IMG/VR virus record: IMGVR_UViG_3300021426_000001
Direction: 5' to 3' (one strand)
DNA length: 64,000 nucleotides
Source of the DNA: a virus
Taxonomy: Duplodnaviria; Caudoviricetes
In this document: positions 1 to 64,000 of the stretch, one piece after another
How positions within the stretch are numbered: the first letter of the stretch is position 1
How the letters are laid out: each line of letters opens with the position of its first letter
Program-made: the position numbers and the translations under genes
The notes under the pieces: model-generated
Database searches by the model: none
Told to the model about the DNA's origin: nothing
What the model saw: the letters and a program-made list of their open reading frames with translations, nothing else

Positions 1-106
1 AGTATCTGCAAGGAGCCGTTGACCTTGTCGCGGAAGTCGTGCTCAATCTTCGCTTTGCGCATTCTCACGACTCTGAAGGCTTTCAAAATTGCGTCATCGA
101 ACATAG

Positions 107-622
107 CTAATCCCTGTAAGTCTTGTTGTTCTCTACATAGTCCGCGATCTCTTTTAGCATCGCTGGACCGTCGTTTCCCATGCCGTAGATCCCAGTCTTG
201 CCCTCTTTCCTCTTGCCCCACAGGACTTCAGTAGAGGCCTCTAGGTTGCCTCTGTCTCTCGCCGTCAGATTCTTAGATCTGTGAATTCTCAGAAGCTGCA
301 GCTCGCCGAACATGTTGGTCAGCCCCTTCTTCGTGAAGTACTTCAGATCCTTGAAAGCGTTGAAGACCTTCTCGTACTGATGATCGTTCCACTCATCAAG
401 GACGATGTCAGCCATGTAGATTCGAACACAGTCTGGAATCTCGTGAACCATGAAGCCGTCTTGAATGATCAGATCGCCTGAGAAGCCGTTAGCGTTGTAG
501 AGATCCCACTTGAATCTCGGCTCTATAGCGTTCAGACTTCTAACTATTCCGTAAGCGTATGTGTTGAGCTTCATCTCAGCTCTGATTCTGTCTTCTTCCA
601 TGCCGGGAATTATCGTAAACAT
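107..622 (-). CDS. hypothetical phage protein
   Basis: 171-aa ORF with GGAGG RBS. Confidence 0.75.
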   Translation of the reverse strand: MFTIIPGMEEDRIRAEMKLNTYAYGIVRSLNAIEPRFKWDLYNANGFSGDLIIQDGFMVHEIPDCVRIYMADIVLDEWNDHQYEKVFNAFKDLKYFTKKGLTNMFGELQLLRIHRSKNLTARDRGNLEASTEVLWGKRKEGKTGIYGMGNDGPAMLKEIADYVENNKTYRD

Positions 623-632
623 GTCGCCTCCG

Positions 633-1223
633 CTAATGAGCCAATGCAGTCAACAGCTGCCCGTACAGCCTGAGCAAGTAGACCGAGTCTAGAATGTACC
701 AGTCGCCCTTCCACTCGTCTTTTCTGTCTCGTTCGACCCAGTTCCACCAATCGTACTCTTCGGAAGTCAGATTCTTTCGGTTCTTCCTAGTGAGAATGTC
801 TCCCACTGGCTCAAGCCCGAGATTTTCACGAACGTTGTCTCTGGTGACCAGATTTTTAGTTGCCTGTTTGGCGTTACTAGAAATATTAAATATGAGCTCT
901 GGATCGAACTTAGCGTAGCGGATGACGGTCGTCCAGTCTTCCCATGTCTTCATGACGTCCCAGACAGATAGCCTGTTGTATTCTGCGAAGTACTTAGCTA
1001 CTGGATTGCAGAGGACGACAGCGTCTCTGAAGTATGTATCTCTGTCTACATGATAGAGACCGTGGATTCTGGTGAATCCTCTTGAATCTCCGGAGGCGTC
1101 TATCTCGGTCCACCATTCAAAGCCCTTTGTCCAAGTGTTCGACTGGCAGAAGTCGTTCAGCTCGTGGATGATACGAGAGGTTCTCATCTTGATTGCGCGA
1201 TCTTCTTTCTCTTGTTCGATCAT
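633..1223 (-). CDS. hypothetical phage protein
   Basis: 196-aa ORF downstream of early promoter 1259-1287. Confidence 0.75.
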   Translation of the reverse strand: MIEQEKEDRAIKMRTSRIIHELNDFCQSNTWTKGFEWWTEIDASGDSRGFTRIHGLYHVDRDTYFRDAVVLCNPVAKYFAEYNRLSVWDVMKTWEDWTTVIRYAKFDPELIFNISSNAKQATKNLVTRDNVRENLGLEPVGDILTRKNRKNLTSEEYDWWNWVERDRKDEWKGDWYILDSVYLLRLYGQLLTALAH

Positions 1224-1258
1224 CGTGATCCTCTAGGTTGTACTGTTTTACACGGTAC

Positions 1259-1287
1259 AATATAAGAAAAAGGCGGGCTATTGTAAA
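1259..1287 (-). promoter_or_regulatory. early (sigma70-type) promoter with inverted repeat around -35
   Basis: TTTACA-17 nt-TATATT; GAAAAAGACGGG/CCCGCCTTTTTC arms. Confidence 0.75.
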
Positions 1288-1318
1288 CCCGTCTTTTTCA
1301 AATTTCTAGAGGATCTAG

Positions 1319-1717
1319 TTACTGTCTTACTGACTTGTCGTCTAGATCGGCTGCGATAGCGCCGTAGCTCAGTCCGTCAGCGAGCGACTTGTCCACGAAC
1401 TCCTGATTGTCCTCGATGAGAGCGTCTACTTCATCCCACTCGAAGCCCAGATCGTAGAGATAGTGCTCCAGGCCCTCGATGTCAGACTCGCTCACGAGCT
1501 TGAGTCCAGCAGATTCGATGACGGCTTTCGCTTTCTCCATCTCTTTCTTGTTCTTCTCAGTGTCCTCGTCGTCTTTCTTCTTCGGAGGAACTGCCTTGGC
1601 GTTCGGATCGAACAGCGGCTTAGGAAGAACTCCCTTGCCAGGTCCACCGTGAGGAATTCCCTGATTCAGTCCCAGAGGTCCCTCTACCCCCATCGTAAAA
1701 TCTTCGTTCAATCTCAT
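1319..1717 (-). CDS. late protein with ESAG motif (putative internal head protein)
   Basis: KAKAVIESAGLKLVSE motif; second gene after late promoter 2103-2110. Confidence 0.6.
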   Translation of the reverse strand: MRLNEDFTMGVEGPLGLNQGIPHGGPGKGVLPKPLFDPNAKAVPPKKKDDEDTEKNKKEMEKAKAVIESAGLKLVSESDIEGLEHYLYDLGFEWDEVDALIEDNQEFVDKSLADGLSYGAIAADLDDKSVRQ

Positions 1718-1719
1718 GT

Positions 1720-2085
1720 TTACGCCCTCACTACCTTCATTCCTACCGAGTTCAGAAGCTTCATAGCTTCTGTGACTTTTGGATCTTTGGACTCGTTAGT
1801 TCCCTTCTTCTCGTAGTCGTTTTCGTCATACTGGTCAGGATCTGCATTCTTTTTGATGAAATCTATGATTACGTCCAGCTGATCAGCTCCAATATCCGTC
1901 CCGACAAATAGATAGTTCTCGACGGAGTAGACGCCAGTGACGTAACCTTCAAATTTTCCAAGTTCACCCTTTCCGAAGATAGAGTCGATCAGCTTACGCT
2001 TCATCTGATTGGCTTCTCCCTTCGTGACATACTCGACAAGAATTCCACCTGTCTGATAATCGTATTTCAAGCTTTGAATAAACAT
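1720..2085 (-). CDS. late protein with ESAG-like motif
   Basis: EAMKLLNSVGMKVV at C-terminus; TATAAATA just upstream. Confidence 0.6.
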   Translation of the reverse strand: MFIQSLKYDYQTGGILVEYVTKGEANQMKRKLIDSIFGKGELGKFEGYVTGVYSVENYLFVGTDIGADQLDVIIDFIKKNADPDQYDENDYEKKGTNESKDPKVTEAMKLLNSVGMKVVRA

Positions 2086-2094
2086 ATAGGTCTC

Positions 2095-2343
2095 CTACGA
2101 GTTATTTATAGAGTCGAAGTAAGTGATCTTCCAGTTGATCAGCGTCTTCTTCTTCGGGTGCATCTGCTTGAAAGTTCTCGGTCTGCTCACTTTGCTCTGA
2201 CAGTTGAGCTTCGTGATGAAGTCATCCGTCTGCTCTGCTGGAGTCGTACCTTGACCATCAGTCGAGTCTCCGTAGTAGTCTTCCCAGAACTCAGTTCCAG
2301 TCTGACTGTAAGCGTCGCAGAGTTGATCAAATATATCTCCCAT
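2095..2343 (-). CDS. hypothetical protein
   Basis: 82-aa ORF coupled to upstream gene. Confidence 0.6.
   Translation of the reverse strand: MGDIFDQLCDAYSQTGTEFWEDYYGDSTDGQGTTPAEQTDDFITKLNCQSKVSRPRTFKQMHPKKKTLINWKITYFDSINNS
2103..2110 (-). promoter_or_regulatory. T4-type late promoter TATAAATA
   Basis: Exact T4 late consensus 18 nt upstream of start codon at 2085. Confidence 0.65.
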
Positions 2344-2738
2344 TACTTCTCTCTCTTCTTTCGAGCTAGACTAACTGCCATGCCCCTAGCGTATTTCTTC
2401 AGATCTACGTCAGAGATCTTCTGAACTTCATTGCTGAGAGGAGATATGCACTTCTGAGCCAGATTCTCGACTAGGAAAGTCATGGCGGGAATCGATAGAT
2501 TCTTAGCATCTAGGAGCTCTTTGGCACCATCAGTGACAACTTCGTCTCTCTTCGCATAGACAAAAGCTTCCACGAAAGTCTTCGTCTTTCCGTCTATCGA
2601 TATTCGTGCTATCTGCACATATCTGTAAAATGATCCGTTGAGCGTGATTCCTCTGCTATCGATGGATATGCTCGGGTCAATGTATATTTTCCAAAACAAG
2701 ACTCCATCATCATTCAATAGATCCATGTAGATCTGCAT
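2343..2738 (-). CDS. hypothetical protein
   Basis: 131-aa ORF in tight operon. Confidence 0.7.
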   Translation of the reverse strand: MQIYMDLLNDDGVLFWKIYIDPSISIDSRGITLNGSFYRYVQIARISIDGKTKTFVEAFVYAKRDEVVTDGAKELLDAKNLSIPAMTFLVENLAQKCISPLSNEVQKISDVDLKKYARGMAVSLARKKREK

Positions 2739-2740
2739 CT

Positions 2741-3349
2741 CTAGACCTCCCGTTTACGGCGCTCTAAGTACTCGAAGAAAGCTTCTGCGATCTTGTACTC
2801 GTTGTCGTTGTGGAGCGCAAATCTGCTCTCCTTCAGTTCGTTCATATAGTTAGAAGTCGCCTTCAATCCAGATAAGCTATAGCATCCAGCGCCGTTGAAG
2901 AACTTGATCGGACCGTCCATCATCTCCGCTGCTCTGTCCAGTATCTCCTGGAGAAAAGCTGGATCTCTGTGCTTTTTCCCTCCTCCGTCTACGCCAAGGA
3001 GTCTCGATAGCTCTAGGACTTTCCCGACCATATCCTCAGTGGCACCGTAATTGTAAAATCTGAGAATGTTTCCAAGAATGTCGGTGACCTTCTTTAGGTT
3101 CGAGTTTACTAGTCTCAGGATCTGATTGCCGCGTCCAGCGCTGTCGTACTCGCTGATGACTAGGTCGTCGTAGATGCTGGAGTGATAGTTGTAGATGTAG
3201 TAGTCTCTGGGCTTCTTAGAGTTCTCGGTAAGCTCTACGTGAATGTGATTCTCCTTCCGGTACTGCTCTGCGAACTCCTTCACGAGATGCATCATGCGGA
3301 CAGAACGCATCTCCATCAATTTCATGAACTTAATGATTACTGTTTCCAT
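2741..3349 (-). CDS. hypothetical protein
   Basis: 202-aa ORF in operon. Confidence 0.7.
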   Translation of the reverse strand: METVIIKFMKLMEMRSVRMMHLVKEFAEQYRKENHIHVELTENSKKPRDYYIYNYHSSIYDDLVISEYDSAGRGNQILRLVNSNLKKVTDILGNILRFYNYGATEDMVGKVLELSRLLGVDGGGKKHRDPAFLQEILDRAAEMMDGPIKFFNGAGCYSLSGLKATSNYMNELKESRFALHNDNEYKIAEAFFEYLERRKREV

Positions 3350-3620
3350 ACATCTTCCTGTATGCTTTAAGAATGTTACTGTTCATCTCGCGTGCGATCC
3401 CGATGTAGTTCTTGTCGATGTTCATCTTCTCTATGAACTTCTTAGACCGTTCAGTGTCCACAGTTTCGAATCGTAGCACGTCGCAAGTGTCGTCCGAGTT
3501 GATAGCCATGATCCGAGTCATCATGTACTCAGACTCGTCAATTACTACTGGTTCGTCCTGGTAGACTCGGGTCACTGGATTCCAGAACTTCTTCTTCGAG
3601 TTGAATATGATGACAGACAT
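3330..3620 (-). CDS. hypothetical protein
   Basis: Likely start MSVIIF overlapping the upstream stop. Confidence 0.6.
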   Translation of the reverse strand: MSVIIFNSKKKFWNPVTRVYQDEPVVIDESEYMMTRIMAINSDDTCDVLRFETVDTERSKKFIEKMNIDKNYIGIAREMNSNILKAYRKMYGNSNH

Positions 3621-3868
3621 TATTCGATCTCCACTTCGACTTCTCTGCTGAATTTGACCGTGCTGGCTTTGACCCATAGAGGACCGTCATATTCGCCGTG
3701 ATGAATGTGATGGCCGTCGAAGTCGAGGCAGGTCATGTAGTCTGGGTAGTTGGGAAAGTGATTTTCTACTGGAATGATGCAGGGACATCCGCTGATGATG
3801 AGAAGTTGTCCCTCGACAGTTCCCTGAGAGCAGTGTTCTGCGGTGTAGAGTTTGATTGAAATTTTCAT
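3620..3868 (-). CDS. hypothetical protein
   Basis: 82-aa ORF directly after early promoter and AAGGG RBS. Confidence 0.65.
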   Translation of the reverse strand: MKISIKLYTAEHCSQGTVEGQLLIISGCPCIIPVENHFPNYPDYMTCLDFDGHHIHHGEYDGPLWVKASTVKFSREVEVEIE

Positions 3869-3901
3869 CTTAGATCCCTTGTTGAGTTGTTTTACATTCT
3901 C

Positions 3902-3930
3902 AATATAGGAAAATCAGGGCTCGTTGTAAA
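3902..3930 (-). promoter_or_regulatory. early promoter with AAATCAGGG/CCCTGATTT inverted repeat
   Basis: TTTACA-17-TATATT; perfect 9-bp inverted repeat enclosing -35. Confidence 0.8.
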
Positions 3931-3969
3931 CCCTGATTTGATGATTTAGCGGAGTTTTTATGGAAAATC

Positions 3970-4830
3970 TTACTTGACCATTTCGAGAAATTCTTCCGGG
4001 CTGATGATGGCGATTCCGAGCGACTTAGCCTTGACAGACTTAGAAGACTTGGAAGACGGATCTGCCTGGACGAGGAAGGAGAGCCCCTTCTTGACGGAAG
4101 AGACGGTGCCGCCGTTGTCAACGACCATCTTTTCGAGGTCGGAGCGTTTGTAGTCCATAGCGCCAGTGAAGCAGAAGGACTTTCCGCTGAGCTTTCCGTC
4201 CTTGACTTCCTTGACTTCTGCTGGAGCTAGCTTGATGAGACCAGTCTTGAGGCAGTTTACCATGTCTTCCCGCTTGAGCGCGAATTCTAAAGAGAACTTG
4301 TAAATGACGTCTTCGCTTACCATAGAGGCAGGATGATGCTTCTGGAGATCAATCATTGTGACTCCAGCGAGAACAGCTTCTGGATCTTCATAGACGCCCT
4401 TGAACGGTTCCAGCTGGTCGAGGTCGAGGAACTTCTTCTCGCCGAATCCGCGAAGGTCGAACAGAGAGACGAACTTAGCGAGAGTCATCGGCTTAGCTAG
4501 AGCAGCCATCATGTTGTCGTGGATCTTGAGACCGTTGACCGAAGAGATGATGCAGCGGAACTCCGATGGGTCAGCAGTGATGACTTCCTTGATAGTCTTG
4601 AAGTCAGACTTGGAGAGAGCCTCGATGAATCCCTCTCCAGCGCCATCGATTTCTAGCTTGCTGAAGAATTCTGCGAACATGTGCTTGACTTTGTTGAGGC
4701 AGGTCATGTTCCGGCACTCGACGAAGCCAGACTGAGTGACGGTGAGATCGCCTCCGCAGCACGGGCAGACGGTCGGAATGTTGATGTTCTTGGTGAGGTA
4801 GTCTTTGAAGAGCGGGTGGCAGTTGATCAT
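3970..4830 (-). CDS. NAD-dependent DNA ligase C-terminal half (Zn finger, HhH, BRCT)
   Basis: CPCC...C-N-x-x-C Zn finger, LEIDGAGE and LRGFGEK HhH motifs, LSGKSFCFTG...KAKSLGIAIISPEEFLEM BRCT; no adenylation domain. Confidence 0.85.
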   Translation of the reverse strand: MINCHPLFKDYLTKNINIPTVCPCCGGDLTVTQSGFVECRNMTCLNKVKHMFAEFFSKLEIDGAGEGFIEALSKSDFKTIKEVITADPSEFRCIISSVNGLKIHDNMMAALAKPMTLAKFVSLFDLRGFGEKKFLDLDQLEPFKGVYEDPEAVLAGVTMIDLQKHHPASMVSEDVIYKFSLEFALKREDMVNCLKTGLIKLAPAEVKEVKDGKLSGKSFCFTGAMDYKRSDLEKMVVDNGGTVSSVKKGLSFLVQADPSSKSSKSVKAKSLGIAIISPEEFLEMVK

Positions 4831-4861
4831 TTTCGAGATCCTTTGTTTAAGTTACGTTATC

Positions 4862-4890
4862 AATATAGGAAAATCCAGAGGCTTTGTAAA
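4862..4890 (-). promoter_or_regulatory. early promoter
   Basis: TTTACA-17-TATATT with AATCCAG/CTGGATT inverted repeat. Confidence 0.75.
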
Positions 4891-4924
4891 CCCCTGGATT
4901 GAGATTTTCTTGATTTTTTTATCT

Positions 4925-5434
4925 CTACAGCTTCGACCATCTGATAGCGTAAGCTTCATCTACCCATCTGGCGAACTGATTGTCGCTAGCGAGATTGATT
5001 CCGAGTTCGCCGTCGTAGTGAGGCTTGTCGCCTGGAATGAATCTTCCGAACTTGACTAGGATGTTCTTATAAGAGGCGAGCTTCTTGAATCGGTCACGCA
5101 GCTCTTCTGGCTTATATCCAGTGTAGATCACTACGTCGTCATAACAGCCGTTTTTAGAGCGTAATTCATCTAGCAGGCCTATTACATCAGTGTAGCTGTC
5201 AAACGGCTCCAGACCTGCTAAAACGATCGCTTTTGTTATGTCGTTGGAGAGATAGCGTGCTACGACGTCTTCGACTGGAATTTCGATCTTCTCTGCTCTA
5301 GCGAGCTCGGAGTTCTGGCAGATCTTGCTGCCGTACTCGTGATCACACTTGAAAGAACACAACGGAAAGCCAAGAAGCATGTGGGGCTTCTTGTATTCCG
5401 TGAATGACTCTTCTATGAGATTGACTAGTCTCAT
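4925..5434 (-). CDS. nrdG: anaerobic ribonucleotide reductase activating protein (radical SAM)
   Basis: CSFKC...CQN, AGLEPF, VIYTGY, GRF...LASDNQ motifs of NrdG. Confidence 0.8.
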   Translation of the reverse strand: MRLVNLIEESFTEYKKPHMLLGFPLCSFKCDHEYGSKICQNSELARAEKIEIPVEDVVARYLSNDITKAIVLAGLEPFDSYTDVIGLLDELRSKNGCYDDVVIYTGYKPEELRDRFKKLASYKNILVKFGRFIPGDKPHYDGELGINLASDNQFARWVDEAYAIRWSKL

Positions 5435-6009
5435 TCAGCTTCCTTCAGATCTTCGATCTTGACTTCTGCTGTCTCTTGCGGAATGACCGTGATCTTGTCG
5501 GAGAAGTCGACGATGAACCAACTCTTCGGAGAGTTAGTGAGATTGTCGATCAGCGTGTCCACGAGGCCCTTGAGCTCGCCGCGAGTGAGCTTCACAGTGA
5601 GCTGTCCGTCTTCCTTGATCGCGGGAATCTGATCCTGCGCCTTTTCGTCGACGGGCTTTCCCTGATCCTGAGAGCCGAGCATCTGAGAAGCGTCTTCTGC
5701 GATGTAGTCCTTCACCTGGAAGTAGAGCTCCTTGTTCTTGGCGCGAAGACGATGGAGCTCGAGGTAAGCGCTGTGGACTTCTGCCTGGAGCTTCTTGAGC
5801 TCTTCGATGAACTTGTTGCAGGAGAGGATCGGCTTCATGAACGTAGTAGCGACAGCTCTGCCCTTGGCGTCCCTGGTGATCTTAGCGCCGAAGTTCTTGG
5901 AGATGAAGTCGTGAAGCTTCTGCTTAGCTTTAGTGAAGTTGGCGTCTGCCATCGTGAGATCGAGGGTGACAGCTTCGAACTCTTGCTTCTTGAGAATGAT
6001 CTTTTCCAT
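5431..6009 (-). CDS. hypothetical coiled-coil protein
   Basis: 192-aa ORF, GAGG RBS. Confidence 0.7.
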   Translation of the reverse strand: MEKIILKKQEFEAVTLDLTMADANFTKAKQKLHDFISKNFGAKITRDAKGRAVATTFMKPILSCNKFIEELKKLQAEVHSAYLELHRLRAKNKELYFQVKDYIAEDASQMLGSQDQGKPVDEKAQDQIPAIKEDGQLTVKLTRGELKGLVDTLIDNLTNSPKSWFIVDFSDKITVIPQETAEVKIEDLKEAE

Positions 6010-6024
6010 TTTGGTTTCCTCTTT

Positions 6025-6192
6025 TCAGTTGTGAAAGTCAGACTTGTGCTTCTGCTTTCGTGTGTACTTAGTCTTGTCGCGGACGACTCTGGTTCTGAGA
6101 GAGCGTCCGTTGTCAGTTCCCTGAATTCGGGCGTCTCTCATGAACTGACTCTCGCCAGCGTCTGATTGAGATATAGTGATCTTTTCAGTCAT
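6025..6192 (-). CDS. small basic protein, ArfA-like C-terminus
   Basis: 55-aa ORF below track cutoff, ends LRTRVVRDKTKYTRKQKHKSDFHN; AAGGAG RBS and early promoter. Confidence 0.6.
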   Translation of the reverse strand: MTEKITISQSDAGESQFMRDARIQGTDNGRSLRTRVVRDKTKYTRKQKHKSDFHN

Positions 6193-6213
6193 GAGATTGC
6201 TCCTTTTGATCCA

Positions 6214-6242
6214 AATATAGGAAACTGAGGCCAGTTTCTAAA
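6214..6242 (-). promoter_or_regulatory. early promoter
   Basis: TTTAGA-17-TATATT; GAAACTG/CAGTTTC hairpin in spacer. Confidence 0.65.
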
Positions 6243-6253
6243 CCCTATACCAT

Positions 6254-6418
6254 CTATACTCTCTTCGTCGTCATCATCTGACGGATTCTCTCTGGTATCA
6301 CTCTGCTGTTGTGGCAGTCGTCGCAGCACCAGCCCTTCTTGACGACTGGCTCAGCGTTGTTCGGATAGCCAGTGAACTTCTGCCCGCAGATTGCGCATGT
6401 GAAAGTCTCGTTTCTCAT
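6254..6418 (-). CDS. small Zn-finger protein
   Basis: 54 aa MRNETFTCAICGQKFTGYPNNAEPVVKKGWCCDDCH...; similar to N-terminus of 21141-21599. Confidence 0.6.
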   Translation of the reverse strand: MRNETFTCAICGQKFTGYPNNAEPVVKKGWCCDDCHNSRVIPERIRQMMTTKRV

Positions 6419-6675
6419 TCTGTCATCTCCCTGTAGTAGCTGATCGGGTTGTAGCCGAATCGGAAGTTCTTGTCGTTGACGATAGCGGGATCTTCTGAGA
6501 GAACTTCGAAGTCGTCTCGGTCTATCTCTATGTAGACTTCCGAATGCTTGCCCTCGATCTCACCAAAGGAGACTTCTTTTCCGATGATAGACTCGACCTC
6601 TTCGTCAGTAGCAGCGAAGACGCCGATGCACTGAGCGTATGGCAGACAGTGGTCAAATTTCCAAAGCTTCTTCAT
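6415..6675 (-). CDS. hypothetical protein
   Basis: 86-aa ORF with RBS. Confidence 0.7.
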   Translation of the reverse strand: MKKLWKFDHCLPYAQCIGVFAATDEEVESIIGKEVSFGEIEGKHSEVYIEIDRDDFEVLSEDPAIVNDKNFRFGYNPISYYREMTE

Positions 6676-6687
6676 GAGTTACCCTCT

Positions 6688-6918
6688 TTACCCGATGACG
6701 TTGATTCTGATCTCTGACACAGAGTCGGACATCTTGTAGCTCTCGATGAGATTCAATATGCGGCTCACGTCGTTGAAGTTCAGCTCATCATAGATTTCAA
6801 TCCTCGTCCCGTACTTGACTCGCGTGTCCGTAGTCTGGACTGCGTAGCGGATGTCAGTGTGGATCTCTTCGATTAGCTTGTGGTCAGTGTCTTCTTTGAA
6901 TTCGATAATGCTTTCCAT
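6688..6918 (-). CDS. hypothetical protein
   Basis: 76-aa ORF, AAGGAG RBS. Confidence 0.65.
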   Translation of the reverse strand: MESIIEFKEDTDHKLIEEIHTDIRYAVQTTDTRVKYGTRIEIYDELNFNDVSRILNLIESYKMSDSVSEIRINVIG

Positions 6919-6948
6919 GTTTTCTCCTTGAGAGTAGCAGAGGTAGTC

Positions 6949-7587
6949 CTAGCAGAAGTAACTCTTGCCGTCTTCGCCGTAAGTAGCGATGAAGTAGTTG
7001 ACGTCATAGTTGTGCGGAAGATATGATATTCCGTTGAAGCTCTCCGGGTCAGCCTTGACCATGTCAACGATGGACTGGAAGTCCCTCTTGAAGTCTTCTA
7101 CGCTCTCGTAGTCTCTGTTATTTATCGGGCAGCGGAACTTCTTCCAAGTCTGAATGCACTTTCCGTTGTCGTCCTGGCCCCAGCCGTAGTGGGTCTTCGG
7201 ATCGTCTGTGCGAACGTTCTCGCTAGCGCAGATGATGTTGTACTTCTCTCCGTCGATGTCGACGCAGATCTCGTTAGCCCAGAAGAGAGGCTGTTCGAGG
7301 CGCTTCGTGTACTTCTCGCCAGCGATAGTGATCTCGTAGTTGAAGTAGTGTTCGAAGTTTCCGTAGCATGACGGATAGAAGAGAGTCAGACCGTCGAACT
7401 CACGGCGAGCGATGGCGCGAGTGACAGCCTCGTACATCTTCTCGGACTTCTTAGAGTGGCGCTTCCTTGCGACCTTCTTCTCCCAGAACGGAAGAACCGT
7501 CTCCTTGAGGTATTTGTAGAAGAACTGGTCACGACTGACGAGGTTGAGTTCTTCGGCGAGATTCTTGAGCTGGTAGATAGTGATCAT
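6949..7587 (-). CDS. hypothetical protein
   Basis: Likely start MITIYQ, since the early promoter lies inside the longer ORF. Confidence 0.7.
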   Translation of the reverse strand: MITIYQLKNLAEELNLVSRDQFFYKYLKETVLPFWEKKVARKRHSKKSEKMYEAVTRAIARREFDGLTLFYPSCYGNFEHYFNYEITIAGEKYTKRLEQPLFWANEICVDIDGEKYNIICASENVRTDDPKTHYGWGQDDNGKCIQTWKKFRCPINNRDYESVEDFKRDFQSIVDMVKADPESFNGISYLPHNYDVNYFIATYGEDGKSYFC

Positions 7588-7617
7588 TGGAGAGTTCCCT
7601 GTTGAAGTTACATTGTC

Positions 7618-7646
7618 AATATAGGATTTTCTCAACAGTTTGTAAA
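7618..7646 (-). promoter_or_regulatory. early promoter
   Basis: TTTACA-17-TATATT; TTTTCTCAA/TTGAGAAAA inverted repeat. Confidence 0.75.
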
Positions 7647-7667
7647 CCCATATTTTGAGAAAACACC

Positions 7668-7697
7668 AAAAAAGCCGATCTGGGTTGCAGATCGGCT
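7668..7697 (-). terminator. intrinsic terminator ending the tRNA island
   Basis: AGCCGATC...GATCGGCT stem followed by T-tract on minus strand. Confidence 0.7.
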
Positions 7698-7735
7698 CAC
7701 GGAGTTATCGGAAATTTCTTCGGCTTTATCTTTCG

Positions 7736-7819
7736 TCCTCACGACAGGACTCGAACCTGTACCTCCTTGCGGAGAGCGGTCCCTGAAACCGCCGCGTCTA
7801 CCAATTCCGCCACGTGAGG
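7736..7819 (-). tRNA. tRNA-Leu(CAG)
   Basis: Cloverleaf, long variable arm, loop TTCAGGG. Confidence 0.9.
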
Positions 7820-7824
7820 AAATA

Positions 7825-7908
7825 TCTCCAGAGAGGGACTCGAACCCTCACGCCCTTTCGGGCACCAGCCCCTCAAGCTGGCGCGTCTACCAATTCCGCC
7901 ACCTGGAG
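7825..7908 (-). tRNA. tRNA-Leu(GAG)
   Basis: Cloverleaf, loop TTGAGGG. Confidence 0.9.
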
Positions 7909-7913
7909 TAAAA

Positions 7914-8048
7914 TCAAGATTCATTTGGATCGGACCGCTCCCTTTAACCACTTGGTTATCCCTCCCCGTATGGAGGGAGACAGGATTCGAACCTGCGAAG
8001 GCGCAATGCCAGCGGTTTTAGAGACCGTGAATTGCTGGATGAATCTTT
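7914..8048 (-). ncRNA. CAGCAA-stem RNA copy 1, carrying circularly permuted Tyr-like tRNA with CUA anticodon
   Basis: AAGATTCAT/ATGAATCTT terminal stem, CAGCAA; tRNA 3' half precedes 5' half. Confidence 0.75.
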
Positions 8049-8050
8049 AG

Positions 8051-8123
8051 CAGGGACTGAGAGGCTCGAACTCCCGACATGCAGTTTTGGAGACTGCCGT
8101 TCTACCAGCTGAACTAAATCCCT
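8051..8123 (-). tRNA. tRNA-Trp(CCA)
   Basis: Cloverleaf, loop CTCCAAA. Confidence 0.92.
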
Positions 8124-8379
8124 AAAAGTTATCTCATACGTTGATTTAGCGTTTGTTCTATTCCCATAGAACCGTTCAAGAGAATGTGACGAGCAGTTCT
8201 CTTTTTAGCATCGAACTACCAAGCTAACTATCTTGCTCCTGACTTAAATCTTTCATCAGTCCTCAGATAGCGTTTTTCCGATTTCCGTCAGGACCCAATG
8301 TCCTTCGATGGCATGTTGCAAAGGAGACCCACGTCGCTTCTAATGGTAATCTCATTTGCGCTTCATCGGGAAGCTTTAA

Positions 8380-8450
8380 TTGCCCGTAATGGAGTCGGAC
8401 CACTGCCAAGTGATTCAGAGTCACCTATACTACCGCTATACGAACGGGCA
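8380..8450 (-). tRNA. tRNA-Gln(CTG)
   Basis: Cloverleaf, loop CTCTGAA; T-loop variant TCCGA. Confidence 0.8.
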
Positions 8451-8457
8451 GAAAATA

Positions 8458-8529
8458 TCCCAAAGCAGAGAGTTGAACCCTGTCCAACAGCTTCACATGC
8501 TGTTATGCTACCGTTACACCACGTCGGGG
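8458..8529 (-). tRNA. tRNA-His(GTG), atypical acceptor
   Basis: Loop ATGTGAA; acceptor mismatch, no G-1:C73. Confidence 0.65.
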
Positions 8530-8537
8530 ATAAAAAG

Positions 8538-8610
8538 TAGTCCCAAGGGGAATCGAACCCCTATTACCGGATTGAGAGTCCAGCGTTCTAGGCCGTTAAA
8601 CTATGGGACC
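8538..8610 (-). tRNA. tRNA-Glu(CTC)
   Basis: Cloverleaf, loop CTCTCAA. Confidence 0.9.
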
Positions 8611-8615
8611 AAAAG

Positions 8616-8736
8616 TCAAGATTCCTTGTTAACTGGGCTCGAACCAGCGACCTCTCGTCTTTGCGACGAGCGCTCTACCAACTGAGCTACAATGCATAGA
8701 AATGGCTGCATAGGATAGAGTTGCTGAGGAATCTTT
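8616..8736 (-). ncRNA. CAGCAA-stem RNA copy 2 with tRNA-like D/anticodon/T cargo
   Basis: AAGATTCCT/AGGAATCTT stem, CAGCAA; GCTCAGTTGGTAGAGC D arm, GCAAA-looped anticodon arm, T arm, no acceptor stem. Confidence 0.7.
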
Positions 8737-8739
8737 TAG

Positions 8740-8810
8740 AGCGTCGTACCGGGGTCGAACCGGTGACCTCTGATTGGAAGTCAGAAATTTTACCGCTAAA
8801 CTAACGACGC
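8740..8810 (-). tRNA. tRNA-Gly(TCC)
   Basis: Cloverleaf, loop CTTCCAA. Confidence 0.88.
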
Positions 8811-8815
8811 ATAAA

Positions 8816-8900
8816 CGAGATAGAGTTGTCGGATTTGAACCGGCTTGCTTTGATTTTTTGATCATCATTGTGTATCCAAAGAATTTGCTGGATCTATCTC
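8816..8900 (-). ncRNA. CAGCAA-stem RNA copy 3 with T-arm cargo
   Basis: GAGATAGA/TCTATCTC stem, CAGCAA, GCCGGTTCAAATCCGAC T-arm-like hairpin. Confidence 0.65.
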
Positions 8901-8904
8901 TTAG

Positions 8905-8975
8905 AGCGCCTATCGGGAATCGAACCCGAAACTCCACCATGGCAAGGTGGCTTGTTACCATTACACTATAGGCGC
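8905..8975 (-). tRNA. tRNA-Gly(GCC)
   Basis: Cloverleaf, loop TTGCCAT. Confidence 0.88.
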
Positions 8976-8991
8976 GTATGTTTAATTTTAG

Positions 8992-9084
8992 AAGCGGGAC
9001 TGGGATTCGAACCCAGGGAGGGTAGGGTCACTACCCCCGACGGTTTTCAAGACCGCTGCAATAAACCAGCTCTGCCACCCCGCC
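8992..9084 (-). tRNA. tRNA-Ser(TGA)
   Basis: Long variable arm, loop CTTGAAA. Confidence 0.88.
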
Positions 9085-9243
9085 ATGACCAGCTTAAAGT
9101 TTCCTTCTATCCCTAAGCGTCGGGAGCTGATTGACTCATTCTTTTCAATAACTCTGCCTAGCAGAGAGTCTAGAATTTGAGACCTGTCGGACTTAGAACA
9201 TCACCTTCTGCAGCAGATGATGAACGAACTTCCGCGAACGTAG

Positions 9244-9332
9244 AGGCGGGTGCAGGATTCGAACCTGCGGGGCCTTTTTGGAGGCCCTTCTCGTTAGCAC
9301 CGAGACGGTTTAGACCACTCACCCAACCCGCC
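9244..9332 (-). tRNA. tRNA-Ser(GCT)
   Basis: Long variable arm, loop GTGCTAA. Confidence 0.88.
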
Positions 9333-9395
9333 ATAAAATAAAGCCGAAATTTCAATCTTCTGATCATCATCTCGGATGATCGATCTTAATATAGG

Positions 9396-9403
9396 TATTT
9401 ATA
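9396..9403 (-). promoter_or_regulatory. late promoter TATAAATA for tRNA sub-operon
   Basis: Exact motif upstream of leader motif and tRNA-Ser. Confidence 0.5.
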
Positions 9404-9451
9404 CCGAAGTAAAAATTCAACCAGTCGAATTTTATACCGAAGTCAAATTTG

Positions 9452-9564
9452 TCAAGATGTCATACTTATGGCTCCCGGGGTTGGAATCGAACCAACTTCT
9501 TCCGCATCAAGTGCGGTGCTCTCCTCTAGAGCTACCCTGGAAAAGAGTTGCTGTTGGCATCTTT
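9452..9564 (-). ncRNA. CAGCAA-stem RNA copy 4 enclosing a whole tRNA-like cloverleaf with CCA (9469-9541)
   Basis: AAGATGCCA/TGACATCTT stem, CAGCAA; cloverleaf with 5-nt anticodon loop CTTGA. Confidence 0.7.
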
Positions 9565-9583
9565 AGGAGAAGTTCTCCATTAG

Positions 9584-9667
9584 AGCTACCAGTAGGACTC
9601 GAACCTACGAAGGCTTGCGCCAGCAGTTTTGCAGACTGCTTCCTTTGCCGCTCGGATTCATGGCAGC
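9584..9667 (-). tRNA. tRNA-Cys(GCA) with long variable arm
   Basis: Loop CTGCAAA, U73, variable arm GGCGCAAGCC. Confidence 0.75.
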
Positions 9668-9678
9668 ATATTTGTTAG

Positions 9679-9752
9679 TCTTCCGCCCAGGATTCGAACC
9701 TGGATCAAGGGCTTCGTAGGCCCGTATGCTGAGTCCATTACACCAGCGGAAG
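9679..9752 (-). tRNA. tRNA-Arg(ACG)
   Basis: Cloverleaf, loop CTACGAA. Confidence 0.85.
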
Positions 9753-9765
9753 AAAAAATTAACTA

Positions 9766-9849
9766 TCGGGCCACGAGGAGTCGAACCTCTCCGCACCGCC
9801 CTGGATTTTAACGGCCCGGGTTATGAGTCCGGCCCAAGGTAATGGCCCG
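9766..9849 (-). ncRNA. D-arm-less tRNA-like RNA, anticodon CAT
   Basis: CGGGCCA/TGGCCCG acceptor, CTCATAA loop, T arm; D arm replaced by ~9 nt; enlarged variable region. Confidence 0.55.
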
Positions 9850-9866
9850 ATTCAGTCTTTAGTAAG

Positions 9867-10133
9867 TTATCGGCTGCTTCTTACGGACATTCTAGCTAGG
9901 TGCTGGAAGGTATTTCTCGCGTAGCCGTATTTCTGCCAGTTCTCACGTTCTACGCTGTTGTATGTGTTGTAGATGTGAGCGAAAGTGACTATCACTGGCA
10001 TCGGATCAATTCCTCTTTGACGACGAACCTGAAGCTGATAGTTGAGCATATCTTCGATCTCTTGGCGTCTCTTGTCAGTCTCAGATTTATTGAGCTTGAA
10101 GAGTTTTACTTCTTCTTTCATAAAGTTCTCCAT
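9867..10133 (-). CDS. hypothetical protein within tRNA island
   Basis: 88-aa ORF exactly filling a gap between tRNAs. Confidence 0.55.
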   Translation of the reverse strand: MENFMKEEVKLFKLNKSETDKRRQEIEDMLNYQLQVRRQRGIDPMPVIVTFAHIYNTYNSVERENWQKYGYARNTFQHLARMSVRSSR

Positions 10134-10144
10134 TTTGAAGTTAG

Positions 10145-10228
10145 TCCCCGCGACAGGACTCGAACCTGTACGTCCTTTCGGACACCTGATCCTAAGTCAG
10201 GCGCGTCTACCAATTCCGCCACGTGGGG
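10145..10228 (-). tRNA. tRNA-Leu(TAG)
   Basis: Loop CTTAGGA, long variable arm. Confidence 0.9.
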
Positions 10229-10236
10229 AAATATAG

Positions 10237-10309
10237 TGGGGCCCCTCGGAGTCGAACCGAGATCTCCGGATTTTCAGTCCAGCGCATTGACCACCTCTGC
10301 CAGAGCCCC
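10237..10309 (-). tRNA. tRNA-Phe(GAA)
   Basis: Loop CTGAAAA. Confidence 0.9.
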
Positions 10310-10314
10310 AAAGA

Positions 10315-10444
10315 TCAAGATAACATTTCTTAGGAAGCCGAGTCCTGAACCACTAGACGATGGACCCCATACGGATCCAGCTGGATTCGAACCAGCGTTA
10401 CGGCCTTGGGATTTAAGAAAAGATAAATTGCTGTTGTTATCTTT
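10315..10444 (-). ncRNA. CAGCAA-stem RNA copy 5, carrying circularly permuted Glu/Asp-type tRNA body
   Basis: AAGATAACA/TGTTATCTT stem, CAGCAA; order T arm, acceptor closed by a loop, D arm. Confidence 0.75.
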
Positions 10445-10452
10445 TAAGAGTT

Positions 10453-10522
10453 TCAAGATCCGTCTTTTCAACGTAGTCTGATTACCAATCGGATGTTGTA
10501 AGTGATTTGCAGTATGGATCTT
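10453..10522 (-). ncRNA. CAGCAA-stem RNA copy 6 with Thr(GGT)-like anticodon hairpin
   Basis: AAGATCC/GGATCTT stem, CTGCAA; TCCGA-TTGGTAA-TCAGA. Confidence 0.65.
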
Positions 10523-10527
10523 ATTAG

Positions 10528-10602
10528 TCTCCCCTCAGGGATTCGAACCCCGGTTTTGCCTGTTTGTAAGACAGGTGCCATAACCAGCTAGGCGAAGGAG
10601 AG
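10528..10602 (-). tRNA. tRNA-Val(TAC)
   Basis: Loop CTTACAA. Confidence 0.88.
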
Positions 10603-10745
10603 ATATGGACCTCTCATTCAGTTTCCCAAATGTGTACATAGAAGTCCAGCCAGTTTTCCATAAGCCCGAGCCCAGATTGAACTGGCAGAAACAGGTTCCT
10701 CGAGCATCACGACTTCTTTCATCCGTAGGACAAGAGAAGCGTTAG

Positions 10746-10819
10746 TCCTCATCCCTGGACTCGAACCAGGAACCTCCGCCTTATCAGAGCGAAGCGCTAA
10801 CCAATTGCGCCAGATGAGG
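10746..10819 (-). tRNA. tRNA-Ile(GAT)
   Basis: Loop CTGATAA. Confidence 0.9.
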
Positions 10820-10831
10820 ATAGAATATTTA

Positions 10832-10905
10832 TGGGAGTACCGAGACTCGAACTCGGATCCACAGATTAAGAGTCTGCTCGTCTAAACCGATTGACATATA
10901 CTCCC
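10832..10905 (-). tRNA. tRNA-Lys(CTT)
   Basis: Loop CTCTTAA. Confidence 0.88.
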
Positions 10906-11017
10906 GAAACACGAATGAGATGAAGATGATGTGTGAGATCCATCGATCTCCAGCTCAAACAATTTAGTTAAACTTGCGTTAGTAAACTCTTTTTCAAGTT
11001 AGTAAACTTCTGTTTCG

Positions 11018-11091
11018 TCCCGGTAGATGGATTCGAACCAACGACCTGCGGATTATGATTCCGTCGCTCTGACCAGCTGAGCTATACCGGG
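11018..11091 (-). tRNA. tRNA-Met or Ile2 (CAT)
   Basis: Loop ATCATAA; elongator-type body. Confidence 0.85.
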
Positions 11092-11159
11092 CTAAATTCC
11101 ACTGGCAGTTTGTGAGATACTGCCTAAACTCCTGAGGGCTACCTCAGAAAGCTAAAATC

Positions 11160-11233
11160 TCAAGATAGAGTGGCCTTACGCCACGAGCCTCAAAGAAATG
11201 GTGAAGTTGGTTGTGATTTGCTGTATCTATCTT
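11160..11233 (-). ncRNA. CAGCAA-stem RNA copy 7
   Basis: AAGATAGA/TCTATCTT stem, CAGCAA. Confidence 0.65.
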
Positions 11234-11240
11234 AAAAGTG

Positions 11241-11346
11241 AAGAGCGATCTCCCTCGAACTCGTCGCAGTAGCTAGTCATCTAATTCGAAGTGTTGCAGG
11301 AGGTGTGTTAGGACTATCGGCCGCGAACAGCCTCCGAGTTGCTCTT
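11241..11346 (-). ncRNA. candidate three-way-junction RNA
   Basis: Stems AAGAGC/GCTCTT, GGAGG/CCTCC, CTTCGAATT/AGTTCGAGG. Confidence 0.45.
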
Positions 11347-11348
11347 AG

Positions 11349-11423
11349 TAGTTCCATCCGGTGTCGAACCGGATTCTCCTGGTTGAAAACCAGACGACCT
11401 AAACCAACGTAGTCTATGGAACC
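11349..11423 (-). tRNA. tRNA-Glu(TTC)
   Basis: Loop TTTTCAA. Confidence 0.85.
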
Positions 11424-11434
11424 AAAATGTTTAG

Positions 11435-11563
11435 CGCCAGACGGAGGAATCGAACCTCGTTTCCGTTTCATTGCAACTTCGACGGACTTTTGATCGAGAA
11501 GCACCAACGTATCAGCATCGCCGAAGTGTTGCAACCTCCATTGACGCCTATCTCGCATCCAGC
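11435..11563 (-). ncRNA. tRNA-like RNA (acceptor and T arm) with long internal hairpin
   Basis: GCTGGATG/CGTCTGGC, GAGGTTCGATTCCTC, TTGCAACACTTCGGCG/CGTCGAAGTTGCAA. Confidence 0.5.
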
Positions 11564-11573
11564 ATAAAGAGTT

Positions 11574-11644
11574 TCAAGATGGTGGGGCTAACCCCAGAAT
11601 TCGAATTGCAGGCGAATGATTTTGAGAATCGCTGAACCATCTTT
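11574..11644 (-). ncRNA. CAGCAA-stem RNA copy 8
   Basis: AAGATGGT/ACCATCTT stem, CAGCGA variant. Confidence 0.6.
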
Positions 11645-11648
11645 TTAG

Positions 11649-11721
11649 TAGCGCCATCGGGATTCGAACCCGAGTTCCATGAATGAAAATCATGTGTCCT
11701 AGGCCTCTAGACGATAGCGCC
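11649..11721 (-). tRNA. tRNA-Glu(TTC)
   Basis: Loop TTTTCAT. Confidence 0.9.
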
Positions 11722-11730
11722 ATAATTTAG

Positions 11731-11807
11731 TAGCGGGTCCGGGAGTCGAACTCCGGTATCTCAGAGGTTATGAGCCTCGAATGGTATATCCGTTCCACTC
11801 ACCCGCG
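11731..11807 (-). tRNA. tRNA-fMet-like (CAT)
   Basis: Starts CGCGGG, unpaired 1:72, loop CTCATAA. Confidence 0.75.
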
Positions 11808-11894
11808 ATAAAACCGGTGGAATTGAAGGTTAGAAGACCTATGACGTCGTGCCTTCAGTTCGATCAATTCCCTTGACCTATTAGTCTTTGTCCT

Positions 11895-11968
11895 TGGCTC
11901 CTACCGGATTCGAACCGAATGTCTGCCGTCTTCTCGACGGCCGTCCTAGTCCACTAGACGAAAGAGTC
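11895..11968 (-). ncRNA. tRNA mimic, Glu/Asp-type body, anticodon loop replaced by GAGAA
   Basis: GTCTAGTGGACTAGGAC D arm; GCCGTC-GAGAA-GACGGC; T arm. Confidence 0.55.
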
Positions 11969-11994
11969 AATTTCGTGACCGTAAGTCAAATTAG

Positions 11995-12068
11995 TCGGGC
12001 ATGCAGGATTCGAACCTGCGACATCTTGCTCCCAAAGCAAGCGCTCTACCAGACTGAGCTAATGCCCG
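11995..12068 (-). tRNA. tRNA-Pro(TGG)
   Basis: Loop TTTGGGA. Confidence 0.92.
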
Positions 12069-12069
12069 A

Positions 12070-12600
12070 AAATGGAAAGAAACGTTTAACTTCCCGTGTC
12101 CTCGACTACCTCATCCGAGACCTAGTCTCAGAGCCCAATTAGCGGCAGTGTTGAACTTTTCTCGACCTGGGTCTTGGGAACCTAGGCGAACGAATTTTGG
12201 TTTAACCCTTTCGAGATGGACTTATGAAGGTAATGCCCTCGCCTTCTCTATTCAGGGATTCATATCGGCGTTCGGACTCTCACCGAACCTATTTCTTGGA
12301 ATTCCTTGACCAGCGATATGATCAGTCCGACCGTTGACGAAATTGCTGGGATTTCGCGCCCAGCCCGATCGGATTTTTGACAGCACTACGGATCTCACGT
12401 AGATCTTTACCCACCTATGGTCTGTTTCGGCAGCAGAACTGCCAAAGAGTAACCGCCCTATACTTAAACCCTCTAGAAAAGCTTGTTCTAGGACTTGCCT
12501 ATCGTCGTCCCTGTCTCAATCAGACTCGAACTGATTTCTCTGCCACGATTGACAGCGTCTTTATCCGGAAGACCTTTTTGACAGTTTCTATTGTCAGCCG
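12070..12600 (-). ncRNA. candidate large structured ncRNA (~530 nt)
   Basis: No credible ORF; many hairpins with T-loop-like loops between tRNA-Asn and tRNA-Pro. Confidence 0.55.
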
Positions 12601-12604
12601 TTAG

Positions 12605-12677
12605 CTGTCCCACCAGGACTCGAACCTGGGACTAAGGCATTAACAGTGCCCTGATCTACCAACTGATCTATGGGACA
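12605..12677 (-). tRNA. tRNA-Asn(GTT)
   Basis: Loop CTGTTAA. Confidence 0.9.
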
Positions 12678-12748
12678 ATAGAAAAATTAAAGCCGAAATT
12701 TCAATTTGCGGATCCTTCTCTCGGAAGGTCTCTTATTTTGATGTTCAT

Positions 12749-12777
12749 AATATAGAAAAGAATTTGCGGTTCGTAAA
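12749..12777 (-). promoter_or_regulatory. early promoter with A-rich UP element for tRNA operon
   Basis: TTTACG-17-TATATT; phased A tracts upstream. Confidence 0.7.
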
Positions 12778-12858
12778 CCCTTTTTCTTAAAAATTTTTGA
12801 ATTTTTTTGAAAAAGTTCTTTTCCGTAATGATCATCATCACAGATTTAGTGATTTTAG

Positions 12859-12931
12859 CGCTGGAAGAGGGAATCGAACCCCCAACCGCCTGATTACAAA
12901 TCAGGTGCTCTACCTATTGAGCTATTCCAGC
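12859..12931 (-). tRNA. tRNA-Thr(TGT)
   Basis: Loop TTTGTAA. Confidence 0.9.
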
Positions 12932-12959
12932 AGAACGTGAGCTTATTGACCTCGTCACT

Positions 12960-13037
12960 TCGGAAATGCTGGAATCGAACCAGCGTCTTCTGCCCACTGG
13001 GGTGCAGCTTCACTTGGCCTTGCTATGATAACTCCCG
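12960..13037 (-). ncRNA. tRNA mimic or pseudo-tRNA, Pro-type acceptor, aberrant anticodon arm
   Basis: CGGGAGT/ATTTCCG, T arm GCTGGTTCGATTCCAGC, no U33 loop. Confidence 0.5.
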
Positions 13038-13145
13038 ATCAAAGGGTTTATCTCACGTAATTTCAATAGCGCTGGAACCAAGAGTCGGAAGAATTATCTC
13101 GAGACTTCTTCCTCCAGTCAGTTCCTCCATGAATCAATTTTCCAG

Positions 13146-13215
13146 CCGATCAACCAGGATTCGAACCTGAATGCGGACAGTCACGCCCTCGCTCTACCAG
13201 TTGAGCTACTGACCG
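13146..13215 (-). ncRNA. tRNA mimic or pseudo-tRNA with 6-nt anticodon loop
   Basis: Intact D arm GCTCAACTGGTAGAGC and T arm; GGGC-GTGACT-GTCC. Confidence 0.5.
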
Positions 13216-13241
13216 AACTGGGCCATATCATCATGAACTAG

Positions 13242-13315
13242 TGGAGACGATGAGAATCGAACTCATCACAGAATCCTTGCTAAGGACTCTCGCCGCCTTG
13301 GTAACATGCATCCCC
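13242..13315 (-). tRNA. tRNA-Ala(AGC)
   Basis: GGGGATG/CGTCTCC with G3:U70, loop TTAGCAA. Confidence 0.75.
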
Positions 13316-13321
13316 AAAATT

Positions 13322-13380
13322 TCAAGATCCGTTTTTATTCTGCCAAAATAGAATGTTTGTAGAGTTGCAGTATGGATCTT
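13322..13380 (-). ncRNA. CAGCAA-stem RNA copy 9
   Basis: Ends identical to copy 6 (AAGATCCATACTGCAA...ACGGATCTTG), different cargo hairpin. Confidence 0.65.
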
Positions 13381-13385
13381 TTTAG

Positions 13386-13471
13386 TGCCTAGTGAAGGAT
13401 TCGAACCTTCAAAGCCCGTTAGGGCGGGAGATTTACAGTCTCCTGGTGATCACCATCCCACCAGACTAGGC
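13386..13471 (-). tRNA. tRNA-Tyr(GTA)
   Basis: Loop CTGTAAA, long variable arm. Confidence 0.88.
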
Positions 13472-13827
13472 GTGTTCTCACGGATCGACGTTGCCATCTT
13501 TATAGACGCTCCGAATAGATTTCGTCTTTACGATCGGACATATTGAGAGGTTACTTCCGACTGACCTTTCCCAGAACAGGATTGGTGGAAAGAAAGTGAA
13601 TTGAAACAGAATCAAAGCCCGTCCAGTTTGCTTATGCCTGTGCTCTCCACTGGATCGTGTCATCCTTACTCCATCTTACCTTTGCGCGTTTTTCAGATGG
13701 GCTTCAGAAGATCAACCGAGCTCTGCCCTCCATGAGATCTCAACGGCGGAGTAAACAGTGCATACGGTAGCGGTTCAAGACTGTCAAAGTCAATCTCTTG
13801 AAGCCGTTTCTCTTCATTTTCTAGTAG

Positions 13828-13901
13828 CGATACCTGAGAGATTCGAACTCTCGAATGTCGGTTAGACAGACCGATGTGTTTGGCCACTTCACCAAGGTAC
13901 C
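13828..13901 (-). tRNA. tRNA-Asp(GTC)
   Basis: Loop CTGTCTA. Confidence 0.85.
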
Positions 13902-13913
13902 AAAAATTTGTAG

Positions 13914-13984
13914 CGGTCTCAACGGGTCACGATCCCGTATCTTCGGCGTGACAAGCCGATATTCATCCATTAAACTATGAGACC
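13914..13984 (-). tRNA. tRNA-Asp(GTC)
   Basis: Loop TTGTCAC; atypical T-loop ATCGTGA. Confidence 0.75.
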
Positions 13985-13998
13985 AAAATATAGTGTAG

Positions 13999-14071
13999 CG
14001 CTGGAAGAGAGACTTGAACTCCCAACCTTCTCATTACGAAAGAGTTGCGCTACCAATTGCGCCATTCCAGC
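13999..14071 (-). tRNA. tRNA-Thr(CGT)
   Basis: Loop TTCGTAA. Confidence 0.88.
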
Positions 14072-14172
14072 AATTGTTAAATGGTGGCAGATTGCCTCCT
14101 CCTCAGTCATGCCTAGGAAACCTTGGGAGACAAGATTAAATCCAATGATGATCAATCATTAACTGCCTTTAG

Positions 14173-14245
14173 TGCCTCAAGAAGGACTCGAACCTTCAAC
14201 CCACTGATTAAGAGTCAGCTGCGCTACCAATTGCGCCATTGAGGC
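14173..14245 (-). tRNA. tRNA-Lys(CTT)
   Basis: Loop CTCTTAA. Confidence 0.9.
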
Positions 14246-14264
14246 ATAAAGAAAAAGAAGTTTG

Positions 14265-14375
14265 CGATTGATGATGGGCGATTCGAACCTCCCACCTCCA
14301 CCTTGGATCCAGTGGCGCTCTTCCGTGAGGTCCCTGTCTTTCGACTGGCAGTTTCCTCTAAGCTAATCAAGAATC
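14265..14375 (-). ncRNA. degenerate tRNA-like RNA with ~40-nt structured insert in D loop
   Basis: T-loop GTTCGAATC, GCTT/GAGC D stem around GTCGAAAGAC hairpin. Confidence 0.35.
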
Positions 14376-14615
14376 ACTTGACGAAATTTCCAGACTTACT
14401 AGATCATCCAGACGCTTCGTCCATTTTCTTTTTTGTAGATCGATCTCACCGTGATGACCCGGCAGGTCACGGTCCTTGCTATATCCTTCCTCACAGTTAT
14501 GATACCGTGAACAAGGTGCTTGTCTAAGACATCAGATATACTAAGATCAGTTCCAGACTTGTACTTCGCTTGGGTTGCTGGTCGTTTCAACCTGACTCGT
14601 TCTTGATCGATTTAG

Positions 14616-14689
14616 TGGACACAGACGGGAGTCGAACCCGTGATCTCCTGAGTGCAAATCAGGTGCCTTACCAACTAGGCTACTGGCCC
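14616..14689 (-). tRNA. tRNA-Ala(TGC)
   Basis: Loop TTTGCAC. Confidence 0.8.
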
Positions 14690-14762
14690 AAAATTTAAGA
14701 AAAGCCGTTTTGTTAAGTTGCAGATCTTATTCTCGATAGGATCTTGTTTTGTTGATGATTCA

Positions 14763-14791
14763 AATATAGATAAAAGTATTTGAGTCGTAAA
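14763..14791 (-). promoter_or_regulatory. early promoter with UP element
   Basis: TTTACG-17-TATATT; upstream A tracts nearly identical to 12780-12812. Confidence 0.7.
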
Positions 14792-14837
14792 CCCCTTTTC
14801 TTAAAAATTTTTGAATTTTTTTTGAAGAGAGGTTTTA

Positions 14838-14910
14838 TTGGGCAGGACGGATTCGAACCGCCGATCCCGAGTTCAAAGCCCGGAGCCTTAACCAACTTGG
14901 CTACTGCCCA
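14838..14910 (-). tRNA. tRNA-Gln(TTG)
   Basis: Loop CTTTGAA. Confidence 0.9.
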
Positions 14911-14916
14911 GTGCTA

Positions 14917-14990
14917 TGACCGAAGAGAGATTCGAACTCTCGCTTGTGGGATTTTAAGTTCCGTGCCTCTGCCAGTTGGGCTATTCGGCC
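14917..14990 (-). tRNA. tRNA-Leu(TAA), short variable loop
   Basis: GCCCAACTGGCAGAGGC D arm, loop CTTAAAA. Confidence 0.75.
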
Positions 14991-14996
14991 AGAAAG

Positions 14997-15164
14997 TTAG
15001 TAGTCGTAAGTTTCCTTCTCGACTTTCTTCTCTCGGACGACCTTGATGCCCGACTGTCTCGCCATAGACTTAGCGAGCTTACGGCACTGATTCCAGCGCT
15101 GTTCGTTCATAGCTCTGATCTCGTCTTGGCTTAATTGTTGCTTTTTGCTCTTTTCTTTGATCAT
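14997..15164 (-). CDS. small basic hypothetical protein (55 aa)
   Basis: MIKEKSKKQQLSQDEIR... with GGAG RBS between tRNAs. Confidence 0.55.
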   Translation of the reverse strand: MIKEKSKKQQLSQDEIRAMNEQRWNQCRKLAKSMARQSGIKVVREKKVEKETYDY

Positions 15165-15197
15165 CGGATTTCTCCAAAAGTTGTTTGTGTTTATTTA

Positions 15198-15269
15198 TGG
15201 GTCAACCGGGACTCGAACCCGGACCCGAAGATTAAAAGTCTCCTCGACTACCAATTATCATATTGACCC
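15198..15269 (-). tRNA. tRNA-Lys(TTT)
   Basis: Loop CTTTTAA. Confidence 0.85.
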
Positions 15270-15273
15270 GTAG

Positions 15274-15346
15274 TACCCAACCCGGGAGTCGAACCCAGAT
15301 TAGAGGTTTAGAAGACCCCTGTTCTATTCCATTGAACTAGTCGGGC
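15274..15346 (-). tRNA. tRNA-Arg(TCT)
   Basis: Loop CTTCTAA. Confidence 0.88.
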
Positions 15347-15353
15347 AGAAGTT

Positions 15354-15662
15354 CTACTTCTTGGCGCTGAGATCGCGGATCTTCTTCAGATCGAACTTCA
15401 TAGCCGGGTAGATGCAGAACCCAGATTGACCAAAGCGTTCAATCGGTTTTGCGAGCCCAGCAGATTCGAGCTGCTGATCCAAGTCAGGCCAGTTGTTCGT
15501 ATCGACGAAAGCTTCGTCAGATCCGAGCTTCTCAGACTGTCCCTCCAGATAGATGGTGCAGACTCCGTAAGTAGAGCCATCTTTGTTGTTAGCCATGACG
15601 GCGAGGGTGTTGCCGTATTCATAGCGTGAGCGGACGAGGTCCAGAGATTTGATACTCTTCAT
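15354..15662 (-). CDS. DUF4313-like protein
   Basis: AFVDTNN and SGFCIYPAMKFD motifs. Confidence 0.65.
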   Translation of the reverse strand: MKSIKSLDLVRSRYEYGNTLAVMANNKDGSTYGVCTIYLEGQSEKLGSDEAFVDTNNWPDLDQQLESAGLAKPIERFGQSGFCIYPAMKFDLKKIRDLSAKK

Positions 15663-15696
15663 TTTAATTTGATCCTGTTGAAGTTGAACAGATTTG

Positions 15697-16044
15697 TTAG
15701 TTGATTCCTAGGAGCTTGTCGAAGTCCTTGAGGTGCTCCGGCTGTTCCTTGTATTCATAGCGGTCAGCGCAGACAGAAGTTCCGAGCCAGGTCTTCATGT
15801 TGTTGGTCCACCAAGAGTCGCCGTCCACGTAGTCATAGCGTTTCGGGTAGCGGTGAACCTTGTCATAGAGATCCTTCATGAACTTCTCCCCCTCTTCGAC
15901 AGAAGAGACTTCCACTTCCACGCAGTCATCTGGGAACCAAGCTCCGACAGAAGTGAACTTAGCAGTCGGATTGAGCGCCTTAGCAGCTTCCGTGATTTCC
16001 TTGTAAGCGTGAGTGTTGCCGATGAATACGACTCTGAATTTCAT
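15697..16044 (-). CDS. hypothetical protein
   Basis: ORF after early promoter 16076-16104 with AAGGA RBS. Confidence 0.7.
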   Translation of the reverse strand: MKFRVVFIGNTHAYKEITEAAKALNPTAKFTSVGAWFPDDCVEVEVSSVEEGEKFMKDLYDKVHRYPKRYDYVDGDSWWTNNMKTWLGTSVCADRYEYKEQPEHLKDFDKLLGIN

Positions 16045-16075
16045 GATCAATTCCTTGTTGAAGTTTTACATAATC

Positions 16076-16104
16076 AATATAGGTATTTATGTCGATTTTG
16101 TAAA
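16076..16104 (-). promoter_or_regulatory. early promoter
   Basis: TTTACA-17-TATATT. Confidence 0.7.
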
Positions 16105-16125
16105 CCCTCTTTTGAAGAATTTTAG

Positions 16126-16198
16126 TCAGCGTAAGAGGATTCGAACCTCCGACCTCGCCGCCCCGAACGGTGCGCTCTACCAGCTGAGCTATACGCTG
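16126..16198 (-). tRNA. tRNA-Pro(CGG)
   Basis: Loop TTCGGGG. Confidence 0.88.
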
Positions 16199-16209
16199 AA
16201 ATGATGTAG

Positions 16210-16283
16210 CTGGGAGGGCAGGACTCGAACCTGCAACATCCTGGTTAACGGCCAGGCGTTCTACCGATTAGAACTACGACCCA
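16210..16283 (-). tRNA. tRNA-Asn(GTT)
   Basis: Loop CCGTTAA; acceptor mismatch. Confidence 0.75.
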
Positions 16284-16294
16284 ATGAAAATTAG

Positions 16295-16368
16295 TGGAAA
16301 CGGTGGGAATCGAACCCACCACAGCCTGATTGCAAGTCAAGCTCGCCTCCTTGGTAACATGCATCCCC
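16295..16368 (-). tRNA. tRNA-Ala(TGC)
   Basis: G3:U70, loop CTTGCAA; same unusual 5' end as 13242 copy. Confidence 0.8.
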
Positions 16369-16377
16369 ATAAGATAG

Positions 16378-16450
16378 TCAGCGTAGCGGGATTCGAACCC
16401 GCGATCTCATGATCCCAAATCATGCGACTTACCAGCTAGCCTATACGCTG
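16378..16450 (-). tRNA. tRNA-Pro(TGG)
   Basis: Loop TTTGGGA. Confidence 0.88.
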
Positions 16451-16459
16451 ATTATATAG

Positions 16460-16534
16460 TCGATCGGGAGGGATTCGAACCCATCACTTTGCAGGTTTTG
16501 AATCTGCTGCCTCTGCCAGTTGGGCTACCGATCG
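16460..16534 (-). tRNA. tRNA-Leu(CAA), short variable loop
   Basis: Loop TTCAAAA, Leu-type D arm. Confidence 0.75.
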
Positions 16535-16604
16535 AAAAGATAAAGCCAAATTGTCAAACATCTGATGCGCTTCTCGAGCGAACCATTTTAGATCTTCTCA
16601 AAAT

Positions 16605-16632
16605 AAAAGAGGAAGTCTTTGTGACTTCCTCT
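16605..16632 (-). terminator. intrinsic terminator after leader ORF
   Basis: AGAGGAAGTC-ACAAA-GACTTCCTCT-TTT. Confidence 0.75.
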
Positions 16633-16660
16633 CGTTCTCCTTCAAAGATCGGATTGGAAG

Positions 16661-16798
16661 TCAACTTAGCGGATCTGCTGGCTTGATAGCATTGAATCTT
16701 GGATCAATTGCTCTCAAGTCGAGATTTTGACCGCAATATTCGCGAACTGCCGGTGTGGCCGGTGCGAAAGATTTGAATGTTGTTGCGGTCAGTGCCAT
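16661..16798 (-). CDS. putative leader peptide (45 aa)
   Basis: MALTATTFKSFAPATPAVREYCGQNLDLRAIDPRFNAIKPADPLS; AAGGA RBS, TATAAATA at 16818-16825. Confidence 0.55.
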   Translation of the reverse strand: MALTATTFKSFAPATPAVREYCGQNLDLRAIDPRFNAIKPADPLS

Positions 16799-16892
16799 TG
16801 TTGTTATCCTTTTGTATTATTTATACACGTTAAATATATAAATTTTTTGCTTTTTCCGCAGATTTTTTGAAAAAATTTGCAGATTTTTTTAG

Positions 16893-16965
16893 TAGTCCCG
16901 GGCGGAGTCGAACCGCCGTTTCTGCCTTGAGAGGGCAATGTCCTAGGCCACTAGACGAAGGGACC
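16893..16965 (-). tRNA. tRNA-Glu(CTC)
   Basis: Loop CTCTCAA. Confidence 0.9.
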
Positions 16966-16976
16966 AAAATTTGTAG

Positions 16977-17050
16977 TAGCGCCATCGGGACTCGAACCCG
17001 AATTTCCAGCTTGAGAGGCTAGCGAACTGAACCAGTTATTCGATAGCGCC
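16977..17050 (-). tRNA. tRNA-Glu(CTC)
   Basis: Loop CTCTCAA. Confidence 0.88.
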
Positions 17051-17149
17051 ATATTGAGTACAGTTTCATTCTTTTACGGCTACCCGCCGTAGCGGACCGA
17101 GGAATGCTCACGCCAAGCAGAAACTGAAAAACAATAACCGCGTGTGTAG

Positions 17150-17223
17150 TGATCCGAGCAGGATTCGAACCTGCGACCTGATGCTTAGAAGGCATCTGCT
17201 CTATCCAGCTGAGCTATCGGACC
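17150..17223 (-). tRNA. tRNA-Arg(TCT)
   Basis: Loop CTTCTAA. Confidence 0.92.
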
Positions 17224-17424
17224 ATGATCTTCATATAGAACTTGGACTTCTGCAGCAATCTTTTGTTCCAGCCTCGGTGGCGCCTTAAGCGTTTGCGATT
17301 CATAGACCGTAAGGATTGATTACCTTATCATCGGACTTCAACCGATGTTCTCCAGCCGAGATATGAAGTGTTCCGCGACGATAACGATCTTGATCTTAGA
17401 GGTTCTCGTTAGCGGAACGATCAT

Positions 17425-17453
17425 AATATAGGAAATAAATTGCGGTTCGTAAA
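17425..17453 (-). promoter_or_regulatory. early promoter at head of tRNA island
   Basis: TTTACG-17-TATATT with UP element. Confidence 0.7.
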
Positions 17454-17487
17454 TGGTCTTTCTTAAAAATTTTTGATTTTTTTCTTT

Positions 17488-17928
17488 TTATTTCAGTTTA
17501 GAGACCAAAAAGCCTTTTAACGCGATTACGACATCTCTTTCTGCAAGATCAACTTCAAGCTCGCCCTCTGTCTTTAGAGTTTCCGTGAATGGAATCTTTG
17601 CTTCATAGATCGTATCTACGGACGCCTTTATCTCAAAATGGAAGCCTGGACCATCTTCGTAGTCTTTGACTGACAGATTGAATGAGTATTTTTCTGGAGT
17701 TAGATTTGGATGCTTTACGGTGCTGAACACGCCCTTCAAAGCTCTCAATAGCGTACTTCTTATCTTTCTCTTGCTGTATGTGATAGATTTCACCTCTGGG
17801 CCAAAATTTAGCCAAGCGATATGCTTCAGATCTACATCTATAGACTCGTCTCGTACTCCGCTGCTATCCATAGACTCGTCAATTCTCTTACTGACTAAGA
17901 TGAGACCAAGTGCACTTTCGATATTCAT
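17488..17928 (-). CDS. late hypothetical protein
   Basis: TATAAATA at 17949-17956; N-terminus MNIESALGLILVSKRIDES. Confidence 0.65.
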   Translation of the reverse strand: MNIESALGLILVSKRIDESMDSSGVRDESIDVDLKHIAWLNFGPEVKSITYSKRKIRSTLLRALKGVFSTVKHPNLTPEKYSFNLSVKDYEDGPGFHFEIKASVDTIYEAKIPFTETLKTEGELEVDLAERDVVIALKGFLVSKLK

Positions 17929-18011
17929 GAAAAATTCCTCTATATTGGTATTTATACAAAAAAGAGGACGAAAGTGACTTCATCCTCTTTTCATGTTAGT
18001 TGTTCGATCGT

Positions 18012-18638
18012 CTAGTAGTTAGAGACCTGACGGAACTTGTTCGTCGCCCACTTGCCGTAGAAGTAGCGGAAGACCTCGATTCTCGAACCCATGATCGACT
18101 CGCCGAGCTGAAGCAGAGCGATGTAGAACTTGTGGATTCTGCGCCAGAATGCCTTCTGATCAACGAGAACGTGATCCTTCTTCCAAGTCTTGTTCTTGAG
18201 GCAGTTCGTAGCGGCAGTGAGATACTCGTAGACGCAGACACGCTGATCGAAGGACATGTTGTAGTTGTCTTCGAAGACAGCCTCATCATTGTACTGAGTT
18301 CCGTCAACGCCGAGAAGGATCATCATCTCAGTTGCGAAGATGAGAGCGTCTTCGAACTCTTCCTTGACGTGCTCTTGGTTGTGCTCAGCAGCAGCCATCT
18401 TCATCTCGCCGAGCTCTTCCATGACTCTCTGAGAGAGGATCTTGATGATGAGCTGGTCGTTGGTATTGCTGATGTTTAGACCGCGATGGATGTTGTATGG
18501 GTTCTGCGGGCAGTTCTCGCTCTCGATGCGGACATAGGCGTCCACGAGGGAGTCCTGCATCTTAAACATGCCGCGAATGATGCCCTCGTCCATGTACTTG
18601 ATGTATTCTTTGTCATTCTGAAAGTCTGAAACGTTCAT
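18012..18638 (-). CDS. dimeric dUTPase/dCTP pyrophosphatase (all-alpha NTP-PPase)
   Basis: EELGE...HVKEEFEDALIF acidic motifs, LKNKTWKK, NKFRQVSNY end. Confidence 0.7.
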   Translation of the reverse strand: MNVSDFQNDKEYIKYMDEGIIRGMFKMQDSLVDAYVRIESENCPQNPYNIHRGLNISNTNDQLIIKILSQRVMEELGEMKMAAAEHNQEHVKEEFEDALIFATEMMILLGVDGTQYNDEAVFEDNYNMSFDQRVCVYEYLTAATNCLKNKTWKKDHVLVDQKAFWRRIHKFYIALLQLGESIMGSRIEVFRYFYGKWATNKFRQVSNY

Positions 18639-18658
18639 AGTTCAATTTCCTTGAAAGT

Positions 18659-19198
18659 TTATTCCAAATTTACTAAATCTGCGACTCTTCTCTGGTTCTC
18701 CATGAAGGCCTCTAGCCAAGCGTCGAACTTGCTGTAGTCGGAGTCCTTTGTCCAGTCGAACACGAACAGATTTCTGCCCATCATCGCCACGTCGTTGACA
18801 GAGAATACGCGATACATCTCACGAAGTCTGTCGATGTTCTCGATGATTCCGTCCATCTGCTCTCTGTCGCCCCAGTTCTTCACGGCGTCCATAGACGGGC
18901 ACGCGTAGACGAAGAGCTCTACCTGATCCAAGAAGTGGTCCTTGTCGATGAACTCCTCCTGGAAGCGGTCTTTGCCTCGTAGAACGAGTCCATTGGCGTA
19001 CTCTTCGATGATAGAGAATCGATCAAAGACAGAGTTGAGCTCAGAGTTGAGATTGTCTTCGAGATACTTGAGAACCTCAGAGGTCTCCATCTTTGGACCG
19101 CCCTTGCTTCTAACGTAGTTGAAGTTGAACTTCTCTGCGATGTGATTAGCGAGAGAAGTCTTGCCGCTGTTGTCACAGCCATATACCACTATGTTCAT
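18659..19198 (-). CDS. dNMP/thymidylate-kinase-like protein
   Basis: P-loop GCDNSGKT and FDR motif. Confidence 0.75.
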   Translation of the reverse strand: MNIVVYGCDNSGKTSLANHIAEKFNFNYVRSKGGPKMETSEVLKYLEDNLNSELNSVFDRFSIIEEYANGLVLRGKDRFQEEFIDKDHFLDQVELFVYACPSMDAVKNWGDREQMDGIIENIDRLREMYRVFSVNDVAMMGRNLFVFDWTKDSDYSKFDAWLEAFMENQRRVADLVNLE

Positions 19199-19287
19199 AG
19201 TTTACCTCTGCATTAAATATACTCATTTATGGGTACACAAAAATTCCGCCCTTGCGAGCGGAACTGAGGTTTATTCTGAGACCGCTA

Positions 19288-20277
19288 CTAAGACAGCTTC
19301 CAGCCCTTGACTTCTACATCCTCGTTCTCGTAGCCGGTGAATGCAGGGAACGACCATAGACGTCCCTTGAGCTCTCCGCCGCCTCTCTTGAACCACTTGT
19401 ACTGGCTGAAGCTGAAGCCGCCTCTCATCATTGACGCTGGCTCGCTCATGCTTCTCATGTAGCTGATGTCCATGCTGTCGAACAGATCCTTGAAGTCCTT
19501 GTAGCTGTTGTTGTCATTTCCGCAGTTCTCATGGAAGAAGTCCATGACTGAAGACTTCGGGACTCTGTATCTCATAGCTTGGCCAGTCATAGAATCGATG
19601 GGATCATCTGTGAACTCGAACTCCAAGTGATCGAAGTCTGGAATTCCTCTCTCGCCAGGATCTTTCTTCTCTTCGTCAGCCATAGCGACTGCACGATCTA
19701 GAGCGCTAGAAGCCCTTTCGCATATTCTTCTCAGCCACTCTGAGAAGTCCCTCTTGTTGATCGTAACGTCGATGTCGAAGCTGCTGTAGCGTCCCTTAGC
19801 GTACTCGTGCCATTCCCAGTTCAGATCCTGATGGCTGAAGATTCCCTGACTTCCCTCAGAGTCTCTATAGCTGAAAGTGTCGCCAGTGTCTCTGCCGTCG
19901 ATTTCGAGATGAGCTACGATGCAGAGCTTTCTCATCTGTCTAAGATCGAACTCGATCACTGTCCTGTGAGGATTTCCAGAAGCGTCGTTCTTCTGATCGA
20001 AGATGTACATGTAGTCAGATCCGTCATCTGATCCCTTTCTGATCTCGAATGAGCCCAGTTCAGAACTGAACATCTTGCAGAGCTCGTAGATTATGTCGCT
20101 ATAGATGCCAGAGTTCTTGTTCGTCTTGAATGTAACGTGAGCTTCTTTGTATGCGTTAGCTTCAGCTTTTTTAGCGTCTCTGCGCTCCTTGCGCTTAGCC
20201 TTCTTCTCTTCGTCTGACATCCTCTCTAGCACGAGTCCAGACTCATTTATGATCGAAAATGCTTTGTACTTGTTCAT
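19288..20277 (-). CDS. late protein with N-terminal ESAG-like motif
   Basis: KAFSIINESGLVLE; TATAAATA at 20293-20300. Confidence 0.65.
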   Translation of the reverse strand: MNKYKAFSIINESGLVLERMSDEEKKAKRKERRDAKKAEANAYKEAHVTFKTNKNSGIYSDIIYELCKMFSSELGSFEIRKGSDDGSDYMYIFDQKNDASGNPHRTVIEFDLRQMRKLCIVAHLEIDGRDTGDTFSYRDSEGSQGIFSHQDLNWEWHEYAKGRYSSFDIDVTINKRDFSEWLRRICERASSALDRAVAMADEEKKDPGERGIPDFDHLEFEFTDDPIDSMTGQAMRYRVPKSSVMDFFHENCGNDNNSYKDFKDLFDSMDISYMRSMSEPASMMRGGFSFSQYKWFKRGGGELKGRLWSFPAFTGYENEDVEVKGWKLS

Positions 20278-20366
20278 GAGTAAACCTCGATTTATTTATA
20301 CAAAGAGACGAGCCCGTCAGAGCCCGTCCCATGATCGAATCAGACAATCATTTATTGTAGATGCCT

Positions 20367-21056
20367 CTAGAAGATCGTGTTCTCGAAGTCCTTGCGGTAT
20401 GCGTGGAGCGAGAAGACCGTCTGCTGGAAGTTGCCCACTGGCATTCCGACTTTCTCTGCTACGTACTCGAGGAGACGAATAGAGAGGTATACGTCGTTGC
20501 AGAAGTGAGTGTAGATGTCGCAGGATCTCATCACGTTGTGCATGTTGAGCTTTCCGCCGCGATAGAAGAAGTGATAGCCGAGCGTGCAAGGGCAGCGGCC
20601 GACTCCAGTGAACTTGTCTGGGTCTTCGTTCGGATCCCACATCGAGAGCCATGCCTGACGAGTCATCGGGTCGTTCTTGAGGCACTGAATGACCTTGTCG
20701 AGCTGAAGATTGCGGTGATAGCGCTCGTTGTATGTGTAGCTCTGCTTGCCGTCCTTCATGAACTCAGTCCAGACTTCAGCACGGAGCTTCCATGCTTCGC
20801 CAGGGTTCATGTCTTCCTTAGCGACACGCTCAAGGAACTCAGCGTCAGCCCATGGCTGGGTCACGCCAGTGATGTCAGAAGACTTAGCGTCCTGAAGAAC
20901 CCACGAGTAGTTCTGGATCTCCTTGGTCTCGAACATCGGATTCTTCTCGATGTCCTTGTTCTGATAGGTCTTCGTGTGAATAGAGATGCCGTTCTCGGAG
21001 ACATCTCTCTTGATTTCGCCGTAAGCATCTTTCCAGTTTGAATATATTCTAGCCAT
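20367..21056 (-). CDS. thymidylate synthase-family enzyme, probable dCMP hydroxymethylase type
   Basis: TRQA, PCT catalytic Cys, MRSCD...HFCND (Asp at the specificity position as in T4 gp42). Confidence 0.75.
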   Translation of the reverse strand: MARIYSNWKDAYGEIKRDVSENGISIHTKTYQNKDIEKNPMFETKEIQNYSWVLQDAKSSDITGVTQPWADAEFLERVAKEDMNPGEAWKLRAEVWTEFMKDGKQSYTYNERYHRNLQLDKVIQCLKNDPMTRQAWLSMWDPNEDPDKFTGVGRCPCTLGYHFFYRGGKLNMHNVMRSCDIYTHFCNDVYLSIRLLEYVAEKVGMPVGNFQQTVFSLHAYRKDFENTIF

Positions 21057-21140
21057 AATTAGTTTCCTTATAAGGATCGGGTAAAATATAGTCAAATCAA
21101 GAAACACAAAAATTCCGCCCAGATTGAGCGGAATGAAGAG

Positions 21141-21599
21141 TTAGCCCCAGTTCTCCTGTCTTGCGACTGGCGTGTAGCGTTGCGGACCAGAGCTGTAGTT
21201 GATCTTCTTGTTTCGATTTCTCCAGTTAGGGAGCTGATCGTGGCTGGTCAGATGGAATTCCTGACAAAGCTTGCAGAAGTAGACATACTTCTCTTTTCTG
21301 GTCTCAGAGCCCTCACGCTGGTTCTTGTTGCACATGTAGAGAGCGTATTCTGCATCTTCTTTCTTCTTGTAGCCGATCTTCCCAGTCGGGCAAGTAGCGT
21401 TCTCTTTGAGCTCGCTTACGTTCTCTGGATTGCTGAGCTTCGTAGCAGCTTCGAGACGCCATTGACGGATCTTAGCTTCGCGAGCCGGAATGACTTCGTA
21501 TTGGAAGCACTTCTCGCAGCAGACTCCGTTCGTGACTGGGTCAGCGTTTCTGTAATAATGCTTAAGCGGGAACTTGCATATTGAGCATTCTCTTTCCAT
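21141..21599 (-). CDS. Zn-finger protein
   Basis: CSIC...CCEKC and YFCKLCQEFHLTS motifs. Confidence 0.65.
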   Translation of the reverse strand: MERECSICKFPLKHYYRNADPVTNGVCCEKCFQYEVIPAREAKIRQWRLEAATKLSNPENVSELKENATCPTGKIGYKKKEDAEYALYMCNKNQREGSETRKEKYVYFCKLCQEFHLTSHDQLPNWRNRNKKINYSSGPQRYTPVARQENWG

Positions 21600-21679
21600 T
21601 TTTGATTCTCTAGAGTTTGAGGTTAAACAAAAGGGCTGGGTCAATCAGGGAGCAGAGACCCAGCCCGTGAGAAGATGGC

Positions 21680-22588
21680 TTAGGCAGCCTGAGCTGCTTC
21701 GGCCCTCTTGTGAGACTTCTTCTTGTGATCTTCGAAGTACTTGCGGATAGCGGCGAGCTTTTCCGTCTTGACCTGCTTGACGCGAGCGTCGTTGACGATC
21801 TTTTCGTCGGAGAGGCCGAGTTCGATGATCTTGATGTTGTCCTTGTGAGTGCCAGCCGGGATCTGAGCCATAGCCTGAGCCCTGTACTGACCCTTAGTCG
21901 TCAGATCTGCGTCCTTCGGGATGTAGACGTAGTAAGTGATGGATTCCTTCCCGTCCTTCTTGTGGCGAGGGAGCTTGCGGACGGTGCCGAAGAGAGACTT
22001 GATGTACTTGTTGTAGGAGGAGACGAGCGTGTCTTCAGTAGCGTCGATCAAGTCATCGCAGAACTTGAGGAAGTCTGCCTGATATTCGAACTTGTGACGG
22101 CGGAGTCCTTCGAGAACATCCTTGACTTCCTGGTCATCGATGAATTCCATGAGCTTCTTGAAGGAGACAGAGTCGATTAGCTTCACGTGGTTGATCTTGA
22201 TGGACTTCATGTTGAAGTGTCCGCCGATGGTCTTATAGTACCACATGCGCTTGGAGTTCTTGTACGTGTTGAAGTTCGGGTTCGATTCGCGGAGATCGAA
22301 GACCCTGTTCGTTTCGCCGAGACCTTCGACGCCGTTAGCGAGAATGTCATAGTAGCGGGGACGGCCGAGCGTGTTGGCTTCGTTGAACTTGTTTTCGTTT
22401 TCGATGACTTCATCCACGATGGCGTTGAAGGCCGTGAGAGTGTGAGTCTTCGGAATAGCGATAGAGCAGTTCTTCGGCCACATGCGGTTGCGGAGGAAGC
22501 CGCTGTGCGTATCGTTCTTGAGATCGCGGTAATGGAGGTCGAAGATGGAGCCAGACTTGGTCTTGATTTCGGAGTCAGTAATGATCAT
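21680..22588 (-). CDS. hypothetical protein
   Basis: 302-aa ORF with own early promoter 22633-22661 and terminator. Confidence 0.75.
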   Translation of the reverse strand: MIITDSEIKTKSGSIFDLHYRDLKNDTHSGFLRNRMWPKNCSIAIPKTHTLTAFNAIVDEVIENENKFNEANTLGRPRYYDILANGVEGLGETNRVFDLRESNPNFNTYKNSKRMWYYKTIGGHFNMKSIKINHVKLIDSVSFKKLMEFIDDQEVKDVLEGLRRHKFEYQADFLKFCDDLIDATEDTLVSSYNKYIKSLFGTVRKLPRHKKDGKESITYYVYIPKDADLTTKGQYRAQAMAQIPAGTHKDNIKIIELGLSDEKIVNDARVKQVKTEKLAAIRKYFEDHKKKSHKRAEAAQAA

Positions 22589-22747
22589 ATTTAATGTCCT
22601 TTAGTTAGGAGGTTAATTAAGTTTACATGTCTAATATAGGAATCTGCATGAGATTTCTAAACCCCTAAAATCAGAAAAATCTAAATTTTTTGAGAAAACA
22701 CAAAAAATCCGCCCAATAGAGCGGATTTGTTTAGATTTTGTTACAGA

Positions 22748-23848
22748 TTAGAGTCTTTCCTTAGCTGCTGCGATTAGCTTGGCAGTTCTGTCTACGACAT
22801 CTTCGCCGTAAGCTGCAACCGCGCCTGGATCTTCATGGAACATCGTGTCTAGACCATCGCCGATAGCGTCCAGAAGAGCAGCTGCGTCAGTGCCCTCTTC
22901 GAAGAGAACCATGACCTTGCCGTCATGAGCAGTCACATTAGTGATAGCGCCAGCTCCGTTGATGTACTTCAGAGCGATAGCGTCATCGATAGCGTCCTTC
23001 AGATCGTCTGGATCGACTTCTAGCGTCGGGATAGTGAGAAAGAATGAGCCAGAAGCTTCGTTGACCTTCATTCCAGCAGACTTGATGATAGCGAGAGCCT
23101 CTTCGACTTTCTTCTTGTCATCTTCATCTGCCTTCTTCTTGTCGTCGTCTTCCTTGTCCTTCTTCTCTGTCACTACGTGGAGTCCGTTGGCCTCTGCTAC
23201 TTTGATAGCCTCTGCGATCTCTTCTTCAGTCGGCATGATATTAGAGTCGTCTACGATGCAGCCAGCTGCCTTCACGATAGCGATAGCTTCGTCGATCTTC
23301 TCCTTGGGAATCTCCTTGCCGTCCTTAGTCTTGTAGCACTTCTTTCCGCCACAGCACTTCTCGTCGCAGCAGCCCTTCTCCTTCTCTTCCTTCTCCCTCT
23401 TCTGCTTCTCCTTGAGGTCGTTCTTGCGTGACTCAGAGAGGAACTGGCGGAATCCAGTGATCTCGGAGTGGATAGAAGCCTCAGATACTTGCTCACCAGC
23501 TGGAGCGTCCTGTGACTCTTTGTTGTAGCCGATTCCAGACTTCATTCCGTCACCAGCTAGCATGTAGTTGGCTAGAATAGTGTCGACGGCGGTCTTGTTC
23601 TTCGCGATCTGAATAGCCTGAGCGAATCTCGATGCTGAGGTTCCGCCCGTTCCATGGCCGATCATATTCTGCAGCTCGTTGGCGAGAATAGTCTTTGCCT
23701 GCGTTAGGCCAACCGAGTCAGCGAGCTTGTCGAAGAACGAGCCCGTGATGTACTTCTTTGCGAGGCTTGCGATAGAATTCTTGACGGCGCTGAGCTCTGC
23801 TTCGTTCAGCTGTGTCTCGTTATTTTCAGTCATTTTGTGAAACTCCAT
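22748..23848 (-). CDS. late acidic protein with three ESAG-like repeats (putative prohead core/internal protein)
   Basis: EAIAIVKAAG, EAIKVAEANG, EALAIIKSAGMKVNE; FRQFLSE; TATAAATA at 23866-23873. Confidence 0.65.
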   Translation of the reverse strand: MEFHKMTENNETQLNEAELSAVKNSIASLAKKYITGSFFDKLADSVGLTQAKTILANELQNMIGHGTGGTSASRFAQAIQIAKNKTAVDTILANYMLAGDGMKSGIGYNKESQDAPAGEQVSEASIHSEITGFRQFLSESRKNDLKEKQKREKEEKEKGCCDEKCCGGKKCYKTKDGKEIPKEKIDEAIAIVKAAGCIVDDSNIMPTEEEIAEAIKVAEANGLHVVTEKKDKEDDDKKKADEDDKKKVEEALAIIKSAGMKVNEASGSFFLTIPTLEVDPDDLKDAIDDAIALKYINGAGAITNVTAHDGKVMVLFEEGTDAAALLDAIGDGLDTMFHEDPGAVAAYGEDVVDRTAKLIAAAKERL

Positions 23849-23886
23849 TATTTGTTGTTCTAGTTTATTTATATTAGAAGTTCATA

Positions 23887-24813
23887 TCAGATCTCGATGA
23901 CGAACTTCTCTGTAGCGAGCTGATCGTGACTCAGCTTTCTATCTTTCTCTCCCTCGACTTCCTCTACGCAGTAGATCGAATAGTGCTTGTCCTCTGGATA
24001 GCCCTGCGGATTGCACATACACGTTATCAGAGCGCCCTTCTTATTCAGATAGGTAGCTCTCTTGTGCTCGTGTACGTGACCGCATATCCAGATCGTATCC
24101 CGGTCTAGCTCGTTGAGCCACTTGTAGGCGTCGAAGTAGAAGAAGTTCTGACATGGGTCGTTTCTAGAGTCAAACGAGATCGGCATGATGCTCGGAGCGA
24201 AGTGCGTAACTATCACTCTCGGCTTCTGAGCTACGATCTTGTCCATCATCCCGCGATAGTAGTCCATGATCTCGTCTGGCTGATTGTCGAAGTAGCGCCA
24301 AGTCTTTCCGTCATACCAGTGTCTCTTCCAGTTGAGCTGAGACCAGGACTTGAGCTCTGGATGCAAGATGGAGAAGTCAGTCATCATCATGCAGCCACCG
24401 ATTCCGTCTACCACGTCGCCCTCTAGCATTGTTATGTCTGTCTCATTGCAGAACTTGCGCAGAGCTTCGATCTTCAACGCAGAAGTCTTGTATGGAAGAT
24501 TGCTCTCAGACGGAGTGCCGCCTCTGACTGCGATGTCGTGATTGCCCGGAACATAGATGACTCTCTTGTACTTCTCTCGAAGCCACTTGAGAGTTCTTGT
24601 CTGAGTGTTCCAGTCGTTTCCCAGATCACCGGGCACGATGATTCCGTCAACATCTGTCGGATAGTTGTATCTGAACTTCCACTTTCCCCACAGATGATCC
24701 AACGTCTTCCGAGTGACCTCTTCTGGAGGATCGGCCTTCTCATACTCCGACCTCGGGTTAGCGTACGGCCACCAGAAGTCAGTGTGTATGTCTGAGAGGA
24801 AGAAGTACTTCAT
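23887..24813 (-). CDS. calcineurin-like metallophosphoesterase
   Basis: SDIH, GD, GNHD, THFAP, CGHVH, NPQGY motifs. Confidence 0.88.
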   Translation of the reverse strand: MKYFFLSDIHTDFWWPYANPRSEYEKADPPEEVTRKTLDHLWGKWKFRYNYPTDVDGIIVPGDLGNDWNTQTRTLKWLREKYKRVIYVPGNHDIAVRGGTPSESNLPYKTSALKIEALRKFCNETDITMLEGDVVDGIGGCMMMTDFSILHPELKSWSQLNWKRHWYDGKTWRYFDNQPDEIMDYYRGMMDKIVAQKPRVIVTHFAPSIMPISFDSRNDPCQNFFYFDAYKWLNELDRDTIWICGHVHEHKRATYLNKKGALITCMCNPQGYPEDKHYSIYCVEEVEGEKDRKLSHDQLATEKFVIEI

Positions 24814-24837
24814 TTGATCTCTCTTACTTGATCTCGC

Positions 24838-25287
24838 TTACTTGATCTCGCTGACCGGAACGACCCTGTAGCCGTGCTTGTAAGCGTACCAGCGTGCGAA
24901 AGCTTCGGCAGCGTCCTTGTCCCTCCAAGTGAGCACCTTGCTCTTCTCGACCTTGTTCTCGCACTGGAGAGCTACGTTCGTCGGATAGGTCTTGGTGCCC
25001 TCGAAGTCGAACTCGATCGTCCACTCTGTGTTGTCGGCTTCTGGCTTCGGAGCTTCTTTCTGCTTAGCAGCAACTTCGGACTGGATTCTCTTAGCCTCTT
25101 CGGCCAGATCCATGAGCTCACGATCAATGTTCTTGATCTGCTCGTCGTAAGTGGTCTTGGCGTATTCGACGCCCTTGTTAGCAGGGAATGTGTCAGAGTT
25201 GAGAATCTTGACTGCCTGTCTCAGCTGTCTCTGCTGAGCCACTAGCTGTTCCCTCTTCTGGAAGACTTCGTCCATCGTCTTGCACAT
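24838..25287 (-). CDS. hypothetical coiled-coil protein
   Basis: 149-aa ORF. Confidence 0.65.
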   Translation of the reverse strand: MCKTMDEVFQKREQLVAQQRQLRQAVKILNSDTFPANKGVEYAKTTYDEQIKNIDRELMDLAEEAKRIQSEVAAKQKEAPKPEADNTEWTIEFDFEGTKTYPTNVALQCENKVEKSKVLTWRDKDAAEAFARWYAYKHGYRVVPVSEIK

Positions 25288-25834
25288 GATCTTTCTCCAT
25301 TTTTAGGTTTTCTAGTTCTTTCTCGACTCTATCGTAGTCACGAAGTAGAGCCTTGACATCTTTGAAGAGCGTATTCTTTGAGAATCTCTCGTCGAACTCG
25401 TCGCAGAACTCTCTCAATCTAGCTAGAGAGTCACTCAGAGTGTCGACTGTCATCTCTTCCTTATTTACATCCAGCGTCTCTGCCGCAGCCACTAGCTGAG
25501 CTGTGTACTTGTCCGCTTTCTCGAAGTTGAATCTTATTCTCTTTCCGTCGTCGAAAGCGTAGTACTCTGACATCAGGAAGTCTCCACAGCCCTTGAACTT
25601 GTCCTGGAAGTACTTGTAGAGTCTAAGGTTCGTGTAGGTGCAGCTGTCGTTTTCGCCATCCCACTTCCTAGTCGTAACTGCGCCAACTATAGCGTTGCCG
25701 TAGTACAAGTGCCAGCAGTGAGTTCCGTTCAGCGTCAGTGCGCTGAGATCGAACCCAGCGTTAGTGAACAGGACTCGGAACAGATATGAAGTGTCTGATA
25801 GCTTGTCGAAAGCAGCTTTCTCTTCTCTATTCAT
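25193..25834 (-). CDS. hypothetical protein
   Basis: 213-aa ORF in operon. Confidence 0.65.
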   Translation of the reverse strand: MNREEKAAFDKLSDTSYLFRVLFTNAGFDLSALTLNGTHCWHLYYGNAIVGAVTTRKWDGENDSCTYTNLRLYKYFQDKFKGCGDFLMSEYYAFDDGKRIRFNFEKADKYTAQLVAAAETLDVNKEEMTVDTLSDSLARLREFCDEFDERFSKNTLFKDVKALLRDYDRVEKELENLKMEKDHVQDDGRSLPEEGTASGSAETAETGSQDSQL

Positions 25835-26273
25835 TCAGTTTGTTCTCTTCGAGGAGTTCCTTCTGCTGAGCAGCCATGTCTTTGTCGCATTGCTCAAGCA
25901 GCCTCACGAAATTCTTCTTTCGCGCATCGGCCTCCTCTAGTTTTAGTGACAAGTTGTAGAACTCGGGTCCAGACTTGTTCAGCATCTTCTTCGCGATGCT
26001 CTTGCACTGATCGTCATACTCTTTGACAGTGCCGTCGAAGTCTTCGTGCCAGTGTGTAGTGATAGAGCCGTGGAAGAATGCGTTAGAGCCGTTCTCGTCC
26101 TTAGCGAACTCGCCAGGCTGGCGCCACAGATATGGAAAGAGGTCTTCTAGCTTGTTTATCTGAACCAGCTTTCCATCATCATAGATCTTGTCACGTTCAG
26201 TGTCTATTGTGTCTCTGAGAGTAGCGTATGAGCATCTCCCGAGATCGTTGTAAGCTTTGAGAGTGAAAATCAT
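25827..26273 (-). CDS. hypothetical protein
   Basis: 148-aa ORF, GAGG RBS. Confidence 0.7.
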   Translation of the reverse strand: MIFTLKAYNDLGRCSYATLRDTIDTERDKIYDDGKLVQINKLEDLFPYLWRQPGEFAKDENGSNAFFHGSITTHWHEDFDGTVKEYDDQCKSIAKKMLNKSGPEFYNLSLKLEEADARKKNFVRLLEQCDKDMAAQQKELLEENKLNE

Positions 26274-26292
26274 AATGGTTGCCTCTTATTAT

Positions 26293-26853
26293 TTACAAAC
26301 TCCTCACGAAGACGAGCCTGAGATTGCTGTTTAGCTCTCTCGGAGACGCCATGTCTTGGATAGTCTCTAGAACTCCGAGAAGCTTGACTGCTTTTCCGTA
26401 TTTGTTCAGAGCTCTGTTGAAGTCTACCAAGATCTCAGCTCCTATCGGATGTGTGAGACCCTTTGTGAAGTGCTCGTCGAATGAGTCAAAGTCTAGATCT
26501 AGTGAGTCAAGGAGGCCGTTGCTTCTGCTACACTTGACGCCTGACGCCCTGAAGAGAACGAGCTCTTGATCTTCGAACTTCTCGATAGATTCTCTAGCCA
26601 TCTGTATCATATCACCGATCCTGCAGCTCATGTAGAAGTACTGAGCTGGAGCCTCGCTGTAGTCTTTTTGAAGCTCAGGTGACAGATCTGCGTATTTTAG
26701 CTCTTGCATGAGATCCATAGTGCATGGATCTCCGTCGTCATCGTTGAGCTTTCCTAGTAGAGTGTCTATCGAGCGATAGAAGCTTCCAGTTCCGATTCTC
26801 TTCCAGCAAGTTCCGTTGTTCACTTCAGCGTATAAGTCGCAATACCATGACAT
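26293..26853 (-). CDS. hypothetical protein
   Basis: 186-aa ORF, GAGG RBS. Confidence 0.7.
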   Translation of the reverse strand: MSWYCDLYAEVNNGTCWKRIGTGSFYRSIDTLLGKLNDDDGDPCTMDLMQELKYADLSPELQKDYSEAPAQYFYMSCRIGDMIQMARESIEKFEDQELVLFRASGVKCSRSNGLLDSLDLDFDSFDEHFTKGLTHPIGAEILVDFNRALNKYGKAVKLLGVLETIQDMASPRELNSNLRLVFVRSL

Positions 26854-26950
26854 AGTGATTTACCTCTCCTTCCAATAATAGAAAAATCCAGAGACAACTT
26901 ACTGCCTCTGGATTGTAAATTTTATGTTACAAGGACAGATTTTTACTTGA

Positions 26951-28306
26951 CTATAGCTTTGCGATGTTGTGAACGATGTTGTCGGCCAGACGATCCAGAA
27001 GCTCATCTGAAGCTCTGACTCCGCACTTGTCAAGCATACTGTCTAGAATTCCAGCTACGTCCTCAGGATCAGAGATGTCATAGTGAACGACTCTGTCAGC
27101 GAGATAGTCGCCGATGTCCTGAGCGTCGTCGTATCTCAGGTAGTCGAACGTGTCATCTAGGAGCTGAGTGATCTGCATAGCTCTGTCATGACGGTATTGG
27201 TCGTCTTCGTTGATCTGGATTCCTGCTCTCTTGAGCACTTCTTTAGCCTCTCCTAGATTGGCTCTGTACTCTTTGTTCTCCCTGAAGAAGTTCACGACTT
27301 TCTCTACTGATCCGTACTTCCTCTTGTTGATCACGAACTTGTTGTTGATCAGCCATACGATGTAGTAGCCAGAAGATGTCGGAATAGATCCGAACTTCTC
27401 GCACTCTTCACGACTGAAGTCAAGCGTCGTCTCCAAGAAGTCGCCCTTCTTGTAGTTGTTCTTGATCTTGCACGGAAGATCAAGTTGAGACTCTAGTGCA
27501 TCCTTCAGATCGTTCAAGCTGAGAGCCTCATCTGCCGGAACAGTGAAGTAGTCAATTCTCTTCTTGAGAGCCATTCTGCGATCTGCGAGAACTTCTGACA
27601 CAGCGCTAGACGGAGTTCCGTTCTGAAGCCACTTAGTCTCGTACTTGTCTCTTCTGCCGAAGATCGGAAGCCAGCTGACAGGAACCTTTCCACCAGTTCT
27701 CTCTAGCTCTTTGTTCGGTATGATTCCAGCTACCCATGATCTGTCATATAGACCCTCGTCTTCGATCTGCTTCTTGAACTCTTGATAAGCTTCAAATGAG
27801 AAGTTGTCGTCGTTCAGCTTGAGACAGTAGAAAGTGTGATCTCCGCCGTCAGCAGAGCACTTGCCGTCCTGGTTCATGAGGTAAGTCATGAACGTGTCGA
27901 AAGTCTTCTTAGCCTCTGTGATGAGGAATCCTGCGCTCTCTAGCAGGTTTCTAGCGGCTCTAACCTTGTCTTCCGTAGATTCAGACGGCTGTCCAGAAAC
28001 GACGTCTACGCGCTCTGGAGCCTGATCAATTCCAGCGAGAGGACCGAGATCGTCGCAGAACAGAGAGACCAGCTGATCTGGAGACTTGTCTGCGTAGTGA
28101 CCCTGAATTCTACACTTGACGAACTTTGCTGGATCGCCGAAGAGGTCAGAGCCAGGAACCTTGAAGTTTCCATCGTCCTCGATTGTTCTCACGACGAAAG
28201 CAGCCGTGCCTCTGATTCCCGGGGTGAAGCCAGTGAAGTCAGTGCCATCTGGGAATCTTAGATGGTTGCTGCTGTATGTGCACGGCATGTTTACGTTCTT
28301 TAGCAT
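26951..28306 (-). CDS. late multidomain protein with two ESAG motifs
   Basis: AARNLLESAGFLITE and EAKEVLKRAGIQINE separate domains; TATAAATA at 28331-28338. Confidence 0.7.
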   Translation of the reverse strand: MLKNVNMPCTYSSNHLRFPDGTDFTGFTPGIRGTAAFVVRTIEDDGNFKVPGSDLFGDPAKFVKCRIQGHYADKSPDQLVSLFCDDLGPLAGIDQAPERVDVVSGQPSESTEDKVRAARNLLESAGFLITEAKKTFDTFMTYLMNQDGKCSADGGDHTFYCLKLNDDNFSFEAYQEFKKQIEDEGLYDRSWVAGIIPNKELERTGGKVPVSWLPIFGRRDKYETKWLQNGTPSSAVSEVLADRRMALKKRIDYFTVPADEALSLNDLKDALESQLDLPCKIKNNYKKGDFLETTLDFSREECEKFGSIPTSSGYYIVWLINNKFVINKRKYGSVEKVVNFFRENKEYRANLGEAKEVLKRAGIQINEDDQYRHDRAMQITQLLDDTFDYLRYDDAQDIGDYLADRVVHYDISDPEDVAGILDSMLDKCGVRASDELLDRLADNIVHNIAKL

Positions 28307-28333
28307 ACTAAACCCTTTTTCGATTTAGTTTAT

Positions 28334-29191
28334 TTATACTCTCGAAGATAAGACTATCGGCATCTTCTCGTAGTCCTTAGACGGATGAAGAGAGCCGAGA
28401 GTGTTGTAGTGGATGAAGTCAGCTGCATCTTCTTCGCTGCAGTCGTTGTCATCCGCATACTCTTCGATCATCTTGTCTAGCGAGTAGACTGCTCGGCCGT
28501 CAGTAGATACGCCTACGAGAGATCTAGGGAAGCTCGGGTTTCTGAACATCACGGTCTTCTCGTCACCGCCGTTCTCTAGCAGCCAGTCTGTCTCTTCTCC
28601 CTCGTTGCAGCAGATGTTCTCATTTCCATAGATCGCTATCTTGGCTACCCTGATGAAAGACTCCTGACCGTGCTTGATGTCGCCGTTGTTGTATACGATG
28701 TGGTCCCACTCACGCTGACGCTCGAATTTTGAGAACTGAGCATTCTCGTCTCCGGTTCTCTTCTTCCAGGCTGAATCTTCTCCGTTGCGGAGATTTGCTC
28801 TAGCCTGACGGAAGTCTTCTCTGGCTGATACGTAGATGACCCTCATGTTGAAGTCGTCTCGGAACTTGCTCTTGCAGTACCAGTAGCCCTTCGGGTCGAT
28901 GATGTAGAACAGGGTCTTAGACTTGATGTTCTTCAGCATCTCTACGGTCGTGCAGTATCTGTAGCCAGTCTCTCCGATCTGAGTGTAAGCGAAGATGTCG
29001 TCTCGCTTCAACAGCTCATCGAACTCTTCTTTCGAGACGAACGTGTGCTCCACGCCCTGAGTCTCTGTCGGTCTCATGGGTCTGTCTGTGTAAGACGGAA
29101 TAGAAGCTGCCTTGAAGTACTCCTGAGCGTATCTCACGAGAGTGTCTTTTCCGGATCCAGATCTTCCGATCACCAAAATTAGATTCTTCAT
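28334..29191 (-). CDS. gmk: guanylate kinase with extra C-terminal domain
   Basis: GRSGSGKDT, SYTDRPMRPTETQGVEHTFVS, YIIDPKG. Confidence 0.85.
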   Translation of the reverse strand: MKNLILVIGRSGSGKDTLVRYAQEYFKAASIPSYTDRPMRPTETQGVEHTFVSKEEFDELLKRDDIFAYTQIGETGYRYCTTVEMLKNIKSKTLFYIIDPKGYWYCKSKFRDDFNMRVIYVSAREDFRQARANLRNGEDSAWKKRTGDENAQFSKFERQREWDHIVYNNGDIKHGQESFIRVAKIAIYGNENICCNEGEETDWLLENGGDEKTVMFRNPSFPRSLVGVSTDGRAVYSLDKMIEEYADDNDCSEEDAADFIHYNTLGSLHPSKDYEKMPIVLSSRV

Positions 29192-29192
29192 C

Positions 29193-30008
29193 TTATCTCC
29201 TCATCAATTCCTTACGATATTCTCGATTCTTCATGTCAGCGAACTCGCAGTTGTACCAGTTGTCGATCTCCACTGGCGACTTGTAGCTCTTCATCTCATG
29301 AACGTCGCGGTAAGAGAAGAGTCCCGTCTCTCGCCAAGAGGATCTGATCTTGATCCAGTTCTTGTCGTCTCTGCTCCAGATCTTGTACATCTGCCTCATG
29401 CCTCTTGGAGTAGAGAGCACGACTATTCTGCGATTGGACATCATCGTCGGGAACCACATGTTGATCCAGTCGTCGCCATGCTTCTCGTCCATGTCGTCGA
29501 ACTCATCAAAGATCAGTCGGTCGATATTGTGACCTCTGAGCTCTCCGCAGTCTGGACCAGTGAAGAACATCTGTGTCTGGTTCTCGAACTTGAACTTGAT
29601 AGTCGGCTCAGGAATGGTCTTGTTCGTTGTCTCTTCTATGTCTGGCAGCTGCTTTCTATACTTCGGATCGATAGTGTTAGCCATAGCCCAGAACCAGCGT
29701 CCGAGCTGACTAGCCCACATCTTGTCCTTGCATACGATAGCGACTTTCTTGTCCCAGTGGAAGATGCAGTACCACAGCGCGTATAGAAGCGCCATGACCG
29801 TCTTTCCAGATCCCTTGTGGGCCAGTATGCAAGTGTGCTTTCCGCTGTTCATAGCTTCTAGCCACTCCATCTCATACGGTCTCCTGCACATCGGCTCAAG
29901 GCCGTCTGGTCCTACTATTCTAGCTATGTCAGTGAACTCTGAGATGTCTCTGCCGCACTTGTCCAGCTTCCTCAGGATCTCTTTCTCTTCTTCAGTTATT
30001 TCTGCCAT
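29193..30008 (-). CDS. terminase large-subunit-like ATPase domain protein (no nuclease domain)
   Basis: GSGKT Walker A, LRG...LIFDEF Walker B, LSTPRG motif III, YNCEF; ends at 271 aa. Confidence 0.75.
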   Translation of the reverse strand: MAEITEEEKEILRKLDKCGRDISEFTDIARIVGPDGLEPMCRRPYEMEWLEAMNSGKHTCILAHKGSGKTVMALLYALWYCIFHWDKKVAIVCKDKMWASQLGRWFWAMANTIDPKYRKQLPDIEETTNKTIPEPTIKFKFENQTQMFFTGPDCGELRGHNIDRLIFDEFDDMDEKHGDDWINMWFPTMMSNRRIVVLSTPRGMRQMYKIWSRDDKNWIKIRSSWRETGLFSYRDVHEMKSYKSPVEIDNWYNCEFADMKNREYRKELMRR

Positions 30009-30092
30009 TTGTATACTCCAGTTTGATCTAAATATAGATGAATTCGAAAGCTATAAATAAATCGTAGATTATAGTAGATATTTGGAGAACTT

Positions 30093-30878
30093 ATGAAGAG
30101 ACTGTCAGAGTGCATCAACGAGGGATTCTTCGGCAACAAGTATGACTCGTACAAGAAGAGAGTGCTAGACACGCTAGCCTCGATCGGAATCGTGATAGAT
30201 CCGTCGAAGATGAAGAGAGCTGAAGACTGGATACGTGACTTCTACGCTGACAAGATGAACATCTACGACTGCGCTAGAGCTCTCAGAGACGACATGAGAG
30301 ATAGGAGAGTTCAGTGCACAGAAGCTTACGCAGCAGACATCATAGACGGCGCACCAGCAGGAACTAGACTCGACGTTGTAAAGAGTCTGAGATCTCTCGA
30401 CAGCAAGCAGAAGAGAGAGCTAGACGCTTCGATCGAGAAGTTCTCTGAGTGGCACGATATGAGGGAAGCTGATGTCGCTAAGCAGTACGGACACAAGATC
30501 CTAGACGGAATCAAGAGAGGCCTAGCTTACGATGACGCTGCTGATTACGCCGCTAACGAGAAGATGTCTCTACAGCACGCTATGAGCCTTCTCTCTGAAG
30601 CTGGCGTCCAGACTCAAGAAGAAGTTCCGTTCAAGCTGCAGGATCTCGTAGCTCCTCTCCAGAAAGAGCTCGGAGGTCAGTATCAGGTTCAGAGAACTGA
30701 GAAGGGAATCTCGGTCCTTGACAAGAGCGGAATTCCAGTCATCAGAATAGAGGGAGCTCAGTCTGATCAAGCCGTCATATGTGATTTTGCACTCAAGGGC
30801 ATCTGCAACACTTACTATCCGAAGCTTCAGGGCGGAGCAGACGGAATCGCCAACAGAATCAGACACGCCATTCAGTAG
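30093..30878 (+). CDS. late protein with ESAG motif
   Basis: TATAAATA 30052-30059; MKRLSECINE start; HAMSLLSEAGVQTQE. Confidence 0.7.
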   Translation: MKRLSECINEGFFGNKYDSYKKRVLDTLASIGIVIDPSKMKRAEDWIRDFYADKMNIYDCARALRDDMRDRRVQCTEAYAADIIDGAPAGTRLDVVKSLRSLDSKQKRELDASIEKFSEWHDMREADVAKQYGHKILDGIKRGLAYDDAADYAANEKMSLQHAMSLLSEAGVQTQEEVPFKLQDLVAPLQKELGGQYQVQRTEKGISVLDKSGIPVIRIEGAQSDQAVICDFALKGICNTYYPKLQGGADGIANRIRHAIQ

Positions 30879-30965
30879 CGCTATCCAGTAGTGTAAACTT
30901 TCTTTAACACGTAAAAGGCTGGCCCACTCGGACCAGCCTCTGGTGTTTGGTGTTTGTTGGGTTTC

Positions 30966-32159
30966 TTACGGCAAGAAGTGTTCTGAGACCTTAGTCCAGT
31001 ACTGTTCCGTCATTTCACGGACTCTCTTGCCAAATTCGGGACCGGGCTTGACGCCCTCTTTGAAGACGAGATCAGAGATCTTCTTCGTGTCGGGCTGGAA
31101 GCCCTTAGCCATTCTGAGCGATACTGGAATCGTCCAGAGCCATTCGGTCTTGTTCTGCATGATAGCGAGAACCGTTCTGTAGTCGCTGCTCACGATCTTG
31201 ACGAGTTCAGTCCAGGAGGGACGAGAGCCATATTGCAGGACGTAACGAGCCCACCTGTAGAACTTGTAGAGTCTCTTTTCATCGTTCGTCATTGTGAGCT
31301 CGGCTTCTGCATTAGCGATGTCGTCGTAAGCGAGAGCCATGACTGCGAAGACGTTGTCGTTTCTCAGATCTGAAACCAAGAGACTGTTTTCGAAAGCAGC
31401 CGTGAAGTTCATGTGTCTGAAGATCGGAATGTGCTTAACGAGATCCATCTGGTCGATGAACTGAAGGAATGTAGAGAGACCGTAGTTCTTCTTGTTGAGA
31501 GAAGTGATCTCCTTGCGGAAGCGTTCGTTAGAGATCTTGCAGAGACCTGGACCAGCGATGTTCATAGCGAGCTTCGTATCTGGATCGATCGTGAAGCCGA
31601 AGTTCGTGGCGAATCTGATGCCGCGAATGATGCGGAGAGCGTCTTCGGAGAAGCGTTCAATCGGATCGCCGACAGCTCGAATGACGCCGTTCTGAAGGTC
31701 AGCGAGACCGTTCATCGGATCGATCAAGTTGCCGTCACCGTCAAGGCCCATAGCGTTGATAGTGAAGTCGCGACGAGCGCAGTCTTCAGCGAAAGTCTTA
31801 GCGAAAGTGACCGTGTCTGGATGACGACCGTCAGTGTAGTTGCCGTCCTGACGGAACTGAGTCACTTCGAACGGATCCCCCATGCCGTAGAAGACGAGCA
31901 GAGTGCCGTGAGCTTCGCCGTTGTTAGATTCAGTTCGGAAGATCTCCTTGATCGTCGGCATCGGCATGTTAGTTGCGATGTCCACGTCGTGAATGTCGAG
32001 CATGCCAGGAATCGGAGAGATGCCGAGCTCAGACATCACGATGTCTCGAACGCAGCCGCCAACCACGTAAGCTTCGAAGCCGAGTCTACGGATTTCACGG
32101 CAGAGTTCCATGCCGCAGTGAAGAGCGTCTGAAGGGATGTGGTTAGTTTCAAATTTCAT
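30966..32159 (-). CDS. cca: tRNA nucleotidyltransferase (CCA-adding/poly(A) polymerase family)
   Basis: VGGCVRD, DVDIAT, RRDFTINAM, EDALRIIRGIRF. Confidence 0.9.
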   Translation of the reverse strand: MKFETNHIPSDALHCGMELCREIRRLGFEAYVVGGCVRDIVMSELGISPIPGMLDIHDVDIATNMPMPTIKEIFRTESNNGEAHGTLLVFYGMGDPFEVTQFRQDGNYTDGRHPDTVTFAKTFAEDCARRDFTINAMGLDGDGNLIDPMNGLADLQNGVIRAVGDPIERFSEDALRIIRGIRFATNFGFTIDPDTKLAMNIAGPGLCKISNERFRKEITSLNKKNYGLSTFLQFIDQMDLVKHIPIFRHMNFTAAFENSLLVSDLRNDNVFAVMALAYDDIANAEAELTMTNDEKRLYKFYRWARYVLQYGSRPSWTELVKIVSSDYRTVLAIMQNKTEWLWTIPVSLRMAKGFQPDTKKISDLVFKEGVKPGPEFGKRVREMTEQYWTKVSEHFLP

Positions 32160-32404
32160 TTGAAGAGTTCCTTTATGGATTGGGTGAGAGTGTTGAGATC
32201 AATTGCAGAGTTGTGACTCATCGTAAACTTGTCGAACCATTCTACTCCAGCGGTGAAGAGAAATGAGACGCCAACTGCAATAAAGAATAGTGTGAGGAGG
32301 ATAAGAGCATCGATAGCGAAGTCCTTGAGATCTTCTTCCACTGTGCGAGGCTTCTCTTTCGATTTTTGAGAGCTAGATATTGCTGCGGCGATTACGTGAA
32401 TCAT
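32156..32404 (-). CDS. small membrane protein
   Basis: Single hydrophobic helix; early promoter 32431-32459. Confidence 0.6.
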   Translation of the reverse strand: MIHVIAAAISSSQKSKEKPRTVEEDLKDFAIDALILLTLFFIAVGVSFLFTAGVEWFDKFTMSHNSAIDLNTLTQSIKELFK

Positions 32405-32468
32405 AGTTGGTCCCTTTTTGTTACACAGTCAATATAGGATTTTCTCTCAGAGTTGTAAACCCTAAAAA

Positions 32469-32951
32469 TCAAGAAATTCCGAGATGCTGGTAGATTTTCT
32501 GAATCGTTCTAGGATCATCAGACCATTCTAGCGTCTCTGGATCCTTCCAGTACGCTGTCTCTTCTGGACAGTACATGATCTCAGCGTGCGCATTTCCGTT
32601 CACGATGCAGAACACTGAGTCATCATCTTCAGTGCATCTGCTGAACACTGTGAGCTCCTTGAACTTCGGATAGTCATAGAGGAGACGATCTAGTGATCCT
32701 CTGACTGGCTTATTCTCTGGCAAGTAGCCCCAGAATCTGCACTTCATGAAGTCATAGCCAGGATCTTCACTCGGATCTTGTCTGTCAGTGTAGAGAAGCT
32801 TCTCGCCCTCTTTGTTTCTCTTGAAGCTCATGATTGAGCTGTCACCGAACTCGTCTATGATGTAGAGCTTGAGGCCAGGTTTGATCTTGTCTCTCATCTG
32901 GACTGTCGGCTCGGTCAATGTCAGTCTCTGCTCAAATTGAATTGTGCTCAC
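32469..32951 (-). CDS. hypothetical protein
   Basis: 160-aa ORF. Confidence 0.65.
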   Translation of the reverse strand: MSTIQFEQRLTLTEPTVQMRDKIKPGLKLYIIDEFGDSSIMSFKRNKEGEKLLYTDRQDPSEDPGYDFMKCRFWGYLPENKPVRGSLDRLLYDYPKFKELTVFSRCTEDDDSVFCIVNGNAHAEIMYCPEETAYWKDPETLEWSDDPRTIQKIYQHLGIS

Positions 32952-33454
32952 TTTTTGTCTCCCTCGAACTTCTGCTTGAGACGCAGGAACTCTTTGTATT
33001 CCTTCTTCTCTTTAGCGTCTTTGATCTCTTCTGCTCGCTTCTCTTCAGCTTTTCGCTTAGCAGCTTCGATCTTGTCAAGCTTCTTCTGCGCCTTCTCGAC
33101 CAGCTTGTCGATCTCTTCATCAGTCTTCATGAGAAGCTTGATAGAGATCTCGGCGATAGCCCAGTAGTCGCTGTCGTTTCCCTCCACAGTCCTGAATCCG
33201 ACGAATGGCCGATTGCAGTCAAAGTCGAACTCGGAGATGAAGATGTAGATTGCGTCGTGAATGTCTGACTCGTCGAAGAACGTAGAGCAGTCAAGATCGT
33301 CAGGAATGACTGACTCATACTTCTTGAGCTTCTTAGATAGTTCACTCGCTCGCGTGATTAGGTCACGATTGAGTTTATAGCAGACGCTGAAGTCTAGCCG
33401 AGAGAATTTCTTGACTTTTCTGGCGTCAAGTACCTTGATCGGTTTCTTGAACAT
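32948..33454 (-). CDS. hypothetical protein
   Basis: 168-aa ORF, charged C-terminus. Confidence 0.7.
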   Translation of the reverse strand: MFKKPIKVLDARKVKKFSRLDFSVCYKLNRDLITRASELSKKLKKYESVIPDDLDCSTFFDESDIHDAIYIFISEFDFDCNRPFVGFRTVEGNDSDYWAIAEISIKLLMKTDEEIDKLVEKAQKKLDKIEAAKRKAEEKRAEEIKDAKEKKEYKEFLRLKQKFEGDKK

Positions 33455-33457
33455 AGT

Positions 33458-33793
33458 TTACCTCCTAGCCTTGTCTGCTAGTCTGAGTTGTTCTTGTAAG
33501 AATGTCCTGAGCTCTACAGGTTCTATCTTCTTGATCATGATGTGTTTCGTTCCAGGAACCTTGACGGGCTGGAGTCGGATGTCCAGCACGTACATTCTGT
33601 ACTCAAGGAACCTCTGATCGAGAAGAAGATCCCAGCCGTGAACACCCTTCTCGTGCTTGAACCACGCATAGTTGTTAGTTCCGAAAGAGCAGGTCGTGAT
33701 TTCTCCACCTGGAACTTCAGTGAATGATGTTATTTGGTCTGGTCGGTCTTTGTAGAGTTCTTTAAGTATAGCTTTAGCTTCATCGTAGTTCAT
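33458..33793 (-). CDS. hypothetical protein
   Basis: 111-aa ORF. Confidence 0.65.
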   Translation of the reverse strand: MNYDEAKAILKELYKDRPDQITSFTEVPGGEITTCSFGTNNYAWFKHEKGVHGWDLLLDQRFLEYRMYVLDIRLQPVKVPGTKHIMIKKIEPVELRTFLQEQLRLADKARR

Positions 33794-34239
33794 TAGAAGT
33801 CTCCCTCTATCGAGTCGAAGAACATCTGTTCCAGTTCTGGTTTGTTCTTGTTGTTGAAAATCCAGTGAATGTCAAGCTCCTTGTCGAATACGCGATGCTT
33901 GTAGATTCCTGGCAAGTCTTCGTAGCACGATCCGTTCAGATTCTGCAAGTATCTCATTCCCGTGAGTCTGAATCTTCCCTCATAGAAGTCGACGATCGAG
34001 CGCAGAATGTACTCGTTAGAGCGAATCGTCATATTTCCCTCGTTGTCTTCAATAGCGCCCAAGTGAGGAACCGGCAAGCAGAGCAGCACGCTCTCCACGA
34101 CACGGCTCTTGAGATCGATGTATAGATCGTCGTACTGGTCCGAGAGAATTATCCTGCCCTCTTCTATTAGCTTCGGGATCCTGTAGATCGAGTACACGTC
34201 GTGCTTGTGCGATAGGATCATTTCAGATTTGTCAGCCAT
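33793..34239 (-). CDS. degenerate DUF262 (GmrS/ParB-like) protein
   Basis: KSRVVESVLLCLPVP...FRLTGMRYLQNLNG..YEDLP; DGQQR motif absent. Confidence 0.6.
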   Translation of the reverse strand: MADKSEMILSHKHDVYSIYRIPKLIEEGRIILSDQYDDLYIDLKSRVVESVLLCLPVPHLGAIEDNEGNMTIRSNEYILRSIVDFYEGRFRLTGMRYLQNLNGSCYEDLPGIYKHRVFDKELDIHWIFNNKNKPELEQMFFDSIEGDF

Positions 34240-34673
34240 TACTTCACCCTGTGCATGAGGTCGATCACGTCTTCCATGATCTTCTTGTTGTCTTCAGTTC
34301 CGTAGCGCAGCCAGAGATAGTGGACGTTGTACTCCATGATGCGGCGCTGAAATGGACGCTTGATCTCAGAGTACTTGAGACCCTGGATCCCGTCGATGTA
34401 CCCGCCAGTGATAGCGAACTTGTCTTCTACGAAGTCTGCGATAGTGTTGAAGATGTCGGCACCGTAGACGATCTCAGACTTGTTGTCCCTGAAGTGCTTC
34501 ATCTGAACGAAGCTGAGCTCCAAGAATCTCATCAGGACTGCTTCGATGATCTTAGACTTGTCTTCCACAGAGAGATGCGTAACTTCCTGACGGTTGTCCT
34601 GACGGTGACCGTAGTATTCTTGGAAAGTGGTGTTCTGCGGAGCGTAGTCGTATTGGTCGTAGTCGATCTTCAT
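34239..34673 (-). CDS. degenerate DUF262 paralog
   Basis: KSKIIEAVLM...DFVEDKFAITG...GLKYSEI...QRRIME; DGQQR absent. Confidence 0.55.
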   Translation of the reverse strand: MKIDYDQYDYAPQNTTFQEYYGHRQDNRQEVTHLSVEDKSKIIEAVLMRFLELSFVQMKHFRDNKSEIVYGADIFNTIADFVEDKFAITGGYIDGIQGLKYSEIKRPFQRRIMEYNVHYLWLRYGTEDNKKIMEDVIDLMHRVK

Positions 34674-34849
34674 TTAGTGCCTCTTTATGCGAGTGTTAGT
34701 GATTGAGTTGTAGAGCGCGTATGCGTAGTGGAGCGACTCACGATAGGGCGACTCACGATAGGCATTGTAGTCCTTGACTGCCTGTTCGAGATGAGAGATA
34801 GCCTCGTTGAGTCCCAGAGTAGCTAGATAAGCTTCTTTGCTCGGATCTA

Positions 34850-35197
34850 TCACTTGGCAGCCTCCTTCTCTTCGACATCCATGCTGGCCTTGACGAGAGT
34901 GCCCTTAGCGAAAGCCTTAGCAGCTCGTTCAGCGTCGATCTCGAAGTGAGTCACTCGGTAGAGAGCGCTAGCGAAAACCTTTGCAGCGCACTTCTTGCAG
35001 AAGATCGGATTTTCGACAGCCTTGCCGTACGGGATGCAGAGATAGTCGAACTTCAGTCTCGCGTGGCTCACTTGATCCATGAAGTAAGCGATTGGCGGAT
35101 AGAGAGCGTCCCTGACTTCTTCGAGTTCTTCTTTTGTGATCTCTTCTTCGCACCAGTCGCAGACGATCTTGACGTTTTCGATTTTCTGAATTCCCAT
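34850..35197 (-). CDS. Zn-finger hypothetical protein
   Basis: CDWC...CKKC; early promoter 35232-35260. Confidence 0.65.
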   Translation of the reverse strand: MGIQKIENVKIVCDWCEEEITKEELEEVRDALYPPIAYFMDQVSHARLKFDYLCIPYGKAVENPIFCKKCAAKVFASALYRVTHFEIDAERAAKAFAKGTLVKASMDVEEKEAAK

Positions 35198-35297
35198 GAT
35201 AGAGTCCCTTGTTGAATTGTTTTACACAGTCAATATAAGAAAATCAGGGCTTGTTGTAAACCCTGATTCTGAGATTTTCTTGATTTTTTCTTGACTG

Positions 35298-35972
35298 TTA
35301 GCCGAGATCTACCGGTAGGGACCAAGAGTTAGTTCCCTCTTGGAGCTTCTCGTTGAGGAAGTCTCTGGCGTCAGATGCCGCAGAGATGATGTTCTGCTTC
35401 TGGACTTCAGTGTCTGCCCTCTCGTCGATCTGGCACATGACCATCCAGCCCTCGTCTGTTTCCGTGAGGTGGCCGTTGCTGCTGTCGTTGTAGTCTGCGA
35501 TCTCGCTCTCGTCGAGCTGGAACTTCGGGCTGTTGAGCTTCACATGGACATAGATGTCTTCGCCGTCTCGACCAGCGCCAGCGCCAGTGATGAAGTCCGG
35601 ATGATCTTCGCGGAGAAGCTTTAGAACCTGATTTGCGACTTCTTCTGGAGTCACTACAGCTTCGTTAGTAGACTCGTTGATGAGCTTAGACTCGCCCTTT
35701 ATTTCGACAGACTCGTTCGACTGCTGAGCGATCTTGAGGATAGTCTCCTTGACGAGATCGAGAGCTTCCTTAGAAGCGCAGCACACAGTGAACCACTCGT
35801 TGACTGGCCAGAACTGGTAGATGTCTCCCTGGATGTCGTAGAGACCCATCGGATCTTCATCTGCGCTAGCGTTGATGAGCTGGTTGAATCGAGTGTTGAT
35901 GTCATTTGCGTCTTGAGCAGACGGAAGCTTGGCGAGAATAGAGCCATTAGAATTGTCGATAATCATTTCCAT
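35298..35972 (-). CDS. late acidic hypothetical protein
   Basis: TATAAATA 35993-36000; LINESTNE cleavage-like motifs. Confidence 0.65.
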   Translation of the reverse strand: MEMIIDNSNGSILAKLPSAQDANDINTRFNQLINASADEDPMGLYDIQGDIYQFWPVNEWFTVCCASKEALDLVKETILKIAQQSNESVEIKGESKLINESTNEAVVTPEEVANQVLKLLREDHPDFITGAGAGRDGEDIYVHVKLNSPKFQLDESEIADYNDSSNGHLTETDEGWMVMCQIDERADTEVQKQNIISAASDARDFLNEKLQEGTNSWSLPVDLG

Positions 35973-36002
35973 GTTAGAAACTCCGGTTTGTTTATTTATA
36001 CA

Positions 36003-36311
36003 TTAGTCGTTGTGGCGCCAGTCATGTTCTATGACTTCGGATCCAGTGCGGACAGCACGAAGTTCTTGGAAAGCGTATTGAGCCTGATCGCACCAGCCGA
36101 GCGGCCATTTGTCCATAGAGCCGTCAGAAGAGATGTTGATGCGCTGATCCTTCCAGAGGATGTAGTAGCCAGTAGCCTTTTCTTTAGCGATCTGGATCTG
36201 AACATCGTAGAGTTGGAGTTCGTTTTCGATAATGCCGACTAAGCCTTGAGCGCTGTGAAGAGTGCCATAGTCTTCTTGAGCAGTGATGTCGTGGTTGATG
36301 GTGATAGCCAT
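36003..36311 (-). CDS. hypothetical protein
   Basis: After early promoter 36342-36370, AAGGAG RBS. Confidence 0.7.
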   Translation of the reverse strand: MAITINHDITAQEDYGTLHSAQGLVGIIENELQLYDVQIQIAKEKATGYYILWKDQRINISSDGSMDKWPLGWCDQAQYAFQELRAVRTGSEVIEHDWRHND

Positions 36312-36404
36312 TTGAAAGCTCCTTGTTTAAGTTACATTCTCAATATAAGAAAATCAGGGCTAACTGTAAACCCTGATTTTTAGATTTTCTCTTTTTTATT
36401 CTAG

Positions 36405-36677
36405 TTAGTCTCTGCGCTTGCGGTACTTGATCATCATGATCGACCAGCCGTTGAGATTGTAAGCGAAGCGCTCGCCACCTCTCGTGCGAATGTGGATGAA
36501 CTTCGTTCCGATGTCGTACTTGTCGACTGCGTGCTCTACGCAGGATTCTCCCGTCTGGTCGCCGATAGAGCAGACTTTGATCGTAGGAAGATCTTCATTG
36601 ACTTTGCACGCATCGCAGTCACAGCCCCAGAAGATGAACGGAATAGCGAAGATTGTCATTAGGAGTTTCTTACGCAT
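36405..36677 (-). CDS. putative lipoprotein
   Basis: Signal-like N-terminus ending FWGC. Confidence 0.5.
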   Translation of the reverse strand: MRKKLLMTIFAIPFIFWGCDCDACKVNEDLPTIKVCSIGDQTGESCVEHAVDKYDIGTKFIHIRTRGGERFAYNLNGWSIMMIKYRKRRD

Positions 36678-37179
36678 TCTTCACCTCACAGAACGGACAT
36701 GGCTGGAGAGCTTCACGGAAGTTTCCCGGCGCTGGCTGCTTCTTCTGAAGTTCTGGATTGAGAACTCTCTTCGCGTGATTGAGAAGCTCGCCCTTCGGAA
36801 GTTCGAGATTCAGACACTCCGAGCGTGAGACTTCTCCAGTCTCTGGGTTGATCTGAAACTTATTGAACCCAGCTGCTCTTGCGGACTCTTCTACCTTAGC
36901 TTCTACCTTAGCCTTAGAGTCTGGCTCTTCGACTTTCTCTGCCAGCTTATCTACCCAGTCAAGAACATCGCTAGGTCTGATCATTCCATTAGAGGCGATG
37001 TTTCTGATGCAGCTGAACTCCCAGACGAGGGCCTTCGTGAATCTGTTGATTAGGAACCCTTGCTTCTCGTCGATAGCTACGGATCTGTTGAGCATGTCTC
37101 TCATAGCGTTCATCTCTCGAAGCGAGAACTCGATGGTCACCTTCGGTACGACTTCTTTGTCAAGTTTAACGATTTTCAT
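36670..37179 (-). CDS. hypothetical protein
   Basis: 169-aa ORF. Confidence 0.65.
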   Translation of the reverse strand: MKIVKLDKEVVPKVTIEFSLREMNAMRDMLNRSVAIDEKQGFLINRFTKALVWEFSCIRNIASNGMIRPSDVLDWVDKLAEKVEEPDSKAKVEAKVEESARAAGFNKFQINPETGEVSRSECLNLELPKGELLNHAKRVLNPELQKKQPAPGNFREALQPCPFCEVKNA

Positions 37180-37212
37180 TGTTTCTCCAGTTAGGTTTTG
37201 TCTAAGTCTTGT

Positions 37213-37416
37213 CTAAGTCTTGTCTATGTCTCTGAACAGATCGACCAAGCTCTTTATGAAGCACGCAGCAGAGACGAAGAACAGAGCCCATAGCACAATC
37301 ATGTGTCCGAGATCTATGTTCTCTCCGATAGTGCTGTTCAGAATCCCATAGCCTGATCCGACAGTGCAGAGACCAGATATGATCAATTGAGCGAGATCGA
37401 AAAGCATCAGAATCAT
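37213..37416 (-). CDS. small membrane protein
   Basis: Two hydrophobic segments. Confidence 0.55.
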   Translation of the reverse strand: MILMLFDLAQLIISGLCTVGSGYGILNSTIGENIDLGHMIVLWALFFVSAACFIKSLVDLFRDIDKT

Positions 37417-38834
37417 TCTTTGAACCCCTTGTACTCGACGAACTCCTTGAGCTCATCAATCTTCGGTCTTATGGACGTGATGGCGTCTCTCATCTCGTGC
37501 ATGGACTGACGAGCGTTGTAGTACCAGTCGTAGTACCAGTACTTCTGTCGAGCTCTACACGGCTTGATCAACATCATCTTCTCAGCGTCGTTTTCCCTAG
37601 CGTACTTGAAGCGGTCGTAGACGCCAGCCATAGTCTGGTAGGTAGCGACTCCCTGGACCTTCACTCTGAACTCTTCCTGCTTCTTGGAATCTCTGTAGAA
37701 CTCGATGCTGATGTCGCATGTAGCTGGCTTCCACTTCATCTTAGAGCCAGTCACCTTCGGGAACATGTACGGGATCTTTACAACTACCTCTCCCTTCTCG
37801 TACGTGATCTCAGCTTCAGGGAACATCGTCTTGAAGTCGAATCCGCGAGCAGTCATAGCTCGGAGAGTCTCTTCCATGACTGCTACTCCATTCTTAGCTT
37901 CCCTGACTTTCTTGTCGGCTTCGAGAGACTCGTATTCTGGAGTTCCCTCCTCGTACTTCGGACCTTCCCAGTCCCACTCCTTAGCCTTCCTCCAGTCTCT
38001 AGTTATGCCGTTCTCCTTGGCGATGTCATCATAGCGCTTGTCCCATACAGCTTGAGCGTACTTCATCTTCTCGGCGGCTTCGTCGATGCTGTTGCACTCG
38101 ATCATTCTAGCAGAGCCGTCTCTGCCGTTGCAAGCGAGTGACGGAAGAGCTGGCACTGAGCCAGGGAACATCTCTTTGAGAAACTCGAATGGTCCTTGTG
38201 AGCAGAACTGATCGAGTCCAAAGACCAAGTAGATCTTCTTAGCGTCGTAAGAGACCTGGAATCCGACCTCAGCAGTGTCATTCGCTACGCCGTATTCTTT
38301 CTTGAAGTCGTGAAGATCAGGATCATATTTCAGAATCGGGAAGTAGTGCTTGCTGAGGACGCATCTGTGATCCTTCACCCACGGCTCCATGATTCCATAG
38401 AGAACTTTGTCTCCCTTGTCTACGAAGCATCTCAACTTCTGTGTGAACTCTTTGATGAAGTCTGCGTGGACGATAGCCCACTCTTCTTTTCTCATCTCGA
38501 GAGTTCCGTTTTTCGCTTCTTCAGTGTCGAGCTTGCAGATGGAGTTGATCCATCTCATGAAGTCCTGGAATCCGTCTCGAGTGTCCTCGGTGTTTATCAT
38601 TCTCCCGTCAGTAGTAGCGAAGTACTGGTTGTGATAGGAGATTGCCTTGTAGACGGTAACGATGACAGTCAAGAGCTTTCCGTCGTGTTCGCCCTCGAAG
38701 AAGACCTTAGCTGATCTGTCTTCTACCTGGACCTTAGTTAGCGGTATGATCTTCTCGAGGACCTCACGCTCATGCGACATGTCCTGAAGGTATCTGCTAG
38801 CTTTGATTATGTCTGTTCCTCGATATTCTTTCAT
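37413..38834 (-). CDS. hypothetical protein (473 aa)
   Basis: Long ORF in operon. Confidence 0.8.
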   Translation of the reverse strand: MKEYRGTDIIKASRYLQDMSHEREVLEKIIPLTKVQVEDRSAKVFFEGEHDGKLLTVIVTVYKAISYHNQYFATTDGRMINTEDTRDGFQDFMRWINSICKLDTEEAKNGTLEMRKEEWAIVHADFIKEFTQKLRCFVDKGDKVLYGIMEPWVKDHRCVLSKHYFPILKYDPDLHDFKKEYGVANDTAEVGFQVSYDAKKIYLVFGLDQFCSQGPFEFLKEMFPGSVPALPSLACNGRDGSARMIECNSIDEAAEKMKYAQAVWDKRYDDIAKENGITRDWRKAKEWDWEGPKYEEGTPEYESLEADKKVREAKNGVAVMEETLRAMTARGFDFKTMFPEAEITYEKGEVVVKIPYMFPKVTGSKMKWKPATCDISIEFYRDSKKQEEFRVKVQGVATYQTMAGVYDRFKYARENDAEKMMLIKPCRARQKYWYYDWYYNARQSMHEMRDAITSIRPKIDELKEFVEYKGFKE

Positions 38835-39220
38835 TCTTCTTCCTTTAAATCAATCTTGAGGTTCGGTTGCGGAAGGTCGTCTGGGTGAACGTATGCCCAC
38901 GCGATGACGTCTTCTTTTGATCCGATGTTGTCGGCGCCGTACTCTGGCGACCAGTGGTCTGCTCGTCCGGATCGGCCGCCATGTGGATTCCAGCGTCCAG
39001 TGCGGTAAGCCAAGAGCGGCGGATAGAACCAGACTCGTCTGCTCGGATCAGGAAGCTCGTTCTTAGTCAGCTTCCATTCTAGCTTGTGATCCCTCTCATA
39101 GGCTTCGATCGCTTCTTTCTTCACGTCCCTGACTATCTTGTTCAAGCGGTCTTCTGTGAGCCAGAGCGAGCCTCGTTCTTTGAGCTCGCGGCGTGCTTCA
39201 TCTTCTGCTGTCCAGATCAT
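38831..39220 (-). CDS. hypothetical protein (DUF551-like C-terminus)
   Basis: W...ELP...VIAW pattern. Confidence 0.55.
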   Translation of the reverse strand: MIWTAEDEARRELKERGSLWLTEDRLNKIVRDVKKEAIEAYERDHKLEWKLTKNELPDPSRRVWFYPPLLAYRTGRWNPHGGRSGRADHWSPEYGADNIGSKEDVIAWAYVHPDDLPQPNLKIDLKEEE

Positions 39221-39223
39221 CTC

Positions 39224-39610
39224 TTACCTCATGCTCGGTTTCCAGCCATTTAGATCGCGTGTCTGCGGCGGTCTCGGGTACCACCATACGCTGTACTTGC
39301 CCTTTCCGTCTGTCTTGCTTCTAGTGCAGCTGACTTCGAATCCAGCGCTTTCGAGAGCCTTCGTGAGCTGCGGCTCATACTTCATGTCGATGAGCTCGAC
39401 AGTAGCGCCCATGCCCTCTTCGTAGTAGATGTTATCTTTCTCGATGTCGTAATATATGACTTCGGCGTCCGGATTAGCAGCAATCTGGTCTCGGATCTGG
39501 TCCAGAATCTTGTTTGCGACTGGTACCACGATCTTCTCTACTGCTTCAAGAGCGAGCTGCTTCTGTTCACGTTGATACTTTCGAATATCATCAGCACTGT
39601 ATTTGAGCAT
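39224..39610 (-). CDS. hypothetical protein
   Basis: After early promoter 39635-39663. Confidence 0.7.
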   Translation of the reverse strand: MLKYSADDIRKYQREQKQLALEAVEKIVVPVANKILDQIRDQIAANPDAEVIYYDIEKDNIYYEEGMGATVELIDMKYEPQLTKALESAGFEVSCTRSKTDGKGKYSVWWYPRPPQTRDLNGWKPSMR

Positions 39611-39950
39611 ATTTAGTCTCCTGTTTGCATTCTCAATATAGGTAAATCTTCAGTGTTTGTAAATATGAAGTCTAAAAATTTTAGTAATTTTAGTTCGACA
39701 TCAAAGTCGTAACGCTGGAACGAAGCGCAACTCAATGCTGCTATCGGTAAGCGTGCGCCGTTCGCTAGTGAGCTCCTCTAGCATGAATGAACGAACATGG
39801 AGCATCGAAGCAGAAGAGTAGCGTCTTCTGCACACAGCCGCCATTAGCGCCTGAAGATGTAGCTGGAATACAGGATGACCGATCCATAAGCTTCAGGGTG
39901 AGTCTACTCTAAAAGGTCGACGGGCGAAGGAGTCAGCAAAAGACGTTCTT

Positions 39951-40003
39951 CAGGGTCCAGAGACAATGAGTTTCCTTAATAGGCTCATTGTCTCTGGGCT
40001 CTG
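39951..40003. repeat. long inverted repeat
   Basis: CCAGAGACAATGAG/CTCATTGTCTCTGG perfect 14-bp arms. Confidence 0.8.
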
Positions 40004-40059
40004 GATGTAGCAAAAGAATCCTCAGTCGTCATCAGTATCATAGAGAATCTCAGAATGGC

Positions 40060-40131
40060 TGTTCATAAGATGTTAATAGATTGTTAATAGAATGTTAATA
40101 AGATGTTAATAGATTGTTAATAAGTTGTTCA
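40060..40131. repeat. tandem ~11-bp TGTTAATA repeats (iteron-like)
   Basis: Five TGTTAATA[A/G] copies flanked by TGTTCAT variants. Confidence 0.8.
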
Positions 40132-40197
40132 TGAGAAAAGAGTCGACGAAGTGGCGCAAAGTTTATAAATATATGGTACAACCATTGGAGAATTTCT

Positions 40198-40917
40198 ATG
40201 GCACAGATGAGTTTTGAACAATCAATGAGAATTCTTGAATCCGCTGGAGTAGAGCTGGAGAGAATCGACGAAGCTAGAGGCGCATTCTCTCAGAGAAGAT
40301 TCGAGAGAGCTCTGAACGCAGCGATGAGAGAAGTCGATCAGTACTATCTCAGCACTAAGTATCACAAGCCCGCTTTCAGGAAAGACGGAAGATCTTACTA
40401 CAGCAGCTTCAAGCCGAACTCTTGGGGCGGACTGACTGTCTATGTTCAGTGCAATCCCGGCTGGTTTGAAGAGGGCGTCATGAGAAGTCTGATCAAGAGT
40501 CTCAATAAGAAGCTTGAAGAGGCTGGAGTCAATCTAGAGGGCAACGAGTCCTGGACGTACTCTTCGACGAAGGACGACATGGGCGAGTATGTCCAGTACG
40601 CTACATTCAATCCTCCGAAAGCACTTGACGTGGATCCCAGAGGGCTTATCAAGAACTGGAACGCTACTGGATCTACAGTTCTCGTCAATGTCGGCGGAAA
40701 GCCGATGAAGTTCAAGCACGAGAAGCAGCTCAGCAGCGAGATCAGAGACAACGGCTATCGTCAGCTCACTGGTCACTCTAGCGATGATCTATGGGTCTCT
40801 ACTGACAGATCTAGAGCTATCCTCGTCCACGCTAGCACCATTCATCCAGCTGCTGGAACTGACTACACTGCTAGACTTCTCGGACCAGAAGAGACGAAGA
40901 AGTATCTAGAGGAGTAG
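40198..40917 (+). CDS. late protein with N-terminal ESAG motif
   Basis: TATAAATA 40164-40171; MSFEQSMRILESAGVELERIDE. Confidence 0.75.
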   Translation: MAQMSFEQSMRILESAGVELERIDEARGAFSQRRFERALNAAMREVDQYYLSTKYHKPAFRKDGRSYYSSFKPNSWGGLTVYVQCNPGWFEEGVMRSLIKSLNKKLEEAGVNLEGNESWTYSSTKDDMGEYVQYATFNPPKALDVDPRGLIKNWNATGSTVLVNVGGKPMKFKHEKQLSSEIRDNGYRQLTGHSSDDLWVSTDRSRAILVHASTIHPAAGTDYTARLLGPEETKKYLEE

Positions 40918-41024
40918 AGCATGGGAACTGACATGTAAACGGAAACAAGACGGAAAGAGGCGGAAGGTCATTCTTCCGCCTCGTTTTGTATCATTTCTGA
41001 TACGGCAACTGTATATGGTAAAAA

Positions 41025-41435
41025 TTATGCTTCGTGTTCGAAGTTGTCGAGGAAGTCGTTGTTGCAGTTGAGCGTCTCGCCAGTCCAGAGATCAGTGATC
41101 TTCCACGGAAAGCGAGTGCCGTATCTGAAGGTTTCGACCCTGAAGCTGTGACCCTTGTACTTGCGGCTCTTGGTTGTAGTGCCGAAGACGTGACCGCGAG
41201 GATCCTTCCCTTCGAACGGAGTGCCCTTGAGCCAGTTCATCATGACTGACTTGTCGTAGTCGCTCATAGCCAGCTTGCCGTCAGCAGCGACTTCTGCAAT
41301 CTCGACCGTGAAGAGATCGTAAGTGTCTGTGTAGCTTCCAGCTTTTCGGCGAACTGAGAGGTTCTTGCCCTTTGCCCATTCCTGGATGATTTCCATGAGT
41401 TCGTTTTCGAGCGCCAGAGCTTTTTCTTTATTCAT
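41025..41435 (-). CDS. hypothetical protein
   Basis: After early promoter 41469-41497. Confidence 0.7.
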   Translation of the reverse strand: MNKEKALALENELMEIIQEWAKGKNLSVRRKAGSYTDTYDLFTVEIAEVAADGKLAMSDYDKSVMMNWLKGTPFEGKDPRGHVFGTTTKSRKYKGHSFRVETFRYGTRFPWKITDLWTGETLNCNNDFLDNFEHEA

Positions 41436-41506
41436 AGGTCAGATCCCTTGGTTGATTGTTACATTTCAAATATAGGATCTTCCGAGAGATCTGTAAACCC
41501 TGAAAA

Positions 41507-42082
41507 TCAAGAATTTTCAGAAAATCTCTTGTCGTTGAGGTTTCTGAGCCACTCGTCGCACTTCATGAAGGTTCCGATCTTTCTCATCATCTTCTCGTCA
41601 CCCTCAGAGAATCCGTCATACTTGCAGCGGATCGGATATACTCTCTCGATCTTTCCGTCATCGTCCATCTCCATCTGGATAGCCCAGCCGAAGATGTGCA
41701 GGAACATGTTGATGAATCTGAACAGACCATGCTCTCTGAGCTTCTCCCACGACTCTTCGTACCAGTCAGCTTGCTTCTCCTGGACTTTCTCTTCTGGGAG
41801 CGGCTCTACCTTCTCGCCGTTACCTTCGATGAGCTTCTGGATCTCTCTAGAGATCGTCTCTACGTTCTTCAGCTTGTGCACGGCCTCTGCATCCTCGTAG
41901 AACATCGGATTGTCGTCGTGGATCTCTATGTCGAACTCGTCTTCTAGCTTCATCACTGTCTCAACATAGTCTAGCTCGTCAGCACCGAAGTCTGCTAGCT
42001 CGTCTGCTAGTCCAACTCCAGTCACGTTGAGCTGCTCTTCTATCACTTTAGCTACTCTGCTCTGAATTTCTGCAAGATTCAT
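41507..42082 (-). CDS. acyl-carrier-protein-like domain (Ser replaced by Glu) fused to phage domain
   Basis: VIEEQL...DFGADELDYVETVMKLEDEFDIEI versus ACP consensus [24 protein letters not shown]. Confidence 0.7.
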   Translation of the reverse strand: MNLAEIQSRVAKVIEEQLNVTGVGLADELADFGADELDYVETVMKLEDEFDIEIHDDNPMFYEDAEAVHKLKNVETISREIQKLIEGNGEKVEPLPEEKVQEKQADWYEESWEKLREHGLFRFINMFLHIFGWAIQMEMDDDGKIERVYPIRCKYDGFSEGDEKMMRKIGTFMKCDEWLRNLNDKRFSENS

Positions 42083-42140
42083 AATGTGTCCTCTTTTTTC
42101 TAGCAAATATAGATATAAATAACTCAACGGACGAAAAGTC

Positions 42141-42791
42141 ATGATCGAGTTCAAGCAGAACATGGGAAAGAGAATATACATTCAGAGGAAGCGTATGTCA
42201 TACGGTGAATACGGATTTACAAAGCGTAGCGAAGTTCAGTCTAGCTACCAGGAGTACTCTTGCAAGCCGAGAGAAGAGAAAGAGCAGTCTTACCAGGAGT
42301 ATGGCGATCCGAAGATGAGCGGAACTTGCTCTCTGTTCGGTTCACAGCCAGCTCCAGTCAATCTCGCTGCGTTCGATGAGGAGATGGAGAAGTACTGCGA
42401 GCAGCAGAGAAAGATCAAGGCAGAGCGTCTGGCTAAGAGAACTGCTTACTGCGACTGGCACGACATCCAGGGCGACATGAGAGAGAAGATTCTCAAGGGC
42501 AGAATCTCTATCGAAGAGTTCGAAGCTCTCCAGAAGTCTGCAACAGATGTCACAGAAGCGCCAGAAGGAAGGCAAGAGCCAGTTGTTCTTACTGAAGAAT
42601 TCTTTCATCCTTCAGTAGAGTTCACAAATGCGCCAGAACAGCCTGCAGAAGCTCCGGTAGAGGTTCAGACGGATGTCACTACGGCAGAGACAGAAACTGT
42701 CCCAGAACAGCCGCAAACGGGCAAAAAGAAGAAGTCTAAGAAGAATACAGAGAATACTGAGAATACAGAGGAGGTTTCAGATGCAGAGTGA
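42141..42791 (+). CDS. late acidic hypothetical protein
   Basis: TATAAATA 42114-42121. Confidence 0.65.
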   Translation: MIEFKQNMGKRIYIQRKRMSYGEYGFTKRSEVQSSYQEYSCKPREEKEQSYQEYGDPKMSGTCSLFGSQPAPVNLAAFDEEMEKYCEQQRKIKAERLAKRTAYCDWHDIQGDMREKILKGRISIEEFEALQKSATDVTEAPEGRQEPVVLTEEFFHPSVEFTNAPEQPAEAPVEVQTDVTTAETETVPEQPQTGKKKKSKKNTENTENTEEVSDAE

Positions 42792-43242
42792 GATGTCGTT
42801 AGAGCAAGCTAGAAAGCTAATCGAGGGAAGCGGTCTGGTGATGGAAGCAGAGATTGGATCAGACGAGAGCGTAGATCTATACTCTTTCGCCTTCAACAGC
42901 CTACTAATGGCAGACAAGATCCACGCTTTCCACTTCTCCTGCGAGAGCGGATTCCAGCATACCCACTTCCAAGAGGTCTACGAGACTATTCGTGACTTCG
43001 CTGATGAGCTGACTGAGATAACTCTGTCTGGCGGAGTCGCTTACAAGTACGTCCCGATGACAGACATTCTGAAGCCAGAGCCGTTCACGATGAAGATGGC
43101 TGTCGACACGATCGATGGCTACATCGAGGACCTGGAGAAGATGTCTGAGCTTCACGCTGACAACACTAAGATCGCTAATCTGATCGACGACACGATCGAG
43201 AAGCTCAGCAAAGAAGTCGGACTTCTCAGATCATTCAAGTGA
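42781..43242 (+). CDS. ferritin/Dps-like protein (DUF5856-like) with N-terminal ESAG motif
   Basis: IHAFHF...QH..FQEVYE...FADELTE four-helix motif; MSLEQARKLIEGSGLVME. Confidence 0.65.
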   Translation: MQSEMSLEQARKLIEGSGLVMEAEIGSDESVDLYSFAFNSLLMADKIHAFHFSCESGFQHTHFQEVYETIRDFADELTEITLSGGVAYKYVPMTDILKPEPFTMKMAVDTIDGYIEDLEKMSELHADNTKIANLIDDTIEKLSKEVGLLRSFK

Positions 43243-43286
43243 CAAAAAGGCGTCCATTCATCTGGACGCCATTCTTGTGTTAAGAT

Positions 43287-43529
43287 TTATTTACTATTCT
43301 TACTCTTCTTGGTCTTCTTGGTCTTCTGAGGAGTGACAGCTTTGACTTCCTCGATCTGCACCCTGATAGTCAGCGTGTCGTTGAAGTGAGTCTCTCTCTG
43401 GACTTCTTGACTCTCGACTGGATCATCCCTCCAGACTCCGCTGAGATCGATCGTAGCTAGGATAGCGATCAGTGCGCAGATGACTATGCCGATGATCCAG
43501 AAGTGCTTTGGCATCTTTTCTTCTGACAT
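43287..43529 (-). CDS. small membrane protein
   Basis: N-terminal TM helix. Confidence 0.6.
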   Translation of the reverse strand: MSEEKMPKHFWIIGIVICALIAILATIDLSGVWRDDPVESQEVQRETHFNDTLTIRVQIEEVKAVTPQKTKKTKKSKNSK

Positions 43530-43695
43530 TTTCGATTCCCTCTAGAGTTTGATGTTGTGTTCATCCAAGACCTTGAGGCAGTGCTTGGAGAAGAGGAGAA
43601 GAACGTTCATGAAGGCGTAGTCCATGTTGGGCTGTCGTTCGCGGACGAACTTTTCCATGTCTCGGATTTCTTCAGGCTTGAGCTCAGTTCTCATC

Positions 43696-44253
43696 TTATG
43701 CCTCCACCCAGTCAGTGAGGTTGTTGAAGCCATCGGTGTGATTGCCGTAGACTTCTTCGTATTCGTTGTAGGACTTCCTGAGAGAGTCGTAGTGTCTCAC
43801 GCGTTCTTTTACGTCGATGCCGAGAGTGATCGGCTCGGAGACCTGAACAAGACGCTTGAAGCTGAGAGAGCCGTAAGTGGTGTAGTCGTTGCAGTGACGG
43901 ATAGCAGTGCGTTCAGCTTCCTTAGCAGTCTTAGCGTAGACTTCGCCCTTGCGGACAGAAGTTCCGAGCTGCGGATTGTAGCGGTTGTATTCGTAGATCC
44001 AGCGGCGGAGCGGATTCTTTTCACGGCGCTTGCGCTGACGCTTCGGCTTGGGAGCTTCTTCAACAGCAACAGCTCCGATGTTGTGATGTCCAGCGTAGCC
44101 GTAGCCGACTTCGTTGAGAGGAACGGTGTCGCCGTTGTGGAAGTTCACGGAGAGATCTTCGTCGTGGACGGAGACGATGTCACAGTCATACTTCTTGAGG
44201 AGAGCGGAGAGTTCGTTGCGGAAGTCTTGATGGTTGTTGAGGATGTTTTCCAT
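43696..44253 (-). CDS. hypothetical protein
   Basis: Start MENILN after early promoter 44296-44324. Confidence 0.7.
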   Translation of the reverse strand: MENILNNHQDFRNELSALLKKYDCDIVSVHDEDLSVNFHNGDTVPLNEVGYGYAGHHNIGAVAVEEAPKPKRQRKRREKNPLRRWIYEYNRYNPQLGTSVRKGEVYAKTAKEAERTAIRHCNDYTTYGSLSFKRLVQVSEPITLGIDVKERVRHYDSLRKSYNEYEEVYGNHTDGFNNLTDWVEA

Positions 44254-44540
44254 ATTGTAGGTCCTTTGAAAGAGGTTGATTTGTTTTACATGTCTAATAT
44301 AGGATTTTCTCAACAGTTTGTAAATGGTAAAAATTGAGAAATCTCAATTTTTTCTCACAGACGGATTTCGATGTTCTTGACGCCGTGCTTCTTGTAGAGC
44401 TTGGCTAGGTTAGACTTGCACCAGAGCTCGAAGTCGGACATGAGAGACTTGTCGAACTGAGCGATGCAGTGTTCTCTCTTGTACTTGCCGTAGACTTTGC
44501 GGATGACCATTATCGTTGACATAGTTTCTCCTTTAGAAGT

Positions 44541-44807
44541 TTAGGTGGGCATGGAAGGATCGAGTTCGAGATAGCCCTTGTCGCAGCATACGCAGTTGAA
44601 AGAGCCTTCGTAGTTAGTGAAGCCGAGGAATTCACCTTCTTTGCCAGTGTTGTCAGATCTGTAGTAGAGATAGTCGCCGTAGTCTTCGTCGCAGACTTCA
44701 AGGAACCATTCTCCAGTAGAGGTGTCATAGAAGACGTTGCGGTTGTAGGAAGACAGCGATTTAGTCCATTTCCAGTTGCAGAGGTCGATTTTGCGAAGTT
44801 CTTTCAT
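44541..44807 (-). CDS. hypothetical protein
   Basis: Start MKELRK after early promoter 44836-44864. Confidence 0.65.
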   Translation of the reverse strand: MKELRKIDLCNWKWTKSLSSYNRNVFYDTSTGEWFLEVCDEDYGDYLYYRSDNTGKEGEFLGFTNYEGSFNCVCCDKGYLELDPSMPT

Positions 44808-44835
44808 TGTTATGTCCCTTGTTTTGTACATACAC

Positions 44836-44864
44836 AATATAGGATTTTCTCTACGTTTTGTAAA
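44836..44864 (-). promoter_or_regulatory. early promoter with perfect 12-bp inverted repeat
   Basis: GGATTTTCTCTA/TAGAGAAAATCC around TTTACA. Confidence 0.75.
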
Positions 44865-44907
44865 TAGAGAAAATCCAAAAACTGTAACAAAGTCTGTATA
44901 GTTTTTG

Positions 44908-45309
44908 TTACTTTCTTACGCAGTGACGATCGCTGAGATCGTATGTCACGGCTTCGCAGGACTCTTTTCTGAAGTCTAGCTCATAGTCGTTCATCGGAAA
45001 GTTCTTCACAGTGCTCACTTCTCTCGGCTCGTTCATCACCAGGTGGCCCCAGCCCCAGATTAGATTCGTGTAAGTGACTGAGATCGTGTTTAGGACTTCA
45101 ACATCTGCGCCTCCAGACAAGAATCCTCCTCCACGCTGAACGTTCAGAGGATTGATTATCTTGGTGTCGCCGCACGGTGTCTGGTACACCAGCATGACTC
45201 CACGACGCTTGACTACTACTCTATCGCCCTTCATCACCTTCGACGTATAGTAGCAGTCAGCAAAAGCCGTGCAGGAGAGCAAGATGATCATCAACAAGAT
45301 CTTACGCAT
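44908..45309 (-). CDS. secreted hypothetical protein
   Basis: Signal-peptide-like MRKILLMIILLSCTAFA. Confidence 0.6.
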   Translation of the reverse strand: MRKILLMIILLSCTAFADCYYTSKVMKGDRVVVKRRGVMLVYQTPCGDTKIINPLNVQRGGGFLSGGADVEVLNTISVTYTNLIWGWGHLVMNEPREVSTVKNFPMNDYELDFRKESCEAVTYDLSDRHCVRK

Positions 45310-45775
45310 CGCTTACCTCGGCTTCTGGATCTGGATCGTTCCAGTAGTGATGGAAAGCTTCGATTGCTCTCTTGTAGTCGTCTACGTGAGTCACCTGAAT
45401 CTCGTATAGCGGGTACTGATGAGTCTCTGCGATGTAGTTAGCCTCTTCTCCGAGTCCCATGTGCTTTCCGAGTGCTTTGCCATTCTTGTAGCTCTTCTGT
45501 CCGACATCGAAGTAGTAGTCTGAAGACTCAGTCATGACGCCGTAGATCCATTTGTCGCCATCGCCGAGATCGCAGCCCCAGAACTCAGATATCTCTTCGT
45601 ACTCGGAGACTTCAGTGTCCTTGTCCTGATCAAACAGACCCTCGTCGACTGATAAGATAGCCTGGATGTCATCTCTGCTGATCGGCTTGTCAGTCACGTA
45701 CCAGCCCCAGTCTCCGTTCCCAGTCTTGTATATGTAGCCGAATAGCGTCTCTTTCTGCTCTTTCTTTTTCTTCAT
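45302..45775 (-). CDS. acidic hypothetical protein
   Basis: 157-aa ORF. Confidence 0.65.
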   Translation of the reverse strand: MKKKKEQKETLFGYIYKTGNGDWGWYVTDKPISRDDIQAILSVDEGLFDQDKDTEVSEYEEISEFWGCDLGDGDKWIYGVMTESSDYYFDVGQKSYKNGKALGKHMGLGEEANYIAETHQYPLYEIQVTHVDDYKRAIEAFHHYWNDPDPEAEVSDA

Positions 45776-46032
45776 ACTTTGCTCCTGTCCTCTTCGCCAC
45801 AGTCTACGACAGAAGTGACGACGACTGATGTTACTTCGTCTTTGTTCGGATCAGGAATGCCGAGAATAGTCATTCGCTGCGGAAGCTCGTACTTCTCGTT
45901 CTTAGACTCTTCCATGAAGTACTGAGCTAGCTCTGAGCCTCTCTTGCTAGTCACTCGGATGAAGGCGCCGTTGAAGTTGTACCCGAGCTTAGTTGTGCCC
46001 TGTACACAGATCAGATATGCGTGTGGATTCAC
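45772..46032 (-). CDS. hypothetical protein
   Basis: Coupled ORF. Confidence 0.6.
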   Translation of the reverse strand: MNPHAYLICVQGTTKLGYNFNGAFIRVTSKRGSELAQYFMEESKNEKYELPQRMTILGIPDPNKDEVTSVVVTSVVDCGEEDRSKV

Positions 46033-46253
46033 TTTTGATTCTCCTTTCGTTCTTTGTCCTGGCAGTCATTGCAGAGCCATCTGCCGTGCATATAGGTCAT
46101 TCCGCCGACTCCAGTCGTTTCTCTTCCACAGCTTTCGCAGATATGATTAGCTGGACGGAGATTCCTCTTCTCGCCAAGCCACGTCTTCGGAAACACTCTG
46201 CGGCGAAATTTAGGAAACCCAGCAATCTTGAATAAATCTTCCAAATGACTCAT
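46029..46253 (-). CDS. small Zn-finger protein
   Basis: CESC...CNDC. Confidence 0.6.
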   Translation of the reverse strand: MSHLEDLFKIAGFPKFRRRVFPKTWLGEKRNLRPANHICESCGRETTGVGGMTYMHGRWLCNDCQDKERKENQK

Positions 46254-46280
46254 CGCATCTCCCTTTTAGTAAGACTTCAT

Positions 46281-46538
46281 CTAGTAGAGACGGAACACCT
46301 TGATCTTTCCGTCTTTCTTCTCTTCGAACACTTCGTAGGTGTAGTCAGTGTGGTCGAATCGGTCCCAGGTCTGACGCTTGACCATCTCTCCAGTGAGAGT
46401 CTTCATGTCGTACTTGCTCACGGGCAAGAGTCCAGACTGTTCCATTCCGTTCTGTAAGCCCACAATGACCAAATCATCGTCAACATTCTCTAATAGCTTC
46501 TTGAGATCTCCAACTTTCATGTCACTCATACCATGCAT
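46281..46538 (-). CDS. hypothetical protein
   Basis: MKVGDLKKLLENVDDD phage-typical start. Confidence 0.6.
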   Translation of the reverse strand: MHGMSDMKVGDLKKLLENVDDDLVIVGLQNGMEQSGLLPVSKYDMKTLTGEMVKRQTWDRFDHTDYTYEVFEEKKDGKIKVFRLY

Positions 46539-46921
46539 CTCCTTTCATTCTGCTTCTCAGCAGCGTCATCGCATGAAGCTACGTCGCTGTCTCGGCAGAC
46601 GAGCGCTACGTATCTCTTCAGTGTTCCGAGCGAAGTGCTCCATGCGAACATCTTGCACTTGTACTCGACGTCGTCTTTCTTCACTCGAACATCGATCGTC
46701 TTATTGTTCTCGTAAGCGTCGATCACGGTCTTGCATCCGTGAAGTACACAGAGACAGTCGTATCCGAGATCATCTTCGAGCTTTCCGTGAGCGTAGATCT
46801 CGCTGAAGATCTCAGTCGATCTCTTCAGCTCCAAGTAATATGGATCCATGTCTTTCGTTTCAAAGTCATGTATGTTAGCCAGGATTGGCGTTTCCCAGTC
46901 AGTTTCAATTTTCTTGTCCAT
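46526..46921 (-). CDS. hypothetical protein
   Basis: 131-aa ORF. Confidence 0.65.
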   Translation of the reverse strand: MDKKIETDWETPILANIHDFETKDMDPYYLELKRSTEIFSEIYAHGKLEDDLGYDCLCVLHGCKTVIDAYENNKTIDVRVKKDDVEYKCKMFAWSTSLGTLKRYVALVCRDSDVASCDDAAEKQNERRCMV

Positions 46922-47121
46922 TTATGCTCCTCTGTAGAGTTTTGGAAATTCTTTCTTGAGATCGATCAGCTCTGGTTCACCAGTAGGAAGTCTATCGTCC
47001 AGATGGTTGAATGAGTCCAGGTTGTGCTTGATCGTCAGCTTAAGTCGTCTGTAAGCTACACAGACTACCACCGAGATGCATACGCTTACTGTTGCGATTA
47101 GTGCGAATAGTACTGTCATAG

Positions 47122-47523
47122 TTAGTTCAACTGTAGATTGCTGTGATTGACACGTACCTCGATGGAGATCTGTTCTTTTTCGAACTTCTCCTTGATCGTC
47201 TTGAGCTCTTCAATCAGATCTTTCGCGACGTATAGACGCTTCCATTCTCCGATAGTGTCGCGGTCTGCGTAGAAGTGCCAATCTTGTGTATCACGGCAGT
47301 CGAAAATGACAGATCGATAGTGGTAAGTCTTGTTTGGATCTTTTGTCATGCCGAGTATTTTCACGATGACCTCTGAGTCATCGCGGATCGATTGCGGCAT
47401 AGCTTTTCCAGCTTTCTTGAAGACCGTTGTCACAGCTGTTCGGAAGATCTCGAAACCATCTTTAGCGCCGAGGCCACGGAGGCTCATGTGCGGATCTGCT
47501 TTTTCCCTATTTGTCATTCTCAT
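47122..47523 (-). CDS. hypothetical protein, paralog family A
   Basis: TKDPNKTYHYRSVIFDC, similar to 49522-49893. Confidence 0.7.
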   Translation of the reverse strand: MRMTNREKADPHMSLRGLGAKDGFEIFRTAVTTVFKKAGKAMPQSIRDDSEVIVKILGMTKDPNKTYHYRSVIFDCRDTQDWHFYADRDTIGEWKRLYVAKDLIEELKTIKEKFEKEQISIEVRVNHSNLQLN

Positions 47524-47525
47524 AG

Positions 47526-47942
47526 TTAAAACTCCTTATAGCTGTCACTGCCGTTAGAGGTGAGGGAGACTGGGTTGCGGATCTCAGTCTCGATTTCGAT
47601 TTTACGGGATCCCTTTGTGAAAGTCTTCTTGATATTATTGAGCTGAGTGAAGAGAGATTCTACTGTAGCGATGCTCTGCTGAATATGCATCTGATGAGTC
47701 ATGCAGTCGATTAGACCCTGACCTATATCTCTGTTGCATGTGAATGTGACTTCACGGAACTTCTGAGTGCAGCCATTCCAGGACATTCCTGATCCTCGAA
47801 CGATGACTCGGACTTCATATCCTCTCGGCATAGCCTTTGGTAGCTTTGCGCTCGGAAAGATAGAGGTGACTGCGTTGTAGAACATCTCATAGACATCCTT
47901 CGGATTTTCAGCGAGAGCGTAGAAGACTTTTTCTTTAGCCAT
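47526..47942 (-). CDS. hypothetical protein, paralog family A
   Basis: AVTSIF..LPKAMP..V.VIVRG...VTFTC pattern; early promoter 47974-48002. Confidence 0.65.
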   Translation of the reverse strand: MAKEKVFYALAENPKDVYEMFYNAVTSIFPSAKLPKAMPRGYEVRVIVRGSGMSWNGCTQKFREVTFTCNRDIGQGLIDCMTHQMHIQQSIATVESLFTQLNNIKKTFTKGSRKIEIETEIRNPVSLTSNGSDSYKEF

Positions 47943-48015
47943 TTTGAGATCCTTGGTTGAGGTTTACATAGTCAATATAGGAATAACTACTTGACTTGTA
48001 AACCCTAAATTTTCT

Positions 48016-48537
48016 CTACTTCGGCTGAATTCTCTTGCAGACATCATTCGCCATAGCTGCGAAGTCTGGCCCGTAGTCATCAGCAGAGAGATGATCTTCG
48101 CTGTCCTTTCCGTCGTGGCACTCGCATGTTCCCCAAGCAGACTTGCACTTGTGACAGTACGTGTTGCCGTCCTTCGGGATGTAAGCTCGAATGCGATTGT
48201 CAGGATCCAGGTAGATAGCGAAGTAGACGGGATATTCCCAGTCTCCTCCAGCGAAGGCCCAGAGATAGTCAGTTCCGTCTGAGAGACAGCCCATGCGGCA
48301 CTCGTCAGGAATATCGGAGTTTTCGAAGTCGAAGTCGATCTTCTGAACGTCATCATTAGCTGGACAGTCGCTGTAGGCTATGCAGTGATGAACGTAGTTT
48401 TGAATCACGTCAGTGTCGTCGTTGAAGTCGATGTCCTCGCCGTCGACATATCTCTGCATCCTCTTGCTCTGGAGCTCTTCTGTCATCTTAGCGACGATGT
48501 CAGCTTTCTTTGATCCTGCTTTAGCGTATCTCGGCAT
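48016..48537 (-). CDS. conserved phage hypothetical protein
   Basis: AGGDWEYPVYFAIYLD...RAYIPKDGNT. Confidence 0.7.
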   Translation of the reverse strand: MPRYAKAGSKKADIVAKMTEELQSKRMQRYVDGEDIDFNDDTDVIQNYVHHCIAYSDCPANDDVQKIDFDFENSDIPDECRMGCLSDGTDYLWAFAGGDWEYPVYFAIYLDPDNRIRAYIPKDGNTYCHKCKSAWGTCECHDGKDSEDHLSADDYGPDFAAMANDVCKRIQPK

Positions 48538-48717
48538 CCTGGGCCTCCTTTGGTCTGTTGTAGTAGTAGTCCATCATGTTTTCCCAAGCAGAGCCAAATC
48601 TCGGCATGAGTTCAAGACGACACATCTCGTAGAATTTCTGTCTGAGACGGATAGTAAACTTCACGTCCATCAGGTTGTACTGAAAATATGCGTCATAGTC
48701 TGGTTGCCACATCTTAC

Positions 48718-49245
48718 TCATCTTTTCATCTCCAGTTTCTTGTTAATGTCTACGTTCATATTTGTGAATACGAATCCCGCTTTCTCAATCTCGGCCTCTT
48801 TCTCTCGTCTCAGCTTCTCTGCGTACATAGCGTCAACTTCTGCTTTGAGCTTCATAGCGTCTTCTATCTTGTCGTGGTACTGAATCTTCCTGCCGAGCGG
48901 ATCCTCCCAGATGCAGTTACGGTCTCCGTAAGGCATCCAGCGCCACTCTTCCCACCCGTCATCTTCTAATGTCACGCCATATCGTCCGATCGCGAAGTGC
49001 CAGACCACGAACTTTCCGTTAGCGCACTGACAAATCTTCGTCTGATATTTGTGCTTGGAAGCGTAGATGCTCTTTGCGACTCCTCGGATGATCGACAGCA
49101 GGATGAAGAAGACTGCGATGAGTAGAAAGCCTGATCCCATCACCTTGTCTGTATCTTTTTGTGACAATTCGATAGATGAGCATACCGCGACTCCGCCGAA
49201 TAGGTATGCTAAAGTGAAGAATCCCCATAGATATATCATTCTCAT
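48718..49245 (-). CDS. membrane protein
   Basis: Two N-terminal TM helices. Confidence 0.65.
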   Translation of the reverse strand: MRMIYLWGFFTLAYLFGGVAVCSSIELSQKDTDKVMGSGFLLIAVFFILLSIIRGVAKSIYASKHKYQTKICQCANGKFVVWHFAIGRYGVTLEDDGWEEWRWMPYGDRNCIWEDPLGRKIQYHDKIEDAMKLKAEVDAMYAEKLRREKEAEIEKAGFVFTNMNVDINKKLEMKR

Positions 49246-49248
49246 GAT

Positions 49249-49512
49249 CTACTTGACCTCTCTTGCCTGGAACTGGTTGAGCTGTTCTTGACAGAGCTCG
49301 AAGTCCATTCGAGTCGACTTGATCAGTCTGCCGAGACGCTGACGGTTCTGATCTTGAAGCTTGATCATCTCTTCGACTTGAGTCTGAATTTCGATCATCT
49401 TCTTAGCGTCATGCGTCTCCTGAATCAGCATACCTCCCTCTATGCAGCTAACGATCAATACGATGAGCGCTGCGATAGATGCGAAAACGTTAACTTCTAT
49501 TGTCTTTCCCAT
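49249..49512 (-). CDS. membrane-anchored coiled-coil protein
   Basis: TM helix then coiled coil. Confidence 0.55.
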   Translation of the reverse strand: MGKTIEVNVFASIAALIVLIVSCIEGGMLIQETHDAKKMIEIQTQVEEMIKLQDQNRQRLGRLIKSTRMDFELCQEQLNQFQAREVK

Positions 49513-49521
49513 GAGGTTCTC

Positions 49522-49893
49522 CTACTTGATTTTGAATTTGTCTTCTCTGATCGAGATTTCGAGAATGATGCCCTCAGACTTATATTTCGACTTTATGAGC
49601 ACCACGCATTCATCTAAGCGCTTGAGTGTCTTAATTTCTCTCCATGACCTCAAACCATTTCTGTCTTCATAGACAAAAGAGGCATTGCTAGAGACACCGC
49701 ACTGGAAGATGACTTGGTCATATTTGTACTTCGTGTTCGGATCTTTCGTTTCTCCGACAAGACGTATAGTAGCTACGCTGCTCGGTCCTATTCGCATGGG
49801 AAGCTTGTCTGCTATTCCGAAGTGAATGTCTAGAACATCACGGAAGAGATTGTAGGATTTAGCCTGATCATTGAAGTCTTCGTTGATTCTCAT
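49522..49893 (-). CDS. hypothetical protein, paralog family A
   Basis: TKDPNTKYKYDQVIFQC. Confidence 0.7.
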   Translation of the reverse strand: MRINEDFNDQAKSYNLFRDVLDIHFGIADKLPMRIGPSSVATIRLVGETKDPNTKYKYDQVIFQCGVSSNASFVYEDRNGLRSWREIKTLKRLDECVVLIKSKYKSEGIILEISIREDKFKIK

Positions 49894-49902
49894 CTTGCGC
49901 TC

Positions 49903-50325
49903 CTAGATTCCATCGAACGGTTCTTCTTCATCAGCTGGCCAGTACTTGACGCCGTCCATTCCCTCATCAGATACGAAGCTGGTCTTGTAACCCTTCTTCT
50001 CGAAGATCTCAGCAGCGAGTGACTGCTCTTCACAGCTAGTGAAGTAGATCTCGTCGCTGACTGGAGAGCTCTTGATGTGAGCTTCCACTCGTTCTTGAAC
50101 TCGACTGAGACGAACATCTAGAGCACGCTTCGCAGCATCTTTCTGCCATGTAGAGGCGAGTTCGAGTTCGATCTGGTGGTGAAGCATGTCGATGGCTTTG
50201 TGGTCGCCTTCTTTGACTTTGCCGTCTTTGACGATCTTGCCCCAGATGACAGCTTCGATTGCGCCGTCAGCGAGAGTCAAGATCTCGTCCATGTACGGCT
50301 TGAGGTCTATTTCTTGGTGTTGCAT
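49903..50325 (-). CDS. hypothetical protein
   Basis: After early promoter 50365-50393. Confidence 0.7.
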   Translation of the reverse strand: MQHQEIDLKPYMDEILTLADGAIEAVIWGKIVKDGKVKEGDHKAIDMLHHQIELELASTWQKDAAKRALDVRLSRVQERVEAHIKSSPVSDEIYFTSCEEQSLAAEIFEKKGYKTSFVSDEGMDGVKYWPADEEEPFDGI

Positions 50326-50594
50326 TGGCTGGTCCTTGTTGATGATGAATTGTTTTACACAGTCAATATAAGAAAATCAGGGCTCTTTGTAAACCCTGAT
50401 TTTTAGATTTTCTCGAATTCTCTATCTCAGAATCTGCTCACGCACAAATCCCTTCGAATCCCAGTACTCGGATAGATATTTTGGAGACTCTGACTCGGTA
50501 GCGCAGGCATTGAAACTCGGTCCATCACGGTTTACATCTCTCATTGATCTCATGCCAGATTCTATCACACGCTGCCATTTCTTTGCGTTGGTAT

Positions 50595-50822
50595 TCATTT
50601 CACCTCCTGAGCTTCTTGCTGTCTCCTGCGCTCATATTCACGCTTAGCCCAGTTGTCTTCTGGATTCTCTTCCCAGTCTGGACAGCTGGGATCATAGGTC
50701 GGCCAGTGGTGCTTCTTGCAAAGAGAGATCCACTGCCCAGACATATCCCTGCATCGGTGGTCGTAGCAGTGCTTGCACATCTGGCAGCGCAGAAAGTCAT
50801 CTCTGTTCTTTGGACTAGGCAT
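50595..50822 (-). CDS. small Cys-rich protein
   Basis: CQMCKHC...C...C..W. Confidence 0.55.
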   Translation of the reverse strand: MPSPKNRDDFLRCQMCKHCYDHRCRDMSGQWISLCKKHHWPTYDPSCPDWEENPEDNWAKREYERRRQQEAQEVK

Positions 50823-51189
50823 TCGATCCTCCCATGAGCTTCAGAAGGTACTTGACTCCCTTCTTCTCGCATATCTTCATCGCGTGAGCAGTTCCCTTGC
50901 TCTTTCCGTCCCAGATGATCAGAGCGACGTCAGCCTCTTTGACCATCTCTACGTTCCTTACATATCCAGCAGCTCGACCGTTCTTGTCCCAGTCTGCGGG
51001 ATGCTCTTCATAGGGAATCTTATGCTCGATAGCGTACAGTCTCGCTAGAGTGTCGACTCCCTTAGCGCCACCCTCTATGATGGTAATGTCTTCGCCATTT
51101 AGCATGACGCTCATCATCTCATCTAGCGCCTGGAAGACTTTGTGCTTATCGGTGATAGTTCTACTGCCCGATACGAGAAGCTTCTTCAT
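50815..51189 (-). CDS. YspA/cpYpsA SLOG-family (DUF2493) protein
   Basis: VSGSR, GGAKGVD, PADW...GRAAG..RN, WDGKSKGT. Confidence 0.85.
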   Translation of the reverse strand: MKKLLVSGSRTITDKHKVFQALDEMMSVMLNGEDITIIEGGAKGVDTLARLYAIEHKIPYEEHPADWDKNGRAAGYVRNVEMVKEADVALIIWDGKSKGTAHAMKICEKKGVKYLLKLMGGSNA

Positions 51190-51475
51190 ACTGCCTCAAC
51201 CTCTCCAAGAATTCTGGAGTGTCTGGATCTTCGACCTCTTCAAACGTACAATCGAGAAATATCTTCTTGAGGAAGAGCTCGCTCTTCGTACTGAGTGGTC
51301 CCAGCTCACGAGTTCTCATAAATTCTGCTATCTGTTCGAGAGCTGGCTCAAAACAGAAACGAGCAGCCTTGTTGATGTCGTCCGTCAGGTAGTCTTCCAG
51401 CTTCTCGTGGGACTTTCCGATCTCTACAATGAGATATTTCTGTGCTGGTGAATACTTTACTACATGGTTCTTCAT
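51161..51475 (-). CDS. hypothetical protein
   Basis: Coupled ORF. Confidence 0.55.
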   Translation of the reverse strand: MKNHVVKYSPAQKYLIVEIGKSHEKLEDYLTDDINKAARFCFEPALEQIAEFMRTRELGPLSTKSELFLKKIFLDCTFEEVEDPDTPEFLERLRQYEEASRIGQ

Positions 51476-51774
51476 ATCGCCTCTCCCTCTCGAAGCTCGC
51501 CATTCGTGATGAAGTACGTCAAGTGCTCGACTGCGCCATCGATGCTATCTGGCTTCACGTACTCGTAAGCATAGTCGTCTTTGTAGCGAGTGATGTCGAT
51601 CTTGTCATTGTCAACATCTATCGTGACCATGTTGTCTTCAGCGATATAGATCGCAGCCTGATTCGGACGGTCATAGTAGTGGCGAAAGATAGAGATCTTC
51701 CCCTTCTCTTCTTTCTTCTTCATCTTCTTCTTGCAGAGAAGAGCGTCGATTATTGCGTCTGTAGTGATTTTCAT
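51472..51774 (-). CDS. hypothetical protein
   Basis: Coupled ORF. Confidence 0.6.
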   Translation of the reverse strand: MKITTDAIIDALLCKKKMKKKEEKGKISIFRHYYDRPNQAAIYIAEDNMVTIDVDNDKIDITRYKDDYAYEYVKPDSIDGAVEHLTYFITNGELREGEAI

Positions 51775-52079
51775 ACTGGATTCACCTCTGTTGTTGCGCT
51801 GTACTGGACTTTCAGCGTTATTGAGTCAGTAAACATAGCGAAGTGGACATTCTTATGGCAGAGCTTCCTGAGTGATCCGTAGATGAGAAGCTCACGTAGT
51901 CCCTTGCTAGGACAGCTGATCGTAACGAACGAAGAGCATACAGACGGATCACCTGAGCGGAAGTACACGGGAGGAGTCTTGCCGTAAGTGCTCCAGTCGA
52001 TCTCCAGGTCTGCGAATCCAGACTCTTGTCTGAGCTTCTCTTCGAAGATTGCTTTGTAGTTTTTGCGGGTTATTCTCAT
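51771..52079 (-). CDS. hypothetical protein
   Basis: Coupled ORF. Confidence 0.6.
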   Translation of the reverse strand: MRITRKNYKAIFEEKLRQESGFADLEIDWSTYGKTPPVYFRSGDPSVCSSFVTISCPSKGLRELLIYGSLRKLCHKNVHFAMFTDSITLKVQYSATTEVNPV

Positions 52080-52300
52080 AGCTGTACCTGAGTGAGGTCA
52101 GTGAAAGACTTGGTCTTGCCGATCGTGATGTCGCTGAGCGGAATGTCGAACTCGGTGGCGTTGTCGAACATGTTGTCGCGGTTGTAGAAGTCATCGTCCA
52201 TCATGTACTTCATCTGGTTGACGAGATTCTTTGCCTGTTCGTCGGAGATTTCAGATTTAGTTTCGATTGTGATCGGGAGATAGACGGTCTTAGTTGCCAT
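52076..52300 (-). CDS. hypothetical protein
   Basis: After early promoter 52341-52369. Confidence 0.65.
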   Translation of the reverse strand: MATKTVYLPITIETKSEISDEQAKNLVNQMKYMMDDDFYNRDNMFDNATEFDIPLSDITIGKTKSFTDLTQVQL

Positions 52301-52384
52301 TTTGAGGTCCTTTGTTGAGGTTGATTGTTGTTACAGTTGAAATATAGGAAACTTCAAGAGAATTCTAAACCTCATTTCTCAACT

Positions 52385-52645
52385 TTATTCATCATCTTCT
52401 TCACATTCTCTTTCATACTGCTCTGCTAGCTCATAGTACAGGTCGCTCGGCATCAATCTGCATACGTATTCATATTTGCCATATCTCTCTTGAATGTGCT
52501 TGTACTCTCTGAGCATGTCAAGGAGATCTTTCATTTTGAATTCGTTAGCGTCTGCATATTGCTTCTTGAACTCTTTATCCTTTTCGAGCGTTTCACAGAA
52601 CTTGATAGCTTGATCTACATTTGCCATATTTTCTCCTTTTCTCAA
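52385..52645 (-). CDS. hypothetical protein
   Basis: 86-aa ORF. Confidence 0.6.
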   Translation of the reverse strand: MRKGENMANVDQAIKFCETLEKDKEFKKQYADANEFKMKDLLDMLREYKHIQERYGKYEYVCRLMPSDLYYELAEQYERECEEDDE

Positions 52646-53514
52646 TTAGCCATGAAAAATTTGTCTCTGTTGGCTTCGACGAACCTGAGCATGTCGACAG
52701 TCTCTGTGTATTTGAGCAGATCCATCAGTCTTATCTCATGTTCAATGCGCTTCTTGTGCTGCTCTTCATGGAAGAGCATGTTCGCTGCGTCGTTGTTGTG
52801 GGAGAGCATCCAGTCAGAGTGTTCGATCTCTTCGATAGACTTCCATCTGACCATGAGAGACTCGCTGAACCCGACGTTTGTGACAATCTGATGGATGTCA
52901 GAGTCTGCCTTCGGATAGTAGGTATTATCTCCGATCTTGAAGGAGTACTGCTCGAAAGACTCGCCCCACCCGTCAGAGAACTGACCCTCTGCGTCATCTG
53001 CTATCGCTTTCAGCGTCTTCTTGAACTTCTCAGTGTCCATGACTATGTTCTCGTCGATCAAGTACTCTACGCAGAGCGAGAGTCCCTTCTCGTCGTCGAA
53101 AGAGATGAAGTGCTTCGACGGCTTAACTCCATCTGGCAGATCTTCTTCATTGTGAGGGAAACTTCTCGCAAACCAAGTCGGACTATACCACGCTAAGAGG
53201 TCTGGAAGGATCTTCTTCTGCTCTTCCAGCGACAGCTCCTGAAAGTCATCGCCGTCATCTCTGCGTACCCTCAGATTGTAATAGATCTGAACTTGTTGCC
53301 AGTAGGTTACATTGTCTCTCTTAGCGAGAAGCGGATCTACGTCCTCTTTGCGATAGAACTTCTCTGTGTCGCTGACGCTGCTATACTCTTGTCCGACGAT
53401 AGCGACTGTCTCGCTCGTGTCGTCTATTGAACCTATCTCGAACGAGTATTCACGTAGACCATACTCGTTCAACTCTTCTGAATTGCTCATTTTAAGCTCC
53501 TTAGACTTTTCCAA
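52642..53514 (-). CDS. hypothetical protein (GQFSDGWGE motif)
   Basis: 290-aa ORF. Confidence 0.7.
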   Translation of the reverse strand: MEKSKELKMSNSEELNEYGLREYSFEIGSIDDTSETVAIVGQEYSSVSDTEKFYRKEDVDPLLAKRDNVTYWQQVQIYYNLRVRRDDGDDFQELSLEEQKKILPDLLAWYSPTWFARSFPHNEEDLPDGVKPSKHFISFDDEKGLSLCVEYLIDENIVMDTEKFKKTLKAIADDAEGQFSDGWGESFEQYSFKIGDNTYYPKADSDIHQIVTNVGFSESLMVRWKSIEEIEHSDWMLSHNNDAANMLFHEEQHKKRIEHEIRLMDLLKYTETVDMLRFVEANRDKFFMAN

Positions 53515-53947
53515 GTTCGATCTTCATAGTGTCGAGGATCTTCTTGATGACTGTGCGTAGACCCTTGCTGAACAACTCGATGTCGGAAGTCCATGTAAAT
53601 GCGTCCATCTCCTGGATCCAGAATCCGCGATCGTTCTTGAATGTAGACTTGCAGTAGACCTGTTCGATCAAATCATCATCGGCTCGTGCTACGAAGAGAT
53701 GAATGTCCTTTGTCTTGAGATACGGCATTACACCAGGGTCAAATTCGAGCTGGACTCTCGGATCACAGATGTTCGTCTCTTCATCTAGCTCGCGAAGAGC
53801 TACATCGAAGTCGTTACTCTCATTCGTCATCTTCATCCCCTTTGGGACATTCCAGCTTCCCTCGTTGAATGATGCGCCAGTAGGATGACATGCTAGAATT
53901 TCATTCTTGCTGTTGAGAATGAGAAATCCACAACTGATACTGTTCAT
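53501..53947 (-). CDS. Nudix hydrolase (T4 NudE-like)
   Basis: WNVPKG...ALRELDEET Nudix box. Confidence 0.85.
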   Translation of the reverse strand: MNSISCGFLILNSKNEILACHPTGASFNEGSWNVPKGMKMTNESNDFDVALRELDEETNICDPRVQLEFDPGVMPYLKTKDIHLFVARADDDLIEQVYCKSTFKNDRGFWIQEMDAFTWTSDIELFSKGLRTVIKKILDTMKIELGKV

Positions 53948-53994
53948 AATTTCTCCCTATTTGAGTTCACAGACTGAAGTTGTTTTACAGTTGA

Positions 53995-54023
53995 AATATA
54001 AATAAATCGTAGCTTTTTCTAAA
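53995..54023. promoter_or_regulatory. overlapping minus-strand early promoter and plus-strand late promoter
   Basis: TTTAGA-17-TATATT on minus; TATAAATA 53997-54004 on plus. Confidence 0.6.
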
Positions 54024-54044
54024 CCCATATTTTGAGAGAATCTT

Positions 54045-54320
54045 ATGAGACTATCAGAATCTTTTACACATCTGATCAAGAGCGGCGCAAAGTTCTTGAC
54101 TGAAGCAGAAGAGCGAGAGGCTCAGTACATCGCTGAGCTCAGACAGGCAGTGATGGTCAGAGCCGAGGCTGAGAACTTCGACAAGACGATCGATCAAGAC
54201 TATCTAGAGTCAGTCATGTTCGAAGCTTATAGCAGAGGAATGCCTCTAGAAGAGGCAAAAGAGCAGGTATGGCTCGCTGTCTATGTAGACAAAGATGCTG
54301 GTCCGGAGGTGATCGAATGA
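54045..54320 (+). CDS. late small protein
   Basis: MRLSESFTHLIKSGAKFLTE motif. Confidence 0.65.
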   Translation: MRLSESFTHLIKSGAKFLTEAEEREAQYIAELRQAVMVRAEAENFDKTIDQDYLESVMFEAYSRGMPLEEAKEQVWLAVYVDKDAGPEVIE

Positions 54321-55315
54321 CCATTCTAGACATGATCCTAGAGCGTGAGTTGACGCCTGAGCAGAGAGAAGCTAAGAGACTTCGCGCAAAGGCGAGAAGA
54401 GAGAAGCGCAGAGAGCAGACCGGAAGTGCAAGTCCAGCTCCAGCTCCCTCAAGAGACGATTCTCATCTTGACGACGTGGTCCGAAACAGAGAGCCAGATC
54501 CAGACTCCTCAGTAGAGATCTCATCTGGATTCCTTAGAGTTCAGTGGAGAAAGTACAACGAGAAGTACTTCGGTGGAGAGCTCAGAGAGCCGAAGTTCTT
54601 CATGCCGAAGAGCGGAAGTGGCTCTATGGGTGTCTGCACTCACGACTACGATCCGAGGTCCAACGAGATTTACTGCTCAGCTATCCGCATAAACGAGAAG
54701 CTCGAGAACTATCAGACCTTCAGAAACGTGATGGTTCACGAGATGGTTCACCAGTGGGCTTACCAGCAGCTCGACGAAGAAGACATCAGAAGAGCTAACG
54801 GATACGGCATGGCGAGAAGCCGAAAGTGGTGGAACGCTCTGACGAGTCCGATGGGCAGGGACGGACATCACGGCACATGGCTTCAGAAGTGCGAAGAACT
54901 TACCAGTAAGTTCCCTTATCTGAAGCTCACTAAGTATGGTCAGAAGGACGAGCTAGAGCTAGAGGGCGAAGAGAAGAGCGCTGCTGTCGAAGCTGCTAAG
55001 GGCAATCACATCGTTCTGTGTGAGCCTGGCGGAGGAAGACACAAGTACTTCTACTACCTCACAGACAGCGGATTCCAGGAGCTGAAGAGCGAGATCGAAG
55101 CTGGAAAGAGAGCTGGAAAGTGGGTCGAGTACGAGTTCGATCCAGAGAAGCTATCGAAAGAGAAGATCACTGCTCTCACTAGCGCCGGAAAGAGCGCATA
55201 CAAGGGCAGCTACCTCGATGACCTAATCGAGAGAGGAGTCGTGAGCAAGTGGAACTCTAAGCATCTCGGCGGAGAGAAGAGCACAGCAAGAAGAGTCAGA
55301 TTCTCATGGTTCTGA
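54317..55315 (+). CDS. SprT-like zinc metalloprotease
   Basis: YNEKYFGGEL, HEMVH, GHHGTW; likely start MTILDMILE. Confidence 0.8.
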   Translation: MTILDMILERELTPEQREAKRLRAKARREKRREQTGSASPAPAPSRDDSHLDDVVRNREPDPDSSVEISSGFLRVQWRKYNEKYFGGELREPKFFMPKSGSGSMGVCTHDYDPRSNEIYCSAIRINEKLENYQTFRNVMVHEMVHQWAYQQLDEEDIRRANGYGMARSRKWWNALTSPMGRDGHHGTWLQKCEELTSKFPYLKLTKYGQKDELELEGEEKSAAVEAAKGNHIVLCEPGGGRHKYFYYLTDSGFQELKSEIEAGKRAGKWVEYEFDPEKLSKEKITALTSAGKSAYKGSYLDDLIERGVVSKWNSKHLGGEKSTARRVRFSWF

Positions 55316-55337
55316 TATAAATAGAACGAGGTTTAAT

Positions 55338-55652
55338 ATGGAGATGAATTTTAGTCAAGCGAAAGAGCTCCTAGAGAGCGTTGGAATGAGGATAGAGGAA
55401 GATACTCTAGAAGCCAAGAGTGAGCTCGCAGATACCTTCATTCACTCTATCATGCTAGAGATAGAAAAATACACTTCTGGAAGAACTTCAAAGTATTTTA
55501 AACACTACGAAATAGAGATCATGCGACAGATAATGGCTTTTGTATATGAGTATGCACAGAGAACATGCGAACTGAGCGGAAGTCCATGTAACTTGGAAAC
55601 TCTAAAGCAAGTGATAAAATCAGAATATGATGCAAATCATGTAGGAAAGTGA
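55338..55652 (+). CDS. late protein with N-terminal ESAG motif
   Basis: TATAAATA 55316-55323; MNFSQAKELLESVGMRIEE. Confidence 0.7.
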   Translation: MEMNFSQAKELLESVGMRIEEDTLEAKSELADTFIHSIMLEIEKYTSGRTSKYFKHYEIEIMRQIMAFVYEYAQRTCELSGSPCNLETLKQVIKSEYDANHVGK

Positions 55653-55653
55653 T

Positions 55654-56025
55654 ATGGCTATGACATTTGAGCAAGCGATCGACATCCTGGCATCTGAGCC
55701 AGTCATCCTAGAGTCTAAGGGACCGAGAACGGCAGAAGACTGGAAGAAGATCTCAGAGATCTGGCTGAAGAAGAGAGACGAGCAAGTCAAGCTTCTTCAG
55801 GACAACCCTCAGTGGATCGGAAGACCAGCTGAGCTGAGCACTAAGAAGCTCATCGCCAAGTACAACGGCTACTACAAGAGAGCCCTCGAAGAGTTGAAGA
55901 ACTGCGAGGACTACGATGAGCGCATGAGAGAAGAGCAGCGCCAGGCTGACCTCGAGTGGGAGCAGCAGTGCGAGCTAGAGACGATGCGCAACTATGACTT
56001 CGATCGCGGAGACTGGAGATACTAG
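55654..56025 (+). CDS. late protein with ESAG-like motif
   Basis: MTFEQAIDILASEPVILE. Confidence 0.65.
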   Translation: MAMTFEQAIDILASEPVILESKGPRTAEDWKKISEIWLKKRDEQVKLLQDNPQWIGRPAELSTKKLIAKYNGYYKRALEELKNCEDYDERMREEQRQADLEWEQQCELETMRNYDFDRGDWRY

Positions 56026-56195
56026 GTTGAATCATGTCACTAGCGAATTGGCGAAAGATGAGGCCAGAGAACTGCCAGATGAAGAACTTCGATCCCGAGA
56101 AGGCGTTCATTAGCCTGCTGCGGACAAGATCGAACGTCAGCACTTTCTGGCTGTCTGAAGTCATACCGAGGATTCTCGGAAAGAAGAAGCTGTAG

Positions 56196-56228
56196 AAAAA
56201 GAGGATGAGAAAGATCTCATCCTCTTTT
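56196..56228. terminator. bidirectional terminator
   Basis: AAAAAGAGGATGAGA...TCTCATCCTCTTTT between convergent genes. Confidence 0.75.
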
Positions 56229-56229
56229 G

Positions 56230-57315
56230 TTATAGTTCCAGATTTAGCGCTTCATCGATAGTGTCATCCATGTCGAAGTACTTGTATTGACCGAGTCTTC
56301 CGACGAATACCACCTTATCATTCACGATCGCCTTGTACTTTTCGTATAGGGCATTATTCTTTTCATTATTGACTGGATAGTATGGGACTTCTCCCTTCTT
56401 CCATTCTGAGCTGAACTCCCTACTTACGATCGTCTTGTCGCTTCCACGGTCGTTGAACCACTTGTGTTCGATGCTTCGAGTGTATGGTTCTTCGTTTGAA
56501 GTGTAGTTGACGACAGCATTGCCTTGATAGTTCTTCTTGTCATACTCTACCGTCTCGAATCTCACTGAGCGATACTCAAGAGGTCCAAAGCAATAGTCGT
56601 AGTACTCGTCAATGCATCCCGAGTAGTAGATCTTGTCTGCCATCTTGATCCACTTCTCCTTGTCTGCCAAGAAGTCAGTGTTCAGCAAGATGTCTGCTCC
56701 ATCGAACATCCTAGCTATGAGAGCAGTGTAGCCCTCTATCGGAATGCCCTGATACTTGTCGTTGAAGTAGTTGTTGTCGTAAGTGAATCTGAGAGGTATG
56801 CGCTTGATGATCTCCGGTGGAAGCTCTGTGCACTTTCTGCCCCATTGCTTCTCTGTGTAGCCCTTGATCAACTTCTCATAGATCGTTCTGCCCACCATAG
56901 AGATCGCTTGCTCTTCCAAGTTCGTAGGGAAGCACATATTCTCTTTCATCTTCTCATTCAGAATAGCCTCTTCTGCCTGATGCGGAGTGACTACGCCGAA
57001 GAGCTTGCTGAACGTGTTCATGTTGAACGGAAGATTGTAGATCTCGTCTCTGTAGTTAGCGATGGGACTGTTTACGAAGTTGTTGAACTCACCGAACTTG
57101 TTGATGAAGTTCCAGACGTTCTCGTTAGAAGTGTGAAAGATGTGAGCGCCATACTTGTGGACATCAATGCCATCTTTTCGATATGTAAAGCAGTTGCCAG
57201 CGATATGATTGCGCTTTTCGATGACAAGAACATTCTTGCCTTTGTTGATTAGTCTCCATGCAAGGACTGCATTGAAGAGTCCTGCGCCGACTAGCAAAAC
57301 GTCATAATGCTTCAT
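56230..57315 (-). CDS. glf: UDP-galactopyranose mutase
   Basis: VGAGL, HKYGAHIFHT, FTYDNNYFND.YQGIP, PYYPVN, GRLGQYKYFDMD. Confidence 0.95.
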   Translation of the reverse strand: MKHYDVLLVGAGLFNAVLAWRLINKGKNVLVIEKRNHIAGNCFTYRKDGIDVHKYGAHIFHTSNENVWNFINKFGEFNNFVNSPIANYRDEIYNLPFNMNTFSKLFGVVTPHQAEEAILNEKMKENMCFPTNLEEQAISMVGRTIYEKLIKGYTEKQWGRKCTELPPEIIKRIPLRFTYDNNYFNDKYQGIPIEGYTALIARMFDGADILLNTDFLADKEKWIKMADKIYYSGCIDEYYDYCFGPLEYRSVRFETVEYDKKNYQGNAVVNYTSNEEPYTRSIEHKWFNDRGSDKTIVSREFSSEWKKGEVPYYPVNNEKNNALYEKYKAIVNDKVVFVGRLGQYKYFDMDDTIDEALNLEL

Positions 57316-57404
57316 TTCAATTTCTCTCTCAACAGTGTAGTTGAAATTCCTTGTGTAAATGGTAAAATCTGTGCCACCGCAATTATTACAAATAACATTC
57401 ATAC

Positions 57405-57848
57405 TTAATTCTCTAATAATTTATTTCTAAATAATGTTGAACTATAATCGTGCTTTCTTTCATTATAATAAATTTCAATTCCTTCCAAATCCCAGCCCGT
57501 GTGTTTCGTTCCTTTATACTCTTCACCAACGAAACGAATATCAGGTTTGATTATTTTGAGCATATTTAGCAAATCACGTTCTGTATCAAACGGAATAATT
57601 AAATCAGCGTATTTAATAGATGTGATTTGAATCCAGCGTTCAAACGTCGTTTGACAAGGTTTATTTTTTTCATTTCTGTCATTTGTTGGGTCAGTCAATA
57701 AGCCTACAACCAAAAAATCACAATTTCGTTTTGCTTCAGCTAGCATAATATCATGGCCGCAATGGGGACCGAGTTCAAAAGTTGAACAAGTAAATCCTAT
57801 CTTCTTTCCTTCTTTTCTAGCTTGTTCAATCGTATCTAAACTGTCCAT
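57405..57848 (-). CDS. glycerol-3-phosphate cytidylyltransferase-like
   Basis: GFTCSTF...HCGH, RFVGEEY, RKHDYSST. Confidence 0.85.
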   Translation of the reverse strand: MDSLDTIEQARKEGKKIGFTCSTFELGPHCGHDIMLAEAKRNCDFLVVGLLTDPTNDRNEKNKPCQTTFERWIQITSIKYADLIIPFDTERDLLNMLKIIKPDIRFVGEEYKGTKHTGWDLEGIEIYYNERKHDYSSTLFRNKLLEN

Positions 57849-58861
57849 AATTTAATCATTTCCTTAATTTCGTTTAATGTTCTTTGCTTTAATTCATCGG
57901 TGCTATATTTATAAATACGAATCCACTGTGTAAGTTCAGCGATATAGATTTGTTTTTTATAATTCTTGTAATAATTCAATACTACAGCATATTCGTCAGT
58001 TTTATTATATCGTTTCAGCGAATGAAGTAATTTGCCTATATCTAATAACCAAGACGAATATAATTTTTCACTATAAATTGGGTCTATTAAATACAGCTTA
58101 TCATTCATTTTTAGAACATTATCAAGTGAAAAGTCTCCATGACTAAAAGTAATATGCTCATCAAAAAACTTTTGCTCAATCTTCATAGCAGTTATGATAG
58201 ATTTCTTTTCATCCTCAGTTAATGGAATATTACTAAGATGTGAACTTATCCTATCAATATAAGTTTGAAATTGTGCTGCTGAAATAGATTTGATATACTG
58301 TTCTTTATCAAGTAACTCTATGATTTCAAAAATTGTTGGCTCGCTATCGCTTTTAATGTATTCCATAGCAATAGTGTTTCCTATTACACTATGAATTTTT
58401 GGAACATTGAAAAATTTTTTTGAAATTTCAAACCAAGCTATTACATCTTTTGTGTCGTCAGCAGTTTTATAAATTTTTCCATCACGAAGTTCTATTTTAG
58501 CCCCGCTCATACCAGTCTTAATAGTTTCAAATGATATGTCCATAAACTCGTCAGGTTTATATCCCTTATCATCAATATAATAAGAAGCAAGCTTCTTTTG
58601 AAAACTGAGTTCAGTATATTTCACACCGTGCTTCTTAAACCAGTTTCTTATACTTTCTCCATATTTTAGTTCTGCTTCTTCACGCGACGAACAACTTAAA
58701 CTTCCTCTCGCAGTAACATAATAAATGTCCCAGCCCTCATCGTATAACTTATTTAATTTTTCAATAAGTTTTAGATTGGGTTCAGCATTATCAAAATCAT
58801 GATTTAGCGTGAATGAAATACAATCATCAATGTCAACACATATACTGTTAGGATAAGCCAT
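57836..58861 (-). CDS. HAD phosphatase (capsule-biosynthesis type) fused to APH/choline-kinase domain
   Basis: DIDD, TARG, YIDDK; HGDFSLDN and LIDP. Confidence 0.8.
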   Translation of the reverse strand: MAYPNSICVDIDDCISFTLNHDFDNAEPNLKLIEKLNKLYDEGWDIYYVTARGSLSCSSREEAELKYGESIRNWFKKHGVKYTELSFQKKLASYYIDDKGYKPDEFMDISFETIKTGMSGAKIELRDGKIYKTADDTKDVIAWFEISKKFFNVPKIHSVIGNTIAMEYIKSDSEPTIFEIIELLDKEQYIKSISAAQFQTYIDRISSHLSNIPLTEDEKKSIITAMKIEQKFFDEHITFSHGDFSLDNVLKMNDKLYLIDPIYSEKLYSSWLLDIGKLLHSLKRYNKTDEYAVVLNYYKNYKKQIYIAELTQWIRIYKYSTDELKQRTLNEIKEMIKLWTV

Positions 58862-58866
58862 ACTTG

Positions 58867-59565
58867 TTATTCCAATGTATTTTTTGTTATCCTTCCGTTA
58901 TCCAAATAAGAATATACTGGAGGATTACATGTTATTAAATGATTTGATTGAACCCATAGTGTGAATAGTAATAATTCAGCTAAATGAGCTATACTTCTAT
59001 TTACAACAGTATATTTCGTCAAATCACATTTATTTAATAGCAAATCAAACAACCATTCACAATAGGAATTAAAAATTTTTCCTGTTGTTATAAACATATT
59101 GTGTCTATAATGCCAGTTATTATTTAAAATAGTTATAGCATCATTATACATATTAGGATAATGGGTGTGTATCACATCTAATATATCAAACAATTGAGTT
59201 TTTAAGCATCCACAGCATATACCATTATTTGACATAAAACGCTCAGCTAATGTGACTTGATACATACAATTAGAGTCAAATGTACTGCTATGAACTATAA
59301 TATCGTTGGATTTTAATTTTTCTTTTATATCGTTTTCGGATAATCTAAACGTTCTTTTTCTTTGTTCAAACCCAACTATATCTTCATCTTTTACTATATT
59401 TTTCCAACCATAATATAACCCAGTTAATTCACAAAAATATGGGTTATACTTATCAATATTATCTTTATCGTGTGTTATGTCGGAAAAATATGTTTCATGC
59501 ATAGGAGTCAATGGAATGTTTATCCCATGTGAATTTCCGGCTACTATTATTTTTATATTACTCAA
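58867..59565 (-). CDS. DUF4422 (GT111-like galactofuranosyltransferase)
   Basis: DNI..YNPYFCELTGLY..WKN, NMFI, YCEWLF. Confidence 0.75.
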   Translation of the reverse strand: MSNIKIIVAGNSHGINIPLTPMHETYFSDITHDKDNIDKYNPYFCELTGLYYGWKNIVKDEDIVGFEQRKRTFRLSENDIKEKLKSNDIIVHSSTFDSNCMYQVTLAERFMSNNGICCGCLKTQLFDILDVIHTHYPNMYNDAITILNNNWHYRHNMFITTGKIFNSYCEWLFDLLLNKCDLTKYTVVNRSIAHLAELLLFTLWVQSNHLITCNPPVYSYLDNGRITKNTLE

Positions 59566-59572
59566 AATATAC

Positions 59573-60223
59573 CTATCTAGTTATTTTCATACCAATAAAT
59601 TTGTTCTTTTTATTTTTCCAAATGAGCCAGGCACCAAAAAGAAATTCAGTAAAATAACCACAAATTCTACACGGAAGTTCCCTTCCAAAAGTTTTTTCAG
59701 CTAACCTATAGTTTTCAAGCACATCAAAAATAAATGAGCAATACTCATTTATAACTTCTTTCTTTGCTATAAACATATTACACATAATATGATAATCACC
59801 ATTTAGGAAATTAGTACATATATCATAATATTCTTGTCCGACATAATGTTTAGCAAAAATCAAGAATTTCTGTGTATCTAACCATTTGCCATTTCTAATA
59901 AGCCAAGTTTTAATAGGTTTCATAGTTGAATAACCTATAGAACGATTAGACAATATGTCATTATCTTTAAGGATCTCTTTAATCTCATTTTCAGAAAGTA
60001 AGTTTCCATTATCATTAACAAAATATCTTCTATAATGTTCAAGTCCGACAATATCATCATCAACATGCTTCCATAAATAGTAAAGCCCAGTGAGCTCACA
60101 GTACCACGGATTCAGAAAGTCAATGTTGTCGCCCTCATGCGGCTGATCAATCAAGAACTTCTCTCTGATGTTGTCTAATGGCAGAAAACGATTCCTGCTG
60201 CTTCCCACGACGTAAATCTTCAT
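59573..60223 (-). CDS. DUF4422 (GT111-like galactofuranosyltransferase)
   Basis: GDNIDFLNPWYCELTGLYYLWK, GLEHYRRYF, NMFIAK. Confidence 0.8.
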   Translation of the reverse strand: MKIYVVGSSRNRFLPLDNIREKFLIDQPHEGDNIDFLNPWYCELTGLYYLWKHVDDDIVGLEHYRRYFVNDNGNLLSENEIKEILKDNDILSNRSIGYSTMKPIKTWLIRNGKWLDTQKFLIFAKHYVGQEYYDICTNFLNGDYHIMCNMFIAKKEVINEYCSFIFDVLENYRLAEKTFGRELPCRICGYFTEFLFGAWLIWKNKKNKFIGMKITR

Positions 60224-60224
60224 T

Positions 60225-61523
60225 TTATACGTGTCCCTTCATTGTGAATTTCAGGTCACGATCGAACGTGACTCTGTTGCAGTTGAAAATTCTCTTTTTC
60301 TTATATATCATCCAAGGTCCGAGGAGATACTCTCCAATGTAGCCGTCAATCCTCGGAATCTTGAACTTGTGTCGATTGTCGAACTCTCTTAGCACCGGAA
60401 ACAGGAACTGGCAGTACTCGTCAAGCAGCTCTCTGCGGCAGATGAGCATGTTGCCCTCGTAGACGCCAGGACATACCATTATGTACTCGAAGAAGTCAGC
60501 CATCTCTTTTCCGTGCATATCTTGGACGACTTTGAGAGCTAGCTTCAGCTCATCTCCCTTCTTTGCGTAGATCATGCTCTGGAATGCTGTGTCGTATGGC
60601 CACTTGTACATGATGGCGTCACCCTGAGGAAGGATCTGCTCTATCTCACGCTTTCCTAGAATCATACGCTGATCTAAGCAGAAGTATCTGCGATAGTGGC
60701 ATAGACCTACGATGTCGGCAATAGAGTGCTTCCACAGATGATAGAGACCAGTCAGCTCGCAGTACCACGGATTGAGATTATCGATGTTGTCGCCATCGTG
60801 TGGCTGATCGACATAGAATCTAGTAAAAGTGTCGGTCGGAAGGTCTAGAAACTTGTTCTTCGAGCTGCCGACGATGTAGATCTCTACAGAATCCTTTTTC
60901 TCTTCTTTATGTTCAAAAAATTTCATTATGCGTTCATAGTGTTCATGTGCGAACCACTCCACTGATCTATGTCCAGCACCCTCGTAACCTGCGGCGTGTC
61001 CGTGCGGATCATAGATGACCTTGATCTTTGGATTGCTAGTAATCAAATTTGGGTTATGCGTTATGACGACAAGCTTATATTTCAGATTTTCCTTTTCTAT
61101 CTGCCAAAAAGCATGTTCATCATAGTCCATGTGTTCCCACTCAGTTATGAAAGCTGGATCTTCATTTCGATCTAGCATCCTTTTCAGGCGCTCTTTGTAT
61201 TTTTCAATAGCGTATAGCCAAATCCTAGATGATTTTATGTCTGGACCTTCTCGCTTGACACCATCGACATCAGGATCATATAGATAGTGAACGAATCTAA
61301 GATGGACCTTATTTTCTATCACTATCTCGAACATGTCGCCATCCTGATAGGGATGTTTTACACAGGCAACTGAGAAATCATTCCAATTCACCTTTTCCCA
61401 GTTCGTAATGAGATAGAACATCGATTTGAAGTCAAGATCTATCCATGCAAAAGGATTTGTGTTACCTTCTCCAGCGATCTTAGAAATGAAGTTGCTTATG
61501 CAGCAGTTGCCTATTAAATTCAT
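60225..61523 (-). CDS. N-terminal DUF1796/DUF1919-like domain fused to DUF4422
   Basis: IGNCC...NPFAW...RFVHY; GDNIDNLNPWYCELTGLY, HYRRYF; late promoter 61530-61537. Confidence 0.75.
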   Translation of the reverse strand: MNLIGNCCISNFISKIAGEGNTNPFAWIDLDFKSMFYLITNWEKVNWNDFSVACVKHPYQDGDMFEIVIENKVHLRFVHYLYDPDVDGVKREGPDIKSSRIWLYAIEKYKERLKRMLDRNEDPAFITEWEHMDYDEHAFWQIEKENLKYKLVVITHNPNLITSNPKIKVIYDPHGHAAGYEGAGHRSVEWFAHEHYERIMKFFEHKEEKKDSVEIYIVGSSKNKFLDLPTDTFTRFYVDQPHDGDNIDNLNPWYCELTGLYHLWKHSIADIVGLCHYRRYFCLDQRMILGKREIEQILPQGDAIMYKWPYDTAFQSMIYAKKGDELKLALKVVQDMHGKEMADFFEYIMVCPGVYEGNMLICRRELLDEYCQFLFPVLREFDNRHKFKIPRIDGYIGEYLLGPWMIYKKKRIFNCNRVTFDRDLKFTMKGHV

Positions 61524-61606
61524 ACAGTCTATTTATATCAAGTCCGATTGTTGATCGCGTGCATTCTCTGCTTCTTAAGCTCATTCTGAAAATCCATATC
61601 TTTTCC

Positions 61607-62140
61607 TTAATACTTCAGGTCTTCTCTGTAGCCGTCTAGCAGCTTCTTTCTAACTTCGTCGAGCACTTTGCCGAGACGGTTCTGACCCTTCCAATTCTTC
61701 TCATCATCAGCTAGGGGATCTCCCTCTCGAAGTCCGATGCCCCAGATCAGATCTACTGGGCTAGCCTCTACGAATCTCTTTCCGTCAAGCGCTGGATCAG
61801 TGATCTTGTCGAACAAGACTTTGTTCTGGCTGAACTTGCTTAAGCACGCCTTGAGCATGATGTCGTAAGAGACAGCGTTCCAAGCCTCTTGGTCAAAGCC
61901 CTTAGTCGTTCTGCCTAGCTTCTTAGCCAGATCGGATCTTCCCTCGTAGAAGTCCAGCTTCTCGATCAGCTCCACCGTCTCTATGTCGCAGAAGTACAGA
62001 GCCTTGCTCCATGCGTAGCACTGCTCTACGCTGAAGAAGCGTCTTCTGTGTCCATCGAACGTTGTAGCATCCATCGGAGACCATGCGAAGTTGCTCGGCC
62101 ACTGGCCCCAGAACAGGATGTGCTTATCAGTTATAACCAT
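61607..62140 (-). CDS. NADAR (YbiA-like) protein
   Basis: SNF, EQ...KA..F.D, KKLGR, KFSQN, VEASPVDLIWGIG, GQNRLG. Confidence 0.9.
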   Translation of the reverse strand: MVITDKHILFWGQWPSNFAWSPMDATTFDGHRRRFFSVEQCYAWSKALYFCDIETVELIEKLDFYEGRSDLAKKLGRTTKGFDQEAWNAVSYDIMLKACLSKFSQNKVLFDKITDPALDGKRFVEASPVDLIWGIGLREGDPLADDEKNWKGQNRLGKVLDEVRKKLLDGYREDLKY

Positions 62141-62165
62141 ATCTTTTCCTTACTGAAAGTGTCCC

Positions 62166-62375
62166 TTAGTGAAAGTCGAGAAGAATTCTCTTGTCTCGCT
62201 CTTTCTTGAATGACAGATCTTCCCATGCCTTAGCGGCATCATCATATCGGCTGAACTTTGTACACCCGACTTCAGACGCTAGCCAAGTCACGAATTTTCC
62301 GTCTCCAAGGTAGTACTTCTTCTGACCATGTTCATCTACATAATATAGAAAATATTCAGGATGCTTCATCTTCAT
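62166..62375 (-). CDS. hypothetical protein
   Basis: Probable paralog of 62372-62578. Confidence 0.55.
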   Translation of the reverse strand: MKMKHPEYFLYYVDEHGQKKYYLGDGKFVTWLASEVGCTKFSRYDDAAKAWEDLSFKKERDKRILLDFH

Positions 62376-62578
62376 TCATGTCCTATCTCTAGTCCCATGT
62401 TGCGCTCAAGCTTAGACATTCTCTCCGTCCAGTACGATGCTTCGCTGTATGTGTTGAACAGTGTCTTCTTGTTCTCATCATAAACAAAGTCAGTCAAGAA
62501 GGTAGTAGAGCCGATCCTCAGATATGCTCTGTCACCGGTCTTGTTTGTGTAGTATACGAAGAATCTGTCTGGATTCAC
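62372..62578 (-). CDS. hypothetical protein
   Basis: Probable paralog of 62166-62375. Confidence 0.55.
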   Translation of the reverse strand: MNPDRFFVYYTNKTGDRAYLRIGSTTFLTDFVYDENKKTLFNTYSEASYWTERMSKLERNMGLEIGHE

Positions 62579-62747
62579 TTCACCTCTCCATAATGATCGA
62601 CGATGTAGCGTGCGATCATTCCGCGTCTCTTGATCATCCCTGGCGTGATAGTGTTCACGTCAGCGTGATCCATAGCGTCATCGAACAGCTTCTCCCAGAT
62701 GCTTCTGTCGTCTTTCTTCTCGAAGTCCACTTTCATAGTCATGTCCA

Positions 62748-63437
62748 TCAGATCTTTCCTCCAAACTGTCTCTGCACTTCCGAGAGACAGATGTTTCTCG
62801 CAGCGATTAGCTGCTCTACGTTCGCGTGTATCGGCTCGTTCTCGTCATGGAACGTGAACGGCTTGCGCTCGGAGACGCATACGAACGGAATTCTCAGGTA
62901 GTACGCGAGAGCGCCGTAGTACAGGTCGTCGTTAGCAGACTCCAGGATCTTGTCTGATAGGCACTGAACGCCGATCAGATGGAAGCATCCAGGCGGATAG
63001 AGAGTAGCTGGTCCGCAAGGGAACTGACACGGCCAAGAGCCCCTGTCGACTGCGTAGCCGTGAATCTGGTGAACTCTCTCGCAGCTAACCCATGACTGGT
63101 AGAGCTTCTCTGCGTAGTTCTCTGTGTAGAGACAGTCGTCATCAGCAGAGATCACTGGGAGTTGAGGATATCTCAATAGCGCGTAGAAGACCTTCTTGAA
63201 CGCCTTGACATTCTTCGAGATCCAGATGATCTCGAACTTGTTAGCCTTCTCCAGATCCGTCAGACTTCTCGGAAGAGAAAATACTCCATTCGGAAACTCT
63301 TCTAAGCTCAGAGTCAGGCAGATGTGGAATCCAGGGCACATAGTCAGCAAGTTCTCGATCGTCTTGTGCACAGTGTCAATTCTAGCCTTCCACGAGGTCA
63401 GACTGATAATAGCTTTCTCACCGTTGTACTTCTTCAT
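62748..63437 (-). CDS. GT-A fold glycosyltransferase
   Basis: IISLTSW..RI, ISADDD.LY, ATLYPPG, NDDL. Confidence 0.8.
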   Translation of the reverse strand: MKKYNGEKAIISLTSWKARIDTVHKTIENLLTMCPGFHICLTLSLEEFPNGVFSLPRSLTDLEKANKFEIIWISKNVKAFKKVFYALLRYPQLPVISADDDCLYTENYAEKLYQSWVSCERVHQIHGYAVDRGSWPCQFPCGPATLYPPGCFHLIGVQCLSDKILESANDDLYYGALAYYLRIPFVCVSERKPFTFHDENEPIHANVEQLIAARNICLSEVQRQFGGKI

Positions 63438-63571
63438 CTATTGTTCCTTTGGCTTGTACTTTGGGACTGCTTTCCATGCTGCTTCTATCACATCTTCTGG
63501 CTTGGGCTTCGGATCCCAGCCATACAGCTCACAGAGAGTTTCGTAGAGTCCCTTAGGCTTCGTTTCATTGT

Positions 63572-63766
63572 TCACTTATCATATCTCCAGTTCACGTAGT
63601 TGAAGCATATTCCCATGATCCAGAAGCTTCCGTCGTAGCATCGATCTTTTCCCTTGACAGCGCCATTGTTGTGCATCTTGAGAAAGCACCGAAAGAAGTG
63701 CCTAGGATACCAGTTGATAGAGAATGTCTTAGTGCCGTGGTCCCACCACTTCTCGAAGATCTTCAC
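63572..63766 (-). CDS. hypothetical protein
   Basis: 64-aa ORF with AGGAG RBS. Confidence 0.55.
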   Translation of the reverse strand: MKIFEKWWDHGTKTFSINWYPRHFFRCFLKMHNNGAVKGKDRCYDGSFWIMGICFNYVNWRYDK

Positions 63767-64000
63767 AGCTTAGGTCTCCTTAGATTTTTCGTAGTTCTTC
63801 GTATAGTTGCATCTTGGGCATTCCCATCTGACCCAGCCTGGACCAAGATAGACATAGGCATTGAGTAAATTTACTTCTTCTTTACAGTTTTCGCACTTAC
63901 TCATATCATCTTCCTTTAGTTAGCGCTGAGCTCGTAAGGTCCGTAGCAGTCGGCGCGTTCGAACTTGCCCTCTTCGACATACGGCTTCACGTAGCGGAAG

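Follow-up and report, generated by a model that had tools for sequence, protein, structure and literature searches.

Between two tRNA genes of a Caudoviricetes phage lies an element (positions 7914-8048, minus strand) that folds as a circularly permuted, bacterial-type tRNA-Tyr, with its acceptor stem closed by a short loop and its ends paired into a conserved handle. The element was found in a DNA stretch of 64,000 nucleotides (IMG/VR record IMGVR_UViG_3300021426_000001), the whole of which is referred to below as the window. The fold is conserved and covaries across 16 distinct orthologues, and two alternative pairings of the anticodon stem are both seen in them. From what is found in related phages, the most likely role of the element is as partner of a Ro60-like phage protein and not as a reader of stop codons. 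We consider it probable (about 0.62) that the product is a stable Y-RNA-like RNA, whose handle would be bound by the Ro60-like protein and whose Tyr body would be shown to a tRNA-Tyr-specific partner.

Layout, ancestry and covariation of the permuted tRNA-Tyr

The element belongs to an array of at least 43 tRNA genes on the minus strand of the window, and the operon runs to a terminator at 7698-7672. The ends of the RNA unit are probably set by processing of both neighbouring tRNAs. In the native gene order, no tRNA is seen at this position by ARAGORN or by the Rfam tRNA model. A sequence-only reading had placed the 3' half of a bacterial-type tRNA-Tyr ahead of its 5' half, and this order is borne out at 8027-7933 of the minus strand; the rejoined halves (7965-7934 followed by 8023-7971) are called by ARAGORN as an 85-nt tRNA with anticodon cta, in agreement with the CUA tRNA proposed there. 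The short linker described between the halves is present, although it measures five nucleotides (UACGG) and not four (TACG), and the CGGUC said to be duplicated occurs at 8027-8023 and at 7937-7933. The 9-bp closing stem, the CAGCAA bulge and the extra nucleotide at 7979 were absent from that reading. The features of the element are as follows.

7909..8049, minus: whole RNA unit, filling the interval between tRNA-Trp(cca) and tRNA-Leu(gag)
8050-8123, minus: flanking tRNA-Trp(cca) (ARAGORN)
7825-7908, minus: flanking tRNA-Leu(gag) (ARAGORN)
8039..8047, minus: handle 5' strand AAGAUUCAU, paired with 7924-7916 in the MFE fold
8032..8037, minus: CAGCAA bulge on the 5' side of the handle; alignment columns 11-15 are invariant in the 16 orthologues
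8024..8028, minus: 5' copy (ACGGU) of the 5' strand of the anticodon stem, able to close an anticodon hairpin locally
8027-8012, minus: local hairpin CGGU / CUCUAAA / ACCG(C)
8017..8023, minus: anticodon-loop sequence CUCUAAA; position 34 (8021) is C here and G in relatives
8012..8016, minus: anticodon-stem 3' strand ACCGC, partner 7938-7934, with both-sided change in 3/5 pairs
7997..8011, minus: class II (long) variable arm of 15 nt, bacterial tRNA-Tyr style; its 3-bp stem is 100% paired and two pairs covary
7980..7996, minus: T arm, stem GCAGG/CCUGU and loop UUCGAAU, 100% paired
7979, minus: extra C between T stem and acceptor stem
7959..7978, minus: closed 7-bp acceptor hairpin (3' strand 7978-7972, 5' strand 7965-7959)
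7971, minus: A73, invariant in 16/16, as is G1:C72
7970-7966, minus: acceptor linker/loop UACGG, 5 nt
7958-7957, minus: U8 A9; the region 7939..7958 also holds the D arm and position 26
7956-7940, minus: D arm with Tyr-type loop AAGUGGUUAAA, which is invariant; the stem of the arm covaries
7933..7938, minus: 3' copy GCGGU plus C, the true anticodon-stem 5' strand
7916..7924, minus: handle 3' strand AUGAAUCUU; the G after it, at 7915, is conserved

The flanks thus form a 9-bp stem (8047-8039 with 7924-7916) and an asymmetric loop of 11 and 8-9 nt. A73, G1:C72 and the long variable arm are identity elements of bacterial TyrRS.

Orthologues were found with a Tyr-specific pattern in IMG/VR and metagenomes, which gave 17 distinct sequences, 16 of which were aligned. 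These 16 come from rumen and other phage contigs and share the permuted order, and an identical copy of the element is present on an independent metagenome contig (L073). As in the window, the element directly follows tRNA-Trp(cca) in L043, L054, L052 and L019. A normal tRNA-Tyr(gta) is encoded elsewhere in the array in L052 and L019, the stretches that cover it, and in the window itself. Ten of the orthologues are called as tRNA-Tyr(gta) when rejoined. Real tRNA-Tyr genes from a Bacillota MAG and a Gammaproteobacteria MAG are identical to the element from the D loop to the anticodon arm, and its variable arm is near identical to the arms of real tRNA-Tyr genes in L085 and L084. Judged by sequence, the element is a descendant of bacterial tRNA-Tyr(GUA), because its orthologues keep GUA and real tRNA-Tyr genes share its sequence. 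The extra nucleotide between T stem and acceptor stem is found in the window and its close clade, and is absent from L019, from the L028 group and from normal tRNAs.

The INPHARED phage set held no close relatives of the element, its matches being confined to the neighbouring tRNAs, and exact words of the element gave one chance match to a tRNA-Ile in IMG/VR and otherwise none. No relatives were found for the adjacent ORF (6949-7635). A distant Tyr-like member is present in a marine metagenome (L067 1740-1894, the same as L074); its closing stem is spelled differently, its CAGCAA bulge is the same, and an A-CCA is encoded between its acceptor 3' strand and the loop.

In the 16-sequence alignment, 90.5% of the cells of the permuted cloverleaf and handle are paired, compared with 38-48% when partners are slid, and both-sided changes occur in 15 of the 32 pairs. 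The covariation score of 0.360 was reached by none of 500 shuffles. Since 16 distinct orthologues share the same order, pairing and covariation, a chance origin of the fold is excluded. The acceptor hairpin is 96.4% paired, with both-sided change at five of its seven pairs, and its loop ranges from 5 to 22 nt across orthologues; in the handle stem, pair 1 is AU or GC and pair 6 takes four pair types. Identity among representatives is 0.90-0.97 in the T arm, D arm, CAGCAA bulge and anticodon loop, but just 0.26-0.31 in the linkers and acceptor loop, and the acceptor stems are 0.57-0.61 identical across orthologues.

The anticodon-stem 3' strand can pair either with the distal copy of its partner over 5 bp, which is the true tRNA pairing, or with the local copy over 3-4 bp, which forms an anticodon hairpin. 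The two pairings are equal in nearest-neighbour energy (-35.0 and -34.9 kcal/mol). The long-range stem is kept in 83.8% of cells, versus 53.8% for the local hairpin, and its terminal pair covaries (G..C in most orthologues, A..U in L052 and L065). L066 and L054 differ at four positions, three of which represent one stem position, in each of the two copies and in the strand that both pair with. This triple co-change indicates that both pairings are maintained, which backs the earlier suggestion that the duplicated CGGUC permits two alternative structures. It was also considered whether the free 5' copy might pair with the conserved CCG that follows the 3' copy; such a pairing is inconsistent with L054 and L066.

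Other observations were made in the window. Two tRNA-like genes called by ARAGORN on the minus strand have abnormal anticodon loops, of four bases ('ccag') at 12959-13038 and of two bases ('ga') at 13145-13215. On the plus strand, the Rfam cow-rumen-2 RNA is matched over its full length at 39804-39910 (98.3 bits, against a gathering score of 66). A low-GC island at 56000-61600 (GC 0.29 at 58-60 kb) encodes a UDP-galactopyranose mutase (GLF), a DUF4422 glycosyltransferase-like protein and a kinase-like protein, and may be a sugar-modification cassette acquired from elsewhere.

The CAGCAA handle and the Ro60-like protein

The handle is of a recurrent type, a 7-9 bp AAGAU/AUCUU stem with a CAGCAA bulge. 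As in the rest of its family, the element has a covarying RAGAU-N / N'-AUCUY closing stem and a C[AU]GC[AG]A bulge on the 5' side. Nine handle elements are present in the window array, with CAGCAA identical or near identical in all nine. The eight other inter-tRNA elements were checked and have the same handle, with variable stem bases that are different yet complementary.

8616-8736, 8816-8900, 9452-9564, 10315-10444, 10453-10522, 11160-11233, 11574-11644 and 13322-13380, minus: eight sister handle RNAs

The cargo of these sisters consists of one Glu-like permuted tRNA body, two normal-order tRNA-like bodies with 5-nt anticodon loops and, in the rest, short hairpins. A pattern of handle plus T loop matched 52 IMG/VR stretches, most of which share a build of handle, T arm, closed acceptor hairpin, D arm and closing stem. 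Over all fetched loci, a matching closing strand was present at 128 of 189 distinct handle starts, versus 26.3 ± 4.5 in a control where handle starts were mismatched with downstream regions, and 107 closed handle elements lie in the fetched loci of other phage contigs.

We found no paper or Rfam family that describes the CAGCAA handle, and the phage branch that carries it is large and apparently undescribed. With Rfam at E 10 across the array, no YrlA, Y_RNA or other family fell on the element (7914-8048). A whalefall-1 match of 17 bits was dismissed as noise. The sequence GGUCCGA at 7936-7930, which is similar to the motif of metazoan Y RNAs, was considered and rejected, as it is on the wrong stem strand, originates in the Tyr anticodon stem and is not a general feature of the family. 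In related phage contigs, two arrays with handle RNAs also contain a tRNA with a UUA anticodon, which would read ochre UAA (L045 5175-5249 and L032 3019-3093).

The handle co-occurs with DUF2828, and the DUF2828 protein of a relative has a Ro60-like fold. Of 10 other handle-bearing phage records, 9 encode DUF2828 and the tenth is just 58% complete; the base rate of DUF2828 is 709 in 50,697 phage records. In G001, a relative collinear with the window at 67-87% identity, the protein combines DUF2828 with DUF7788 and weakly matches the vWA domain of Ro60, and its gene lies ~50 kb from the tRNA array. The AlphaFold model of this protein (pLDDT 79.6, pTM 0.75) has as its top 13 PDB fold matches Ro60/TROVE structures throughout, all over full length, the best being the Ro60 of Thermus phage phiLo (9KOP, E 3.8e-8). 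A PDB sequence search with the DUF2828 protein gave no match; the likeness came from the fold search.

In G001, a handle (stem, CAGCAA bulge and GGUUCG loop) is also present in the leader just upstream of the ribosome-binding site of the DUF2828 gene, which suggests autoregulation of this gene. The next gene upstream encodes an Rnl1-type RNA ligase; the Rnl1 of T4 seals broken anticodon loops. These observations in relatives make the handle a putative binding site of the phage's Ro60-like protein (DUF2828 plus vWA). The handle itself is without the GNCGAA Ro60 motif.

In the cultured DUF2828 phages Archie, Aeh1, wV8, A511 and FADO, the handle was not above a reversed-pattern control and no YrlA match lay near the gene. 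The pairing of handle and DUF2828 is therefore not universal, and the partner RNAs of wV8, A511 and FADO, if any, must differ. In these three (L088, Escherichia phage wV8; L089, Listeria phage A511; L090, Bacillus phage FADO) the DUF2828 gene, labelled 'RNA-binding protein', adjoins the tRNA array. A sub-threshold ROOL RNA match lies just upstream in A511 (87.5 bits, versus a gathering score of 99.1).

We propose that a stable small RNA of ~140 nt would be released from the phage tRNA operon by processing of tRNA-Trp and tRNA-Leu, and that its ends would pair into the conserved handle with the CAGCAA bulge. The handle would hold out a complete permuted bacterial-type tRNA-Tyr body, its acceptor closed by a short loop, in a YrlA-type architecture. 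The phage's Ro60-like protein (DUF2828 plus vWA) would bind the handle, and the Tyr body would present A73, G1:C72, the long variable arm and the anticodon loop to a tRNA-Tyr-specific partner. The Tyr features under selection point to a specific client that reads features of tRNA-Tyr; TyrRS, a modification or repair enzyme, or a host nuclease attacking tRNA-Tyr may be named as speculative candidates. The sequence-only reading had offered a tRNA mimic with a loop-closed acceptor as one of its two possibilities, and this is essentially what the 16 orthologues and their covarying permuted cloverleaf support.

Comparison with known RNAs

Over 250 bacteria and phages have YrlA Y RNAs with tRNA-like domains beside Ro60 (Chen et al. 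2014, PMC4201824). YrlA has been described as a circularly permuted tRNA with a closed acceptor, and a dimeric-tRNA origin has been proposed for it (Wang et al. 2018, bioRxiv 10.1101/312249). The earlier statement that no phage examples of permuted tRNAs were known is outdated, as YrlA RNAs from bacteria and phages have been likened to circularly permuted tRNAs whose acceptor stems are closed (PMC4201824; bioRxiv 10.1101/312249).

The element resembles YrlA (RF02553) in that its paired ends form a stem, which is protein-binding in YrlA and predicted to be so here. In both, the tRNA-like order runs from the anticodon-stem 3' strand through the variable region, T arm, closed acceptor hairpin and D arm to the anticodon-stem 5' strand, and both occur in phages. 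Covariation on the 16 orthologues places this permuted domain inside a terminal stem, and the YrlA consensus has the same order. However, the handle differs from that of YrlA, with AAGAU/AUCUU and a CAGCAA bulge in place of the Ro60 motif GNCGAA(N)G: the basal stem AAGAUUCAU is followed by CAGCAA, no GNCGAA(N0-1)G is present there, and the only CGAA of the element is in its T loop. RF02553 (gathering score 69 bits) gave no match on the element even at E 10, and sister elements in other phages reached sub-threshold scores of 33-39 bits against it (E 3e-7 to 3e-3). Unlike YrlA, the element has as its likely partner a DUF2828-type Ro60-like protein and not a canonical TROVE Ro60, and it lies inside a tRNA array and not beside the protein gene. 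It has also retained the Tyr anticodon loop in full, along with A73 and a class II variable arm, all of which YrlA has lost. Y-RNA-like tRNA mimics are already known; what is new here is the handle and the likely DUF2828-type partner.

Thermus phage phiLo has a Ro60 with the RNAs Yrl1 and Yrl2 (PMC12135203; PDB 9KOP, 9L5Y). As in phiLo, a phage-encoded Ro60-fold ring protein would go with phage-encoded partner RNAs, a partnership that is predicted in the present case. In contrast to the element, the Yrl RNAs of phiLo were picked by a CGAA motif beside the gene and are not described as tRNA-like, and the phiLo Ro60 and the G001 DUF2828 protein share ~16% sequence identity.

Permuted tRNA genes are reported for Cyanidioschyzon merolae, green algae and Thermofilum pendens (Soma 2007; Maruyama 2010; Chan 2011, all cited in 10.1101/312249). 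Like these algal and archaeal genes, the element encodes its 3' half first, has its acceptor closed in the precursor and has ends that pair near the anticodon region, and its halves rejoin to a standard tRNA (ARAGORN) bar one extra nucleotide between T and acceptor stems. However, the known genes have a bulge-helix-bulge that is cut by splicing endonuclease, followed by ligation to a circle, and no such motif is present here. No splicing endonuclease was found in the relative G001, and the anticodon-stem strand is duplicated in the element, not split.

Alternative roles and biological meaning

One alternative would refine the best explanation and not exclude it. In a two-piece mimic, RNase P would open the acceptor hairpin, the product would be trimmed to A73, the phage nucleotidyltransferase would add CCA, and TyrRS would bind or charge the RNA, the handle and acceptor stem keeping the pieces together. 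The strict conservation of A73, G1:C72 (both invariant in 16 of 16 orthologues) and the anticodon loop exceeds the needs of a scaffold and leaves room for such a processed, chargeable form, and the variable arm is conserved as well. In M. smegmatis, the YrlA RNA likewise has an acceptor stem of 7 bp; RNase P cleaves this RNA in vitro, and CCA is added to it in vivo (PMC4201824). The marine variant with its encoded A-CCA (L067/L074) fits the same scheme, as does an enzyme encoded by the phage:

30966-32159, minus: 397-aa protein with a PolyA_pol head domain (E 1.4e-28), candidate CCA-adding tRNA nucleotidyltransferase or poly(A) polymerase

With a candidate CCA-type nucleotidyltransferase in the phage, a cleaved, CCA-ended form in two pieces would be possible. 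However, the acceptor loop is merely 5-6 nt in many copies, the extra nucleotide between T and acceptor stems may disturb the geometry required by RNase P, EF-Tu or the synthetase, and most YrlA RNAs are not cleaved (Wang 2018, bioRxiv 10.1101/312249). We treat the two-piece form as a tentative and rather unlikely extension.

The element might also be a decoy that soaks up or blocks a host defence nuclease directed at tRNA-Tyr, with or without the Ro60-like protein and Rnl1. By analogy this is plausible, since tRNA-Tyr is a known target of anti-phage nucleases: it is documented as a target of Retron-Eco7 PtuAB and of Septu, which cuts the variable loop, and phage escape by making tRNA-Tyr is reported (bioRxiv 10.1101/2023.03.15.532788, PMC12673091, PMC11555353, PMC13096335). 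Precisely the variable arm and the anticodon loop are retained in the mimic, and Rnl1 adjoins the Ro60-like gene in G001. The role is nonetheless doubtful, as it leaves the conservation of A73 unexplained and sister elements show other tRNA bodies or non-tRNA cargo.

The amber anticodon calls for separate consideration. In amber suppressor tRNA-Tyr of the E. coli supF type, G34C gives CUA, a change that is tolerated by TyrRS, and the element likewise has a bacterial tRNA-Tyr body with G34C. The supF-type suppressors and the suppressor tRNAs of stop-codon-recoded phages are contiguous, CCA-ended and of standard geometry, whereas the element has a permuted order, a sealed acceptor and an extra minihelix nucleotide (the C at 7979), and TAG is a normal stop in this phage. 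CUA sits in a 7-nt loop with U33 (8023-8017), on a stem that has 5 bp when formed with the 3' copy and 4 bp when formed with the local one. The loop reads CUGUAAA throughout the close clade except in this phage (CUCUAAA). Within that clade the loops are 0.95-0.97 identical in pairwise comparison, the window's G34C being the sole change. Among the 16 orthologues, GUA is found in 13, CUA in this phage only and GGA in L019 only. On this comparison, CUA is a single G34C substitution of this lineage and not a decoding anticodon. The substitution would yield a Ro60-tethered, tyrosine-accepting RNA that pairs with UAG, either a conditional split amber suppressor or a tyrosyl donor, and we regard this as quite improbable.

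The second possibility offered by the sequence-only reading was a latent amber suppressor that would be cleaved, ligated and given CCA. In one such scheme, leader and trailer would be cut, the halves ligated to a circle (for example by Rnl1) and the acceptor opened to give tRNA-Tyr(CUA). The rejoined sequence is indeed a recognisable CUA tRNA, both CGGUC copies are conserved, and an Rnl1-type ligase and a CCA-type enzyme are present in this phage group. In the relatives, however, the element has GUA and shares its array with a normal tRNA-Tyr(gta), the flanks are without a bulge-helix-bulge, and the minihelix has its extra nucleotide. No tRNA splicing endonuclease (EndA, PF01974) domain was found in G001, the closest relative (98% complete), while four archaeal controls matched. 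The same handle, moreover, encloses non-tRNA cargo and occurs in an mRNA leader. TAG was correctly described as an ordinary stop: within the window it ends 30 of 100 ORFs, code 11 gives a coverage of 87.5%, and reading TAG as sense adds no coverage, so that neither a need for read-through nor a reassignment of TAG is apparent.

Four ORFs of 140, 123, 87 and 175 aa (48718-50325, minus) share one frame and are separated by single TAG codons alone, and this run is the only TAG read-through candidate within the window. It would speak for suppression, but each ORF has its own Met 3-4 codons past the stop, so that these are probably separate genes, and the run was rejected as a read-through target. 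A working suppressor role of the element is very unlikely.

It is hardly credible that the element is a functionless remnant of tRNA-Tyr genes duplicated in tandem, or an artefact of rearrangement or assembly. The order would result from a tandem pair of tRNA genes, 5 nt apart, that had lost sequence on both sides, and a dimeric-tRNA origin has been proposed for YrlA (Wang 2018, bioRxiv 10.1101/312249), but 16 orthologues from independent assemblies show compensatory changes in every helix, an identical copy lies on the independent contig L073, the divergence of the acceptor stems (0.57-0.61 identical) shows that the orthologues are not one recent clone, and conserved functional loops, drifting linkers (0.26-0.31 identical) and covarying helices are not those of a decaying relic.

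For the biology of these phages, one false lead is removed: the amber anticodon is a single lineage-specific substitution and does not speak for stop-codon suppression. Y RNAs with tRNA-like domains are known, and the present member bears on the purpose of their tRNA-shaped part. The element is unusually informative in this regard, as the TyrRS identity features, the anticodon loop and two exclusive pairings are all under selection. The predicted Ro60-like particle would be tied to the phage-host conflict over tRNA-Tyr, which is the target of several recent defence systems.

What the first reader, a model, noticed from the sequence alone, without database searches (positions are those of the whole stretch)
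10315..10444. Second permuted tRNA with YrlA-like topology
Seen: terminal stem, CAGCAA, TTTCTTA/TAAGAAA stem, anticodon-stem remnant GGCCG/CGGCT, T arm GCTGG-TTCGAAT-CCAGC, acceptor TGGATCC/GGGTCCA closed by GTATG, then Glu/Asp-type D arm GTCTAGTGGTTCAGGAC. It derives from a different tRNA than copy 1 yet uses the same permutation point and a similar linker (TACG versus TATG). Two independent cases argue for selection rather than accidental rearrangement.
Basis: partly seen in the sequence, partly recalled or inferred. Interest (0 to 1): 0.75.

Follow-up and report, generated by a model that had tools for sequence, protein, structure and literature searches.

The report
Permuted tRNA-shaped phage Y-like RNA
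Between two tRNA genes of a giant rumen phage lies a real, conserved small RNA built like a glutamate tRNA turned inside out and clamped by a short conserved "handle"; it is most likely a partner RNA (a Y-RNA analogue) of the phage's Ro60-shaped protein rather than a working tRNA gene.

Summary
The sequence is identical in three independent assemblies.

It is one of at least eight (probably nine) elements in this phage's 45-gene tRNA array that share a "handle": a terminal stem AAGAU.../...AUCUU-G followed by a CAGCAA bulge. The handle encloses varied tRNA-derived cargo.

The handle family is widespread in large phages and is tied to a DUF2828/DUF7788 protein. I counted 66 same-strand handles within 5 kb of that gene in 42 of 80 loci, against 2 on the opposite strand.

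The window's own 262-kb contig encodes this protein 29 kb beyond the window's end, with a handle copy in its mRNA leader. The predicted fold of the protein matches full-length Ro60 structures.

The element is therefore YrlA-like in topology and probably in role, but it is not a YrlA family member. It scores 16 bits against a threshold of 69, has no GNCGAA motif, and has no TROVE hit by sequence. It has no anticodon loop, so it cannot decode.

The RNA family is not in the literature I could search. Earlier reports of this scan noted it on other phage DNA.

The parts
10435..10443 (-). Handle, 5' strand of the terminal stem (AAGAUAACA)
   Evidence: Pairs with 10317-10325 in the MFE fold. The same frame occurs in 137 distinct elements.
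10421..10434 (-). 14-nt bulge carrying the conserved motif ACAGCAA (CAGCAA = 10428-10433)
   Evidence: Motif enrichment is 7 hits against 0.33 expected. The motif C-A/U-G-C-A/G-A is present in all 137 handles, though it was also a search criterion.
10414..10420 (-). Extension helix, 5' strand (UUUCUUA); it takes the place of the anticodon loop
   Evidence: Pairs with 10326-10332. The equivalent helices differ in sequence but stay paired in L010, L036 and L062.
10407..10413 (-). 7-nt bulge AAUCCCA, conserved as (A/U)UCCCA(A) in the Glu-like members
   Evidence: Seen by direct comparison of the window element with L036, L062 and L010.
10397..10406 (-). 3' strand of the split anticodon stem (AGGCCG) and the variable region UAAC
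   Evidence: Split stem has compensatory changes: CGGCU/GGCCG here, CAGCU/AGCUG in L010, CGGCC/GGCUG in L036, CAGGC/GCCUG in L062.
10380..10396 (-). T arm GCUGG-UUCGAAU-CCAGC
   Evidence: There are 16 distinct T stems in the permuted set, all paired.
10361..10379 (-). Closed acceptor hairpin UGGAUCC-GUAUG-GGGUCCA (7 bp, 5-nt loop, no CCA)
   Evidence: In the permuted set, 20 of 27 elements have a perfect 7-bp acceptor, with 13 distinct stems.
10342..10360 (-). U8-C9 and the Glu-type D arm GUCU-AGUGGUUCA-GGAC
   Evidence: The best match is to the phage's own tRNA-Glu genes.
10326..10341 (-). U26, 5' strand of the split anticodon stem (CGGCUU), CC, and the extension helix 3' strand (UAAGAAA)
10316..10325 (-). 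Handle, 3' strand (UGUUAUCUU) plus the conserved following G
   Evidence: G follows the 3' strand in 124 of 137 handles, and this position was not a search criterion.
10455..10522 (-). Neighbouring handle RNA with a short cargo (68 nt), 11 nt upstream of the finding
7916..8047 (-). Copy 1: handle RNA with a permuted type-II (Tyr-like, CUA) tRNA body
8618..8735 (-). Handle RNA with a different permutation: acceptor hairpin, D arm, anticodon arm, T arm
9454..9563 (-). Handle RNA enclosing a normal-order tRNA-like body with an encoded CCA and a 5-nt anticodon loop
11162..11233 (-). Handle RNA, short cargo (72 nt)
11576..11643 (-). Handle RNA, short cargo (68 nt, CAGCGA variant)
13324..13380 (-). 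Handle RNA, short cargo (57 nt, CUGCAA variant)
8816..8900 (-). Probable ninth member with a GAGAU/AUCUC stem variant, CCAGCAA and a T-arm-like hairpin
   Evidence: This one was read by eye and was not recovered by the strict pattern.

Best explanation
The element is a stable small non-coding RNA made from the phage's tRNA operon and released by ordinary tRNA processing of its neighbours. It has two modules.

Module 1, the handle. It consists of a 9-bp terminal stem whose first five pairs are sequence-conserved (AAGAU/AUCUU), a CAGCAA-bearing bulge on the 5' strand, an A-rich 3' side and a following G. I infer that this is the binding site for the phage's Ro60-shaped DUF2828/DUF7788 protein, in the way that the terminal stem plus CGAA bulge of Y RNAs binds Ro60.

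Module 2, the cargo. It is a tRNA-Glu-derived mimic. It keeps the tRNA elbow (T loop UUCGAAU, D-loop GG, U8, G15-C48) and a 7-bp acceptor helix. However, its acceptor end is closed by a loop and its anticodon loop is replaced by a helix, so it cannot be charged or decode as made.

Proposed role. It is a YrlA-type Y RNA analogue that tethers or gates the Ro60-like ring. It presents a tRNA-shaped surface to tRNA-recognising factors: processing or repair enzymes, or host tRNA-targeting defence nucleases.

What is shown: the structure, its conservation with covariation, the family, the genomic link to the protein, and the protein's Ro60 fold.

What is inferred: physical binding, and the tether/decoy role.
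For: Structure and topology:
- The fold is as described.
- The YrlA model aligns globally in the same module order.

The family:
- At least 8 handle RNAs lie in the window's array.
- 36 viral contigs carry the handle plus a T loop, most with permuted tRNA bodies of several tRNA types.
- Across the four Glu-like members every helix differs in sequence and stays paired.
- 20 of 27 permuted elements have a perfect closed acceptor, against 4% in shuffles, with 13 distinct stems.

Link to the protein:
- 11 of the 36 short handle loci hold a DUF2828/DUF7788 ORF.
- All 3 near-complete carrier genomes encode it.
- In 80 DUF2828 loci there are 66 handles on the gene's strand in 42 loci, against 2 on the opposite strand and 4 in shuffles. 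Seventeen lie within 150 nt upstream of the gene.
- The window's own contig (100% identity) encodes the protein 29 kb past the window's end. That gene carries a promoter and a 54-nt handle copy in its 5' UTR. It is far from any tRNA array, and a near-identical leader copy occurs in L028.

The protein's fold:
- The AF2 model has pLDDT 79.
- Its top 13 PDB matches are all full-length Ro60/TROVE structures, E 1e-8 to 2e-5.

Precedents in the literature:
- YrlA (PMC4201824).
- Phage phiLo Ro60 binds RNAs made of a stem plus a CGAA bulge (PMC12135203).
- Bas63 gp130 is Ro60-shaped, lies upstream of the tRNA block and counters the Ppl defence (PMC11482910).
Against: - There is no direct evidence of binding or of expression.
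- The Rfam YrlA model scores only 16.1 bits against a threshold of 69.
- The handle motif is CAGCAA, not GNCGAA/CGAA.
- The protein has no Pfam TROVE hit. Its profile reaches Ro60 sequences only at E 0.27-1.
- In this genome the protein gene is about 76 kb from the array.
- Proximity of handles to the gene in other phages could partly reflect both lying in tRNA arrays, since 61 of 80 loci hold tRNAs.
- The RNA-repair link is lineage-specific: Rnl1 lies next to the gene only here and in L028, and in 0 of 80 other loci.
- One carrier record (G004, 58% complete) shows no such protein.
Confidence: 0.6

Rival explanations
1. It is a genuine circularly permuted tRNA gene. The transcript's ends would be joined (the phage encodes Rnl1- and Rnl2-type ligases), the acceptor loop would be opened by RNase P and 3' trimming, and CCA would be added by the phage's CCA-adding enzyme, giving a working tRNA.
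For: - The 3' half precedes the 5' half.
- It has a 7-bp acceptor stem, which is the main determinant for RNase P recognition (PMC4201824).
- The window encodes a CCA-adding enzyme.
- Rnl1 and Rnl2 ligases lie on the same contig.
- Some other family members keep a complete anticodon hairpin.
Against: - This element has no anticodon loop at all. The anticodon stem runs on into a 7-bp helix that is conserved with covariation in the Glu-like members, so end-joining would not yield a decoding tRNA.
- The phage already has five ordinary tRNA-Glu genes.
- One Glu-like homologue (L062) has lost most of its acceptor stem.
- The same handle also frames short non-tRNA cargos and the protein's mRNA leader.
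Confidence: 0.04
2. It is a free-standing decoy or sponge. The tRNA-shaped body, on its own and without the Ro60-like protein, would soak up host tRNA-targeting defence nucleases or tRNA-binding enzymes, and the handle would only stabilise the RNA's ends.
For: - Phage tRNA regions are known to counter tRNA-cleaving defences (PMC11555353, PMC13096335).
- Cargos in the family include Tyr-like bodies and isolated anticodon-stem-loop-like hairpins.
- The tRNA elbow is intact here.
Against: - This does not explain why the first five handle pairs, the CAGCAA bulge and the trailing G are sequence-conserved across very different phages.
- It does not explain why a handle copy sits in the leader of the DUF2828 gene in 17 of 80 loci, and in this genome far from the array.
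- This Glu-like cargo lacks an anticodon loop, the usual target of anticodon nucleases.
Confidence: 0.15
3. It is processing punctuation plus decaying tRNA remnants. The stems would be RNase III/E-type cleavage signals that cut the long tRNA transcript, and the cargo would be a tRNA pseudogene with no function of its own.
For: - The elements lie between tRNAs in one transcription unit, with no promoter or terminator between them.
- Several have short, weakly structured cargos.
Against: - A 7-10-bp stem is short for RNase III.
- The cargo helices are maintained by compensatory change across distant phages. The T loop and D-loop tertiary partners are kept, and closed acceptors are perfect in 20 of 27 elements.
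- Pseudogenes would not keep this.
- A leader copy on an mRNA far from any tRNA does not fit tRNA-transcript punctuation.
Confidence: 0.08
4. It is an assembly artefact or an accidental rearrangement of one tRNA gene.
For: None beyond the unusual gene order.
Against: - The sequence is identical in three independent assemblies.
- Homologous permuted elements occur in dozens of other phage contigs.
Confidence: 0.01

Closest known systems
YrlA (Y RNA-like A; Rfam RF02553), partner of bacterial and mycobacteriophage Ro60/Rsr (Chen et al. 2014, PMC4201824)
   Same: - The ends pair in a terminal stem with a conserved bulge motif.
- The body is a tRNA mimic in the order T arm, closed acceptor-like stem, D arm.
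- A 7-bp acceptor stem also occurs in M. smegmatis YrlA.
- A Ro60-fold protein is encoded in the same genome.
   Different: - It scores 16 bits against a gathering score of 69.
- The motif is CAGCAA rather than GNCGAA(N)G.
- The partner protein is DUF2828/DUF7788 and is not detectable as TROVE by sequence.
- It is not adjacent to the protein gene here.
- It is one of nine RNAs sharing a handle but carrying varied cargo.
Yrl1/Yrl2 of Thermus phage phiLo with phiRo60 (PMC12135203; PDB 9L5Y, 9KOP)
   Same: - These are phage-encoded Ro60-fold proteins with phage-encoded partner RNAs built as a 5'-3' stem plus a bulge motif.
- 9KOP and 9L5Y are the best structural matches to this phage's protein.
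   Different: - phiRo60 is a canonical TROVE protein.
- Its RNAs carry CGAA, lie just upstream of the gene, and are not described as permuted tRNAs.
Bas63 (Felix O1-like) gp130, a Ro60-shaped counter of the Ppl defence (PhageMaP preprint, PMC11482910)
   Same: - It belongs to the same protein family. I checked the Felix O1 homologue ORF86 and it is DUF2828+DUF7788.
- The gene lies at a tRNA block.
- The authors guessed that some 'tRNAs' there are Y RNAs.
- Felix O1's array holds stem-plus-CAGCAA elements.
   Different: The paper names no partner RNA. No defence phenotype is known for this rumen phage.
Class I RNAs of Dictyostelia (PMC7919456)
   Same: The architecture is shared: a short covarying stem joining the 5' and 3' ends, a conserved AAG start and CUGU-type end, a conserved motif next to the 5' strand, and a variable remainder.
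   Different: - They are eukaryotic, 42-65 nt long, and have no tRNA-like cargo.
- Their known binder is the RRM protein Rnp1A.
- I could not verify the letters of their 11-nt motif in the held text. The resemblance therefore rests on architecture plus my memory and earlier notes.
Circularly permuted tRNA genes (Cyanidioschyzon merolae and other algae) and two-piece (permuted) tmRNA genes
   Same: The 3' half (T arm, acceptor 3' strand) is encoded upstream of the 5' half (acceptor 5' strand, D arm), joined by a short linker.
   Different: - Those are matured into working tRNA or tmRNA through cutting of the linker, and for the tRNAs through end-joining at a bulge-helix-bulge.
- Here no anticodon loop or tag-coding part exists, and no such motif is present.
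T4 RNA C and RNA D (stable small RNAs of the T4 tRNA gene cluster)
   Same: They are small stable RNAs of unknown role, encoded among the tRNA genes of a T4-like phage.
   Different: No sequence or handle relation was tested here. This comparison rests on my own knowledge only.

Membership tests
YrlA (Rfam RF02553) | Scores at or above the family's gathering threshold with the covariance model | tested here: not met
   16.1 bits against 69, E 0.54 on a 181-nt slice. There was no hit at E<=10 in the 11-kb scan.
YrlA (Rfam RF02553) | tRNA-like module in the order T arm, acceptor-like stem-loop, D arm, with the RNA's ends on the anticodon side | tested here: met
   MFE fold and global alignment to model positions 1-114 in that order.
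YrlA (Rfam RF02553) | GNCGAAN0-1G (CGAA) motif in the 5' strand of the Ro60-binding stem (PMC4201824, PMC12135203) | tested here: not met
   The 5' side reads ACAGCAAUUU. Across the family the motif is C-A/U-G-C-A/G-A.
YrlA (Rfam RF02553) | Encoded next to a Ro60/Rsr (TROVE) gene | tested here: not met
   - None of the 11 window ORFs of 300 aa or more, all scanned against Pfam, hits TROVE.
- An HMM of the DUF2828 family finds nothing in the window.
- The nearest Ro60-fold gene is about 76 kb from the array on the same contig.
- Pfam TROVE hits 0 of 4 carrier genomes.
YrlA (Rfam RF02553) | [quoted passage not shown] | not testable with these tools
   This needs RNA from infected cells or in vitro assays.
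Y RNA in the broad sense (partner RNA of a Ro60-fold protein) | A Ro60-fold protein is encoded by the same genome | tested here: met
   The protein at L059:7314-8813 is on the window's own contig. Its AF2 model matches Ro60/TROVE structures over the full length, and these are the top 13 PDB hits.
Y RNA in the broad sense (partner RNA of a Ro60-fold protein) | Physical binding to the protein | not testable with these tools
   Only genomic association is available: and the leader copy.
CAGCAA-handle phage RNAs (undescribed family; also noted by earlier reports of this scan) | 7-10-bp terminal stem starting (A/U)AGA(U/C), then C(A/U)GC(A/G)A within 0-3 nt of the 5' strand, an A-rich 3' side, and G after the 3' strand | tested here: met
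   The element reads AAGAUAACA-A-CAGCAA ... AAGAAAU-GUUAUCUU-G. The family logo comes from 137 distinct copies.
CAGCAA-handle phage RNAs (undescribed family; also noted by earlier reports of this scan) | Co-occurrence with a DUF2828/DUF7788 gene | tested here: met
   The gene is on the same contig. General association is shown.
Functional circularly permuted tRNA gene | Re-joined halves give a cloverleaf with a 7-nt anticodon loop | tested here: not met
   The anticodon stem continues into a helix with bulges, and there is no 7-nt U33 loop.
Functional circularly permuted tRNA gene | Maturation through a circular or ligated intermediate and removal of the linker | not testable with these tools
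   No RNA data are available. Ligases are present but common in big phages.

The most novel reading that the evidence does not exclude
The handle plus the Ro60-shaped DUF2828/DUF7788 protein may form a modular ribonucleoprotein system of large phages. One ring protein would be loaded, through a universal stem-plus-CAGCAA handle, with a library of interchangeable tRNA-shaped cargos: bodies permuted at different points, bodies with disabled anticodons, and bare anticodon-arm mimics. Each cargo would aim the complex at a different tRNA-recognising enzyme or host tRNA-targeting defence, and the protein would autoregulate through a handle in its own leader.

If the architectural likeness to Dictyostelium Class I RNAs reflects homology, the eukaryotic DUF2828 proteins would be the missing partners of that unexplained RNA class.
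Probability: 0.25. Interest if true: 0.85.

Novelty: new variant of a known kind. Interest (0 to 1): 0.62.

Why it matters
Ro60/Y-RNA particles are known from animals, some bacteria and a few phages. Their bacterial tRNA-mimicking Y RNAs (YrlA) remain functionally unclear.

This work shows a second, sequence-unrelated solution of the same design, and it appears far more common in large phages. At least 517 viral contigs encode the protein, and handle RNAs lie beside it in about half of the sampled loci. One phage here carries nine handle RNAs with different tRNA-derived cargos.

It gives concrete candidate partner RNAs for a protein family that a knockout screen has linked to defence evasion (Bas63 gp130 against Ppl).

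It also warns annotators that "odd" or missed tRNAs in phage arrays may be Y-like RNAs.

Finally, the range of permutation points offers a natural experiment on which parts of the tRNA shape matter.

Tried and rejected
Searches that led nowhere:
- Megablast of the region against 50,697 phage records gave no match. Distant blastn found only T-arm hits to ordinary tRNAs.
- The Rfam gathering scan showed only tRNAs and cow-rumen-2. Permissive scans gave no ribozyme or other family on the element.
- I could not confirm the letters of the Class I 11-nt motif in the held text.
- The ENA record cannot be searched whole, so I walked along it in four look-ups instead.
- No whole genome is held for the window.

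Ideas tested and dropped:
- Pfam TROVE and RtcB are absent from 4 carrier genomes. Searching for TROVE was the wrong test, because the partner protein is DUF2828/DUF7788.
- The window's two large unannotated ORFs (451 and 473 aa) are not the Ro60-like protein. They have no Pfam, PHROG or PDB-sequence hit and no similarity to Felix O1 ORF86.
- A general link to RNA ligase Rnl1 is rejected. It is adjacent only in this genome and in L028, and in 0 of 80 other loci.
- I considered hidden anticodons in the bulges (UCCCA read as an anticodon-like loop; a CCU or CUU loop after re-joining). These readings are inconsistent among the homologues, so I dropped them.
- I considered an integron-like or transposon-like DNA cassette. 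There are no matching core sites, and the covariation fits an RNA stem.

Full report
**Context.** The window carries a very large tRNA array on the minus strand, from 7735 to 17223. ARAGORN finds 43 genes, and Rfam adds two that ARAGORN missed, at 8626-8696 and 9472-9541. The proteins point to a large phage: a CCA-adding enzyme at 30966-32159, a terminase-like ATPase, a thymidylate-synthase homologue, and many small ORFs with no family. The window is 100.000% identical over 11,253 nt to an ENA metagenome contig of 262,403 bp.

**The observation.** On the minus strand, 10443-10317 reads, in order:
- a 9-nt stem strand
- a 14-nt bulge with ACAGCAA
- UUUCUUA
- a 7-nt bulge AAUCCCA
- AGGCCG, then UAAC
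- a T arm with the loop UUCGAAU
- UGGAUCC-GUAUG-GGGUCCA
- UC, then a Glu-type D arm
- U, then CGGCUU, CC, UAAGAAA
- the complementary 9-nt stem strand

The tRNA elbow elements are intact: U8, the D-loop GG, G15 with C48, and the T loop. When re-joined, the halves match the phage's own tRNA-Glu genes best. The 161 nt around the element are identical in two further independent metagenome assemblies, so read support is not in question.

**It is one member of a family inside the window.** The motif AAGAT-N5-CWGCRA occurs 7 times against 0.33 expected, and six of these are in the array on the minus strand. Pairing the ends shows eight elements with the frame AAGAU-N(2-5) / N(2-5)-AUCUU-G and a C(A/U)GC(A/G)A motif just after the 5' strand. 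There is a probable ninth with a GAGAU stem. The cargo differs between them:

| Element | Cargo |
|---|---|
| 8047-7916 | Permuted type-II, Tyr-like body. It can form either a whole CUCUAAA anticodon hairpin or a junction-closing stem, because the stem's 5' strand is present twice. |
| 8735-8618 | Permuted at another point: acceptor hairpin, D arm, anticodon arm, T arm. |
| 9563-9454 | Normal order, with an encoded CCA and a 5-nt anticodon loop. |
| 10443-10317 | The finding: Glu-derived permuted tRNA body with no anticodon loop. |
| Four others | Short cargos, 57-72 nt overall. |

The conserved unit is therefore the handle, not one permutation point.

**It is a widespread phage family.** A pattern of handle plus T loop finds 36 loci in IMG/VR, many from contigs of 140-362 kb. 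Most are permuted tRNA bodies derived from several tRNA types.
- Three further Glu-like members exist: L010:1648, L036:2010 and L062. They share the split anticodon stem with compensatory changes (CGGCU/GGCCG, CAGCU/AGCUG, CGGCC/GGCUG, CAGGC/GCCUG).
- They also share the helix that replaces the anticodon loop (four different sequences, all paired) and the UCCCA bulge.
- Their acceptor stems are unrelated in sequence but perfectly paired in three of the four. L062 has a degenerate acceptor.
- Over 27 permuted elements, 20 have a perfect 7-bp closed acceptor against 4% after shuffling. There are 13 distinct acceptor stems and 16 distinct T stems.
- In 137 distinct handles, a G follows the 3' strand in 124 and the 3' side is A-rich. 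Neither feature was a search criterion.

**Testing the YrlA reading.** Rfam's YrlA model aligns end to end in the same order of modules, which confirms the topology. The score is only 16.1 bits against a gathering score of 69. The 5'-strand motif is not GNCGAA(N)G, the defining motif given in PMC4201824. Pfam TROVE and RtcB are absent from four carrier genomes, two of them complete, while the control genomes responded correctly. By its defining features, then, this is not a YrlA family member.

**The partner protein.** Earlier notes of this scan (unchecked leads) pointed to a Ro60-like protein. I tested that myself.
- Felix O1 ORF86, just upstream of that phage's tRNA block, is DUF2828+DUF7788 by Pfam. 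Felix O1's array contains stem-plus-CAGCAA elements.
- The family is present in all three near-complete carrier genomes and inside 11 of the 36 short handle loci.
- It is not in this window (HMM with filters off, best E 0.78).
- Walking along the window's contig finds it 29 kb beyond the window's end. The order there is a T4 Rnl1-type ligase, then a TTTACA/TATAAT promoter, then a 54-nt handle element (AAGAUGG-UAACAGCAA ... CCAUCUU-GA), then a Shine-Dalgarno sequence, then the 499-aa protein.
- The closest relative, L028, has the same arrangement with a near-identical leader element.
- An AlphaFold model from an 11-sequence alignment (pLDDT 79, pTM 0.66) has a helical-repeat half and a vWA half with a DxSGS site.
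- Its top 13 Foldseek matches in the PDB are all full-length Ro60/TROVE structures: phage phiLo, Xenopus, human and D. radiodurans (E 1.4e-8 to 1.8e-5). Unrelated vWA domains follow only at E above 1e-3.
- The sequence profile also ranks Ro60 and TROVE chains first, but only weakly (E 0.27-1).

**Association in general.** At least 517 viral contigs encode a relative of the protein.
- In the best 80 loci (plus or minus 5 kb) there are 66 strict handle elements on the gene's strand, in 42 loci. There are 2 on the opposite strand and 4 in shuffles.
- Seventeen sit within 150 nt upstream of the gene.
- tRNA genes lie within 5 kb in 61 of the 80 loci. Rnl1 lies within 5 kb in none.
- The leader copies argue that the link is to the protein and not merely to tRNA arrays. 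The strongest case is this genome, where the gene lies about 76 kb from the array.

**How it most likely works.**

Shown:
- a conserved two-module RNA
- a Ro60-fold protein in the same genome, with a handle in its own leader

Inferred:
- The protein binds the handle, as Ro60 binds the stem plus bulge of Y RNAs (PMC4201824, PMC12135203).
- The leader copy gives autoregulation.
- The tRNA-shaped cargo either tethers the ring to tRNA-recognising enzymes or acts as a decoy for tRNA-directed host defences.

The element cannot be charged or decode as transcribed. Its 7-bp acceptor makes RNase P cleavage conceivable, as in M. smegmatis YrlA. On the minus strand there is no promoter or terminator between tRNA-Val, the neighbouring handle RNA, this element and tRNA-Phe. 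Its ends are therefore probably made by processing of the neighbours; tRNA-Phe starts 7 nt after the handle.

**Literature.**
- PhageMaP (PMC11482910) reports that Bas63 gp130 is Ro60-shaped, counters the Ppl defence and lies upstream of the tRNA block. The authors only speculate that some of those 'tRNAs' are Y RNAs.
- Iyer et al. (PMC7824862) list TROVE proteins among jumbo-phage RNA-repair genes.
- The phiLo work (PMC12135203) shows a phage Ro60 binding RNAs with a CGAA bulge.
- I found no paper describing the CAGCAA handle or permuted tRNA cargo in phages.
- Dictyostelid Class I RNAs share the architecture (PMC7919456), but I could not verify the motif letters.

**Verdict.** The YrlA-like topology and the argument for selection are supported. 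YrlA membership and 'same permutation point' are not. The element is a member of an undescribed, widespread family of phage Y-like RNAs attached to a divergent Ro60-fold protein. Earlier reports of this scan noted the family on other phage DNA.

Noticed in passing
window 13239-13315 and 16292-16368 (- strand): Two odd tRNA-Ala-like genes that share a 5' end GGGGAUGCAUGUUACCAAGG. They have a G3:U70 pair, long anticodon stems with loops UUAGCAA and CUUGCAA, and an atypical D region. Rfam scores them weakly as tmRNA-like (23.9 and 22.1 bits) and ARAGORN misses them.
   Followed up: no
window 39804-39910 (+ strand): A clean cow-rumen-2 RNA motif (RF02947, 98.3 bits, E 1e-17). This fits a rumen phage origin.
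   Followed up: no
window 9454-9563 and 8618-8735 (- strand): Handle RNAs whose tRNA bodies have 5-nt anticodon loops (CUUGA; GCAAA). The first is the only one seen with an encoded CCA. A similar normal-order, CCA-encoding member is at L036:6419-6548.
   Followed up: partly
window 12069-12603 (- strand): A 535-nt gap in the array without a tRNA, predicted to be highly structured (-160 kcal/mol). It has no Rfam hit. An earlier follow-up of this scan treats it separately.
   Followed up: no
window about 7640-7700, 9380-9440, 12720-12790, 14700-14760, 15350-15400 (- strand): Repeated promoter-like boxes (GGGTTTACA/G ... N17 ... TATATT) inside the array. They suggest several transcription units within the tRNA region.
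   Followed up: no
L059:2500-7157 and L058:10286-11584 (same contig, 29-40 kb beyond the window's end): An RNA heal-and-seal set lies around the Ro60-like gene: a metallophosphoesterase, an AAA_33/KTI12-type P-loop kinase, a T4 Rnl1-type ligase, and a separate Rnl2-type ligase. A Tad3-family protein (PF25185) is at L059:14033-14743.
   Followed up: partly
L018:2989-3107 and L029:5146-5278: A handle RNA from another phage encloses a normal-order tRNA-like body whose anticodon loop reads AUUUAAA (UUA, an ochre-suppressor-like anticodon).
   Followed up: no
L020:7318-7408 and L030:4672-4763: Handle RNAs whose cargo is only an anticodon-arm-like hairpin (CUGCAAA / CUGAAUA) plus a T arm, with no acceptor or D arm. 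This shows that partial tRNA bodies are also carried.
   Followed up: no

Follow-up and report, generated by a model that had tools for sequence, protein, structure and literature searches.

A candidate structured RNA with a tRNA-like module in the tRNA gene array of a ruminant-gut phage

Main finding

The 535-nt spacer between tRNA-Asn and tRNA-Pro in the tRNA array of a large uncultured phage on balance probably gives rise to a genuine structured non-coding RNA, a product of the tRNA operon and perhaps a tRNA mimic, whose family had not been described before; this is the best explanation overall. Judging by conservation, a core of 171 nt rather than the whole spacer appears to be the real unit, and the RNA is smaller than first proposed. 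An earlier reading of the bare letters (the sequence-only reading) had suggested an ornate RNA of ROOL/GOLLD type, ~530 nt long; there is no match to either model, and the conserved unit is only ~171 nt. The window referred to below is the whole stretch analysed, 64,000 nt (64 kb) in length, and positions are counted from its first letter.

Locus and genomic context

Gut metagenomes, whether sheep, bovine or unspecified, account for all sequencing runs that contain the stretch, and a JGI metagenome contig is 100% identical to positions 11709-13950; the source is a large, uncultured phage from the gut of ruminants. Large tRNA arrays are a feature of giant phages, and the spacers of these arrays are usually ignored. 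Based on ARAGORN and Rfam, ~45 tRNA genes are found at 7735-17223, on the minus strand throughout, and a CCA-adding enzyme gene lies at 30966-32159. The spacer (12069-12603) is the second-largest tRNA-free spacer. It resembles none of the other 24 spacers in the tRNA array, and a search of it for a 'RAGAT...ATCTY' scaffold found none. The sequence-only reading had placed a promoter and tRNA-Asn upstream of the candidate, and both are found there: a sigma70-like site, and then tRNA-Asn (Table 1). The 90 nt around this promoter-like site recur at 14747-14836 with 77% identity. The unit headed by the site at 12749-12777 would comprise tRNA-Asn, then the RNA, then tRNA-Pro and onward.

Table 1. 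Features of the spacer, its flanking genes and the RNA-library contigs mapped to it (window positions; L004-L007, metagenome contigs; X9-X20, RNA runs)
Feature	Position	Strand	Remarks
Putative sigma70-like promoter, TTTACG-17-TATATT, with AT-rich upstream stretch	12777-12749	-	9/12 matches
tRNA-Asn(GUU)	12604-12677	-	Directly 5' of the RNA; 65.8 bits
5' flank, 230 nt	12374-12603	-	Lineage-specific; in L004 and L005, not recognisable in L006/L007
T-arm-like hairpin ATCAG-TTCGAGT-CTGAT	12518-12536	-	Canonical, loop UUCGAGU; in 5' flank; quoted in sequence-only reading
Degenerate tRNA-like stretch	12378-12473	-	In 5' flank; poor tRNA-Arg(tct)-like ARAGORN fold
T-loop hairpin CTACG-TGAGATC-CGTAG	12386-12402	-	Loop UGAGAUC; in 5' flank; quoted in sequence-only reading
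Conserved structured core, ~171 nt, three tandem domains	12203-12373	-	Sole part shared with L006/L007
Domain 1	12326-12373	-	P1 enclosing P2 and conserved single strand AAUUUCGUCAA
P1, 8 bp	12366-12373 with 12326-12333	-	Pairing kept in L006
P2, 6 bp, loop CGCGAAAU	12359-12364 with 12345-12350	-	Replaced but paired in L006
Hairpin GCTGGG-CGCGAAAT-CCCAGC	12345-12364	-	Quoted in sequence-only reading
Domain 2, tRNA-like	12260-12321	-	P3 enclosing 25-nt joining strand and P4
P3, 8-bp acceptor-like stem	12314-12321 with 12260-12267	-	U-A to U.G in L006
P4, 6-bp stem, G-C closed, T-loop UGAGAGU (GTTCGG-TGAGAGT-CCGAAC)	12270-12288	-	Invariant in all lineages; quoted in sequence-only reading
Domain 3	12203-12259	-	P5 enclosing P6-P8; conserved CGAAAGGGUUA at end
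P5, CCCU/AGGG, 4 bp	12254-12257 with 12206-12209	-	Kept in L005
P6-P8, variable tip	12213-12248	-	Distal hairpin replaced in L005
3' flank, 134 nt, local hairpins	12069-12202	-	Lineage-specific; absent from L006/L007
Weak terminator-like hairpin and AUUUU	12069-12095	-	Directly before tRNA-Pro; our own reading, unflagged by promoter/terminator scan
tRNA-Pro(UGG)	11994-12068	-	Directly 3' of the RNA; 72.3 bits
RNA contig, run X9	12097-12512	not given	Depth 91
RNA contig, run X17	12101-12512	not given	Depth 67
RNA contig, run X16	12142-12430	not given	Depth 24
RNA contig, run X20	12121-12423	not given	Depth 6

Relatives of the spacer

The translation of a spurious ORF, used as a degenerate DNA probe against JGI metagenomes, led to four contigs (L004-L007). 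Two of them, L004 (99%) and L005 (95%), keep the whole spacer with the same two tRNAs on either side. The other two, L006 and L007, come from a more distant phage, the shared tRNA genes of which are 78-88% identical to those of the window, and are identical to each other over the spacer. By blastn they share only 12203-12356 with the window (91% over 155 nt), and 12203-12373 once the diverged stems are aligned; the central ~100 nt of the core are nearly invariant. The ~530-nt extent of the sequence-only reading is thus reduced: in the distant phage only 12203-12373 is conserved, and the remaining ~360 nt are lineage-specific. In L006 and L007 the core is located between tRNA-Gln and tRNA-Ala, another position in the tRNA array, where it lies ~60 nt behind a promoter-like site of its own (TTTACA-17-TATATT, 10/12 matches) and ends ~6 nt before tRNA-Ala; as the aligned contigs show, the core evidently moves as a unit between different positions of the array. 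A covariance model of the core (R1) recovers exactly one copy per contig, at 190-234 bits, and no second copy in the window.

Searches of other collections gave the following results. With blastn against 50,697 phage records (T4 assumed included), the spacer has matches only through its flanking tRNAs, and megablast of 22 kb of the window against the phage record collection found nothing. In IMG/VR, two motif scans, a two-block pattern and the flanking protein gave no real relative. In the GTDB genome contigs, a 17-mer search gave 96 hits against ~70 expected by chance, none of which extends (the best match, 24 nt in contig L030, sits at the end of a protein gene), and the two-block pattern gave 0 matches. 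Spurious ORF translations used as queries recovered only the JGI contig of the window itself, and contigs with a 95%-identical flanking protein end before reaching the spacer. The RNA is narrowly distributed, in few ruminant-gut contigs so far.

Anatomy of the core

Both nested stems noted in the sequence-only reading are present and belong to the core: TCCGATCG/CGGTCGGA is the stem P1 and TCATATCG/CGATATGA is the stem P3. Concerning domain 1, two pairs of P1 are changed on both sides in L006 (G-C to A-U, C-G to U-A) and a G.U pair has become G-C, and five of the six pairs of P2 are replaced with a 1-nt register shift, the loop core CGAAAU being kept; independent MFE folds of the window and L006 give the same P1 and P2. 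The loop segment CGAAAU is also complementary to the AUUUCG which follows it, and an alternative hairpin is possible on a reading of the sequence.

Domain 2 is identical in the window, L004, L005 and the strains of the RNA runs, and has three changes in L006; its 25-nt joining strand, which contains GGAAUUCC, is invariant. As modelled, the combination of P3 and P4 looks like the half of a tRNA formed by acceptor and T-arm. Domains 1 and 2 are unchanged in L004, in L005 (0 changes in 122 nt) and in all strains of the RNA runs. In domain 3, L005 has ~18 changes in 51 nt and a replaced distal hairpin, with P5 kept; P6 shows a G-C to U-A double change, P7 gains a pair and the overall MFE fold is the same.

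Across the alignment, standard pairs fill 93% of the pair cells, compared with 32-53% when the partners are slid. The machine alignment holds four double-changed pairs, against 2.0 +/- 1.0 in shuffles; as many double changes turn up in 36 of 500 shuffles, and the formal test of covariation does not reach significance. Re-registering P2 of L006 by one base, which the machine alignment leaves unshifted, adds five further double-changed pairs. The basis of this comparison is three distinct lineages, all from ruminant gut, and with only three sequences the preservation of base pairs through sequence change in the core is suggestive, not decisive. The G.U pairs (in P1 and P7, and in P2 and P3 of L006) would be A.C mismatches on the plus strand, which identifies the minus strand as the one that functions. 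Within the 64-kb window, the conserved single strands of the core have no antisense target of more than 11 nt, and a partner protein was not found either.

T-loop hairpins and folding energy

The hairpins quoted in the sequence-only reading were all found where it had put them, when the minus strand is read. In a T-loop, U1 forms a reverse-Hoogsteen pair with A5 within a U-N-N-R-A-N-N loop closed by a G-C pair. To be counted as T-loop-type, a hairpin needed five or more base pairs in its stem, G-C as the closing pair and seven loop nucleotides of the form U-N-N-R-A-N-N. The 535-nt spacer contains three (12518-12536, 12386-12402 and 12270-12288), all of which would qualify as T-loops by this structural motif. 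Among 3000 dinucleotide shuffles of the spacer, none contained three such hairpins, one contained two and 65 contained one; the 46 kb of coding sequence of the window contains one per strand. Two of the three spacer hairpins have a loop of the UGAGA type, which is found nowhere else in the tRNA array; the stray T-loop hairpins of other array spacers carry the canonical tRNA UUCGA. In L005 the loop at 12386-12402 changes from UGAGAUC to UGAAAAC, with U1, R4 and A5 retained.

The folding energy of the whole spacer is ordinary (z = -1.1 on the minus strand and -0.8 on the plus strand), and that of the 171-nt core is unremarkable (z = -1.3). As the MFE of the spacer is not unusual, the case for an RNA rests instead on motifs, relatives and expression.

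Expression in rumen RNA libraries

RNA libraries make up six of the 20 sequencing runs which contain the stretch. Four metatranscriptome assemblies, from four studies and from runs chosen for containing the stretch, were mapped onto positions 10000-15000. Each of these four libraries gave one contig of 289-417 nt lying entirely within the spacer, with 99-100% identity (Table 1), and X9 and X17 additionally carry 12484-12600 at depths of 99 and 19.5. In X9 and X17 the neighbouring unique spacers were assembled at a depth of 3-8, compared with 91 and 67 for this spacer; where neighbours are covered, its depth is 10-20x that of most neighbouring spacers. The ends of the contigs were rejected as ends of the RNA: the break at 12484-12512 coincides with strain variants and is therefore an assembly break, which accounts for the 5' end at 12512, and the 3' ends (12097, 12101, 12121 and 12142) disagree. 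The data are assembled contigs, which have flat depth and carry neither strand nor true ends nor true abundance, and the runs were selected, so they amount to moderate evidence that the RNA accumulates in the four libraries and fall short of proving a discrete species. A second spacer, at 13485-13808, is likewise high, with depths of 239, 39 and 11.

The sequence-only reading had named missing homologues, missing covariation and the lack of a stable transcript as grounds for dropping the candidate. Homologues were found, with three lineages keeping the core; pair-preserving changes are present; and RNA contigs, as assembled contigs only, occur in the libraries of four studies. By its own measure the candidate is retained.

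Flanks and the question of tRNA remnants

The 5' flank of L005 shows 12 changes in 230 nt, mostly in predicted loops, and the few changes of L004 and L005 in the 3' flank are in loops or are G.U-compatible. Taken together, the substitutions of the flanks are not significantly loop-biased (9 of ~16 unpaired, vs ~6.6 expected), and the flanks show no clear structural constraint in the sequences compared. In the strains of X9 and X17, 12600 is joined to 14169, and the 5' flank follows a tRNA-Lys-like gene, not tRNA-Asn; the flanks travel with the core in the strain carrying this joint. They may be tRNA-derived padding, which is possibly part of the mature RNA or not. The tRNA-Arg(tct)-like fold at 12378-12473 was rejected as a tRNA gene: it is reported by ARAGORN only at a lowered threshold, has two mismatches in the acceptor stem, and its supposed U33 is C in L005.

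These flanks bring up an unlikely alternative, namely that the spacer is a functionless remnant of decayed tRNA genes which is transcribed with the operon, its apparent conservation reflecting the close kinship of the phages. The canonical UUCGAGU T-arm and the tRNA-Arg-like fold in the 5' flank fit such an origin, as do the ordinary folding z-scores and the RNA contigs that cover other array spacers too, and domain 2 itself is derivable from the top half of a tRNA. Close kinship, however, does not fit a core that is 91% identical between the window and L006/L007 when bona fide tRNA genes are 78-88% identical. Decay is also at odds with a core that moved intact to another array position with its own promoter, with stems that survive double changes, and with domains 1 and 2 that are invariant next to a drifting flank.

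Possible mode of action

A structured RNA made from the tRNA operon would be co-transcribed with the tRNAs from the promoter at ~12760, and in the L006 lineage from its own promoter ~60 nt upstream. It could be released from the polycistronic precursor by the enzymes that trim tRNAs, with RNase P cutting at the downstream tRNA and RNase Z, or trimming behind the tRNA, freeing the upstream side; the stable product would be of roughly 235-420 nt. Domain 2 (the 8-bp P3 and the 6-bp P4 with its T-loop) might then imitate the acceptor/T-arm 'top half' and the elbow of a tRNA, and the RNA might act in trans, tying up some protein or RNA that reads the tRNA shape. Candidate targets would be a host tRNA-targeting nuclease, or the tRNA/RNA-repair machinery of the phage itself.

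Mimicry of tRNA shape by domain 2, acting in trans, is our leading guess and a tentative one, based on the modelled structure. The likeness consists of an acceptor-like stem stacked beside a T-arm-like hairpin, in which G-C closes a loop of 7 nt. The differences are that domain 2 lacks a D-arm and an anticodon arm, and that its stems are of 8+6 bp with a 2-nt spacer compared with the 7+5 bp of tRNA. Three features speak against mimicry: the acceptor-like P3 is internal and not at the ends of the RNA, two bases separate it from the T-arm-like P4, and the loop of P4 lacks the U-C at positions 55-56; tRNAs use U55-C56 of the T-loop for the elbow. A more specific proposal, which we put forward as speculation of low probability, is that the core represents a new class of tRNA-shape mimics in phages, T-loop 'elbow' RNAs that are a bulk product of the tRNA operon and would either titrate a host defence nuclease aimed at tRNAs or bring Ro-like/RNA-ligase repair proteins of the phage to damaged tRNAs. 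Should a defence or repair protein that recognises tRNA turn out to bind the core, an RNA player would be added to the tRNA-centred arms race between phages and bacteria; if the mimic reading is true, the RNA would be an RNA-based counter-defence or a repair cofactor.

Action in trans has to be weighed against a cis element of the tRNA operon, which would guide or time the processing of the precursor, by admitting or blocking RNase E, P or Z, or would modulate read-through into the tRNAs downstream. The RNA is always found between tRNA genes on the same strand, its L006 core ends ~6 nt before tRNA-Ala, and a tRNA-like minihelix is plausible as a decoy or entry site for RNase P or Z; the weak terminator-like hairpin that we read ahead of tRNA-Pro, and the two mutually exclusive hairpins of domain 1 (P2 vs CGAAAU/AUUUCG), would suit such a role too. 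We nevertheless consider it improbable. The downstream tRNA (Pro vs Ala) and the distance to it (134 vs 6 nt) differ between lineages, so there is no fixed cis partner; the element is absent for the other ~40 tRNAs of the array; and full-length contigs in the RNA libraries suggest an RNA that accumulates over a transient spacer.

Comparison with known RNA families

The sequence-only reading could not assign a family and considered that the RNA may be new, and the family searches leave it unassigned. Rfam 15 gives zero matches to the spacer at the gathering score and nothing meaningful at E<=10; the hits of the spacer, the core and the L006 copy at E<=10 are at chance level (ceN53, nuoG, AdoCbl-II at 15 bits, and Plastid-ycf2 on the tRNAs). 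ARAGORN, Pfam and PHROGs assign the spacer to nothing. The covariance models of ROOL (RF03087) and GOLLD (RF01998) have no hit even at E<=10 with lax filters, and the Rfam models of RNase P RNA and of group I and group II introns have none at E<=10. For tmRNA the features sought were a T-arm, a tRNA-Ala-like domain whose acceptor has G3:U70, and a tag frame with a hydrophobic tail at its end: ARAGORN finds no tmRNA at its default settings, Rfam has no tmRNA hit, and ARAGORN runs that allowed introns, permuted tmRNA and lower thresholds produced no credible candidate, those at the 70% threshold giving only nonsense tags such as EDTGS*. The tRNA model (RF00005) scores only the two flanking genes, with domain 2 of the core unscored. 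As far as these models reach, the absence of Rfam and ARAGORN matches excludes ROOL, GOLLD, tmRNA, RNase P RNA, group I/II introns, Y RNA and riboswitches.

Two of these families are compared more closely here. YrlA RNAs are tRNA-like in one module, which includes a T-arm; they occur in phages as well as bacteria, and some members are RNase P substrates (PMC4201824). This likeness (RF02553) raises a special case of action in trans, in which the RNA would be a Y-RNA-like partner of a Ro60-like (DUF2828/TROVE) protein and RNA-repair genes. On a reading of the sequence, GUCCGA, the core of the Ro-contact motif GGUCCGA (PMC4201824), is found in P4; the P2 loop of L006 contains it as well. The proposal is nonetheless quite improbable. 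There is no YrlA/Y RNA match in the spacer at E<=10, the sole YrlA hit (14.6 bits) being on tRNA-Pro; the predicted folds contain no stem joining the 5' and 3' ends, and known Y RNAs have their Ro site on just such a long terminal stem; the T-loop reads UGAGAGU, not UUCGAAU as in YrlA, and differs from the canonical GGUUCGAAUCC; and no Ro gene adjoins the RNA, whereas YrlA genes lie <=4 kb from rsr (PMC4201824).

The T-loop of the form U-N-N-R-A is also used by the FMN riboswitch (RF00050), by T-box stem I and by the elbow-docking modules of RNase P. The L006 copy matches RF00050 over its full length with 22.1 bits (E = 0.0046), a score owed to CGACGGUAU and a pair of GGUG-A-UCC T-loop hairpins. 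An aptamer that senses a ligand, be it a degenerate relative of the FMN riboswitch or of another type, is nevertheless very unlikely: the score falls far short of the gathering score (66.2), and the window copy gives no hit, so that the likeness stays below threshold in L006 and is missing from the window lineage; the model alignment has the J1/2 GGGC segment deleted; the P1 of the model is unconserved and conflicts with the covarying P1 and the 8-bp P3; and the downstream ORF and expression platform are absent. The FMN riboswitch is a six-helix junction, whereas this RNA has three tandem domains and no regulated gene downstream.

The RNA belongs to no family tested; in kind it stands with tRNA-like structured RNAs and with the stable RNAs, other than tRNAs, that phage tRNA clusters encode. 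RNA C and RNA D of T4 are stable non-tRNA RNAs located with tRNA genes and are shorter, about 120-140 nt; we know of no description of a T-loop minihelix architecture in them. They are the closest match in kind, being non-tRNA RNAs inside a phage tRNA cluster, as here, and there is no sequence similarity to them (blastn, 50,697 phage records, T4 assumed included). The location in the tRNA cluster is shared, and for the present RNA it is accompanied by contigs in four RNA libraries, which come without strand or ends. The functions of RNA C and RNA D are still unknown (PMC9697503). The present RNA would be a second, unrelated example besides the T4 cluster RNAs, and its tRNA-like module would offer a new handle on an old question. 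ROOL was first seen in rumen metagenomes, and ROOL and GOLLD occur in phages or prophages, often near tRNA genes (PMC12286853); they are multi-junction RNAs of 500-800 nt, in contrast to the ~171 nt and three simple domains found here. One spacer of a tRNA array holds an RNA which is better conserved than the surrounding tRNAs and is present at high depth in rumen RNA libraries, and the finding suggests that phage tRNA arrays may breed new structured RNAs from tRNA parts.

Coding potential

The sequence-only reading saw no credible ORF, and this was confirmed: the spacer has none longer than 75 aa under code 11. A coding role of the spacer was rejected under code 11, code 4 and TAG=Q alike, for want of a credible frame or family match; frames opened by TGA=W or TAG=Q match no Pfam or PHROG family, and the minus-strand frame has zero relatives in a library of 1.84 billion proteins. 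That the spacer is the gene of a small protein, perhaps one read through a reassigned stop codon, is therefore scarcely credible in spite of a 126-aa product with TGA=W from one metagenome gene caller (P0002), as Pfam and PHROG matches are absent in every frame. In addition, the alignment of L006 with the window contains 1-nt indels within the core; such single-base indels between lineages break every frame, which excludes a coding reading, and the substitutions track stems and loops rather than codon positions.

RNA-covered spacers

Besides the spacer of the structured ncRNA between tRNA-Asn and tRNA-Pro, two spacers of the tRNA array are covered by contigs of the metatranscriptome assemblies (X9, X16, X17 and X20, from four studies). 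The second spacer separates tRNA-Tyr from tRNA-Asp. X9, X16 and X20 each contain one contig of it, spanning 13485-13808 at depths of 239, 39 and 11, respectively; in all three, this exceeds the depth of the ncRNA spacer (12069-12603), with which it shares no similarity. It contains no Rfam match at E<=10, and no T-loop hairpin was found in it. In L005, a related rumen contig, the counterpart is only 125 nt long and most of the sequence is missing. The third spacer is covered in X16 (14223-14614, depth 10) and X20 (14319-14589).

Features of the window in and outside the tRNA array
Feature	Position	Strand	Description
Second RNA-covered spacer	13472-13826	minus	flanked by tRNA-Tyr and tRNA-Asp
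Third RNA-covered spacer	14246-14616		between tRNA-Ala and tRNA-Lys; whole RNA contigs
T-arm hairpins	7980-7996, 9775-9789, 10380-10396, 11444-11458, 13247-13269, 16300-16322		canonical, loop UUCGA; outside ARAGORN and Rfam tRNA calls
tRNA-like element	9764-9867 (L006: 852-956)		matching GAGCUAC/GUAGCUC acceptor pair, T-arm, long internal insertion
tRNA-shaped genes	12959-13038; 13145-13215		ARAGORN; 'anticodon' of 4 nt and 2 nt, respectively
AT-rich promoter region	12733-12822, 14747-14836		90 nt, two copies, 77% identical
Leader with hairpin	9335-9381, 12684-12730, 16537-16583		47 nt, three copies, each immediately 5' of tRNA genes
cow-rumen-2 RNA motif (Rfam)	39804-39910	plus	full-length, clear match
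CCA-adding enzyme / poly(A) polymerase family protein	30966-32159	minus	PolyA_pol head domain, E = 1.4e-28
Low-GC island	56000-62000		GC minimum 29% at 58-60 kb

Putative unusual tRNA-like genes

The array spacers seem to hold further unusual or permuted tRNA-like genes. The element with the long internal insertion is called by no tRNA finder, yet the window and the more distant phage of contigs L006 and L007 share it at 89% conservation. Of the two tRNA-shaped genes, the one with the 2-nt 'anticodon' scores just 34.6 bits against the Rfam tRNA model, and the other is absent from the Rfam tRNA calls.

Organisation of the array

Since the promoter region and the leader recur, the array is divided into several similar transcription units. 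Between strains it has evidently been rearranged at short junction sequences in common (repeat family D11): in the X9 and X17 strains, a contig links 12600 directly to 14169, leaving out 1568 nt, and the ncRNA unit is placed behind a tRNA-Lys(CUU)-like gene.

Other features

The 3' CCA is not encoded in the aligned tRNA-Pro and tRNA-Asn genes, with which the presence of the CCA-adding enzyme family gene fits. The cow-rumen-2 motif scores 98.3 bits (gathering score 66). The low-GC island, with genes for UDP-galactopyranose mutase and a DUF4422 glycosyltransferase-like protein, is probably a sugar-modification cassette gained by horizontal transfer.
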